NCBI RefSeq assembly: GCF_000007985.2
Contig: NC_002939.5
Span: 1,410,001-1,442,000 of the forward strand
DNA from: Geobacter sulfurreducens PCA
GTDB lineage: Bacteria > Desulfobacterota > Desulfuromonadia > Geobacterales > Geobacteraceae
Length of the DNA stretch: 32,000 nucleotides
Reading direction: 5' to 3'
This document shows, in pieces, positions 1 to 32,000 of the stretch. The number at the start of each line of letters is the position of its first letter. Position 1 is the stretch's first letter. The translations under genes were made by a program, and so were the position numbers. Below the pieces are notes generated by a model, which was given only the letters and a program-made list of their open reading frames with translations, searched no databases and was not told the origin of the DNA.

Positions 1-1
1 A

Positions 2-634
2 ATTGTTGACGACCATAAGATCATGCGCGAGGGGCTCAAGTCGCTTCTTTCGATGGAAAAGGATATCCAGGTGGTCGGTGAGGCCGATAACGGCCGGGCC
101 GCCACCCAGTGCGTGAAGGATCTCGACCCGGACATAGTCCTCATGGATCTCACCATGCCGGAGATGAACGGCATTGATGCGACAAGGCGCATAGCCGCAG
201 ATTATCCCTCGGTCAGGGTTCTCGCCCTTTCCATGCATTCGGATCGTCGCTTCATCGAAGAGGCGCTTTCTGCGGGCGCCCAAGGGTTTCTCCTCAAAGA
301 CTGCGCTTTTGACGAACTGGTCAATGCCATCCACGAAGTGGTTGCCGACCGGTTTTACCTCAGTCCCCGCATTACCGGCGTCGTGATCAAGGACTATCTC
401 GGTCGACGGGGCCGGCCCGAGTCCGCTTCCTCGATTCGCCTCACCCCCCGCGAACGGGAAGTGCTTCAGCTCATTGCCGAGGGCAAGAATACCAAGGAAG
501 TGGCCTTTGCCCTCGATGTCAGCGTCAAGACCGTGGAGTCCCAGCGTATGCAGATCATGCGCAAGCTCAAGACCAACAGTATCGCCGACCTGACCAAGTT
601 CGCCATCCGCGAGGGACTCACCACCCTCGACTGA
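2..634 (+). CDS. NarL/LuxR-family response regulator (REC + HTH), 5' end off window
   Basis: Frame is open from base 2 (IVDDHKIMREG...), so the ATG at 23 is internal. Receiver motifs are present (DIVLMDLTMPEMNG, LALSMH). LuxR HTH at the C-terminus (LTPREREVLQLIAEGKNTKEVA...SVKTVESQR). TGA at 632-634. Confidence 0.9.
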   Translation: MVDDHKIMREGLKSLLSMEKDIQVVGEADNGRAATQCVKDLDPDIVLMDLTMPEMNGIDATRRIAADYPSVRVLALSMHSDRRFIEEALSAGAQGFLLKDCAFDELVNAIHEVVADRFYLSPRITGVVIKDYLGRRGRPESASSIRLTPREREVLQLIAEGKNTKEVAFALDVSVKTVESQRMQIMRKLKTNSIADLTKFAIREGLTTLD

Positions 635-767
635 ACGCTGGTCTTCCTGTCCCGTCAACGACGCTCCGAGCCGGTCAGCTGCAGGCTACGCCATTGCCGC
701 GCCGGCGACAATTCCTCCGTTCCTTTCTATTTCACCTCATCTGCAGTTCTCCCGCCAAATACGCGTT

Positions 768-832
768 TCAGGTAATTCGCCGGTTGTTGTCAGGATAATC
801 CTGATAGTGCACCAGGCTGTGTATACCGATTC
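768..832 (+). promoter_or_regulatory. Putative MCP promoter: 7-1-7 palindrome TCAGGATAATCCTGA plus CCGATT -10-like box
   Basis: Palindrome at 790-804, with a degenerate copy TCAGGTAATTCGC at 768-780 (22 nt upstream). ACCGATTC at 825-832, so CCGAT begins 36 nt after the palindrome start. It lies about 95 nt upstream of the ATG at 928. Confidence 0.45.
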
Positions 833-927
833 GTAATCCATGCGGTGTAAAGATCCGGCTGCAGCCGACGGGATTGTGCCGACACGGCTCCCGCTCATCA
901 GCTACGGCGACTTGCGGAGGAACTGGT

Positions 928-3816
928 ATGCTACAGAACATGCGGATCGGTTTGCGGTTGGGGCTCGGGTTCGGATTAGTGGTTGTGTTGATGGTGATCC
1001 TCGGCGGCATCTCCATCAATAGAATGGCTACCCTGAACACAGACCTTGACATGGTTGTCAAGGATCGCTGGCCCAAAGCGGAGACAACCTTCGGAATCAG
1101 TAGCCAGATCAACGTGGTGGCGCGGGCATTGCGCAACGCAATCCTTCTGGATGATCCAGCAGAGGTTCAGAAGGAGATTGCGCGAATCAACGAAGCTTCG
1201 GTGAGCGTCAGCAAGTCGATGGATGAACTGTCCAAGAGCATCACCAGCGAGGAGGGGAAGGCCAAACTGAAGGCGGTGGAGGCCTCCCGCGCCGCATACC
1301 GGGAGGATCTGCTGAAGCTGGTTGAGTATATCAGGGCCGGCAACAAGTCTGCTGCCCAGAAGATGCTCTTCGGCAGCTACCGCGAAAGGCAGCGAAGCTA
1401 CTTCGATGCCGTTGACGGGTTGACACAGTATCAGGCCAAGCTCCTGGCGGTATCCGGCAAGGAGGCTGAGCAGACCTTCGTTTCCTCCAGAAACATCATC
1501 GTAGCGCTTCTCGTGCTGTCGGCCCTTCTCGCATGTGCCTGCGCCTGGCTCGTGACCCGCTCCATCACCAGACCCATCGGCGCCTGCATGGCCGCTGCGG
1601 GCAGGATCGCCTCCGGCGACACCGACGTGACCCTGGACGTGACGGCGCGTGACGAAACCGGCCTGCTGCAGGTTGAGATGCAGAAGATGGTGGAAGCAAT
1701 CAGGGCGCTGATTGCGGACGCCGACATGCTCTCGCGGGCCGCGGTCGAGGGGCGTCTCGCGACCCGGGCCGATGCGGCTAAGCACCAGGGCGATTTCCGC
1801 AAGATCGTCTCCGGCGTCAACGATACCCTTGATGCGGTCATCACCCCACTCAATGTGGCCGCCGACTACGTGGATCGCATCTCCAGGGGCGACATTCCGC
1901 CCCGGATTACCGATACCTACAACGGAGATTTCAATGAGGTGAAAAACAACCTCAACCGGTGTATCGACGCGCTCAACGGCCTGCTGAGCGACATGAACGA
2001 GATGTCGAAAATGCACGATCTGGGCGACATCGACGTGGTTATGCCCGCTGACAATTACCAGGGCGCTTACCGGATCATGGCCAAGGGCGTGAACGACATG
2101 GTGAACGGTCACATCAGCGTCAAGAAAAAAGCGATGGCCTGCGTGGCCGAGTTCGGCAAAGGGAATTTCGACGCCGAACTGGAAAAGTTTCCCGGCAAAA
2201 AGGCTTTTATCAACGACACGATCGAGGCAGTACGGAGCAATATCAAGAACTTCATCGCCGACATGGGACACATGTCCCAACAGCACGACCTGGGTGACAT
2301 CGACGTTAAAATGCCGGAAGACCAGTACCAGGGGGCCTTCCAGGTCATGGCCAAGGGTGTGAACAACATGGTGGGCGGTCACATCAGCGTCAAGAAGAAG
2401 GCGATGGCCTGCGTGGCCGAGTTCGGCAAAGGGAACTTCAATGCCGACCTCGAAAAGTTCCCCGGCAAAAAGGCATTTATCAACGAGACGATCGAGGGCG
2501 TACGGACCAATCTCAAGTCCTTCGAAGAGCAACTGGGAATCCTGATCACGGCCGCTGCCGACGGCCAACTGGACAAGCGAGCCAACGCGGACCTCTTCGT
2601 GGGAGGCTGGAACCAGCTTGCCCGGGGTGTCAACGATACCATCACCAATATCGTCGAACCGCTGATGGTTACCGCCGATTACGTGGACCGGATCAGCAAG
2701 GGCGATATGCCGCCCCTTATCACCAAGGAATACCGGGGCCAGTACAACATCATCAAACAGAACCTGAATACGCTCATCGATGCCACCAACGGCATCGTTG
2801 CGGCCGCGAAAGAGGTTGCCGGCGGCAACCTGATGGTGGAGCTCAGGGAGCGCTCGGCCAAGGATGAGTTGATGCAGGCCCTTTCCGCAATGGTAAAGAA
2901 GCTCTCCGAGGTCGTGGCCGAGGTGAAGAGCGCCGCCAACAACGTGGCCGCGGGAAGTCGCGAAATGAGTTCCGGCTCCGAGCAGATGAGCCAGGGGGCC
3001 ACCGAGCAGGCGGCTGCCGCGGAAGAGGCGTCGTCAAGCATGGAGGAAATGTCTTCCAATATCAGGCAGAATGCCGATAACGCCTCCCAGACGGAGCGGA
3101 TCGCCATCAAGAGCGCCCAGGACGCCCGCGACGGCGGCAAGGCGGTGGCCGAAACCGTCACCGCCATGAAGGATATCGCCTCGAAGATATCGATCATCGA
3201 GGAGATTGCTCGCCAGACGAATCTCCTGGCACTGAACGCGGCCATCGAGGCGGCCCGCGCCGGCGAGCACGGCAAGGGATTCGCGGTGGTGGCGGCCGAG
3301 GTCAGAAAGCTTGCCGAGCGGAGCCAGAAGGCTGCCGGCGAGATCAGTGACCTGTCGGCCTCCAGCGTGGAGGTGGCGGAGAAGGCCGGCGAGATGCTGG
3401 GTCGAATCGTGCCCGACATTCAGAAAACCGCGGAACTGGTCCAGGAGATCAGTGCAGCCAGCAAGGAACAGGACACAGGCGCCGAGCAGATCAACCGGGC
3501 CATCCAGCAACTGGACCAGGTGATCCAGCAGAATGCCAGCGCAGCCGAAGAAATGGCATCCACGGCAGAAGAACTGTCTGCCCAATCGGAACAGCTCCAG
3601 TCGATCATTTCCTTCTTCCGGGTCGATAGCTCGGCGCAGTCCTCCAGTGCGATTGCGGCTGCAAAGCCTGCGGCGAAAAAGCCGGCCCTTGCCCACGCGC
3701 CGGCCAACGGGTACCACAAGGCAAATCAGGCTCCGGCCAAGAAGGTGGCACATGCAGGACTCAACCTCAATCTTGAAGGGGGAGATCACCTGGATTCCGA
3801 GTTCGAAACGTTCTAG
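928..3816 (+). CDS. Methyl-accepting chemotaxis protein (long, multi-HAMP-like, internally repeated)
   Basis: GGAGG at 916-920, then ATG 928 ([29 protein letters not shown] helix). The track start at 874 is an upstream extension. A second TM lies near residue 200, followed by a long cytoplasmic insert of repeated modules. Canonical MCP hairpin [42 protein letters not shown]. Ends in EFETF. Confidence 0.93.
2002..2541 (+). repeat. In-frame tandem duplication, 2 x 270 bp (2 x 90 aa), inside the MCP
   Basis: Unit 1 (2002-2271) is [75 protein letters not shown]. Unit 2 (2272-2541) is [75 protein letters not shown]. Long runs are identical at the nucleotide level. Confidence 0.9.
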
Positions 3817-3888
3817 ACCCTCTGCAATCGGAACGTTCCCTGCCGGTGGGTCCGGCTTCGAACAGGGAAGGGGACGTTCATATGTCAT

Positions 3889-3932
3889 GACTCCATCCGC
3901 CGGTTTAAGCTGTTCGGCGGATGGAGTCTTTT
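3889..3932 (+). terminator. Rho-independent terminator after MCP 928-3816
   Basis: 14-bp perfect stem GACTCCATCCGCCG (3889-3902) / CGGCGGATGGAGTC (3915-3928), followed by TTTT. Confidence 0.8.
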
Positions 3933-4018
3933 GCCATTGATGTTGCAGGTCGGGTTTCTGGGGTTCGGCATTACCCTCTGCTTTGCAGAGGCATTCCCAC
4001 TGTCAGGAGTAGTTTTTG

Positions 4019-4738
4019 ATGTATCGTCGTATCCTTGCCTTGCTGATGGTCCTGGCGGCATTCATCGGGAACGTCCACGGCGCAACGCTTGAACTGAGCA
4101 CGTCCGATGCTCCCCCCTACTCGACCCCGGACGGCAGCGGGCTCGCCGACCGGATTGTCCTGGAGGCATTCCGGCGGACCGGGGTGACGGTTAAAATTGT
4201 GGCAGCTCCCTCGGAGCGCTCACTGGTCAATGCGAATCTGGGGATCGTGGACGGCGAATATCTCCGCATTTCCGGGATCGAGAAAATGTATCCCAATCTG
4301 GTTATGGTTCCGGAATCCATCTGTGAGAATGAGTTCACAGCCTTTGCCAGAGACCCGGCTATCAAGCTCAAGGGGTGGGAGAGCCTTGGCCCCTATTCGG
4401 TGGGTTTCATTACCGGTTGGAAGCTTCTTGAGGAAAACGTCGCAAAGGTCAAGTCTCTGACCAAGGTGAAGGATGACGAGGCGTTGTTCGACCTGCTCGC
4501 CAATGGCAGGATTGACATCGCCATCTTCGACCGGCGCAGGGGAGAGGCGTACCTCAAACATAGCCGGGAACGGGGAGTGCGTCCGCTTACTCCACCCCTT
4601 GCCCGGCGCACCATGTATCTCTATCTCAACAGAAAGCACGCGGCACTCGTCCCGATCCTGGCCGGCGCTCTCAGCCAGATGAAGCGGGACGGGTCGATCA
4701 GGCGGATCATGATTTCGGCCCTCGGAACCGCAGACTGA
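4019..4738 (+). CDS. Periplasmic solute-binding protein (family-3 / PBPb-like)
   Basis: AGGAG at 4005-4009, then ATG 4019 (a TTG at 4016 is an alternative start). Signal peptide MYRRILALLMVLAAFIGNVHG. The stop lies 4 nt before the kinase ATG at 4743, which suggests an operon and translational coupling. Confidence 0.8.
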   Translation: MYRRILALLMVLAAFIGNVHGATLELSTSDAPPYSTPDGSGLADRIVLEAFRRTGVTVKIVAAPSERSLVNANLGIVDGEYLRISGIEKMYPNLVMVPESICENEFTAFARDPAIKLKGWESLGPYSVGFITGWKLLEENVAKVKSLTKVKDDEALFDLLANGRIDIAIFDRRRGEAYLKHSRERGVRPLTPPLARRTMYLYLNRKHAALVPILAGALSQMKRDGSIRRIMISALGTAD

Positions 4739-4742
4739 CTCG

Positions 4743-6923
4743 ATGTCGACAGCAACTCTTCCACATACTGTCGGTAAACGATTGTTCCGCCAGACCCTTC
4801 TGCTGGCCCTGGCCCTCAGTGTCGTGTTTTCGGCTGTTTTCACGGTCGTCGAATACTACCGCAGTAAGGTTTCCCTTAACGAGTCCGTTGAGCTTCTGAA
4901 AAAGACCCACCTGGATGCCATAACCGCCGCTCTCTGGAGCCTCGACCGCCAACAGATCGCGGCCCAGATCGACGGAATACACCACTATCCTTTCATCAGC
5001 TACGTGGCCGTGGTCGATCAGGGCGGGGTCGTCGTAGAATCCGGCACCAGAAGCGAACTGTTCGGCGATGTCCGCAGAATAGATCTCACTGCGACCTACA
5101 ACGGACGTCAGGTGTCCCTGGGGTCCCTCTACCTGGAGATCGACCGCCAGGCCATCATGCGCGATGCCCTGTCCACCGCGGCCGTAACCCTGCTGTTCCA
5201 GACCCTGACCATTACCATCGTGATGCTGTTCACCTTCATGCTTTTCGAGCGCCAGGTAACCCGCCATCTGGCTGCTGCTGCGGACTACTTCACCTCCTTC
5301 GGTTTCGCCCGGGTGCAGCAGCCGCTCCAGTTGGACAAGCACCGGTACGGGGACGAGATCGACGCGCTGGTGGAGGCGTTCAACAGGATGCGGGAATCCC
5401 TGGCCGTTGCCTATCAGCAGCAGCAGGGGATGCTCCAGGCGGTGCGCGAGAGCGAGGCGTTGCTGCGGGCAATTGCCCGCAGGATACCGAACGGCGGAGT
5501 GTGGGTGGTGGACACTGATGGTCGCTATATTATGTTCGAGGGGAGCCTCGTTGAGTCCCTCGGCCTGAGCGGTCAGGAGGCGTTGGGGCGCATGCCGGGC
5601 GACCTGTTCGGAGAGCCGCTTGCCGACCGGCTGGTGGGCTGTTATCGCCTGGCGCTTGCCGGGGGAACCCTGAGCGAGGAAATCGAGTACCGGGAACGGG
5701 TGCTGTGGATCCAGTTCGCCCCTCTTGAGGACGAACACGGCGCAGTGATGGCCGCCGTGGCCCTCGGTATTGATGTGACCGAACGGCGCCAAGCCGAGGC
5801 GGAGCGGCGGGAGATGCTGCAGCGGCTGGGCCAGGCCCACAAGATGGAGGCAGTTGGCCGGCTTGCCGGGGGTATCGCCCACGACTACAACAACAAGCTC
5901 ACGGTGATTCTCGGCTACGCCCACGTGCTCAAGCTCACCGGCTTCCAGAGCAAGGAGGCCCCCGAACAGCTCGATCAGATCATCAGGGCGGCTGAGCATT
6001 CCCGCGACATCACCCGCCAACTGCTGGCGTTTACCCGTAGTGAGCGGGTTAATCCCGTCAGGGTCGATCTGAACCGGCTCATCTCCCAGAGCAGCAAATC
6101 CCTGACCCGTCTGATCGGAGAGGACATAACCCTCAGCCATGTGGCCGGCGCAGATCTGTGGCCGGTGCGGATCGATCCGACCCAGGCCGATCAACTCCTC
6201 ATGAACCTGGTGATGAACGCCCGCGACGCCATAGCGGGCACCGGCAGTGTCACCATCGCGACCTCGAATGTCGTGCTTGACAGGGCAACGGTCAGGCATC
6301 TGCAAGGCGCGTCGCCTGGAGAATACGTTCTGATGACGGTAAGTGATACGGGTTGCGGCATGGACCCCGAGGTGATGGAACATATCTTCGAGCCATTTTA
6401 CACGACTAAGGAAATGGGAAAAGGAACCGGCCTCGGACTCGCCACGGTTTACGGGATTGTGCGTCAGAACGGCGGTGCCATCAGCGTTGAGAGCGAGCCC
6501 GGCGGGGGATCGGTCTTTTCCATCTATTTGCCGCGCTTTGTGGGTGAGTCGCACGATGTTCGCCGGCTCGGCGAGGTCGACGAAACTCTCCCCGCCAGGA
6601 CCACGCTTCTGGTGGATGACGACGACGCCGTGCGGGATATCACCGCACTGATGTTGCGGCGGCTCGGTCATACCGTCATAACCGCATCCGATCCCGACGA
6701 GGCAATCCACCTCTGTCAGCAGCCCGGCATAGTCGTCGATTTGATCCTCACCGATGTCATCATGCCGTCCATGAACGGCCGGGAGATGGTCCGGTCTATC
6801 CTGTCCCACCAGAAAGCGGCCAAAGTTCTCTATATGTCCGGCTACCCGGCGGACGTCGTAGAAGGGCGAGGCGCGGTCGACGCCGATGCGCGTCTCCTTA
6901 GCAGGCTGTTGAAATTGAAATAG
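4743..6923 (+). CDS. Hybrid sensor histidine kinase (2-TM sensor, PAS, HisKA, HATPase, REC); 3' end displaced by an IS insertion
   Basis: H-box GGIAHDYNNKLTVI. N and G boxes NLVMNARDA, DTGCGM, GTGLGLA. Receiver motifs LLVDDDDAVRD and DLILTDVIMPSMNG. The native sequence ends at 6901 and the frame then runs into the IS left end (SRLLKLK, stop at 6921-6923). Confidence 0.9.
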   Translation: MSTATLPHTVGKRLFRQTLLLALALSVVFSAVFTVVEYYRSKVSLNESVELLKKTHLDAITAALWSLDRQQIAAQIDGIHHYPFISYVAVVDQGGVVVESGTRSELFGDVRRIDLTATYNGRQVSLGSLYLEIDRQAIMRDALSTAAVTLLFQTLTITIVMLFTFMLFERQVTRHLAAAADYFTSFGFARVQQPLQLDKHRYGDEIDALVEAFNRMRESLAVAYQQQQGMLQAVRESEALLRAIARRIPNGGVWVVDTDGRYIMFEGSLVESLGLSGQEALGRMPGDLFGEPLADRLVGCYRLALAGGTLSEEIEYRERVLWIQFAPLEDEHGAVMAAVALGIDVTERRQAEAERREMLQRLGQAHKMEAVGRLAGGIAHDYNNKLTVILGYAHVLKLTGFQSKEAPEQLDQIIRAAEHSRDITRQLLAFTRSERVNPVRVDLNRLISQSSKSLTRLIGEDITLSHVAGADLWPVRIDPTQADQLLMNLVMNARDAIAGTGSVTIATSNVVLDRATVRHLQGASPGEYVLMTVSDTGCGMDPEVMEHIFEPFYTTKEMGKGTGLGLATVYGIVRQNGGAISVESEPGGGSVFSIYLPRFVGESHDVRRLGEVDETLPARTTLLVDDDDAVRDITALMLRRLGHTVITASDPDEAIHLCQQPGIVVDLILTDVIMPSMNGREMVRSILSHQKAAKVLYMSGYPADVVEGRGAVDADARLLSRLLKLK
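6898..6914. repeat. Target-site duplication TTAG (6898-6901) plus IS left inverted repeat CAGGCTGTTGAAA (6902-6914)
   Basis: The reverse complement of 8208-8220 is identical to 6902-6914 (13/13). TTAG recurs at 8221-8224. Confidence 0.85.
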
Positions 6924-8220
6924 AGAAAACAGCCTATTTGTGGTACATTGTCGCGCATAACGCTCTACAATTATTGAGGAAAGTTATGCGCGGCTTTGAC
7001 AGCAACACAGAAGCTCTCTTTACCTATGTGACACCTGAATCCTTTGTCCCGAAGGACCACCCCTTGCGGGCCATCCGTAAAATGGCCGACGAAGCCCTGG
7101 CAGGGATGGACAAGCTCTTTGACAGCATGTACGCCACAACCGGCCGCTCCTCAATCCCACCGGAGAAGCTCTTGAAAGCCCAACTGCTGATGATCCTCTA
7201 CTCCATCCGCAGCAACCGGCAGTTGGTAGAGCAGATCCATTACAACTTCCTGTTCCGCTGGTTCCTCGGCATGGGCTTGGACGAGAAAGTCTGGGATCAT
7301 TCCAGCTTTACCAAGAACAGTGACCGATTGATTGGCTCCGAAGTTGCCGCCGAGTTTCTTTCCCGGGTTCTGGCCCAGGCAGAGCGTAAGCGACTGTTGT
7401 CCCGCGAACACTTCACCGTTGACGGAACTCTCATCGAAGCCTGGGCTTCCATCAAGAGCTTCAAGCCCAAGGATGGACCTCCTTCAGCCGGTGGTGGCGG
7501 CAGAAACGATACCGTGGATTTCAAGGGACAGAAACTTACCAACGAAACCCATGGTTCCACCACTGACCCTGATGCCCGGCTCTACCGCAAGGGGAAGAAC
7601 AAGGAAGCCAAGCTCTGCTACCAGGGACATACCCTGATGGAGAATCGTAGTGGCCTCATCATCAGGACCAAGGTGACAACGGCAACCGGTTGCGGTGAGC
7701 GCGACGCAGCAAAGGCCATGGTGCAGCAATTGCCAAGGACGACCCGACGGATCACTCTTGGCTGCGACAAAGGCTACGACACAGAATCATTCGTCAAAGA
7801 GCTGCGTAGGCTAAAGATAACGCCACACGTGGCCCAGAACACCTCCAACAGGAAATCGGCCATCGACGGCAGAACCACCAAGCATCCGAACTACACCATC
7901 AGCCAGAAGATCAGGAAACGAATCGAAGAAGGCTTTGGCTGGATGAAGACCGTGGGCAGCTTACGCAAGACGATGTACCGGGGAATCGAGAAGATCGCCA
8001 TGCAACTTGATCTGCACGCTGCGGCCTACAACCTGGTTCGGATGAAAAACCTGGGTCTCGGTGTCACCTGAGAGGGGAAAACCAGGCTACATCAGCAGTA
8101 TATGAGGTTGATAAAGAGCAAAAAGAACGAGAAACAAAGGTTCTGAGCAACAAAACTGATTCAAAAAAAAACGAACTGCAAAGTTCAGCAAGTCAAATGG
8201 GGCCGATTTTCAACAGCCTG
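6902..8220 (+). mobile_element. IS5-family insertion sequence, 1319 bp, apparently intact
   Basis: 13-bp perfect terminal inverted repeats, a 4-bp direct repeat TTAG (fits the IS5 YTAR target) and a single DDE transposase ORF. GC content is visibly lower than in the flanks. Confidence 0.88.
6986..8071 (+). CDS. IS5-family DDE transposase
   Basis: GAGG at 6976-6979, then ATG 6986 (MRGFDSNTEALF...). The track start at 6938 is non-ATG. InsH/DUF772-type N-terminus (NFLFRWFLGMGLDEKVWDHSSFTKN). DDE_Tnp_1-type C-terminus with CDKGYD and R-x3-E-x6-K (RKRIEEGFGWMK). Confidence 0.9.
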   Translation: MRGFDSNTEALFTYVTPESFVPKDHPLRAIRKMADEALAGMDKLFDSMYATTGRSSIPPEKLLKAQLLMILYSIRSNRQLVEQIHYNFLFRWFLGMGLDEKVWDHSSFTKNSDRLIGSEVAAEFLSRVLAQAERKRLLSREHFTVDGTLIEAWASIKSFKPKDGPPSAGGGGRNDTVDFKGQKLTNETHGSTTDPDARLYRKGKNKEAKLCYQGHTLMENRSGLIIRTKVTTATGCGERDAAKAMVQQLPRTTRRITLGCDKGYDTESFVKELRRLKITPHVAQNTSNRKSAIDGRTTKHPNYTISQKIRKRIEEGFGWMKTVGSLRKTMYRGIEKIAMQLDLHAAAYNLVRMKNLGLGVT

Positions 8221-8224
8221 TTAG
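8208..8224. repeat. IS right inverted repeat (8208-8220) plus target-site duplication TTAG (8221-8224)
   Basis: See the left-end feature; these are its reverse-complement and direct-repeat partners. Confidence 0.85.
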
Positions 8225-8288
8225 GAAGCCCTTTGCCCTGGACGCCCTGAGAGAGCACATAGGCAAGGCCATGCTCGCCGGCACCTGA
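8225..8288 (+). pseudogene. Orphaned 3' end of the histidine kinase receiver domain
   Basis: Deleting 6902-8224 joins ...DADARLL to RKPFALDALREHIGKAMLAGT, with a stop at 8286-8288, in the frame of the 4743 ORF. KPF is the conserved receiver beta5 lysine motif. Confidence 0.85.
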
Positions 8289-8441
8289 CAGCCTTTCCTC
8301 TCACATAATCCCCCATTCATATCTGCGGTCCTCATTACTGAGCCTCTTCATCTTCCGCGCCCCTCTCGTCATGCTTACCATTTATCTGGTGTAGATAAAA
8401 AGACCGTAATGAACCGATGTAGGGAATTGGGAGGCAGGTTG

Positions 8442-8483
8442 TCAGGGATTTCCCTATATTCCTGTAAACGGTTTTCCCGATAG
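8442..8483 (+). promoter_or_regulatory. Putative MCP promoter: TCAGGGATTTCCCTA element plus CCCGATAG -10-like box
   Basis: Element at 8442-8456. CCGATA at 8477-8482, exactly 35 nt after the element start. Half-site AGGGAATT at 8421-8428. It lies 62 nt upstream of the ATG at 8545. Confidence 0.5.
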
Positions 8484-8544
8484 GTATACACAGAGCAGGC
8501 AAAGTTCATGTGCTGATAAGTTACGCCAAGCAAAGGAGGATAAT

Positions 8545-10251
8545 ATGACGTGGTTCCACAATTTAAAAATTGCATCTAAGCTGATAGTTGGTTTTGCTCT
8601 TGTTACCCTGATAGCTTGTGTTATAGGAGCTATTGGGATAACAAAAATAATGCAGATAGAAAAAGCCGATACAGAGATGTATGAGCTAAATGCAAAGCCA
8701 ATGGGACCTATCCTGACTACAGCTGTGGCTTTTCAGAGGATCAGGGTCAACTATCGTGAGATAGCACTGGAACAGACTAATGAAGGCAAGGTAAAGTTTT
8801 CCAACAGAATTAAAGAGTTGCAAAAGACAATAGATGACAATTTGCCCGAAATAGAAAAGTCTCTGAAGTCGGAAGAGACTAAGAAAGCCTACGCAGATAT
8901 AAAGGCAGAGTTGGCTAAGTTTGCCCCTCATCTTGACAAGATTGTGGCCCTGGCCATGGATGGGAAGAATGACCAGGCAGTGGCCTATATGAGGAGTGAC
9001 TCCGTGGCCGGGATCGCCCGGTCCGTGGACGACTCGATTCAGAAACTCGCTGACCTGAAAATTGATCTGGCCAAGAAGAAATCCGACGCCAATACCGCCG
9101 CCGCCAAGGCTGCGGTGGCGATGACGGGCATCATCCTCGTGCTCGGTGTTGCCCTGGCGGTCGGACTCGGCATATTCCTTTCCCGCATCATCAGCCGCCC
9201 GCTCAGATCGGCCGTGGACGTTTCGAACCGCCTGTCGGAAGGAGACCTGACCGTAACGATCGAAGCGACGAGCAAGGACGAGACGGGTCAGCTGCTTGCG
9301 GCGATGCACAACATGGTAGAGAAGCTGAAGGGCGTGGTAGCTGACGTGAAGAGCGCGGCAGACAACGTTGCCGCTGGCAGCCAGGAGCTCTCCTCCAGCT
9401 CCGAGGAGATGAGCCAGGGAGCCACCGAGCAGGCGGCCGCGGCCGAAGAGGCCTCCAGCTCCATGGAGCAGATGAGCTCCAACATCCGGCAGAACGCTGA
9501 CAACGCCACCCAGACCGAGAAGATCGCCCTGAAGAGCGCCGCCGATGCCAAGCAGGGCGGCACGGCCGTGGCAGAAACCGTCGTGGCCATGAAGGAAATC
9601 GCCTCCAAGATCTCGATCATCGAAGAGATAGCCCGCCAGACGAACCTGCTGGCGTTGAACGCAGCCATCGAAGCGGCGCGTGCCGGTGAGCACGGCAAAG
9701 GGTTCGCGGTGGTAGCGGCCGAGGTCAGAAAGCTTGCCGAGCGGAGCCAGAAGGCGGCGGGCGAGATCAGCGAGCTGTCTGCCTCCAGCGTTCAGGTAGC
9801 GGAAGAAGCCGGCGAGATGCTGACGCGGATCGTGCCGGACATCCAGCGTACCGCGGAATTGGTGCAGGAGATCAGCGCCGCGTGCAAGGAGCAGGACACG
9901 GGAGCGGAGCAGATCAACAAAGCTATCCAGCAGCTTGACCAGGTGATCCAGCAGAACGCCAGCGCCAGCGAAGAGATGGCGTCCACCAGCGAAGAGCTGG
10001 CCAGCCAGGCCGAACAGCTGCAGGAAACAATCGCCTTCTTCAAAACCGGCGAACAGGTGGGTTTGGTGCGCAAAGCGGCAGCAGTGCGCCAGTTCGCGGC
10101 CAAGAAAAAGGCAGCGATCCCTCATCTGGGTCACGGCACGTCCAACGGCTACCACGCCGAACCCGCGACGTCGCGGAAAGTGGCGGTGGGCGGCGGGGTA
10201 GACCTGAACCTGGACAGCGATCACCTTGACGACCAGTTCGAGAAATTCTAG
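8545..10251 (+). CDS. Methyl-accepting chemotaxis protein (4-helix-bundle-type periplasmic sensor)
   Basis: AAGGAGGA at 8533-8540, then ATG 8545. Layout is TM, about 170 aa of helical periplasmic region, TM, HAMP and the MCP signalling domain. C-terminal QFEKF. Confidence 0.95.
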
Positions 10252-10728
10252 GAGGGAGCGATGGCACACGCAGACACAACGGAAACGCGGCAGTACCTGA
10301 CCTTCACTCTTGCCGGGGAAGTCTTTGGGGTGGACGTGGCCAAGGTCCGTGAGATATTGGAATGGAGCAGCATCACCAAGGTCCCGCAGACTCCCGAATT
10401 CATGCGCGGTGTGATCAACCTGCGGGGGAGCGTGGTTCCGGTGATCGACTTGCGGCAGAAATTCGGGATGCCTGAAACGGAGCGCAGCATCAACACGTGC
10501 ATCATCGTGGTTGAGGTAGAGACGGGAGCTGAGACACTGGTGCTGGGGATGCTTGCGGACTCAGTGCAGGAGGTGTTCGAGCTGGAGGGAGTGAACATCG
10601 AGCCTGCGCCCCGGATCGGGACGAAGTTGGACACCTCGTTCCTGAAGGGAATGGGGAAGCGCGGCGATGCCTTTCTGATGATCCTGGACATCGACCGGGT
10701 ATTCGGCGGCGATGATCTGGCCGGGCTG
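9245..10728 (+). repeat. Segmental duplication copy 1 (MCP 3' half + cheW)
   Basis: Near-identical to 11866-13343. The offset is 2621 and becomes 2615 after a 6-nt indel in a divergent linker (about 10021-10090). Confidence 0.92.
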
Positions 10729-10755
10729 GCCGCGGCAGGGGAGCGGGCAGCGTAG
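10261..10755 (+). CDS. cheW: Chemotaxis coupling protein CheW
   Basis: GGAGGGAG RBS overlaps the MCP stop. 164 aa with CheW-like sequence (YLTFTLAGEVFGVDVAKVREI, INLRGSVVPVIDLRQKFG, VLGMLADSV). Confidence 0.95.
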   Translation: MAHADTTETRQYLTFTLAGEVFGVDVAKVREILEWSSITKVPQTPEFMRGVINLRGSVVPVIDLRQKFGMPETERSINTCIIVVEVETGAETLVLGMLADSVQEVFELEGVNIEPAPRIGTKLDTSFLKGMGKRGDAFLMILDIDRVFGGDDLAGLAAAGERAA

Positions 10756-10783
10756 AAACAGAGAAAGACAAGGGCACTGCCCA

Positions 10784-10818
10784 ACGGCGCTCCGAACGAA
10801 CGGGGCGCCGTTTTTTTT
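10784..10818 (+). terminator. Rho-independent terminator after cheW
   Basis: Stem ACGGCGCTCCG (10784-10794) / CGGGGCGCCGT (10801-10811) with one G-U pair, followed by T8. Confidence 0.85.
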
Positions 10819-10943
10819 AAATAGCTGTCTGAGCGTTGTTCAGTCGGTTGATGGCTGATGGCCTTACAAGCTGCTTGTTAAACTATATCGTCAGTGGGTG
10901 AGGGGGTAATAATTAAGTCTGTAAGGGTATACGACTTGAGGTG

Positions 10944-10985
10944 TCAGGGATTTCCTGATGTGCCGGGTAGTGGTGATCCCGATAG
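10944..10985 (+). promoter_or_regulatory. Putative MCP promoter: TCAGGGATTTCCTGA palindrome plus CCCGATAG -10-like box
   Basis: Palindrome at 10944-10958 (7-1-7 with one mismatched pair). CCGATA at 10979-10984, exactly 35 nt after the palindrome start. This would leave a 5' UTR of about 185 nt before the ATG at 11175. Confidence 0.5.
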
Positions 10986-11174
10986 ATATAATGGTGGTAA
11001 AAAATAGGCGGCAAATTTTATGGTGGTTAAAGCCGGGGTCGGTTGGGCAGGCACTACGTGTGACGAATAGAATGGTTATTGGAAAATGGTCTGACAACGG
11101 TATATATCAAATCGTTTTCAGGTCGACAGCGGTAGAAGTGCAATATGTTGCTTCACTTATCCAAGGAGGATGGT

Positions 11175-12866
11175 ATGCGTATCGGTGATCTCAAAATTGG
11201 CGTACGGCTTGGTATTGGATTTGGTGTTTTGCTCGTCCTACTGGGTGTCGTTACCGTGGTCGGCATCAATGGTATGAAGGAGATTAACTCAAAGCTGGAT
11301 CGCATTCTCAAGGTCAACTATGGGAAGATCAAGAATGCCAATGAAGTCTCTATGGTCGTTGGCGATTTGATGGGCAAGATCAATGAAATAATGCTCAAGG
11401 ACGTGAATGAGCGGCCTGCAATCAAACAGGAAATTGAAAAATTGCGGAGCGATTACCGCTCTGCCCTGGAGAGGCTTGAACAACTGGAGCAGACGGATCA
11501 GGGCAAACAATTGATCGCCGGTGCCAAATCCGCTATTGATAATGCCAAAAAGGCCAATAACGACATCATCGAGCTGAGTCTTGCCGGGAAAACCGATCAG
11601 GCTCTGATAGTTTACAACAAGGAAGGCGCCCCCCTATCGCAAAAGATCGTGACGGCATTCAAGAATATCGTGAAGTATCAGGAAGAGCGGATGGAGCTGC
11701 GCTACGCTGAAGCGCTGAAAGCCTACGGCACCTCCCGGGCCGTTGCACTCGGTGTTGCTTTCTGCGCAGCGATCATCGGCATTCTTATCAGCCTGTTTGC
11801 GACCAGGAGCATTACGCGTCCCCTCGACAAAGCCGTATCGGTATCCAATGAACTGGCAGAGGGGAACCTGACCGTAACGATCGAAGCGACGAGCAAGGAC
11901 GAGACGGGTCAGCTGCTTGCGGCGATGCACAACATGGTAGAGAAGCTGAAGGGCGTGGTAGCTGACGTGAAGAGCGCGGCGGACAACGTTGCCGCCGGCA
12001 GCCAGGAGCTCTCCTCCAGCTCCGAGGAGATGAGCCAGGGAGCCACCGAGCAGGCGGCCGCGGCCGAAGAGGCCTCCAGCTCCATGGAGCAGATGAGCTC
12101 CAACATCCGGCAGAACGCTGACAACGCCACCCAGACCGAGAAGATCGCCCTGAAGAGCGCCACGGATGCCCGCGAGGGTGGCAAGGCTGTTGCCGGCACG
12201 GTGAGTGCCATGAAGGAAATCGCCTCCAAGATCTCGATCATCGAGGAGATAGCCCGTCAGACGAACCTGCTGGCGTTGAACGCAGCCATCGAAGCGGCGC
12301 GTGCCGGTGAGCACGGCAAAGGGTTCGCGGTGGTAGCGGCCGAGGTCAGAAAGCTTGCCGAACGGAGCCAGAAGGCAGCGGGCGAGATCAGCGAGCTGTC
12401 TGCCTCCAGCGTTCAGGTAGCGGAAGAAGCCGGCGAGATGCTGACGCGAATCGTGCCGGACATCCAGCGTACCGCGGAACTGGTGCAGGAGATCAGCGCC
12501 GCGTGCAAGGAGCAGGACACGGGAGCGGAGCAGATCAACAAAGCTATCCAGCAGCTTGACCAGGTGATCCAGCAGAACGCCAGCGCCAGCGAAGAGATGG
12601 CGTCCACCAGCGAAGAGCTGGCCAGTCAGGCCGAACAGCTGCAGGCCACCATTTCATTCTTCCGGACCGATGATCGTGGCGCGTCAAGCCGGAGCGCGGT
12701 CCATCGTCCCGTTGCCAAGAAAAAGGCAGCGATCCCTCATCTGGGTCACGGCACGTCCAACGGCTACCACGCCGAACCCGCGACGTCGCGGAAAGTGGCG
12801 GTGGGCGGCGGGGTAAACCTGAACCTGGACAGCGATCACCTTGACGACCAGTTCGAGAAATTCTAG
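11175..12866 (+). CDS. Methyl-accepting chemotaxis protein (4-helix-bundle-type sensor)
   Basis: AGGAGGA at 11164-11170, then ATG 11175 ([25 protein letters not shown]). The track start at 11145 is an upstream extension. TM, helical periplasmic region, TM, HAMP and MCP signalling domain. C-terminal QFEKF. Confidence 0.94.
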
Positions 12867-13343
12867 GAGGGAGCGATGGCACACGCAGACGCAACGGAAA
12901 CGCGGCAGTACCTGACCTTCACTCTTGCCGGGGAAGTCTTTGGGGTGGACGTGGCCAAGGTCCGTGAGATATTGGAATGGAGCAGCATCACCAAGGTCCC
13001 GCAGACTCCCGAATTCATGCGCGGTGTGATCAACCTGCGGGGGAGCGTGGTTCCGGTGATCGACTTGCGGCAGAAATTCGGGATGCCTGAAACGGAGCGC
13101 AGCATCAACACGTGCATCATCGTGGTTGAGGTAGAGACGGGAGCTGAGACACTGGTGCTGGGGATGCTTGCGGACTCAGTGCAGGAGGTGTTCGAGCTGG
13201 AGGGAGTGAACATCGAGCCTGCGCCCCGGATCGGGACGAAGTTGGACACCTCGTTCCTGAAGGGAATGGGGAAGCGCGGCGATGCCTTTCTGATGATCCT
13301 GGACATCGACCGGGTCTTCGGCGGTGATGACTTGGCCGGGCTG
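11866..13343 (+). repeat. Segmental duplication copy 2 (MCP 3' half + cheW)
   Basis: Partner of 9245-10728. The first ~440 nt of the two cheW copies differ at a single base (10276 A versus 12891 G, by hand alignment). Confidence 0.92.
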
Positions 13344-13370
13344 ACGACATTGGAGCAGACGGCGGCATAG
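12876..13370 (+). CDS. cheW: Chemotaxis coupling protein CheW (second copy)
   Basis: Same RBS and spacing as copy 1. The protein is identical to copy 1 except T5A and the last ~8 residues. Confidence 0.95.
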   Translation: MAHADATETRQYLTFTLAGEVFGVDVAKVREILEWSSITKVPQTPEFMRGVINLRGSVVPVIDLRQKFGMPETERSINTCIIVVEVETGAETLVLGMLADSVQEVFELEGVNIEPAPRIGTKLDTSFLKGMGKRGDAFLMILDIDRVFGGDDLAGLTTLEQTAA

Positions 13371-13402
13371 CCTGCTGAAGTGATTGGTTACACGGCTGCA
13401 TT

Positions 13403-13430
13403 GCGCCCCGGTTGTTCGGGGCGCTTTTTT
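13403..13430 (+). terminator. Rho-independent terminator after the second cheW
   Basis: Stem GCGCCCCG (13403-13410) / CGGGGCGC (13417-13424), followed by T6. Confidence 0.85.
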
Positions 13431-13544
13431 GTGTTGTCCATGGTGTCTTCTGAGCACGTTCCGGCTGTTCCCTCCCCCTGGGGGGGACTGAAGGGGGACA
13501 CTTGTCTGCTGGCCGGCCGTCGCCATGGCGTAGTGGGGGACTGA

Positions 13545-13586
13545 TCGGGAAATTCCCGGTAAAGAACGTTCCATTTTTACCGATAT
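13545..13586 (+). promoter_or_regulatory. Sigma-28 (FliA/SigD)-type promoter preceded by the palindrome TCGGGAAATTCCCGG
   Basis: TAAA (13560-13563), N15, ACCGATAT (13579-13586), against the consensus TAAA-N15-GCCGATAT/AA. The palindrome at 13545-13559 abuts the -35, and CCGATA begins 35 nt after the palindrome start. Confidence 0.6.
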
Positions 13587-13685
13587 TATTAAATACATCC
13601 CTTCGGAAACACCGCTCTCATTTCCGGCTTGTATGGTGTTCAATGGGGGTATCTCAGGGTTCAGGTGAAAGAGAAACGTATCGAG

Positions 13686-16193
13686 ATGACCCCCAAGAAG
13701 CATGCCCAATCGCTCAAAAACAGACTTCTGAGGATAAACCTGCTGCTGCTTTGTGTGGCATCCCTTGCGATTGTCCTGGTAGTCAATGTGGCCCAGAAAC
13801 AGCTTGCACTCATTGATGCCGGCAGGGATGCCGAACGAATCCTTGCGCGCTACCTTGCTATCCATACGTACTTCAATCAGCAGCTCAAGCCACGACTTCT
13901 CGCTCTGACGAAACCGCTACGCGACAAGGAGTACTTCGATCCGGCCTGGATGTCCTCTACCTATGCGGTCCGGGAGATCGACAAGATATTTCAGACCCGA
14001 CACGGCAAGGGGTATTACTATAAGGAGTGCGCCATCAACGCCCGGAGTCCCCTGAACGAGGCCGACTCCTTCGAGCGTGCGTTCCTGGAGCGGGCCGGCC
14101 GTGACGCGGCGGTGACCTCGTTCAATGGCGTGCGGAAGATCGACGGCAAACCGTTTTTCGTTTCCATGGTCCGGGGTGAAACCATGGAAAAGCCGTGCCT
14201 GCTCTGCCATAGCAGCCCGGAGAAGGCCCCCGCCGGACTTGTCCACAACTATGGAGCCGAGCGGAGTTTTGGCCGTCACGAACATGAGCTTGTGTCGGCT
14301 GTCTCAATCCGCATCCCCCTGGCTTCGACCTATGCCGAGGCCAACAGCTTTTCCCTTAAGCTGTCGGCGCTGCTCTTCGGTATCATTGCCGCTCTTTTCG
14401 CCGTCCAGAACCGGATTTTCGAGCGTCTCGTCCTGAAACCCCTGGCCGTTGTCACCGAGGGGGCCCGTCGGATTGCCCACGACCGCCGCTATCTCGGAGA
14501 GCAGCTTCCCCTCGATCACGGCCGCGAAATGAACGAACTCGCCGCATCATTCAATGTGATGTCGACCGAGCTCCATACCTTCATCCACAATCTGGAGGAA
14601 AAGGTCGAGGAAAAGACCGCAGAGCTGATCCTGGCGCGCAAGGATGCCGAAGAGGCGAGCCGCGCTAAGAGTGATTTCCTGGCAACCATGAGCCATGAGA
14701 TCCGCACTCCCATGAATGCCATCATCGGCATCAACCAGCTCCTGGTCGACACTCCGCTTACTCAGGAGCAACGCCGCCTGTTGGATGACTCGACCACTGC
14801 CGCCGAGTCGTTGCTGATCATCATCAACGATATCCTTGACTTGTCGCGGGTGGAGGCCCGGCGCCTGGAGCTGTTTCCAGAGGCGGTCGAGCTGCGCTCC
14901 TTTGTCGAATCGCTCCGGCGCCTGTTCGCCGTGCAGGCAACGCGCAAGCAGATCAGCCTCAGTGTCAGCGTGGGCGAGGGGACGCCCCGGTTCGTCTGGT
15001 GCGATCCGGCTCGCCTCCGTCAGATACTGACCAATCTTCTGTCCAATGCCCTCAAGTTTACGCCGACGGGCGGCGTGGTCACCATGGTCGCAGACCAGGC
15101 TCCCGCCGGTGCCGGACTGGTCTTCACCGTCAGCGATACCGGCATCGGGATCGATAAGGCCAAGCAGGAGAGTATCTTCGAGATGTTCCGCCAGGCTGAT
15201 TCCTCGACTACTCGCATCTACGGCGGAACCGGCCTCGGTCTCGCCATTACGAAGGGGCTCGTGGAATTGATGGGAGGAACGATCGCCGTGGAGAGCGAAC
15301 CGGGCAGTGGCGCCACGTTCAGCGTGTGTCTCCCCCTGGAGCCGGCTGATGGCCCGCAGTTCCACGACTGCGCCGCCGAAAACCAGGAGCAGGACAGGGA
15401 GCTGCCGTCCCTTGAGGTTCTCCTGGTTGAGGACAATGATTTGAACCGGACCGTGGCCGTCGGGCTCCTCACGGCCCTCAACCAGCGGGTGACCGCCGTC
15501 ACCAACGGCCGGGAGGCCATCGACGTCCTCCGTGACCGGGATTTCGAACTGGTGTTCATGGATATTTCGATGCCCGAAATGGACGGCATCGAGGCCACCT
15601 GGGCGATTCGCCGGGGAGAGGCCGGTGAGCGGGCGCGGTCGACGCCCATCGTCTTCCTCACGGCCCATGCTCTGGCGGCCGACCGTGAGCGGTGCCTGGA
15701 AGCGGACGTGACCGGCTATCTTACCAAACCTCTGCTGCGGGAAGAGCTTCGCAGGATGATCCTTTTATGTGCCGAGGGTGAGCAGATGCATCCGCCCGTC
15801 GGAACGACTCCACCGTCAGGCGATCCTGCGCGCTTCTTCCCGTTCGATCTGGAGTTTCAGCGGAGACAGTTCACCGAAGCCGGTCTTGACCACGCAGTGG
15901 AAGAACTCTTGTCCACGTTTGCCCAGTCAGCGTTCAAACTGTGCGACCGGATCGACGAATGCCTCGCTGCCGGCGACTATGCCGGCGCCGCCGCTGCTGC
16001 TCACACCCTCAAGGGAGCTGCGGCAACGGTAGGGGCACCTCTCGTTGCCAGCTGCGCCGCCAAGGTGGAGGCGGCGGTACGGTCGAGCGACGGTGCCGCT
16101 GCCTCCCGCCGTCTCAGCCGATTGAGAGGAGAAGTCACCCGTGCGCAGGCCGCGATTATCCCCGCGTCCGATCACGCGCGCTCGTGGCATTGA
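13686..16193 (+). CDS. Hybrid histidine kinase with a heme-c-type (DUF3365/Tll0287-like, CXXCH) periplasmic sensor, HAMP, HisKA, HATPase, REC and HPt
   Basis: ATG 13686 (MTPKKHAQ...) is preferred; TTG 13629 and GTG 13665 are alternatives. CLLCH at 14196-14210 lies between two TM segments. H-box [13 protein letters not shown], then [18 protein letters not shown]. Receiver [11 protein letters not shown]...[10 protein letters not shown]...TKP. HPt motif [13 protein letters not shown]. Confidence 0.88.
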
Positions 16194-16296
16194 AATGTGC
16201 CGAGCCCGCTGCTCGTGATGGCACTCCGGCACGGCCGGAGAGCCATTTGTCTTTTCGGGCAACGGAGTTTCATGGATTCTGAGGCTCGTTCGCTGA

Positions 16297-16315
16297 TATC
16301 AGGAAATTCCTGATA
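16297..16315. promoter_or_regulatory. Perfect 19-bp palindrome TATCAGGAAATTCCTGATA (best copy of the MCP-upstream element)
   Basis: 9-1-9 perfect inverted repeat, 104 nt after the kinase stop and 235 nt before the MCP ATG at 16550. There is no CCGATA box at +35. Confidence 0.4.
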
Positions 16316-16549
16316 GCGGGCACCTGTTCATCTCTGCGGCAGCATCGGGAAACGTGTGGGGCATAGGCAGGAAGATGTAATGATGCCGGGGCAGTTGCGG
16401 CGCGTGCTCCCGGCAGTTTATTCCCAGGTATGGTATACGCGGTTATAAAACTGCTGTTGGTTCGGCATGGCCGTTAAATCATCGTTAAAGATGGGTGGCG
16501 GGCCGTCGAAAGATATCTCTAGCACATTGTGAATGTTCGGGAGGTATGC

Positions 16550-18034
16550 ATGGGATTGCGCAACATGACTATCCGGTGGAAGCTCATTGCCATGACCGCG
16601 ATAATCGTTGTTCTGACGGCAACGGTGATCACAGCCATTTGCCTTGCGCGGTTCAAGGCCGATCTGATGAGGGTTGCCACGGTTTCCCAGGAAACGCGGC
16701 TCAAGACTCTCTGGGAACTGCTCCGTCAGAAGGGAGCCAACGCCCGGATCGACAATGGCAGGCTCATGGTCGGCGAGTACGTGGTAAACGACAACTTTGA
16801 GATTCCCGACAAGGTGAAGGATCTTTGCGGCGGGACGGCAACCATCTTCATGGGCGACCTGCGGGTTTCCACCAACGTCAAGAAGGAGGACGGCAGCCGC
16901 GCCATCGGCACAAAGCTCCAGGGGCCCGCCTATGATACAATTTTCAAGCAAGGGAAACCTTACCGCGGCGAAGCGAATATTCTCGGCGTTCCCTACTTTA
17001 CGTCCTATGATCCGCTCCGGGATGCGAGCGGTGCGATCATCGGCGTGCTGTACGTCGGCGTAAAGAAAAGTGAGTTCTTCGAATCTTACGATCGCCTCAA
17101 GCTGATCATCGTCGGCAGCGCAGTGGGCACGGTTCTGCTGGCGTGTCTTGTGGCCGGGTTCGTGTCGGGACGGCTCGTGCGCCCGCTGCGCGACGCAGTT
17201 GCCACCGTAGACCGGCTGGCCACGGGCGATCTTTCCGTTGCCGTTGAAGCAAAGGGGACGGATGAGATCGGTCGCCTGCTTGCCGCCATGGGCAATATGG
17301 TGAGCAAGCTCAGGGAGGTAGTCACCAGTGTCAAGTCTGCTTCGGACAACGTGGCCGCCGGTGCCCGCGAGCTGTCCGTAAGCGCCGAGGAGATGAGCGA
17401 GGGGGCCACCGAGCAGGCGGCAGCGGCAGAGCAGGCGTCCGGCAACATGGAGGAGATGAGCGGTTCTATCAGACACACTGCCGATAATGCGGTCCAGACC
17501 GAGAAAATTGCCGGCAAGAGCGCCGCGGATGCCCGCGAGGGAGGGGAGGCGGTTGCCGAGACCGTATCGGCCATGAAGGTTATCGCCGGCAAGATCGCGA
17601 TCATTGAAGAGATCGCCCGCCAGACGAATCTGCTGGCCCTGAACGCGGCCATCGAGGCGGCCCGGGCCGGCGAGCACGGCAAGGGGTTCGCGGTGGTGGC
17701 CTCCGAGGTGCGCAAGCTGGCCGAACGGAGTCAGAAAGCTGCGGGAGAGATCGGTGAGTTGTCCGCATCCAGCGTGCGAATCGCGGAGAAGGCTGGAGAG
17801 ATGCTTGCCCGCATGATTCCCGATATTCAGCGGACCGCAGAACTGGTGCAGGAGATCAGCGCGGCGTGCAAGGAGCAGGATTCCGGCGCGGACCAGATTA
17901 ACAGGGCCATCCAGCAACTGGACAACGTGATCCAGCAGAACGCCTCCACCAGCGAGGAAATGGCGTCCACCAGCGAAGAACTGGCGAGTCAGGCCGAACA
18001 GCTCCAGGCAACCATAGCCTTTTTTAACATCTGA
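16550..18034 (+). CDS. Methyl-accepting chemotaxis protein with a single-Cache-type sensor
   Basis: GGGAGG at 16539-16544, then ATG 16550 ([22 protein letters not shown]). Cache-like stretch [30 protein letters not shown]...[32 protein letters not shown] and MCP domain follow. Ends ATIAFFNI, with no C-terminal tail or pentapeptide. Confidence 0.92.
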
Positions 18035-18060
18035 GAAATTCCCCTGATAGGTGAGGTGAT

Positions 18061-18088
18061 AAACCGCGGCGAGTGCCGCGGTTTTTTT
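18061..18088 (+). terminator. Rho-independent terminator
   Basis: Stem AAACCGCGGC (18061-18070) / GCCGCGGTTT (18075-18084), followed by a T-run to 18088. Confidence 0.85.
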
Positions 18089-18270
18089 ATTATCTGTAAG
18101 TGTCAGTTTGTCGTGTTGTTAGACCAATTGTTTTAGTTGGTGGGCCTTTGTTTTAAAAAAACTCCTCAAGGTTTTACTGGGTAAACCGATACACGCAATA
18201 GTTGGAGTGAAATAAGGTTTTTCGGAGATGAGTCCGGGAAAACCCTGAGTAACTGGAAGGAGAGGTGTCA

Positions 18271-19971
18271 ATGAGCTGGAAGAACCTGAAGCTGAGTCTC
18301 AAGGTGCTTGCGGGCATCGGTAGTGTCCTTGTGTTGCTGGCGGTCATCGGCGTCTGGGCGGTGAACGGCCTGTCAAAGGTTGTCAGGGACGGCCACGAGG
18401 TAAGCGAAGGGAACAAACTGCGGGCCGAGCTCCTCCAACGGGAGGTGGATCACCTCAACTGGGCCAAGAACGTCAGCACGTTCCTGCTGGATGGCAAGGT
18501 CAGGGAGCTCACCGTTCAGGTGGATCACACCAAGTGCAAGTTCGGCGAGTGGTACTACGGCGAGGGACGCAAGCAGGCCGAGGCCATGCTTCCCGCGCTG
18601 AAGGACGAACTGGCTGCCATCGAGGAACCCCACCGCAAGCTCCACGAGTCGGCAGGGCTCATCAAGAAGGCCTACAACAAAGAGCAGGGTGAGCAGGGCC
18701 GCAAGGACGCGGAGATCATCTTCGCGAGTCAGACCCAGCCGAACCTGCAGCTGGTGCAGAAGCACCTGGCCGGGCTAAATGAGACATCCCGCAAGAATAT
18801 CCTCTCCGATGAACAGATGATCGCCAACGCCAACAGCACCAAGACCGCCGTGATCGCCCTGAGCATTGCCGCCCTGGTAATCGGCGTTGTTCTGGCACTG
18901 CTCATCTCCCGTTCCATCAGCATTCCGGTCCTGAAGGGGGTTGAATTCGCCCTGAAGATAGCTGACGGCGACCTGCGGAGCACCCTCGACATTGATCGGA
19001 AGGACGAGGTGGGGCAGTTGGTGGCGGCCCTCAACGACATGGTTGCCAAGCTCCGTGACATTGTAACCGATGTGAAGAACTCGGCCGATAACGTTGCTGC
19101 CGGCAGCCAGGAGCTCTCCTCCAGCTCCGAGGTCATGAGTCAGGGAGCCACCGAGCAGGCAGCCGCGGCCGAAGAGGCCTCCAGCTCCATGGAGCAGATG
19201 GCGGCCAATATCCGGCAGAACGCGGACAACGCCTCTCAGACTGAGAAGATCGCCCTGAAGAGCGCCACTGATGCCCGCGAGGGTGGCAAGGCTGTTGCCG
19301 GCACGGTGAGTGCCATGAAGGAAATCGCCTCCAAGATCTCGATCATCGAGGAGATAGCCCGTCAGACGAACCTGCTGGCGTTGAACGCAGCCATCGAAGC
19401 GGCGCGTGCCGGTGAGCACGGCAAAGGGTTCGCAGTGGTAGCGGCCGAGGTCAGAAAGCTTGCCGAACGGAGCCAGAAGGCAGCGGGCGAGATCAGCGAA
19501 CTGTCTGCCTCCAGCGTTCAGGTAGCGGAAGAGGCCGGCGAGATGCTGGCGCGGATGGTGCCGGATATCCAGCGTACCGCGGAACTGGTGCAGGAGATCA
19601 GTGCCGCGTGCAAGGAGCAGGACTCGGGAGCGGAGCAGATCAACAAGGCGATCCAGCAGCTTGACCAAGTGATCCAGCAGAACGCCAGCGCCAGCGAAGA
19701 GATGGCGTCCACCAGCGAAGAGCTGGCCGGGCAGGCGGAGCATCTCCAGTCGACCATCACATTTTTCAAAACCGACGAGCAGGGGCGGGCTGCCGGGAGA
19801 TCTCCGGCCGTGCGTCCGGCCGCGGTGGCGAAGAAGCCCGCTGCGTTGCGCCTGGGCCACGGCAACGAACGCCGGACGGAGCCTGTCGCGCCGCGAAAGG
19901 CTGTAGCCGGCAAGGGCGTGGACCTGAAGATGGACGGCGACTACCTGGATGACCAGTTCGAAAAGTTCTAG
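18271..19971 (+). CDS. Methyl-accepting chemotaxis protein with a CZB-type (zinc-binding) motif in the inter-TM region
   Basis: GGAAGGAGAGG RBS, then ATG 18271 (MSWKNLKL...); the track start at 18265 is a GTG. HLNW-x24-CKFGEW-x26-HRKLH (18451-18645) fits the CZB pattern. TM, HAMP and MCP domain are present. C-terminal QFEKF. Confidence 0.92.
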
Positions 19972-20069
19972 CAGGCTGCTGCAAAACCGTTGTGGGGCAT
20001 CTGCGTCATTGAGCAGCCATGTTTACCTTGACTAATCGCCATGGACCGTGGGCGCCAGCCGTCTGAACG

Positions 20070-20110
20070 AAAAAGCCCGGCCCGGAGATCATCTCCGGAC
20101 CGGGCTTTTT
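20070..20110. terminator. Bidirectional rho-independent terminator between convergent MCP and gdhA
   Basis: A5, then GCCCGGCCCGGAGAT (20075-20089) / ATCTCCGGACCGGGC (20091-20105, one mismatch), then T5. Confidence 0.8.
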
Positions 20111-20140
20111 GCATGGGGCTGCCTGGTTGCTTCCAGGCTG

Positions 20141-21603
<1,463 letters not shown>

Positions 21604-21821
21604 TGGCGTGATGTTGAGGTGGGCAATTGCCTGATTTATCGGCAAATTTTATGGGGGAGGCGTGCTGGAGGCGCGCGGTGAGGTGGGTTTAGTGATTATA
21701 AAATGTACACGGTTGTGTAGGTTGCCTGTAAAACGGGCGGGCCCGGATTGGACGGACCGGTTGTTGTCGGGAGGGGGTCTGGTATCCTTGTCCTGAGACC
21801 ACGATGATGGGAGGATTCACC

Positions 21822-23348
21822 GTGCTGATCGAGATGCATTGTCATACCTCCGAATACTCCTCCTGCAGCGGCGTTGCGGCCGTGAACCTAGTGCGGCAGG
21901 TGGCGGCGAAGAACCTGCAGGGGATCGTTCTTACGGATCACCATCACCTCTGGGAAGCCTCTGAACTGGCCGATGTCCGGCGCCGGGCGGAGGTACCCGA
22001 CCATTTCGTCATCCTTGCCGGCCAGGAAGTAACCACGCCGGAACTCGGCGATGTGCTCGTCTTCGGGGCGGATGCGACGATCGAGCGGGGGACTCCGCTG
22101 GCTGAAATCCGGCGGCGCTACCCGGCTGCCGCCCTTGTCTGGGCCCATCCCTACCGCAGGGGGAAGCGCCCCACGCCGGAGCAGCTTTGCCATCCGCTGC
22201 TGGACGGTGTGGAGATCTTCAACTCCAACCACACGGTGCGGGAGAACAGTCAGGGGCTCCAGGACTGGCATCGCGACCGGTTCACTGCCATCGCGGGCAC
22301 AGATACCCATGGTGAAAACTACGCAGGGCTCTATCCGACCCAGTTCGACCATGCCGTCAAGACCATCGCCGACCTGGCAGCCGAGATCAGGCACGGCAGG
22401 TGTCGGCCGTTCCTGAAGGAGATTCCCCGCTCGGGCGCCAACAGCCAGGTCATCGAGGTGACCATCGGTACCAAGGGGGCCGACGAGGTGCGCGAACGGC
22501 TCATCATCAAGGAGATCGGCACCCGGCATAAGTGGCGGTCCGCCGAGCGGGCATTTCGCATCATGGGGGAGATCGTCGGCCACGGCTTCGATGAGGGGAA
22601 GTTCAGGGTACCCCGCCCCATCGATGAGGACGAAGCCTCCATGACGCTCATCGAACAGGGCCTGCGCGGAAAATCGCTCTTCGACAAGCTCCTGACGGCC
22701 GAACCGGAGGACGGGAGAGCATACCTGTCACTGGCTGCCGGCTGGCTGGCCCGACTTCATGGCTGCCGCCTCAGGATCACGCCGCGCGATGAATTTCTGG
22801 TCCGGGAAGACGAGCGTCTGGCCCGATACCTGGAGCGGTTCACCGCCATCGGGCACAGGCACACCCGCAAGGTGCAAGAGATTCTCGCTGCGGTGGCGGC
22901 AGAGGAGCGGCGGGTGGTGGCGGAGGGGAGTGCGTACATGGTGCAGGGCCATGGCGATTTCCATCCGAAAAACGTGTTCGTGGGCCAGGATGTCATGGAG
23001 AACCGTTCAACCCTGTTCGTGGCGGCAATAGACTTCGAAAGCTCCTACGTGCTTCCCCGCGCCTTTGACGTGGGGTGCTTCCTGGCCCAGTTCCGGAACC
23101 AGTTCTATCACTATGGGGAAATAGTGAACGCCTATCCCGAGGAACTGTTCCTGGAAGCCTATCTGCGCGATTCCGATCAGGTGGAGCCGGATTTTCTCCG
23201 TCAGGTCGAACTGTTCCGCGCCCGGACCAACATGAGCATCGCTGCCTACCTGGTGAAAGTGGGGCTGGGGGACAGCGAAGACCTGTGGCGGGTGATCGTG
23301 GAGGCCGAGCGTTCCATCAGCAATCTCTCAACCGGCCCTGCCGGCTGA
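21822..23348 (+). CDS. Fusion protein: N-terminal PHP-family phosphoesterase + C-terminal aminoglycoside/choline-kinase-fold (APH-like) domain
   Basis: GGGAGGA at 21809-21815, then GTG 21822 (VLIEMHCHT...); ATG 21804 is an alternative. PHP metal ligands HCHT, TDHH and GTDTH. Kinase-fold catalytic loop HGDFHPKN and the metal-binding IDFE. Confidence 0.8.
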   Translation: MLIEMHCHTSEYSSCSGVAAVNLVRQVAAKNLQGIVLTDHHHLWEASELADVRRRAEVPDHFVILAGQEVTTPELGDVLVFGADATIERGTPLAEIRRRYPAAALVWAHPYRRGKRPTPEQLCHPLLDGVEIFNSNHTVRENSQGLQDWHRDRFTAIAGTDTHGENYAGLYPTQFDHAVKTIADLAAEIRHGRCRPFLKEIPRSGANSQVIEVTIGTKGADEVRERLIIKEIGTRHKWRSAERAFRIMGEIVGHGFDEGKFRVPRPIDEDEASMTLIEQGLRGKSLFDKLLTAEPEDGRAYLSLAAGWLARLHGCRLRITPRDEFLVREDERLARYLERFTAIGHRHTRKVQEILAAVAAEERRVVAEGSAYMVQGHGDFHPKNVFVGQDVMENRSTLFVAAIDFESSYVLPRAFDVGCFLAQFRNQFYHYGEIVNAYPEELFLEAYLRDSDQVEPDFLRQVELFRARTNMSIAAYLVKVGLGDSEDLWRVIVEAERSISNLSTGPAG

Positions 23349-23419
23349 ACTGCCTGGCCTTTCGTTCGTTTTCCGATATACTGATCCCAACTCACCACAC
23401 TCAAGGAGGAACATCATCC

Positions 23420-23941
23420 ATGCTGAACACCGAGATGGCCGCAGCCCTCAACAAGCACTTGAATATCGAACTCTATTCGGCCCAACTGTACCTCTCCATG
23501 TCGTCCTATGCCAACTCCATGGGGCTCAAGGGGGCCGCCACCTGGTTCATGGTCCAGTACCAGGAGGAGATGCTTCATTTCATGAAGTTCTATCAGTACA
23601 TCAACAGCCAGGGCGAGCACGTGACGCTCGGTCCCATAGACGCACCGCCGGCCGAGTTCGCCTCCCTGCTGCAAATGTTCGAGAAGACCCTCGAACACGA
23701 GATGTACATCACCCGGTGCATCAACGATCTGACCGAGCTGGCGGTCCGGCAGAAGGATCATGCCACCCAGATTTTCCTCCAGTGGTTCGTGACCGAGCAG
23801 ATCGAGGAGGAGGAAAACGACCGGGAGATCATCGGTAAGCTGAAGCTGGTGGGAGACAACGGTTACGGCCTGCTGATGATCGACAACGAACTGGGTGTGC
23901 GGGTGTTCACCGCCCCCCCAGTCGACGGCCAAGCGCCGTGA
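23420..23941 (+). CDS. Ferritin (non-heme, Ftn-like)
   Basis: AGGAGGA at 23404-23410, then ATG 23420. MLNTEMAAALNKHLNIELYSAQLYLSMSSY...EEMLHFMKF...LEHE...FLQWFVTEQIEEE. The 288-aa track ORF starting at 23075 is an upstream extension. Confidence 0.92.
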   Translation: MLNTEMAAALNKHLNIELYSAQLYLSMSSYANSMGLKGAATWFMVQYQEEMLHFMKFYQYINSQGEHVTLGPIDAPPAEFASLLQMFEKTLEHEMYITRCINDLTELAVRQKDHATQIFLQWFVTEQIEEEENDREIIGKLKLVGDNGYGLLMIDNELGVRVFTAPPVDGQAP

Positions 23942-23969
23942 TGTCTTGCTGAGCGGTGTACGAGACCGG

Positions 23970-24004
23970 CTGCGGGGAGGCGGTTCTTCCTGCCTCCGCC
24001 GCAG
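23970..24004 (+). other. Strong intercistronic hairpin (14 bp, one bulge) without a T-tract
   Basis: CTGCGGGGAGGCGG (23970-23983), loop TTCTTC, then CTGCCTCCGCCGCAG (23990-24004). Confidence 0.5.
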
Positions 24005-24027
24005 TCGGCGTGTGAAAGGACGGCATG

Positions 24028-24243
24028 ATGAAAATACGCTTCTGCGAGCACAACAAGGGGAAGAACAAAGTGGTCAAGCGACTGCATGAACAGTTCCCCA
24101 AGCTCGATGTGAGGATCAAGGACTGCGTCGGCAAGTGCGGTCCCTGCCACAAGACCCCTTTTGCCCTTGTGGACGGAAAAACGATCTGCGGCATTGACTC
24201 CGAAGACCTCTATGGCAAGATCGTGAAGGAGATGGGCAAATAG
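24028..24243 (+). CDS. DUF1450 (YuzB-like) small Cys-rich protein
   Basis: MKIRFCEHN...DCVGKCGPCHKTPFALVDGK, with four Cys at family-typical positions. ATG 24025 and ATG 24028 are both possible; AAAGGA lies upstream. Confidence 0.75.
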   Translation: MKIRFCEHNKGKNKVVKRLHEQFPKLDVRIKDCVGKCGPCHKTPFALVDGKTICGIDSEDLYGKIVKEMGK

Positions 24244-24290
24244 CGGAAGCGGGTCACGCATTTTCTTCCCCTCTAATTCCTGCCTTTGTA

Positions 24291-24431
24291 CGTCAGATTT
24301 TGACGGTCAATTTTAAAAATGTGCAAAATCAATAATTTGTGATTATGTATACATAATAATTAAAATTTCTTATGTAGCATAACGTTTAATGTTAGCGTTA
24401 TCCTAACCGAAAGTGAGTCTGTCATATGACA
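24291..24431. promoter_or_regulatory. AT-rich palindrome-dense leader or promoter region
   Basis: 23 G+C in 24301-24400 by hand count. CGTCA-N5-TGACG at 24291-24305. 16-bp perfect palindrome ATTATGTATACATAAT at 24342-24357. ATAACG-N11-CGTTAT at 24379-24401. 12-bp perfect palindrome TGTCATATGACA at 24420-24431. Confidence 0.45.
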
Positions 24432-24523
24432 CTATCGTATGGCGGATACTGCGGTAAATGAACCATGGCGCCCGACCGGTCGCGAGGTTCGGTTGCCGGC
24501 AGTTATTTCCGGCAGGATGACGC

Positions 24524-25753
24524 ATGGCGATCCCACAAATTCCCTTGTTCAGGTGGCCGAAACGTCGGCTGTTCACCCTTGCAGCCCTGCTTGTGGTGGT
24601 GTTTGCTGCCGTCACGTCGCTGCGGTTCCGCTATTATGGGCACTGGCAGGGAATTTACATCCTCAGGGGGGTGGACGGCCATTACCTGGTAAAGGATGAC
24701 CTGCTGCTCGGCGACGAGAACGCTCTTCTCCTCGCCCTGCCGGCCGAGCCAGTGTTCCGTTTTCTCAATGGCAATGTGAGCCACGCCACCGGGGGGCCGC
24801 GTCTTGAATACGAGTGGTTCCGCCGTGACGGGAGCGGGTTCGTCCGGAGCTTTGCCGCCGACGGCACGGAGTATCTTACCTGTCTCAGCAGGTATCTGGA
24901 CAGCGGTGGGAAGGAGAGCCGGGGGCTGTTCGTGGGAGGCGGACTGCCCTTCGACCTGGAAAGGGACCGCCGGCAGAGCATGAACGAAACCGGGATGGCG
25001 TTTTTCGACGGCGCGTCCTGGCATCACATCTGGTGCAACGTCAACGAGGCCATCTCGCCGTGGAGCAATCCGGCCGCGGTGATGCCACCTTCAGCCTGGA
25101 AATACCGGGGGAGCCGCGTTTTGGAATCGACGCCCCGGCGGCTCGTTCTCGGCAGCAGCCACTGGTTCGAGCTTGACGGCGTACCGGTGTCCATGGACCG
25201 TTTCATGATCTTCAGGGCCGGTACCCGCTATGTGACCCTCGTGATCCGGATGACCAACATCGGCACGCAGCCCACGGGTTACTTCTATGTCTATGGCGAC
25301 GAACCATGGGTGGGGAACTACGGATCTGCCGAGGGTAACGTGGGCTGGGTTGTCGACGGCCTCGTTCCCTATGAGGGGTCCCTCGACCTGAAACGCCACA
25401 GTTGGGCCGGCTATGTGGACTATGGCAACGAAGCGGCCGGCGAGACGCATGACCGCAACGGTTTGGCCAATTTCATCGAGTGGCAGGGCCCCGTCACGCC
25501 GGATACGGTCTACTTCTCCAACAGGATCGGCACCTTTGCCAATGTTTCCGCCCGGGTGCCCCTCTCCCATCCGCAGAACCGGGTCATCGTCCTCCAGTGG
25601 GGGCCCCGCCTCCTGGCGCCGGGGCAGTCGGACATCTTTGTGCTTTCCATCGGCATGGCGGACCGGGAGCCGAACACCGGCTTCCCGCTCAAGCCCGATA
25701 CCTCCTTCGATCTTGCCTCATTCCAGCAGTTTCTGGCAACCCAGGGTTTCTGA
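24524..25753 (+). CDS. Hypothetical membrane-anchored protein, no recognisable domain
   Basis: 409-aa ORF with GC-rich, coding-like composition. N-terminal TM LFTLAALLVVVFAAVTSL. I recognise no family motifs. Confidence 0.7.
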   Translation: MAIPQIPLFRWPKRRLFTLAALLVVVFAAVTSLRFRYYGHWQGIYILRGVDGHYLVKDDLLLGDENALLLALPAEPVFRFLNGNVSHATGGPRLEYEWFRRDGSGFVRSFAADGTEYLTCLSRYLDSGGKESRGLFVGGGLPFDLERDRRQSMNETGMAFFDGASWHHIWCNVNEAISPWSNPAAVMPPSAWKYRGSRVLESTPRRLVLGSSHWFELDGVPVSMDRFMIFRAGTRYVTLVIRMTNIGTQPTGYFYVYGDEPWVGNYGSAEGNVGWVVDGLVPYEGSLDLKRHSWAGYVDYGNEAAGETHDRNGLANFIEWQGPVTPDTVYFSNRIGTFANVSARVPLSHPQNRVIVLQWGPRLLAPGQSDIFVLSIGMADREPNTGFPLKPDTSFDLASFQQFLATQGF

Positions 25754-25793
25754 CGAGACTCAGCCCCCTTCACACATTCCGTCCAGCATCCTT

Positions 25794-26894
25794 TTACTTT
25801 TGAAAGCTCCGCACGAACCGGCGATCGATCAGGTCTTTGAGGAGCCAGGGGAGCGTGCCGTGCCGGACGATCTTTCCCCGGACCAGCACTCCGGTGCCGT
25901 CACCCAGGTTCAGTATCTGGAGAAAGCGCTTCTGAGGCTTGAAGGGGGCAAGGGGGCACCCGCCAAGGTACGCCCGGAGGTTGGCGTGGAGAAGCGGTCC
26001 CTGGCGGACCGCATAGACCCCCACCCGCGCCAGGGGAGCACCTTCGAAGGCGATGCAGTCGCCGCCGCCGAATACTGACGCCGAGCCCGTCGACTGGAGG
26101 AAGCGGTTGACGCTCAGGGAGCCGTCCGGGGCCAGGGGAAGCCCCAGGCTTTCGAGGAGGAGAGGCGGTTTCACGCCGGTGGAAATCAGGGCGACGTCGA
26201 ATGGGATCCGGCGGCCGTCGGCAAGGATGGCCGTACCGTCTGTCCAGCCGGAAACGGGAGCGTCTTCGATCATTCGGATTCCGCGCCGGTCGAAGGAGGC
26301 GCGGACCAACTCACGGGTCAGGGGAGGGAAGGGTGCGAGCAGGGGGCCGGCACTGGCAATGGTGACGCTGCCCCGATCGCCCAGCAGCCGGCGGCCGTTG
26401 CCGGCAATCTCCACACCGGCCGCGCCGCCGCCCACCACCAGAAGTCGGGGAGGCGCGGTGCAGCCCGCTTCCCGCAGCCGTTCCACTGCCCGGGCCAGAT
26501 TGGCGATGGGTTTGACCGGGTAGACGCCGGGCAGGGCGGGGACCAGCCCGGCCACTATCGATCCGGCGTTAAGGGAGAGGGCATCGTAGGCCAGCTCTCT
26601 GCCGTCGGTGAGCCGGAGCAGCCTGCAGTCCGGATCGAGCCCCGCTGCCTCGCCGATCACGCACCGCCCGCCGCCCGATTCCGCCAGCCGCTGCACGTCG
26701 ATGCGAACCTGCTCTTCCGTGTAGAGCCCCCCGAGCATTCCCGGCCCCATGCCCGAATAGTAGTGATGGCGGGCCGGGGTGACGAGGGTGACGGCGATGC
26801 CCGCTCCGGTAAGCTCCCGGAGGCGCCGGAGGGTATGGAGATGGGCATGCCCTCCGCCTACCAGTATCAGGTGCCGGGCGGCGCGGCCGTTCAT
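25794..26894 (-). CDS. FAD-dependent pyridine nucleotide-disulfide oxidoreductase (NDH-2-like)
   Basis: [17 protein letters not shown] and [15 protein letters not shown] dinucleotide folds, plus GGGDCIAF. Its ATG overlaps the pgi stop (ATGA at 26891-26894). Confidence 0.85.
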
Positions 26895-28480
26895 CGGGCG
26901 GAAAAGCGGCTCCGGGTAAGAGGGGATGCCGCTTCCATGACGACACCGTGGTCCGGGTTGGCGGCGGCGTGCAGGAGGCTTCTGAATATCGTTTCCGCCT
27001 CTTCCGGCCTGCCCAGTGCCGCGGCGATCTCCGTGGCGGAAAGGGTGCCCCCTTCCCGTCGCAGGAATGCCAGTGCCTCGCCCGTGAGGGCCAGGACGCC
27101 GCCTGCCGCCTTTTTCCCCGCCTCCACGCCGGGCTGGTGGTAGGCGTTGATGTTGACCAGGGAGGCATAGAGCCCCACGGCCCGCTCGAAGAGGGCCACC
27201 AGGACACCCACCGTGCGTGGGGTTATGGCGGGAATGGTGATGGTGAGTGACTCGCGTCCCTTTTCGCTCAGGGCGGTGCGGGTCCCCTGAAGGAAGCCGG
27301 ACAGGTAGTCGCCGCTGGTGAAGCCCGGCTCAACCGCCAGGGAGGCCCCCTCGCGATCCTTCAGCACCTCGATGAAAGCGACGAAGAAGTTGTTGGTCCC
27401 CTCACGCAACTGCTGCACGTAGGCGTGCTGATCCGTGGAGCCCTTGTTGCCGTAGACCGTGAGCCCCTGGTTCACCACGGTGCCGTCCAGATCCAGCTCC
27501 TTGCCGATGGATTCCATGATGAGTTGCTGGAGGTAGCGGGAGAAGAGGAGCAGGCGATCCTTGTAGGGGAGCACCACCATGTCGCGGGAGCCGCTGCCCC
27601 GGGTGGCGTGATGCCACATGAGGGCCAGGAGGGCCGCCGGATTGCGGAGCGTCTCGCGCCGGCGAGTCAGTGTGTCGCAGGTCCGGGCGCCATCGAGGAA
27701 GTCTCTGATGGGGATTCCCTGGAGCGCGGCCGGCAGGAGTCCCACGGCCGAGGTCTCCGAGGTGCGGCCGCCGACCCAGTCCCACATGGGGAAGCGGCAC
27801 AGCCAGCCGCCGGCCTCGGCGGTCCGGTCCAGCTCGCTGCCGGCGCCGGTGACTGCCACGGCATGACGGGAAAAGTCGAGCCCGGCACGCCGGTAGGCCG
27901 CCTCCGCCTCAAGCATGCCGTTCCTCGTTTCCTTGGTGCCGCCGCTCTTGGAGATGACGATGGCAAGGGTTTCCGCCAGCCCATCCGCTCCGAGGGTCTC
28001 AAGTACCCGGTCCATGCCGTCAGGGTCGGTGTTGTCGAAGAAGAAGGGCCGCATCCGGTCGCCGTGGCCGCCCAGGGCATCTGCCACGAACTGTGGCCCC
28101 AAGGCTGAGCCGCCGATGCCGATCACCAGGACGTTGCGGAAGAGGCGGGCTCGGGGCGCCGTCACCACCCCGTTATGGACATCAGCGGCAAAGGCCGTTA
28201 CACGATCAACAGTCTCCCTGATGGCGGCGGCGATAGCGGGGTCGGGGGCCAGTTCGGGACTTCTGAGCCAATAGTGCCCCACCATCCGGTTTTCGTCCGG
28301 ATTTGCGATCTCACCCGCCTCCAGCCGTTCCATGGCGTCGAAGGCGCGCTGCATGGCCGGCTCCATGGAGGCGAAGAAATCATCGCTGAAGGCCATTCTG
28401 CTGACATCAAGGATGAGTCCCGTGTCCGCGTCGAAAAGAAGATAGGTCTGGTAGCGTTGCCACAGTTCATGGGCGTTCAT
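26891..28480 (-). CDS. pgi: Glucose-6-phosphate isomerase
   Basis: GGAGGAG RBS, then the ATG at 28480 ([11 protein letters not shown]...). The track start at 28570 is an extension across the upstream gene tail. PGI signatures [14 protein letters not shown] and [14 protein letters not shown]. Confidence 0.93.
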
Positions 28481-28496
28481 TGGACTCCTCCGGTCT

Positions 28497-29504
28497 TCAT
28501 GGTGTTCCGGGCCCCTCCGGGGCTCCGATGGCGCCGCCTCAGGTGAAACCGGAACCGGCGGTGCAGGCATAACAGTAATCGTCAGTGGGGATCAGGGTTC
28601 CTTCCGGGGGGAGGCAGGCCATGTCGGCCACGTGACGCCGCTCTCCCCCGAGCCCCCGGCCGGCGGCCAGGTTGAAGTCGCAGTCGTAGAGATGTCCGTC
28701 CCAGGCCACGGAGACCAGAGCGCGGCACATGAGGCCGGGCACCGTGGCCGGATTGAAGTTTCCGGCCAGCCGCTGCAGATATCCCTCCAGGTTGCCCGAG
28801 TCCTCCAGCCAGCGGCGGAAGCGCCCCAAAGGGACGTTGGCAAAGGTGTAGAGGTGCGAGAAGACCACCCCGTACTTGCGTTCCAGGTCCCGGCGGAGCT
28901 TCTGTTCTGCCTCGCACTGGGAGGGGGGAAGGAACGCGCCGGTCGGATTGGCCACCAGGTCCAGTTCCAGGCCGCTCCCGTCGCGGCCGTAGCCGAGATC
29001 GTTCAGGAGTTTCAGGGCCGTGATGCTCCTCTCCATGATGCCGTGGCCGCGCTGGGCCTCGGCCTGGCCGACGTTGGCCGAGGGGAACGATGCAACAATG
29101 GCGGCGCCCGCAGACCTGAGCAGCTCGGGCAGGTGCGCCACGCCGGGGTTCAGGAACGCCGAGAGGTTCGTCCGGATGATAAGCCGGGGCGTCAGCGGCG
29201 CCAGCCCGGTCACCAGCCGCTCGATGCCGGGGACGAGCTCCGGAGCGCCGCCGGTGATGTCGATGGCCTGAAACCGGCATCGGGAGGCGTAGGCGATGAC
29301 CTCCTCCATGGTTTCCGGCGTCATGATCTCGGTCCGGGATGGTCCCGCCTCCAGGTGGCAATGGCGGCAGGCCAGGTCGCACAGGAACCCCACGTTTACC
29401 TGGAGGGTGGTGGTCCGATCCCGGCGAAGCTCCAGCCCGCACCGCTCCAGGGCGCGGGAGAACGCCTCGATGCAGGGGGAGGATTGCGCAAGGGATTCCG
29501 TCAT
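28497..29504 (-). CDS. arsS: ArsS-type radical SAM/Cys-rich protein, probable selenoprotein (TGA at 28539-28541 read as Sec)
   Basis: Radical [11 protein letters not shown] (CxxxCxxC). C-terminus [30 protein letters not shown], then TGA at 28497-28499. The first TGA falls where the family motif CxxCTAGxGxxCxG has Cys. Confidence 0.7.
28508..28527 (-). other. SECIS-like hairpin 11 nt downstream of the in-frame UGA
   Basis: mRNA CGG-A-GCCCC GGA GGGGC-CCG: an 8-bp GC stem with one bulged A and a G-rich apical loop that starts 20 nt after the UGA. Confidence 0.5.
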
Positions 29505-29515
29505 GGTCCGGTCGG

Positions 29516-29848
29516 CTACAGCGACAGCTTCTCGGCGATTTTACGCATCTGCACCCCGTGGACCAGGGCCGCGCCGCCCCTGATGGCGTTGGCCACGTGG
29601 ACCGCTTCGGTCATCTCGCCCAGATTCGATCCCTTCTCCAGGCAGGCCCGGGTATAGGCGTCGATGCAGTAGGGGCACTGGACCGCGTGGGCAACGGCCA
29701 GGGCGATGAGGGTCTTTTCCCGCTCGGTCAGCTCTCCCTCGGCGAACACTGCGCCGTAGTAATCAAAGAACTTCTTGGCCAAGTCCGGCGCATCCTTGCC
29801 GATGTCGCCGAACTTCGCCAGATCGTCGGGTACATAGTACGAGTCCAT
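29516..29848 (-). CDS. AhpD/carboxymuconolactone-decarboxylase-like protein (arsenosugar-associated peroxidase-like type)
   Basis: AAGGAGAA RBS, then the ATG at 29848 (MDSYYVPDDLAKF...). CPYC redox motif. 110 aa. The start overlaps the TVP38 stop by 1 nt (TGATG). Confidence 0.85.
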   Translation of the reverse strand: MDSYYVPDDLAKFGDIGKDAPDLAKKFFDYYGAVFAEGELTEREKTLIALAVAHAVQCPYCIDAYTRACLEKGSNLGEMTEAVHVANAIRGGAALVHGVQMRKIAEKLSL

Positions 29849-30528
29849 CAGGTTCTCCTTTGAGCGGTAATTTTCTTGTACAGAACCGGCACCAGCGAAA
29901 AGAGCCCCAGCAGGGCAAAGGAACCGATCACCCGCGGCGAGGCGATGTCCGCGGGGCTCGCGATGGCGGCCAGACTGGCGCCGGCATTGACGTAGACGAA
30001 ACCGCCCGGGATGATCCCCACGAAGGTCCCGAGCACGAAAGTGCGCAGGGGAAGCCGCGTCAGACCCGCCCCCAGGTTGATCAGGAAGAAGGGAAACAGG
30101 GGGACGAGCCGCAGAAAGAGCAGATAGTTGAGTCCGGCCTTTTCCAGTTCCCGGTTGATCCCCTCCAGCCTGGGGCCGAAGCGACGCTGGACCGCATCGT
30201 GAAAGAGGTAACGGGTAAGCAGGAAGGCCAGCGTCGCCCCGATGGTGGCGCCGGTCACCGCCCAGGCAGTCCCTGCCACGGCCCCGAACAGGGCGCCGGC
30301 GGCAAGGGAAAGGATCGTGGCCCCCGGCAGCGACAGGGCGGTCTGGATGATGTAGATCGCCAGGAAAACGGCAACCGTCAGGGTGCGGTGTTCCCCGTAA
30401 AAGGCCAGCAGTGCCCCATGATTGGCTTTGAGCGAGGCAAAGGTCAGCAGCCGTCCCAGGTCCAGGATGAAGAACAGGGCGACCAGTGCGACACAGAAGG
30501 AGATGACGATAATTCGTTGTGCGTTCAT
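29848..30528 (-). CDS. TVP38/TMEM64 (DedA-related) family membrane protein
   Basis: 226 aa and polytopic. Family-typical LSLPGATILSLAAGALFG and LRLVPLFPFFLINLGAGLT. Confidence 0.88.
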   Translation of the reverse strand: MNAQRIIVISFCVALVALFFILDLGRLLTFASLKANHGALLAFYGEHRTLTVAVFLAIYIIQTALSLPGATILSLAAGALFGAVAGTAWAVTGATIGATLAFLLTRYLFHDAVQRRFGPRLEGINRELEKAGLNYLLFLRLVPLFPFFLINLGAGLTRLPLRTFVLGTFVGIIPGGFVYVNAGASLAAIASPADIASPRVIGSFALLGLFSLVPVLYKKITAQRRT

Positions 30529-30616
30529 GAACGATGGTTATATACCAGGCCGGGAGCGGAGGCAATCGGCTATAGGAATATATTCATATTTTCCATGATT
30601 CGCACGTAGTTCATGG

Positions 30617-32000
30617 CTAGCGCCACAGCCGGCGCAGGGTCAGCATGATCCCCATCAGCCGCTTCACCCCGGGGGTGAGGCGGGTCCGGTTCCAGGCATC
30701 GGCCAGCTTCTTGATCGCTTCGGCCTGAGTGGGGTAGGGGTGGATGCTGCGGCCGATGGCGGAAAGGCCCAATCCGGCGGACATGGCCAGGGTCAGCTCG
30801 TTCAGCATCTCGCCGGCGTGGCGGGCCACGATGGTGGCGCCGACGATCCGGTCGGTGCCCCGCTTCAGGTGCACCCGGGCGAAACCCTCGTCTTCCCCGT
30901 CAAGCAGAGCCCGGTCGACCTCGGTCAGGGGGACGGTCAGGGTGTCCACGGCAAGACCGCGCTCCCCGGCCTCCCGTTCGTAGAGGCCCACGTGGGCAAC
31001 CTCCGGGTCGGTGTAGGTGCACCAGGGAATGATCTGGGTAGAGAACCGCTGCCGGGCGCCGAAGAGGGCGTTGGCGACGACGATGCGCGCCATGGCGTCT
31101 GCGGCGTGGGTGAATCGGTAGGGGGAGCAGATGTCGCCGGCGGCGTAGACTCGCGGATTGTCGGTCCGGAGCCGGTCGTTGACCCTGACCCCTCGGAGCG
31201 GATCGGCGACAATGCCCGCCCGCTCCAGTCCCAGCCCTTCGATGTTCGGCGTTCGCCCGGCCCCCACCAGGATCTCGTCAGCCGTCACCTCATGGGATTG
31301 ATCCCCCTGCCGGACGATGAGCGTCCGGGCTCCGCTCCGCCGTTCCACCCCGACGACAGCTGCCGCCGTCAGGAACGATACCCTGTCCCGCTCCAGGGCG
31401 TGCCGCACCAGGGCCGCGGCGTCGGTGTCCTCCCGCGGCAGGATCTCCGGGGCGGCCTCGATCACCGTCACGCTGCTGCCGAGCCGTGCCGCGGCCTGGG
31501 CCAGCTCGCAGCCGATGGGGCCGCCGCCGATGACGGCCAGTCGCGCCGGAAGCGTTGCGAGGGAAAAAATCGTCTCGTTGGTGAGGTACCCCGCTTCCGC
31601 CAGCCCCGGGACCGGAGGGGCTGCGGCCCGGGCACCGGTGCAGACGGCGGCATGAACGAAATTCAGGCGCCGTCCGTCCACCTCCAGGGCGTTCCGGCTG
31701 ATGAAGCTACCCTGGCCGAAGAAGACGTGGACCCCCAGGTCACGAAAGCGCACTGCCGCGTCGTGACGGCCGATTTCCGCCCGCAGGCGGCGCATCCGCT
31801 CCATGACGGCCGCACCGTCGACGCCGGTCCCGTGGCACCCCGTCACGCCGAAGGGGGCGCCGTTCCCGGCATCGTGAGCGGCCCGCGCGGCGCGGATGAG
31901 GGCCTTGGATGGGACGCAGCCGTAGTTGAGACAGTCGCCCCCCAGCCGGTGGCGCTCCACCAGCGCGACACGCGCACCGAGCCCTGCTGCGCCTGCCGCG
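30617..32000 (-). CDS. Mercuric-reductase/dihydrolipoamide-dehydrogenase-like disulfide oxidoreductase, 5' end off window
   Basis: The frame stays open to base 32000 (...AAGAAGLGARVALVERHRLGGDCLNYGCVPSK). Redox-active CxxxxC, a second Rossmann fold LAVIGGGPIGCE and a C-terminal dimerisation domain. Confidence 0.9.
   Translation of the reverse strand, partial: AAGAAGLGARVALVERHRLGGDCLNYGCVPSKALIRAARAAHDAGNGAPFGVTGCHGTGVDGAAVMERMRRLRAEIGRHDAAVRFRDLGVHVFFGQGSFISRNALEVDGRRLNFVHAAVCTGARAAAPPVPGLAEAGYLTNETIFSLATLPARLAVIGGGPIGCELAQAAARLGSSVTVIEAAPEILPREDTDAAALVRHALERDRVSFLTAAAVVGVERRSGARTLIVRQGDQSHEVTADEILVGAGRTPNIEGLGLERAGIVADPLRGVRVNDRLRTDNPRVYAAGDICSPYRFTHAADAMARIVVANALFGARQRFSTQIIPWCTYTDPEVAHVGLYEREAGERGLAVDTLTVPLTEVDRALLDGEDEGFARVHLKRGTDRIVGATIVARHAGEMLNELTLAMSAGLGLSAIGRSIHPYPTQAEAIKKLADAWNRTRLTPGVKRLMGIMLTLRRLWR

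Follow-up and report, generated by a model that had tools for sequence, protein, structure and literature searches.

GerE-family dimers such as NarL, NreC and BvgA bind heptamer inverted repeats and have secondary sites about two helical turns off, towards the -35; the NreC site is reported to have the form TAGGG-N4-CCCTA. We know of no coupling to sigma-28 for any of the three. Sigma-28 regulons are usually controlled through the availability of the sigma factor (the FlgM checkpoint), and their promoters are very stringent. In Escherichia coli, the sigma-28 consensus reads TAAAGTTT-N11-GCCGATAA, with the CGA triplet occupying -11..-9 and the -35 octamer -32..-25, and one mutation in the -35 suffices to cripple such a promoter (PMC2859248). 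Factor-dependent activation is rare at sigma-28 and other alternative-sigma promoters; at E. coli aer, a chemoreceptor gene with an activator-dependent sigma-28 promoter, CRP binds at -49.5 and the essential -35 is retained (PMC2859248).

Two further systems deserve description. FixJ, of the FixLJ system of Sinorhizobium meliloti (fixK/nifA), is a response regulator with a LuxR/GerE-type HTH which activates when phosphorylated and works with sigma-70 RNA polymerase. Its operator, TAAGTAATTTCCCTTA, comprises 16 bp in which TAAG...CTTA arms flank an A/T-rich centre with imperfect dyad symmetry; the two adjacent footprints run roughly from -69 to -44 and from -57 to -31, so that a distal site is paired with a promoter-proximal one reaching the -35 region (PMC4999443). 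SsrB of Salmonella SPI-2, whose ortholog is EsrB, recognizes 18-bp sites of 7-4-7 layout at sigma-70 promoters, partly by H-NS counter-silencing, with no fixed register to the -10; its heptamer ACmTTA corresponds to TAAkGT on the opposite strand, and its palindromes are degenerate, one strong half-site being enough (PMC2837388).

The window analysed here is a stretch of 32,000 nt from Geobacter sulfurreducens PCA, whose relevant features are collected in Table 1. A preliminary description had pointed to four composites, each consisting of a palindrome followed at 35, 35, 35 and 36 nt by a CCGAT(A/T) box, and all four were located precisely at the coordinates and distances given. On the other hand, its 16-nt consensus had to be abandoned: the palindrome is a 15-nt element of 5-5-5 layout, TCAGG-N5-CCTGA (in broader form, T[C/A]AGG-N5-CCT[G/T]A), and since the 16-nt search skipped perfect 15-nt sites, the 5-5-5 pattern was used instead. 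Palindrome 3 carries an A->G / T->C variant that is symmetric, its dyad being perfect, and it is devoid of the distal half-site. As for the other three, the upstream half-sites proposed at 768 and 8420/8421 turned out to be real and were joined by a third one, and a distal T[CA]AGG half-site at -22/-23 accompanies 9/10 composites. A short inverted repeat, often with auxiliary half-sites about two helical turns off, is the form expected of a GerE-type operator.

Table 1. Features of the window relevant to the composites (composites are numbered as their palindromes; +35 and similar values are distances in nt from palindrome start to box)
Feature	Positions	Strand	Details
NarL/FixJ-type response regulator, 3' 211 codons	1-634	+	Pfam Response_reg + GerE; frame open from base 2
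Distal half-site TCAGGTAATTCGCCG	768-782	+	starts 22 nt 5' of palindrome 4 start
Palindrome 4, TCAGGATAATCCTGA	790-804	.	perfect arms; CCGATT at 826 (+36)
Sigma-28-type -10 octamer ACCGATTC, composite 4	825-832	+	CCGATT at +36
Poly-HAMP MCP gene downstream of composite 4	928-3816	+	Pfam; gene call in L207
Distal half-site TAGGGAATTGGGAGG	8420-8434	+	starts 22 nt 5' of palindrome 1 start
Palindrome 1, TCAGGGATTTCCCTA	8442-8456	.	CCGATA at 8477 (+35)
-10 octamer CCCGATAG, composite 1	8476-8483	+	CCGATA at +35
Operon downstream of composite 1	8545-10755	+	4HB-MCP 8545-10251, CheW 10261-10755
Intrinsic terminator, end of first MCP-CheW operon	10783-10812	+	-23 kcal/mol
Distal half-site TAAGGGTATACGACT	10922-10936	+	new relative to the preliminary description; starts 22 nt 5' of palindrome 2 start
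Palindrome 2, TCAGGGATTTCCTGA	10944-10958	.	perfect arms; CCGATA at 10979 (+35)
-10 octamer CCCGATAG, composite 2	10978-10985	+	CCGATA at +35
Operon downstream of composite 2	11145-13370	+	second 4HB-MCP 11145-12866, CheW 12876-13370
Intrinsic terminator upstream of composite 3	13403-13424	+	
Palindrome 3, TCGGGAAATTCCCGG	13545-13559	.	CCGATA at 13580 (+35)
Full sigma-28-type promoter TAAAGAAC-N11-ACCGATAT	13560-13587	+	directly abuts palindrome 3
Hybrid histidine kinase gene downstream of composite 3	13686-16193	+	
Fifth palindrome, perfect, TCAGGAAATTCCTGA	16299-16313	.	251 nt 5' of Cache-type MCP, ATG 16550
Terminator before the 18166-18192 promoter	18061-18084		
Near-canonical sigma-28-type promoter TCAAGGTT-N11-ACCGATAC	18166-18192	+	CZB-type MCP, ATG 18271
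Degenerate palindrome CCGGGAAAACCCTGA	18234-18248	.	~+36..+50, leader of CZB-type MCP, 3' of promoter

The genes downstream of the sigma-28-type boxes encode MCPs, CheW and a sensor kinase, and each box of the window faces a gene located 56-154 nt downstream. The hybrid histidine kinase contains a Tll0287-like sensor, HisKA, HATPase, REC and Hpt domains, together with one CLLCH heme motif. Since the terminator at 10783-10812 closes the preceding MCP-CheW operon, composite 2 stands as an independent promoter. The MCP-CheW cassettes of composites 1 and 2 are 95% identical over their 3' 1.5 kb; 5' of this similar part, alignment is confined to an island of 49 nt that spans palindrome and -10 (8440-8488 vs 10942-10990, 75%), so the similarity is a footprint and not a fresh duplication. 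Alignment of the four regions revealed neither shared extended flanks nor terminal repeats, only the palindrome and the box being conserved, and an Rfam search gave zero matches. Palindrome 1 has an IS element 220 nt on its 5' side.

Two other identities of the palindrome were considered and discarded: (i) a dispersed repeat, MITE or REP element, given that flank similarity is absent and the cassettes share the 49-nt island only; and (ii) an intrinsic terminator or structured RNA, as the hairpins reach -5 to -9.5 kcal/mol and no T-tract follows, vs -23 for the 10783 terminator, and Rfam gave no match. Exact palindrome matches number only three in the window, all of them intergenic. The arms alone, with up to two mismatches, are found 36 times where 18.9 are expected; the composite pattern has 3 matches vs 0.05 expected, and 0/100 shuffles reach 3. 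Spacing was examined, for palindromes of at most one mismatch, over the window together with the loci of the regulator and of 80 MCP homologs, 457 kb in all: 8/13 of the CCGAT boxes that occur 0-100 nt downstream of a palindrome are at +35/+36 (binomial P ~3e-11 in this 457-kb set), and another is at +58.

According to the geometry of E. coli sigma-28 promoters, the palindrome would occupy approximately -47..-33, with its centre at about -40 and its last base one before the position of the -35 octamer; on these E. coli-derived coordinates, it abuts the octamer position without overlapping it. CCGAT(A/T), with the CGA core, occurs at each of the four window sites and in 9/10 related composites (L212 has CCGAAA), and the -10 octamer of composite 4 reads GCCGATTC in strain AP017912.1. 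The -35 is another matter, as 0-5 of the 8 positions of TAAAGTTT are matched in the composites. Within the window, the octamer position holds TATTCCTG in composite 1 (3/8), TGTGCCGG in composite 2 (1/8), a sequence with 0/8 matches in composite 4, and TAAAGAAC (5/8) in composite 3, the only one of the four with a sigma-28 -35, just as had been claimed. In total, 6/10 composites, including 1, 2 and 4, match at most 3/8, and, in the window, a -35 octamer 11 nt before the -10 octamer is found only at site 3 and in the 18166 promoter (whose -35, TCAAGGTT, matches 6/8). Thus, both elements of a canonical FliA promoter are present at N11 in two places of the window, while the other composites resemble such promoters in the CCGATA core with its CGA triplet and in their location upstream of mcp/che genes. 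A search for sigma-70 consensus promoters at the four composites found none at three of them; the exception is composite 2, near which a sigma-70-like -10 TATAAT (10988-10993) and TGGGCA-18-TAGAAT (11044-11073) count against a sigma-28 model.

Canonical promoters of the form TAAAG-N-[G/T]CGATA stand beside palindromes at site 3, L207:3139 (box at +57, i.e. 35+22), L042 and L049, and they occur without a palindrome in the same clade (L061:1291, L083, L052). The strict TAAA-N16-YCGATA pattern is oriented 7:0 with the genes in related loci. In any case, a canonical sigma-28 promoter precedes MCP homologs in 4/80 loci only, so MCPs are not generally under sigma-28 control across the order, and no enrichment besides the strand bias is claimed.

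Palindromes also exist outside the fixed register. The preliminary description had passed over the 16299 palindrome, the 18166 promoter with the 18234 palindrome, and the regulator gene at the left edge. The 16299 palindrome is identical in strains L001-L006 and lacks a CCGAT at +35, while the 18234 palindrome reads TCAGGAAAAGCCTGG in CP010430.1. In G. hydrogenophilus, palindromes are found (i) with TCGATA at +40/+41, out of register by half a helical turn (L042:3263, L049:1891); and (ii) 3' of the -10 (L042:1412, L061:3410). The coupling between palindrome and CCGATA is therefore frequent, not obligatory, and the palindrome, as far as its sequence distribution indicates, is a separate operator and not a part of the sigma-28 promoter.

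Related loci were retrieved through protein homology, not through the DNA motif. The composite recurs amid different flanking sequence in four other species or MAGs: at L208:6735 in Geotalea (+35, CCGATAA), at L210:6942 and L210:10891 in G. pickeringii (both +35), at L212:4751 (+35, CCGAAA) and at L030:1388 (+36). Other Geobacteraceae thus keep the fixed spacing in their promoters, orthologous as well as paralogous, and the conservation of the palindrome in orthologous promoters of related species (L208, L210, L212, L030), which had been put forward as a check, was indeed present. In L207, L208, L210 and L212, sites orthologous to palindrome 4 follow the regulator gene, and a half-site like 768-782 stands at an equal distance in L159, L208, L210, L212 and L030. 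Outside Geobacteraceae, none of the palindromes of the regulator loci L214-L217 has a CCGAT box at +35. A metagenome scan with TCAGGDWWWHCCTGA-N{10,40}-CCGATA returned 120 matches, mostly due to chance, with no spacing peak: the histogram is flat (5 at gap 20 and 5 at gap 21, mean ~3.9 per bin), which means that the composite is not an architecture of bacteria in general. Nonetheless, the scan yielded regulator-linked palindromes (L159, L113, L176, L177, L172), and the stop codon of a GerE-type regulator lies <100 nt upstream of the palindrome in 4/120 matches.

The regulator gene extends beyond the window start, and the portion inside the window is 100% identical to G. sulfurreducens protein P0001. 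In the genome, a PAS/HisKA_3 kinase gene lies just 5' of it, and every Geobacteraceae locus examined has a conserved MCP-STAS-CheY-CheA/W cluster immediately 5' of the regulator; in L212, CheA is directly followed by the regulator, the histidine kinase between them being absent. The closest solved DNA-binding domains are those of EsrB (7vim, E=3e-13) and SsrB (2jpc). The recognition helix, SVKTVESQRMQIMRKL, is closest to EsrB/SsrB and FixJ: by sequence similarity only, KTVE(S/T)QR is near-identical to KTVETHR of SsrB/EsrB and similar to RTVEVHR of FixJ. In NCBIfam, the regulator scores under all equivalog cut-offs (at best 197 bits vs 300 for MctR; 84 vs 255 for FixJ) and, in consequence, no named ortholog can be assigned. 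Another candidate regulator in the window, ORF 4016-4738, was dismissed, since no DNA-binding domain was found in it with Pfam or NCBIfam.

In 8/11 loci with a homolog of the regulator, the palindrome lies in the intergenic region directly past the regulator stop. These post-regulator intergenic regions contain 9 sites in 2.8 kb vs 0.20 expected, a ~45-fold enrichment (Poisson 1e-12, a value that overstates independence, as the regulator loci are phylogenetically related). The strict-match site right after the regulator is missing in 3/11 (L211, L213 and L217): sites lie nearby in L211 and L217, the latter having three of them 22 nt apart, and in L213 the intergenic region itself holds a less strict match. 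The link persists upstream of genes other than che, namely TerC (L213, looser match), REC-HK and PAS-HK, and the loci with regulator homolog and site devoid of che or mcp are L213 (TerC), L159 (REC-HK), L215, L216 and L217. The order regulator, then site, is also seen in L030 and L070, both retrieved via MCP homology, and further regulator-linked sites exist in L113, L176, L177 and L159. The regulator of the window or a close paralog is, on this comparative evidence, the most likely candidate for the protein that binds the palindrome.

How does this locus compare with the described systems? It shares with FixJ the class of regulator and the pairing of a distal with a promoter-proximal site, and the TAAG...CTTA arms can be compared with TAAGGGATTCCCTGA (L212) and TCAGGTATTCCCTTA (L210). 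Nevertheless, the operator here is of 15 bp instead of 16, the -10 is of sigma-28 type, and the regulator is not a FixJ ortholog; its kinase is PAS/HisKA_3, not FixL, and its putative targets are chemoreceptor genes, not fixK. The half-site of SsrB resembles TAAGG/TCAGG, and the sufficiency of one strong SsrB half-site may be likened to the distal half-sites found here, but the 7-4-7 layout and the free position relative to the -10 are different. From NarL, NreC and BvgA, the present operator differs in half-site spacing and sequences. CRP at aer has in common with these promoters the location 5' of a chemoreceptor gene, but here the candidate activator is of GerE type, the palindrome, centred near -40, borders directly on the -35 position, with the -35 itself missing.

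Considering together the observed architecture, its statistics, its conservation and its co-localization with the regulator gene, we favour, with a probability of roughly 0.6, the reading that the 15-bp repeat is the operator of a dimeric NarL/FixJ-type regulator, fused in Geobacteraceae to sigma-28 -10 boxes, which recruits sigma-28 polymerase. The operator would be held in fixed register to a FliA-type -10, with the centre of the full palindrome at about -40 from the predicted start site and the half-site, two helical turns upstream, at about -62, so that two phosphorylated regulator dimers could sit on one face of the helix. Recruitment of sigma-28 RNA polymerase by the phosphorylated regulator, in replacement of the -35 contact, is proposed because the -35 octamer is essentially absent at 3/4 window promoters. 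Two inputs would then be required to express the chemoreceptor genes and the heme kinase: active FliA and the signal sensed by this two-component (or che-like) pathway. The sign of regulation presumably depends on position: at 18234, where the palindrome follows a complete sigma-28 promoter, repression by this protein would be more likely. The suggestion of the preliminary description that a dimeric regulator at a class II-like position might offset a weak -35 thereby gains support from the spacing conservation, the 0-5/8 match of the -35 and the co-localization with the regulator. Against this model, CRP is unable to activate an E. coli sigma-28 promoter from -41.5 (PMC2859248). A more specific version, in which the che-like module steers chemoreceptor transcription via an SsrB/FixJ-like, class II-type sigma-28 activator that contacts region 4 from about -40 and replaces the -35, is tentative, and we consider it possible but rather doubtful.

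Other explanations must be weighed. The palindrome might be the operator of another dimeric regulator, the response-regulator gene being nearby merely by virtue of the che/MCP neighbourhood; after all, Geobacter genomes encode many regulators, several window palindromes are 8-18 kb away from the regulator gene, and a strict site is lacking after the regulator in the three loci mentioned. Yet the site accompanies regulator homologs into loci without che or mcp, the enrichment past the stop codon is strong, and the TAAG/TCAGG half-site resembles the targets of SsrB/FixJ-like recognition helices, so that this explanation appears unlikely, although it carries some weight. Somewhat less probable still is that the regulator does bind but the arrangement is repressive, or that CCGAT is not a -10 but a third degenerate half-site (CCTGATA vs CCCGATA). 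Indeed, the right arm with its flank, CCTGATAG, is one base off the box CCCGATAG at sites 1 and 2, CCGATA forms the right arm of a second palindrome in the metagenome loci L172 and L176, and the palindromes located 3' of the -10 (18234, L042:1412, L061:3410) resemble repressor positions. However, the regulator-linked arrays of L214-L217 lack CCGAT at +35, the variable base before CCGAT (C, A, G or T) is easier to reconcile with a sigma-28 box than with an arm, the offset of 24-25 nt departs from the 22-23 nt period of the array, and a full TAAAG-N11 -35 stands in register with the box at site 3 and L207:3139. A repressor, moreover, would be pointless where the promoter already has no -35.

The preliminary description had also contemplated an organism-specific extended sigma-28 promoter, the palindrome being read directly by Geobacter FliA/RNA polymerase. 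The strict 35-36 nt spacing in at least 8 promoters and the invariant T at position -32 agree with this idea, but sigma factors do not read dyad-symmetric sites, and the palindrome occurs without a box (16299), 3' of the box, at +40/+41, at +57 and beside regulator homologs in lineages where no CCGAT follows, whereas L061:1291, L083 and L052 show canonical promoters of the same clade without it; we have therefore set this proposal aside as very improbable. As regards readings without function (chance, a remnant of recent gene duplication, a dispersed repeat, a mobile element), the 95% identical 3' halves of the cassettes that hold sites 1 and 2 and the IS element near site 1 could be invoked. 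The probability is practically negligible, in view of the excess over shuffles, the retention of the 49-nt island between cassette flanks diverged beyond alignment, the recurrence in other species or MAGs and the absence of Rfam matches and of repeat-like flank similarity.

Literature searches for the motif and the GSU129x regulator (including GSU1292-1302 and Geobacter FliA start sites) gave nothing relevant, nor any prior description of what appears to be a regulator operator fused to sigma-28 promoters. Geobacter is relevant to metal reduction and bioelectrochemistry and has some 30 MCPs, whose regulation is, to our knowledge, almost wholly unknown. The operator family is present, without a sigma-28 box, beside homologous regulators in other anaerobe lineages, and hence the assignment of the motif reaches past Geobacter. 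For the genus itself, the model supplies a candidate regulator (GSU129x with its PAS/HisKA_3 kinase), a motif by which a regulon could be defined genome-wide and a possible transcriptional output for an uncharacterized che-like cluster. If the model is right, these promoters place a second, signal-specific gate over FliA for some chemoreceptor genes and a heme sensor kinase. In the more specific version with the che-like module, if true, they would form a class of activator-dependent sigma-28 promoters without a -35, the first of its kind, and would close a feedback loop by which chemosensory output rewires the chemoreceptor set.

Each of the four composites, in which a 15-nt inverted repeat, T[C/A]AGG-N5-CCT[G/T]A, precedes a sigma-28-type -10 core, CCGAT(A/T), was re-found exactly at the coordinates of the preliminary description (see table); the 16-nt consensus that had headed it is in fact an element of 15 nt (5-5-5). 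The composite pattern has three matches in the window against 0.05 expected, a number reached by none of 100 shuffles, and all three exact copies of TCAGG-N5-CCTGA in the window are intergenic. Composite 2, composite 3 and the 18166 promoter each have a strong intrinsic terminator upstream (at 10783, 13403 and 18061, respectively) and therefore belong to separate transcription units. Rfam gave no match at any point in the window, whose identity to DPAK01000010.1 is 100% and to CP010430.1 99.6-99.9%.

Features of the window and of comparison loci with the composite layout (L-numbers denote fetched loci; offsets are counted from the palindrome start)
Feature	Position	Sequence	Remark
NarL/LuxR-type response regulator	1-634		gene continues past left window edge
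Composite 4	790-804	TCAGGATAATCCTGA	CCGATT at 826 (+36)
Poly-HAMP MCP	928-3816
CHASE5 hybrid kinase			between poly-HAMP MCP and IS element
IS element	6902-8220		DUF772/DDE_Tnp_1 transposase 6938-8071
Composite 1	8442-8456	TCAGGGATTTCCCTA	CCGATA at 8477 (+35)
4HB-MCP + CheW operon	8545-10755
Third distal half-site	10922-10936		absent from preliminary description
Composite 2	10944-10958	TCAGGGATTTCCTGA	CCGATA at 10979 (+35)
4HB-MCP + CheW operon	11145-13370
Composite 3	13545-13559	TCGGGAAATTCCCGG	CCGATA at 13580 (+35)
Tll0287-like hybrid kinase	13686-16193		one CLLCH heme motif
Fifth palindrome, perfect	16299-16313	TCAGGAAATTCCTGA	upstream of Cache-type MCP; no CCGAT at +35; missed earlier
Cache-type MCP	16550-18034
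Near-canonical sigma-28 promoter	18166-18192	TCAAGGTT-N11-ACCGATAC	of CZB-type MCP; missed earlier
Degenerate palindrome	18234-18248		CZB-type MCP leader, downstream of 18166-18192 promoter; missed earlier
CZB-type MCP	18271-19971
Composite layout, Geotalea	L208:6735		+35 CCGATAA
Composite layout, G. pickeringii	L210:6942		distal full site at 6919
Composite layout, G. pickeringii	L210:10891
Composite layout, locus of 66%-identical regulator	L212:4751		+35 CCGAAA
Composite layout, uncultured Geobacter	L030:1388		+36

The MCP-CheW cassettes share 95% identity in their last 1.5 kb (window 9232-10728 vs 11853-13343; MCP signalling domain and CheW), and their sensor domains and 5' regions are too diverged for blastn alignment. 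Upstream of the shared 3' part, the sole alignable stretch is an island of 49 nt that runs from the palindrome through the -10 box (8440-8488 vs 10942-10990). Across all four composite regions, conservation is confined to the palindrome and CCGAT; a repeat element as the source of the shared sequence was rejected on this ground, and the pattern, judged from the alignments, is that of a footprint. As for the cassette 3' halves, their identity suggests gene conversion, or duplication followed by sensor swapping.

For comparison, 80 loci with a homolog of the 8545 MCP were fetched (one genome per species), together with further loci around response-regulator homologs; neither set was selected by DNA motif. 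The layout is conserved in related species and recurs in L208, L210, L212 and L030, in the order distal half-site, 22-23 nt, palindrome, 20-21 nt, CCGAT. In 457 kb, 8 of the 13 CCGAT that follow a palindrome (<=1 mismatch) by up to 100 nt stand at +35/+36 (binomial P 3e-11), and one stands at +58. T[CA]AGG occurs at -22/-23 in 9/10 composites, the exception being site 3, which has a proper -35. Upstream of a neighbouring che-cluster MCP in another G. sulfurreducens strain (L207:3139), a perfect palindrome is followed 57 nt on (35+22) by a canonical TAAAG-N-GTCGATA promoter, that is, in the distal register. Scanned for across metagenomes, the palindrome with a CCGATA 10-40 nt behind it gave 120 matches, whose spacings form a flat histogram; hence, the composite is not a general bacterial feature.

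In G. hydrogenophilus, the palindrome can lie (i) downstream of the -10 of canonical TTAAAGTTT-N11-GCCGAT and TCAAGTTT-N-CCGATA promoters (L042:1412, L061:3410); or (ii) 5-6 nt upstream of complete TAAAG...TCGATA promoters (L042:3263, L049:1891); canonical promoters at L061:1291 have no palindrome. By this comparison, the palindrome is an element separable from the sigma-28 promoter. The CCGAT box could be read instead as a third half-site of the regulator array, given that the right arm and the bases flanking it, CCTGATAG, are similar to the box, CCCGATAG. This reading is disfavoured: the base before CCGAT varies, the offset is 24-25 nt, and in non-Geobacter regulator loci CCGAT is absent at +35 though the palindrome is present. 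The box thus probably falls outside the regulator's own site array, and its fusion to the palindrome is specific to Geobacteraceae.

The response regulator at the left edge of the window, which matches a G. sulfurreducens protein at 100% identity, is the candidate binder of the palindrome, with a probability of about 0.7. In 8/11 regulator-homolog loci, a palindrome (<=1 mismatch) lies in the intergenic region right after the regulator stop codon; the count is 9 sites in 2,805 nt, where the MCP-loci background rate predicts 0.20 (Poisson 1e-12, an optimistic value because the loci are related). The link extends to loci without che genes (L213, L215, L216, L217) and to two MCP-selected loci (L030, L070). 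Three sites at 22-nt steps are found in L217, and in L213 an HK-RR pair is followed by two TerC genes, each with a looser related element upstream, CTAAGGTTTTTCGAAG-N-TAGGCAAAATCCCTGG, below the strict consensus. A GerE-type regulator stop codon precedes the palindrome by <100 nt in 4/120 metagenome matches. One locus from that scan, L159, has a 56%-identical regulator gene and then TCAGGTTTTTCGAAG-N7-TCAGGGATTTCCTGA-N21-CCGATAA, the layout of window site 4 with its distal half-site 22 nt upstream; the genes downstream encode REC and HK proteins, and no MCP. The L159 regulator homolog (6212-6214 region, minus strand) is interrupted by one in-frame stop near codon 33, which may be a sequencing error or mark a pseudogene; despite it, operator and box are intact downstream of the gene.

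Overall, the regulator is generic NarL/VraR-like and falls below all NCBIfam equivalog cut-offs. Its DNA-binding domain is nearest to EsrB/SsrB and FixJ (recognition helix SVKTVESQRMQIMRKL vs KTVETHR and RTVEVHR). In the fixK promoter, FixJ binds TAAGTAATTTCCCTTA and leaves two footprints, -69..-44 and -57..-31 (PMC4999443); SsrB recognizes the heptamer ACmTTA (other strand TAAkGT) in a degenerate palindrome of which a single good half-site suffices (PMC2837388). The composites are similar to both in their arms, T[C/A]AGG...CCT[G/T]A, and in their distal half-site/proximal dyad arrangement.

When E. coli sigma-28 geometry is applied (CGA triplet at -11..-9, -35 octamer at -32..-25, start 6 bp after the -10 octamer; PMC2859248), the palindrome spans ~-47..-33, centred at ~-40 and ending one base before the -35 octamer position, and the distal half-site is centred near -62. 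The octamer matches TAAAGTTT at 0/8 (site 4), 3/8 (site 1), 1/8 (site 2) and 5/8 (site 3), in agreement with the earlier remark that only the 13545 site has a proper -35. In E. coli, a single -35 substitution is enough to cripple the aer promoter (PMC2859248); where the -35 matches this badly, the need for an activator is to be expected. The phosphorylated regulator would bind the proximal dyad and the distal half-site on the same helix face and would recruit sigma-28 RNA polymerase to these -35-less promoters, making the MCP genes and the heme kinase dependent on both FliA and the pathway signal; at sites downstream of a complete sigma-28 promoter, it would more likely repress. What the sequences establish is the layout, its departure from chance, its recurrence in other species and its linkage with the regulator gene. 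Beyond that, sigma-28 dependence of the composites is quite likely and activation rather than repression is somewhat favoured. Two caveats apply to the model: the register is different in G. hydrogenophilus, and E. coli CRP cannot activate sigma-28 RNA polymerase from -41.5 (PMC2859248).

Near composite 2, a perfect TATAAT (10988-10993) lies 3 nt past the CCGATA box, and a sigma-70-like TGGGCA-18-TAGAAT is found further downstream (11044-11073); the 11145 MCP may have an additional sigma-70-type promoter. Overlapping the Cache-type MCP stop codon, just before the terminator at 18061-18084, is a half-palindrome (18032-18047, GAGAAATTCCCCTGATAG) whose right arm is perfect.

Strain differences touch several of these features. 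The IS element sits at the extreme 3' end of the CHASE5 kinase gene (726 aa in the window vs 740 aa in strains without it), ~220 nt upstream of an intact composite 1. In CP010430.1 (L001 8657-9900), an ISL3-family element directly after the composite 3 CCGATA box cuts the heme kinase gene off from its palindrome and promoter; the homology break, at window 13586/13593, resembles a duplication of 8 bp where the start site is predicted. Another IS lies within one 4HB-MCP of that genome. The CZB-type MCP leader palindrome has two alleles, CCGGGAAAACCCTGA (window 18234-18248) and TCAGGAAAAGCCTGG (L001:14549), with one perfect half-site apiece on opposite sides; the CZB-MCP alleles are only ~91% identical although the genomes are otherwise 99.6% identical.

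In a comparison of Geobacter che genes published in 2008, the sigma-28 sites reported were confined to fliC and a single che cluster, and no palindrome was described (PMC2577667); a literature search on these locus tags or the motif found nothing. The components are of known kinds (GerE-family operator, sigma-28 box, class II-like placement); their fixed fusion without a -35 element appears undescribed.

Just upstream of the window, in G. sulfurreducens AP017912.1, a gap of 256 nt separates the PAS/HisKA_3 kinase gene from the regulator gene; within it, a CCGATA box (9777-9782, within L207:9757-9783) has a poor -35 and no palindrome, and the regulator gene itself may be under sigma-28-type control. 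In Geotalea AP027151.1 (L208:1-4756), the che cluster has given way to genes for phage tail-fibre, DUF4376 and DNA methyltransferase proteins, which precede a shortened HisKA_3 kinase of 308 aa; a prophage or island appears to have inserted beside the regulator locus. As a rule, STAS proteins act as anti-sigma-factor antagonists, and a STAS gene beside sigma-28-type promoters is intriguing. In all Geobacteraceae loci, the regulator follows a che-like cluster of MCP, STAS-domain protein, CheY and CheA-CheW fusion (L207:3272-7977; L209, L210, L211, L212), usually with a PAS/HisKA_3 kinase in between; in L212, CheA is followed directly by the regulator. This synteny, together with the L212 arrangement, raises the possibility of a che-like pathway with a transcriptional output that would remodel the receptor set.

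Follow-up and report, generated by a model that had tools for sequence, protein, structure and literature searches.

Gene order and junctions of the arsS cluster

The question raised by this locus is whether six neighbouring genes around a selenocysteine-containing radical SAM enzyme of the ArsS type specify one pathway or whether only a part of them is linked to ArsS. In the window, that is the complete 32,000-nt stretch of the Geobacter sulfurreducens PCA chromosome that was analysed, the genes are located on the minus strand in the order MerA/Lpd-like disulfide reductase, TVP38, AhpD-like protein, ArsS(Sec), pgi and NDH-2-like flavoprotein. The identities, order and coordinates of the six genes listed in a first-pass annotation were confirmed from the sequence, and the four junctions quoted there proved to be exact. 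The TVP38 and AhpD-like genes overlap by 1 nt at position 29848 (TGATG), 11 nt (29505-29515) separate the latter from arsS, 16 nt (28481-28496) lie between arsS and pgi, and the start of the flavoprotein gene overlaps the pgi stop codon in an ATGA sequence (26891-26894). The 16-nt distance is valid only if the TGA at 28539-28541 specifies selenocysteine and the reading frame is closed by the TGA at 28497-28499. The fifth junction, between the reductase and TVP38 genes, had been omitted and is not tight, consisting of an AT-rich spacer of 88 nt (30529-30616, minus strand). The description of the six genes as a tightly coupled operon thus holds for five of them, with junctions of at most 16 nt, whereas the reductase gene is set apart by a spacer that carries a promoter-like site. 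Therefore, the tightly packed unit comprises the five genes encoding TVP38, the AhpD-like protein, ArsS(Sec), Pgi and the NDH-2-like flavoprotein. The region beyond position 32000 contains the missing 5' part of the reductase gene together with two other genes, one for a response-regulator/GAF protein on the same strand and one, divergent, for a polyprenyl synthase. Genes for Redoxin, DsbD_TM and glyoxalase proteins were observed a few kb upstream of the cluster.

The spacer includes the near-palindrome GGAAAATATGAATATATTCC (30575-30594) and a promoter-like site composed of TTGCCT (30560-30565), 17 intervening nucleotides and TATAAC (30537-30542), which ends 8 nt before the TVP38 ATG. This start looks leaderless, because no Shine-Dalgarno sequence is present before it in the spacer. 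In L087, a locus without a reductase gene, the upstream region proximal to TVP38 matches the spacer with approximately 90% identity, and the arrangement TTGCnn...TATAA-N6-8-ATG was also found in L087, L089, L092 and L095. Accordingly, a promoter-like site positioned 6-8 nt before the TVP38 ATG is common to five Geobacteraceae lineages. A consensus promoter scanner applied to the spacer made no call at this site, and the promoter before TVP38 is a prediction drawn from the sequence.

ArsS is a selenoprotein of a distinct subfamily

The arsS gene (28497-29504, minus strand) encodes a radical SAM selenoprotein of 335 amino acids with selenocysteine at codon 322; the plain ORF without read-through covers positions 28539-29504, and the KN400 gene call likewise specifies 335 amino acids. 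The 321 residues preceding selenocysteine scored 365.9 bits against the TIGR04167 equivalog profile (cutoff 300 bits). The radical SAM motif CDLACRHC, a CxxxCxxC sequence, is located at residues 42-49, and the Cys-rich C-terminal domain DUF3641 (PF12345) was detected with 149.8 bits, the residues C260, C275, C311 and C314 being invariant. The TGA at 28539-28541 follows a CxxCTAG motif and aligns with a cysteine of homologues, and its read-through adds 13 residues. It is followed 15-34 nt downstream by a SECIS-like hairpin (28508-28527, minus strand) formed by CGG-A-GCCCC, a GGA loop and GGGGC-CCG. A hairpin occupies the same position in all 17 TGA-type arsS genes, with stem sequences that vary from locus to locus, and its mean minimum free energy is -10.0 kcal/mol in this group versus -4.3 kcal/mol in 64 Cys-type genes (Mann-Whitney p=3.6e-7). 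The alignment and the hairpin thereby substantiate the initial assignment as a selenocysteine-containing ArsS. Selenocysteine in this ArsS family is already known, as the selenoproteins listed in PMC13188914 include a 'GxxU' member of TIGR04167. According to a predicted model of an ArsS homologue, the nearest folds are those of SPASM/twitch radical SAM enzymes, and the cysteine equivalent to selenocysteine is located in a C-terminal tail of low confidence.

ArsS proteins can be divided into two subfamilies that are approximately 42% identical, namely the 'GFT-U/C' type, which is that of the window, and the 'GSSCGG' type. The former is characterised by the tail CTAGxGFT-U/C-GG and contains mostly selenocysteine along with a SECIS-like hairpin. 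An ArsM gene is adjacent in none of 19 GFT-type loci versus 22 of 61 loci of the other type. Conversely, both the reductase gene (8/19 versus 4/61, p=7e-4) and the TVP38 gene (8/19 versus 2/61, p=9e-5) are enriched beside GFT-type arsS in Fisher tests that overstate the independence of these related loci. Within the Geobacteraceae, the operon position between TVP38 and pgi is held by one subfamily or the other.

The adenosylation of DMAs(III) to DDMAA, an activity known only from the characterised ArsS, is described in PMC13598754, and PMC12159101 attributes this in vitro reaction to Cheng et al. 2021. The window ArsS resembles the characterised Synechocystis enzyme (TIGR04167, Cheng et al. 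2021) in its equivalog score, CxxxCxxC motif, DUF3641 domain and upstream AhpD-like partner. It may differ from that enzyme in subfamily, its own being distinct from the 'GSSCGG' type, usually with selenocysteine and never with an adjacent ArsM gene.

The AhpD-like protein, the disulfide reductase and TVP38

The gene directly upstream of arsS (29516-29848, minus strand) encodes an AhpD-like CPYC protein of 110 amino acids that scored 202.8 bits against TIGR04169 (cutoff 120 bits), the family termed 'arsenosugar biosynthesis-associated peroxidase-like protein'. The same position is occupied by an AhpD-like gene in 54 of 80 loci from other species belonging to many phyla, and the ArsS/AhpD-like pair has already been described.

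The reductase gene extends from position 30617 to beyond 32000 on the minus strand. The window contains its 3' part of 1384 nt; a further 134 nt lie past the window end, and the complete product has 505 amino acids, the first 45 codons being located outside the window (full length from L003). Even the truncated product scored 733 bits against NF004991, a subfamily of FAD-containing oxidoreductases (cutoff 620 bits), and it carries the redox disulfide CLNYGC. The closest solved structures are MerA and Lpd, with a MerA as best match, and homologues are named mercuric reductase by NCBI. The reductase shares with MerA the fold and the CxxxxC redox disulfide, but the C-terminus (...TLRRLWR) is devoid of cysteine and hence of the MerA-type Cys pair, and the N-terminus contains neither a GMTCxxC motif nor a metal-binding domain. 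An assignment as MerA (TIGR02053, 368.9 bits, cutoff 454.45) was rejected, as was that as dihydrolipoyl dehydrogenase (TIGR01350, 331.5 bits, equivalog cutoff 408.8). A homologue of the reductase adjoins MsrA in L097.

Mycobacteria possess a reductant relay of the type Lpd-(DlaT)-AhpD-AhpC. The cluster is similar to this relay in that an Lpd-type flavoprotein is located beside a small AhpD-fold CxxC protein, and four Desulfobacterales loci even have a lipoyl E2 and a true Lpd beside the cluster. In contrast, an AhpC peroxiredoxin is missing from the unit in the window, where electron transfer is putative, and the AhpD-like protein represents the separate family TIGR04169 that is dedicated to arsS neighbourhoods.

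TVP38 (29848-30528, minus strand) is a TVP38/TMEM64 membrane protein of 226 amino acids that belongs to the DedA superfamily and matches the VTT domain (PF09335) with 100 bits. The DedA branch containing TVP38 has been proposed to represent phospholipid scramblases. Among its best 150 representative homologues, 13 are at least 590 amino acids long, and all six of those tested are fusions of VTT with Pyr_redox_2 and Pyr_redox_dim; two further long representatives (541 and 486 amino acids) are VTT-DUF547 fusions. A TVP38-reductase fusion is located directly after arsS in Marinobacterium. These fusions, along with recurring gene pairs, agree with the remark in the first-pass annotation that disulfide reductases and TVP38 are found together elsewhere. 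Such fusions were already described by Todor et al. 2023, who tied TVP38/DedA (COG0398) fusions with pyridine-nucleotide disulfide oxidoreductases to aerobic metabolism and did not give a function (PMC10127716). The window holds the unfused counterpart, with many fusions among the closest relatives of its TVP38, but its pair occurs in a strict anaerobe, beside arsS, and is split by a spacer with a predicted promoter.

Genes confined to one lineage

The pgi gene (26891-28480, minus strand), the GGAGGAG ribosome-binding site of which is located in the 16-nt gap after the read-through stop codon of arsS, encodes a glucose-6-phosphate isomerase of 529 amino acids that matches the NF010696 equivalog over residues 1-522 (836.4 bits, cutoff 671). 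The last gene (25794-26894, minus strand) encodes an NDH-2/FSP1-like FAD flavoprotein of 366 amino acids, with NDH-2 YjlD (2e-22) and AIFM2/FSP1 as nearest solved relatives and without a redox-active Cys pair in its sequence. The suggested resemblance of its GGGHAH start to a domain fused to SelD was recovered, since the best NCBIfam matches are TIGR03169 ('Nterm_to_SelD', 269.4 bits) and TIGR04369 (154 bits). It thus shares the GGGHAH FAD-binding start and the best profile with the proteins N-terminal to SelD and the type II NADH dehydrogenases, but remains below the TIGR03169 cutoff of 310 bits, is neither fused to nor located near SelD, and accompanies both Cys-type and Sec-type ArsS.

A comparison with related genomes, proposed along with the six-gene order, revealed the full order in G. 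sulfurreducens only. The relatives retain arsS, with the reductase gene, the AhpD-like gene, TVP38 or the pgi-flavoprotein pair variably missing. The reductase gene is missing in the close relatives L087 and L089 and the AhpD-like gene in L092 and L095; therefore, neither is obligatory. Among the 80 loci from other species, the reductase gene is located beside arsS in 12 and TVP38 in nine. Independent arrangements include reductase-AhpD-ArsS-(DUF547)-TVP38 in Desulfobacterales and, in Geobacteraceae, reductase-TVP38-(AhpD)-ArsS, which G. pickeringii carries at another chromosomal site. The majority of TVP38 homologues and numerous reductase homologues have no arsS neighbour.

Five Geobacteraceae lineages have kept the pgi and flavoprotein genes beside arsS irrespective of its subfamily, and within this family the two genes occur there only with shared flanking synteny; the genes for ferritin, DUF1450 and APH, which flank the cluster without being related to it, are equally syntenic. 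Both genes are missing in the syntenic relative L089 and in G. pickeringii (L096). In the 80 loci from other species, pgi is never adjacent to arsS and the flavoprotein gene is found there once, and homologues of the flavoprotein with 48-50% identity are located in unrelated contexts. The two genes have the appearance of lineage-restricted passengers, although their persistence beside arsS would also fit a functional tie.

Arsenosugar genes and the chemistry of ArsS

The absence of a methyltransferase noted at the outset was borne out, as tblastn with eight ArsM-like queries (E<1e-5) gave no hit in the 32-kb window or the 10-kb flanks on either side, which includes the region immediately beyond position 32000. 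Nor was the remainder of an arsenosugar cluster (ArsM, ArsS, TIGR04282/TIGR04283) detected in the window or these flanks, where the methyltransferase and the two glycosyltransferases are missing. The proposal that the genes do not follow the textbook pathway is in line with the lack of an adjacent ArsM gene in the entire subfamily. It is opposed by loci from other phyla (L058, L065, L039, L021, L025), in which reductase and TVP38 genes have ArsM or the TIGR04282/TIGR04283 'arsenosugar' glycosyltransferases as neighbours, and by the interchange of ArsS subfamilies at one position. Shared accessories and subfamily replacement both speak for an unchanged rather than a different ArsS chemistry.

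A proposed Geobacter version of an organoarsenical-adenosylating module

We interpret the cluster, with a probability of about 0.5, as the Geobacter version of an ArsS/AhpD-like module for the adenosylation of organoarsenicals, composed of recurrent accessories and lineage-confined passengers. ArsS would cleave SAM reductively and attach the 5'-deoxyadenosyl group to a trivalent arsenical, which could be captured by a flexible C-terminal tail with Sec322, and an auxiliary Fe-S cluster of the kind found in SPASM/twitch enzymes is probably bound by the four conserved C-terminal cysteines. The methylated arsenical might be supplied by an unlinked ArsM or by the environment. A small reducing relay may be formed by the reductase, with NAD(P)H as electron donor, and the AhpD-like CPYC protein; it has a precedent in the mycobacterial transfer from Lpd to AhpD and would maintain the arsenical, the Sec/Cys tail or partner thiols in the reduced state. 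TVP38, which is often fused to this type of reductase, may handle a membrane or lipid step. The tie of these three proteins to ArsS chemistry is inferred from their genomic neighbourhood. Pgi would act as an ordinary glycolytic/gluconeogenic enzyme and, like the flavoprotein, would be co-transcribed but have no role in the chemistry.

The first-pass annotation had instead united all six genes in one pathway of uncharacterised metalloid or sugar-radical chemistry, in which a sugar phosphate would be supplied or converted by Pgi and electrons would come from the flavoprotein. Tight junctions, including the ATGA coupling of pgi and the flavoprotein gene, are consistent with this view, as is the order ArsS-pgi-flavoprotein in five Geobacteraceae lineages that differ in ArsS subfamily, AhpD-like protein, TVP38 or reductase. 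However, all five lineages show the same flanking synteny and are therefore counted as one inherited arrangement, pgi scores as an ordinary equivalog, and a common pathway is rendered quite unlikely by the absence of both genes from L089 and G. pickeringii, by their near absence from the arsS loci of the other species examined and by the unrelated contexts of flavoprotein homologues. A selenium-centred function, with the flavoprotein reducing or delivering selenium for the selenocysteine of ArsS or with ArsS adenosylating a selenium nucleophile, would agree with the selenoprotein nature of ArsS and the SelD-related profile matches, and a reference listed in PMC10127716 links a DedA protein to selenite resistance. 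This function is very improbable, as the TIGR03169 score falls short of the cutoff (269 versus 310 bits), the flavoprotein is kept beside Cys-type ArsS in L092, L094 and L095, where selenocysteine is not needed, and neither the Sec-type ArsS of L089 nor that of 15 loci from other Desulfobacterota has it as a neighbour.

Two further explanations concern the accessories. The reductase and the AhpD-like protein might constitute an NAD(P)H peroxidase/disulfide reductase in thiol or peroxide stress defence at the membrane with TVP38, ArsS being a mere co-located client or an unrelated enzyme; the mycobacterial precedent, the name 'peroxidase-like', the upstream Redoxin, DsbD_TM and glyoxalase genes and the MsrA neighbour in L097 can be cited for this explanation. 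It appears unlikely in view of the widespread position of TIGR04169 immediately upstream of arsS and the recurrence of reductase and TVP38 with arsS in several gene orders. Alternatively, the functional link might be restricted to ArsS and the AhpD-like protein, with the remainder reflecting chance operon packing and vertical inheritance, in accordance with the differing gene content of close relatives and the many TVP38 and reductase homologues encoded away from arsS. Such chance packing is hardly expected to yield the enrichment of both genes beside GFT-type arsS or their occurrence there in varied orders and phyla, including one fusion, and is improbable as well.

Besides the preferred organoarsenical module, a doubtful variant is that the Sec-type 'GFT-U' ArsS of anaerobic Desulfobacterota and the TVP38/reductase/DUF547 set form an ArsM-independent pathway, in which ArsS would adenosylate a soft nucleophile distinct from dimethylarsenite, and TVP38 would translocate the resulting membrane-associated product. 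Inorganic or thiol-bound arsenite and selenium species are candidates for this nucleophile. If true, such a pathway would offer a first clue to the function of the enigmatic TVP38-reductase fusions of bacteria.

Gene content and junctions of the ArsS cluster

The six minus-strand genes at positions 25794-32000 and the four junctions quoted in the first-pass annotation were confirmed both from the listing of open reading frames and from the minus-strand sequence itself. The TVP38 stop shares one base with the start of the AhpD-like gene (TGATG at 29848), 11 nt separate the AhpD-like gene from the ArsS gene, the read-through stop of ArsS (28497-28499) lies 16 nt before the pgi ATG (28480) with a GGAGGAG ribosome-binding site in between, and the pgi stop overlaps the start of the NDH-2-like flavoprotein gene (ATGA, 26891-26894). 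Profile searches concurred with the gene identifications, assigning a VTT domain to TVP38, TIGR04169 to the AhpD-like CPYC protein, TIGR04167 (ArsS) and DUF3641 to the radical SAM protein and NF010696 to pgi. The first gene, which extends 134 nt past the window end and specifies a complete product of 505 aa, scored above the cutoff of NF004991 (FAD-containing oxidoreductase); its scores below the MerA and Lpd cutoffs and the absence of the respective motifs ruled out these two identities. The best matches of the NDH-2-like flavoprotein were TIGR03169 ('Nterm_to_SelD') and the SelD-related fusion family TIGR04369, so that the suggested likeness to a SelD-fused domain is real, but the curated TIGR03169 threshold is missed (269 versus 310 bits). 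The nearest solved structures are type II NADH dehydrogenase and FSP1/AIFM2, and no CxxxxC redox pair was seen in its sequence.

Upstream of the reductase gene, a same-strand gene for a GAF-containing response regulator (RR-GAF) is followed by a divergent polyprenyl synthase gene. The absence of an arsM-like gene from the window also holds just past base 32000, as none was present in the 10 kb examined on either side. Rfam at gathering thresholds and a tRNA scan yielded no match in the window, and no paper on GSU1310-GSU1315 was found in full-text literature searches. Several complete G. sulfurreducens genomes, CP002031.1 among them, encode an identical TVP38 protein, and the window maps onto these loci in reverse complement.

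A predicted promoter in front of TVP38

The tight coupling proposed initially holds at these four junctions but not between the reductase and TVP38 genes, which are separated by an AT-rich spacer of 88 nt. Locus L087, from a close relative without any reductase gene, has a TVP38-proximal upstream region that matches this spacer at about 90% identity. Moreover, in five Geobacteraceae lineages with otherwise diverged spacers, the end of a TTGCnn-N16-17-TATAA motif precedes the TVP38 ATG by 6-8 nt, and no Shine-Dalgarno sequence accompanies the ATG. The motif reads as a predicted promoter from which TVP38 would be transcribed with little or no leader. Such promoter-like sites were read by eye from aligned spacers and were missed by a generic consensus promoter and terminator scanner, which called no minus-strand promoter in the cluster region. 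Given a promoter at this position, the tightly coupled unit would comprise five genes, from TVP38 to the NDH-2-like flavoprotein, and a conserved TTGCAT-N16-TACAAT site ahead of the reductase gene probably drives its separate transcription. A 20-nt near-palindrome, GGAAAATATGAATATATTCC, lies at 30575-30594 on the minus strand, shortly before the promoter-like site of TVP38; it is kept in L087 and not in the related locus L089, and it could be a candidate operator for an unknown regulator.

A variable cluster within a conserved frame in Geobacteraceae

A comparison of contigs carrying close homologues revealed a shared frame in the order polyprenyl synthase, variable cluster, ORF of 407-418 aa, DUF1450, ferritin and APH. 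G. sulfurreducens carries RR-GAF, reductase, TVP38, AhpD, Sec-type ArsS, pgi and NDH-2-like genes within this frame. Loci L087 and L088 (ArsS 86-87% identical) have the same set without the reductase, and L089 contains only RR-GAF, TVP38, AhpD and Sec-type ArsS genes. L094 encodes RR-GAF, three other proteins, AhpD, a Cys-type ArsS of the GFT subfamily, pgi and the NDH-2-like protein; L092 comprises TVP38, an ArsS of the GSS subfamily (42-44% identical), pgi and the NDH-2-like gene, and L095 has RR-GAF, reductase, TVP38, GSS-type ArsS, pgi and NDH-2-like genes. The exact six-gene order, whose conservation in relatives had been suggested as a check, is thus confined to G. sulfurreducens, and ArsS is the sole constant gene across the frame variants.

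The pgi and NDH-2-like genes follow ArsS in five of the six variants. Since unrelated flanking genes are equally kept in order, this synteny is a single inherited arrangement and no independent evidence of function. Homologues of the NDH-2-like protein at 48-50% identity occur in unrelated gene contexts, and the persistence of its gene beside Cys-type ArsS speaks against a Sec-specific role of this flavoprotein. The 409-aa ORF at 24524-25753 on the plus strand, which converges on the cluster, has no Pfam match, and every syntenic Geobacteraceae locus keeps a counterpart of 407-418 aa in this position.

Two ArsS subfamilies with different gene neighbourhoods

The survey outside Geobacter took in the 80 top-scoring ArsS loci of at least 600 matches, all from different species and none of them cyanobacterial; these loci were scored both by tblastn with the window proteins and by unbiased ORF clustering annotated by NCBIfam. 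Among these best 80 of at least 600 matches, ArsS adjoins an AhpD-like gene in 54 loci, an ArsM-like methyltransferase gene in 22, 'arsenosugar' glycosyltransferase genes of the TIGR04282 and TIGR04283 types in 17 and 13, a MerA/Lpd-like reductase gene in 12 (NF004991 was the best profile in all four reductases tested, one above cutoff), TVP38 in nine and DUF547 in five. The same 80 loci include none with an adjoining pgi gene and a single one with an NDH-2-like gene, 4 kb off on the opposite strand. Accordingly, neither pgi nor the NDH-2-like flavoprotein is a general partner of ArsS, which removes a misleading lead, and pgi belongs to the cluster as a peculiarity of this lineage.

The ArsS proteins split cleanly into two groups, each with its own C-terminal motif, namely 'CTAGxGFT-U/C-GG' (GFT) in Desulfobacterota, including the ArsS of the window, and 'CTAGxGSSCGG' (GSS) in everything else sampled, with about 55% identity inside each subfamily and about 42% across the two. 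Within the best 80 of at least 600 matches, ArsM is adjacent in 0/19 GFT versus 22/61 GSS loci (Fisher p=0.001), the reductase in 8/19 versus 4/61 (p=7e-4) and TVP38 in 8/19 versus 2/61 (p=9e-5), p-values that overstate independence because the GFT loci share phylogenetic kinship. These data set apart an ArsS subfamily of anaerobic metal and sulfate reducers, mostly with selenocysteine, that lacks an adjacent ArsM and repeatedly neighbours TVP38 and its partner disulfide reductase. Already described are selenocysteine in the ArsS family, TVP38-reductase fusions and the pairing of ArsS with the AhpD-like protein, which the NCBIfam names reflect; the literature searched yielded no description of this ArsM-unlinked Desulfobacterota subfamily, of its enrichment for the TVP38, reductase and DUF547 set or of the conserved promoter-like site before TVP38.

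The suggestion that the cluster departs from the textbook pathway is borne out insofar as ArsM never adjoins GFT-type ArsS, but the reductase and TVP38 also co-occur with ArsM or 'arsenosugar' glycosyltransferases in other phyla (L058, L065, L039, L021 and L025). Additionally, L092 (4425-5381) and L095 (4415-5371) carry the other ArsS subfamily at the position equivalent to 28497-29504 of the window: these proteins have a GSSC tail and 42-44% identity to the window ArsS, the loci lack an AhpD-like gene, and the flanking genes are orthologous to those of the window (TVP38 72-74%, pgi 74-75% identical), which looks like the replacement of one subfamily by the other in place. The shared slot between TVP38 and pgi, along with the occurrence of reductase and TVP38 beside ArsM or glycosyltransferases, argues that both subfamilies do the same job and that reductase and TVP38 are accessories of this job rather than marks of a different chemistry.

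In the Desulfobacterales loci L007, L009, L017 and L020, the reductase-AhpD-ArsS cluster has genes for a lipoyl-domain E2 acyltransferase and a true dihydrolipoyl dehydrogenase as neighbours, which recalls the mycobacterial Lpd-DlaT-AhpD relay and may reflect mere genome relatedness. A fatty-acid-hydroxylase-type membrane protein is encoded near ArsS in L026, L028, L058 and L069; its weak OlsE-like match (72 bits, far below cutoff) hints at lipid-linked products.

TVP38, reductase and DUF547 as a recurrent set

The initially suggested recurrence of reductase-TVP38 pairs or fusions was borne out by several gene orders: reductase-AhpD-ArsS-(DUF547)-TVP38 in Desulfobacterales, reductase-TVP38-AhpD-ArsS in Geobacteraceae, a 745-aa TVP38::reductase fusion directly after ArsS in Marinobacterium arenosum, and TetR-CMD-reductase-TVP38-ArsS in G. 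pickeringii, at a different chromosomal site adjoining mobile-element genes. Thirteen of the 150 closest TVP38 representatives comprise at least 590 aa, and all six tested are fusions of VTT and disulfide reductase; two further long representatives (541 and 486 aa) are VTT-DUF547 fusions. Across L007, L009, L016, L040, L072 and the proteins P0381 and P0460, DUF547 occurs both in ArsS loci and fused to TVP38, so that TVP38, reductase and DUF547 look like one linked set. Fusion to a reductase has been noted as the most frequent one in the COG0398 DedA subfamily, a group of proposed phospholipid scramblases whose role is unknown (PMC10127716). The main value of the present data is a link between ArsS and this pair, still uncharacterised among DedA proteins, that is directly testable, since G. 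sulfurreducens is genetically tractable.

Selenocysteine and a SECIS-like hairpin

Many database ArsS homologues end in GSGFT and others continue with GSGFTCGGSI, which aligns the in-frame TGA with Cys. The ArsS gene is already annotated with 335 aa in the G. sulfurreducens KN400 record, and a radical SAM selenoprotein of family TIGR04167 with a GxxU motif is listed in a 2026 review (PMC13188914). A hairpin of 5-9 bp follows the UGA by about 15-35 nt in all 17 distinct TGA-type genes collected, with stems that vary by locus (ACCUG/CAGGU, GCCCC/GGGGC, GGCCU/AGGCC and others). Each sequence was folded singly with Cys-type genes as control, and the mean folding energy of the post-UGA segment was -10.0 kcal/mol for the TGA type (n=17) versus -4.3 kcal/mol for the Cys type (n=64; p=3.6e-7). 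For the 45 nt downstream of the UGA, MAFFT and RNAalifold yielded no consensus structure, since the loops vary in length and the 3' arms lose register. At 28481-28541 (minus strand), ribosomes inserting selenocysteine terminate on the pgi ribosome-binding site, 16 nt short of the pgi start, and those halting at the UGA do so 58 nt upstream of that start; judged from this layout, pgi translation could in principle hinge on read-through, which is speculation.

Proposed roles of the cluster proteins

To our knowledge, ArsS is the only enzyme that makes the arsenic-ribose bond of arsenosugars and arsenolipids, and the ArsS work known to us concerns one oxygenic cyanobacterium with ArsM next door. 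According to PMC13598754 and to Cheng et al. 2021 as cited in PMC12159101, ArsS cleaves SAM reductively and the 5'-deoxyadenosyl radical is passed to DMAs(III), yielding 5'-deoxy-5'-dimethylarsinoyl-adenosine in a redox-neutral reaction. A sequence match to a solved ArsS structure was not obtained, and the full-length Cys-type homologue P0008 was modelled as a stand-in for the window protein (pLDDT 80.6). In the model, a partial TIM barrel is joined by a C-terminal domain. The solved folds closest to this domain belong to SPASM/twitch radical SAM enzymes (SuiB, SkfB, EpeE, BlsE, PqqE, anSME, BtrN and MoaA), with TM-scores that are modest (about 0.5); confidence is low in the last 12 residues, which include the Sec-equivalent Cys. 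From these fold matches and the low-confidence tail we infer that the four invariant C-terminal cysteines may hold an auxiliary cluster and that the Sec/Cys tail is probably mobile and may capture the soft metalloid.

The Lpd-to-AhpD relay of mycobacteria is an established precedent, which the AhpD-like CPYC protein and the NAD(P)H-dependent CxxxxC flavoprotein resemble. By analogy, both proteins might keep the arsenical or the ArsS tail reduced, and TVP38 is proposed to act at a membrane or lipid step.

Additional features of the window

An IS-type DDE transposase (DUF772 and DDE_Tnp_1) is encoded at 6938-8071 on the plus strand, and beside it the G+C content drops to 45% at 8001-9000 versus about 60% elsewhere. 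Chemoreceptor genes form a dense plus-strand run (874-3816, 8545-10755, 11145-13370, 16529-18034 and 18265-19971) with interleaved hybrid histidine kinase genes, a 980-aa MCP with repeated HAMP domains and two similar 4HB-MCP genes; a 164-aa ORF comes after each of the two, and the one after the first encodes CheW.

Follow-up and report, generated by a model that had tools for sequence, protein, structure and literature searches.

Where does the arsS gene of Geobacter sulfurreducens PCA end? On the minus strand of the window (the whole stretch of 32,000 nucleotides analyzed here), an ORF at 29504-28539 encodes 321 amino acids with the C-terminus ...GFT and is closed by a TGA at 28541-28539. 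The same frame stays open beyond this TGA through 13 further codons, up to a second TGA (28499-28497) that lies 16 nt before the pgi ATG at 28480 (Table 1). The preliminary description of the locus took the first UGA to be a probable selenocysteine (Sec) codon and expected gene callers to truncate the protein. The coordinates that it gave for the ORF and for both TGA codons all check out, as does the spacing to pgi, whose start is backed by an alignment to NF010696 from residue 1 and by identity with AAR34687.1. Our analysis supports its reading of the codon. The UGA at 28541-28539 is very probably decoded as Sec, because it aligns with Cys in homologs, the family profile extends past it, the codons downstream are constrained as coding sequence, a covarying hairpin follows it in the Sec-type loci only, and the organism is a Sec-decoding one.

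Table 1. Features at and around the arsS locus of G. sulfurreducens PCA (positions are those of the window).
Feature	Position	Strand	Evidence
Predicted full-length arsS CDS; 335 codons including Sec322, plus the second TGA as the likely true stop; radical SAM/DUF3641, TIGR04167	28497-29504	-	Translation; profile matches
Radical SAM cluster motif C42-x3-C46-x2-C49 (CDLACRHC)	29358-29381	-	All three Cys invariant in 24-sequence alignment
C311-x2-C314 pair in Cys-rich domain, eight residues before Sec322	28563-28574	-	Invariant in 24-sequence alignment
In-frame UGA, very probable Sec codon; residue 322, motif G-F-T-U-G-G	28539-28541	-	TGA/Cys codon alignment; review motif GxxU
13 predicted post-Sec codons; only the first four (GGAI, 28527-28538) conserved across the family	28500-28538	-	Codon entropy at homologous loci
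SECIS-like hairpin of 8 bp and a single bulged A; begins 11 nt past the UGA	28508-28527	-	Fold; register in homologs; covariation
Likely true arsS stop codon TGA, 16 nt upstream of the pgi ATG	28497-28499	-	Sequence; translation
pgi, glucose-6-phosphate isomerase, immediately downstream of arsS	26891-28480	-	NF010696, 836 bits; 529-aa product identical to AAR34687.1 (strain PCA)
AhpD/CMD-like "arsenosugar biosynthesis-associated peroxidase-like protein", TIGR04169 (perox_w_seleSAM); CxxC with Cys (QCPYC)	29516-29848	-	194 bits (cutoff 120)
DedA/VTT-domain membrane protein, same gene string	29848-30528	-	PF09335 VTT_dom
FAD-dependent pyridine nucleotide-disulfide oxidoreductase (CxxxxC), running past the window end	30617-32000	-	NF004991, 706 bits, profile 64-507 of 509

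When the UGA is translated as Cys, the readthrough product reaches 376.4 bits with TIGR04167 (NCBIfam cutoff 300), and residues 26-326 match profile positions 2-303 of 303. The profile ends at residue 326, four residues beyond the UGA. TIGR04167 has the short name rSAM_SeCys and the curated product name "arsenosugar biosynthesis radical SAM (seleno)protein ArsS", in line with the earlier suggestion that the family includes (seleno)proteins. The Pfam domain DUF3641 (PF12345) matches residues 192-325 with 160 bits, and the match to Pfam Radical_SAM is marginal (28.9 bits vs. a gathering score of 29.5). The 24-sequence ArsS alignment also shows no variation at four cysteines downstream of the cluster motif (C260, C275, C311, and C314). 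A sequence search of the PDB with ArsS returned the generic radical SAM core only (8wm2, YydG), and the Cys-rich domain was found in none of the structures. The C-terminal motif CxxCTAGxGxxCxG, named in the preliminary description, is real: Cys-type homologs carry such a C-terminus. The G. sulfurreducens protein has the same tail, CxxCTAGxGFT-[C/U]-GG, with a TGA at the Cys position. In the alignment this TGA occupies precisely the place of the last conserved Cys in Cys-type homologs, as had been proposed.

We compared homologs both as stored proteins and as DNA. Of the best 120 ArsS homologs found by a search of the protein collection, 95 have their annotated C-terminus exactly at ...GFT, and 25 run on as GFT-C-GG[S/A]I, so the homologs do not consistently end at GFT without a Cys or Sec. 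For the DNA comparison we used 80 genomic ArsS loci, taken from among the matches listed in a contig scan and nearly all from Thermodesulfobacteriota/Desulfuromonadota. The motif could be located, and the codon at the UGA site read from the DNA, in 78 of them. In these 78 loci the codon aligned with residue 322 is TGA in 70, TGC or TGT in eight, and TAA or TAG in none. The sequence after the site, GG[A/S]I, is common to Sec-type and Cys-type loci, and its codons vary freely at the third position, with the first two positions fixed. Across 69 distinct Sec-type sequences, the mean entropy of the four post-UGA codons is 0.43 bits at codon position 1, 0.32 bits at position 2, and 1.74 bits at position 3. 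As a pattern in sequence, this is the signature of translation under selection. Judged by the comparative criteria that are standard for a Sec/Cys pair, the arsS UGA is a clean case.

These data bear directly on an alternative in which the UGA is a genuine stop, the 321-aa protein is functional, and the similarity and hairpin downstream are incidental. That form is indeed what NCBI and other sources store for the exact sequence. A genuine stop would drift among TGA, TAA, and TAG, yet all 70 non-Cys loci have TGA, and the second stop does drift in the Sec-type loci (TGA 53, TAG 15, TAA 3). A stop at this site also sits poorly with the three-periodic constraint downstream, with the same GG[A/S]I following Cys in the Cys-type homologs, and with a curated TIGR04167 profile that extends beyond the UGA. 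The remaining evidence on this alternative comes from the hairpin.

The hairpin that the preliminary description had reported 11 nt after the UGA was confirmed as described. It consists of CGG (28527-28525), a bulged A (28524), GCCCC (28523-28519), a GGA loop (28518-28516), GGGGC (28515-28511), and CCG (28510-28508). The folding energy of 28527-28508 is -14.6 kcal/mol. A 66-nt stretch folds no better than its shuffled versions (z = +0.61), and the isolated 26-nt hairpin gives z = -1.97, with 7 of 200 shuffles as good. In GC-rich DNA the G. sulfurreducens hairpin by itself is weak evidence, and these single-sequence statistics are a point on the side of a genuine stop. The hairpin stands above chance because it keeps a fixed register, covaries, and is absent from the Cys-type homologs. 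When the loci are anchored on the UGA, nearly all Sec-type loci have a stem-loop in one register, with the 5' arm ending near nt 23 and a loop of 3-5 nt. The mean contiguous stem is 6.0 bp in 71 Sec-type loci, 3.6 bp in composition shuffles, and 2.6 bp in the eight Cys-type loci. Stems of at least 5 bp occur in 85% of the Sec-type loci and 22% of the shuffles, but in none of the eight Cys-type loci.

Covariation was scored on an ungapped 40-sequence subset from which the G. sulfurreducens window was left out, pairing helix columns 16-23 with 28-35. Paired cells make up 76% of the helix vs. 65% in shuffles. For covariation the helix scores 0.394, a value that 0 of 500 shuffled alignments reach (0.186 ± 0.022), and 0.07-0.16 when the partners are slid. 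The column pair 19-32, which had no role in the selection of the subset, is GC in 14 sequences, AU in 12, GU in five, UA in two, and CG in one. Among the closest relatives, which keep the hairpin, two Geotalea-like sequences are told apart by a compensated stem change (GACCU/AGGUC vs. GGCCU/AGGCC). We built a covariance model of the UGA plus hairpin from the same 40 sequences, with the window again excluded. It matches 28541-28502 on the minus strand at 32.7 bits (E about 5e-7), with 10.8 bits for the runner-up in the 32 kb. None of the eight Cys-type loci is matched at the homologous site. Two further matches, L068:6259-6311 (-) at 21.4 bits (nominal E 6e-4) and L015:5348-5387 (+) at 17.3 bits (8e-3), lie antisense in ordinary genes and were rejected as false positives; the E-values of the model are therefore rough. 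A hairpin that covaries and is missing from the Cys-type loci is hard to reconcile with a genuine stop, which we consider very unlikely.

The closest relative, a Geobacter locus that is 87% identical (L087), keeps the hairpin as GGGGCCCC-GGA-GGGGUCC. The commonest loop in the family is AGUU, and the 3-nt GGA loop of G. sulfurreducens differs from it; GGA loops also occur in L003 and L055, on different stems. An Rfam scan of 28300-28700 at E<=10 returned chance matches only and no SECIS family. Bacterial SECIS elements being family-specific, this null result says nothing either way.

The layout of the hairpin relative to the stop codon varies with the length of the tail. Of 71 Sec-type loci, 55 have a post-Sec tail of 6 aa; G. 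sulfurreducens has one of 13 aa and shares this long tail only with L087 among the loci compared. In most Sec-type arsS genes (L004, L009, L011, L012, etc.; e.g., L004:4931-4975), the tail is 6 aa and the true stop lies inside the SECIS hairpin, at the junction of stem and loop (CC-UGA-GUUCAGG). The true stop of Sec-type genes is usually UGA (53/71), so that in such short-tail genes two UGAs 21 nt apart would have opposite meanings. G. sulfurreducens is an exception to this arrangement: with its 13-aa tail the hairpin lies wholly within the coding sequence, whereas in short-tail relatives it spans the stop codon. Apart from this difference in tail length, we found nothing substantive that sets the gene apart from its Sec-type relatives in TIGR04167.

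Both types of gene occur in Geobacteraceae (L001, L002, L015, L020, L024, and L041 vs. L031, L052, and G. sulfurreducens). This mixture of Cys- and Sec-type ArsS implies repeated Sec/Cys exchange within one family, with loss of the hairpin in the Cys forms.

If the UGA is read through, the inserted residue need not be Sec. Low-level readthrough of UGA by tRNA-Trp is known in bacteria, and this codon might be decoded not by Sec-tRNA(Sec) but by a near-cognate tRNA for Trp or Cys, with the hairpin merely stimulating the event. The inserted amino acid cannot be told from sequence alone. Every homolog without UGA has Cys at the site, though, which is the classic Sec/Cys pair, and both the distance of the hairpin from the UGA and its G-containing loop are as in bacterial SECIS elements. 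UGA is read as Sec in other proteins of the host, and curators and selenoproteome surveys alike class the family as selenoproteins. We regard near-cognate decoding as highly improbable. That the hairpin serves to terminate or attenuate transcription between arsS and pgi, as a GC-rich stem-loop close to a gene end might suggest, can be set aside as the least probable reading of all, since no U-tract follows the hairpin, a terminator scan of 28300-28750 was empty, pgi adjoins ArsS in 0 of 80 other loci (among the matches listed) while the distance of the hairpin from the UGA is still fixed, and the Cys-type genes do not have the hairpin.

Under Sec decoding, the UGA at 28541-28539 would be read by SelB carrying Sec-tRNA(Sec). 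SelB would be recruited by the hairpin at 28527-28508, with its start 11 nt after the UGA and its G-containing apical loop. Translation would then go on for 13 codons to the stop at 28499-28497 and yield an ArsS of 335 residues. Where Sec insertion fails, e.g., under selenium limitation, the 321-aa form without Sec322 would be released. The proposed scheme shares with recoding of the E. coli fdhF type (mechanism as in PMC1794560) the UGA, a stem-loop at about 11 nt, a G in the apical loop, and an organism that contains SelB. It differs in that the sequence of the arsS hairpin is family-specific and matched by no Rfam model, and binding by SelB is presumed.

Sec decoding in the organism is well documented. 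G. sulfurreducens has been listed as a Sec-decoding organism with eight selenoproteins, including SelD and FdhA (Zhang et al., 2006, PMC1794560). A 2026 study proved Sec insertion at the UGA of MccSep in G. sulfurreducens PCA by selenium quantification and ESI-MS (PMC13510729). Within the window we found no selA, selB, selC, or selD among the genes scanned, and a tRNA scan of the 32 kb found none.

The prediction of Sec in G. sulfurreducens ArsS is already known, and the present result is a correct rediscovery. A radical SAM protein of G. sulfurreducens with Sec very near the C-terminus was reported in 2005 (Chaudhuri and Yeates, PMC1242214). Selenoproteome reviews of 2022 and 2026 list a [quoted passage not shown] (PMC9312934; PMC13188914). 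AAR34688.1 (GSU1312), the G. sulfurreducens PCA representative of that selenoprotein family, is almost certainly the arsS gene described here, because its accession is next to AAR34687.1, which is identical to the pgi of the window. The family is the same one, with a score over the curated cutoff of TIGR04167 (rSAM_SeCys) and with G-F-T-U matching GxxU. The arsS product is a predicted selenoprotein, and reviews file its family under that heading: where the 2022 review treats it, the family stands among predicted, not experimentally verified, selenoproteins, with reference to Zhang and Gladyshev (2005, Bioinformatics 21:2580) (PMC9312934). We found no mention of GSU1312 in the literature searched.

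Cys-type ArsS, the DDMAA synthase, belongs to the same family and has the same domain architecture and the same CxxCTAGxGFT-[C/U]-GG tail, but has Cys where the G. sulfurreducens protein would have Sec. It catalyzes a radical adenosylation, in which the 5'-deoxyadenosyl radical is added to dimethylarsenite, DMAs(III), to give DDMAA (PMC13598754; bioRxiv 10.64898/2026.04.29.721666). In the literature searched we found no paper linking ArsS or arsenosugar chemistry with selenocysteine. The Sec-type enzyme is apparently uncharacterized, since Cys-type proteins were the ones studied biochemically, and papers on selenoproteomes and papers on arsenic do not refer to each other.

Sec322 is presumed to be functionally important and to matter for catalysis, and it sits with C311 and C314 in a Cys-rich tail. 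A possible role comes from ArsL, the radical SAM enzyme of arsinothricin, in which three Cys of a C-terminal CCxxC motif bind As(III) (bioRxiv 10.64898/2026.04.29.721666). ArsL and ArsS share the formation of an As-C bond and a C-terminal Cys cluster. ArsL belongs to another family and uses another radical (ACP), so the comparison is one of analogy. By that analogy C311, C314, and U322 may form a binding site for the arsenic substrate or have a redox role, as partner or relay. A more specific proposal, that Sec322 is a ligand of the arsenic substrate (with an As-Se bond to dimethylarsenite) or forms a selenenylsulfide with C311 or C314 during turnover, is tentative, and we think it rather unlikely to be right as it stands. 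If it were right, the Sec-type ArsS found in 70 of the 78 sampled relatives would amount to a selenium-arsenic enzyme distinct in its catalysis. The same proposal would also imply organoarsenical synthesis in Geobacter. We found no arsM in the 32-kb window.

The AhpD-like gene lies 11 nt upstream of arsS and corresponds to a 110-aa gene in CP078092.1; the FAD-dependent oxidoreductase is a 505-aa gene there. Across 80 ArsS loci (among the matches listed), a homolog of the AhpD-like protein is a neighbor in 72, the FAD oxidoreductase in 28, and pgi in none. These counts suggest a functional module made of ArsS and thiol/redox partners, with pgi as a lineage-specific neighbor outside the system. 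Beside a Cys-type ArsS, at L068:4976-7135 (+), the DedA/VTT protein and the FAD disulfide oxidoreductase are fused in one 719-aa ORF. The fusion supports a functional link between the separate genes at 29848-30528 and 30617-32000.

The biological weight of the Sec assignment is modest, and its main use is in annotation. The exact 321-aa sequence is stored under WP_164930425.1, UAC05338.1, and HCD95496.1 with the name "(seleno)protein ArsS", is encoded on CP078092.1 (GCA_019904315.1), and recurs in many assemblies of sequencing runs. The label "(seleno)protein" comes from the family model, but the sequence on record ends where the Sec codon stands. Gene callers do truncate the protein, as had been anticipated, and the 321-aa entries, like the 95 of 120 homolog entries mentioned above, lack both the GGAI tail and the conserved residue, Cys or Sec, that precedes it. 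On our reading the correct arsS product would be 335 aa with U at 322. Most of the relatives sampled, from anaerobic delta-proteobacterial lineages, would use Sec at this site, and ArsS enzymology has proceeded without attention to selenium. G. sulfurreducens itself can be manipulated genetically, and its Sec system is proven.

Other parts of the window deserve brief mention. The ORF at 25794-26894 (-) shares 4 nt with the end of pgi, stop included, and encodes a pyridine nucleotide-disulfide oxidoreductase of 366 aa. Its best match is the TIGR03169 family ("Nterm_to_SelD"), usually fused or adjacent to SelD, but with a score of 269 bits, below the cutoff of 310, we did not count it as evidence of selenium metabolism. 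No homolog of this ORF was found near ArsS in the 80 other loci (among the matches listed). An IS5-family transposase (NF033581, 289 bits) lies at 6938-8071 (+), between genes for a hybrid histidine kinase and a chemotaxis receptor. Two consecutive pairs of MCP and CheW genes lie at 8545-10755 (568 aa and 164 aa) and 11145-13370 (573 aa and 164 aa), both on the plus strand. The pairs have near-identical family scores and look like a tandem duplication. Further MCP genes are located at 874-3816, 16529-18034, and 18265-19971.
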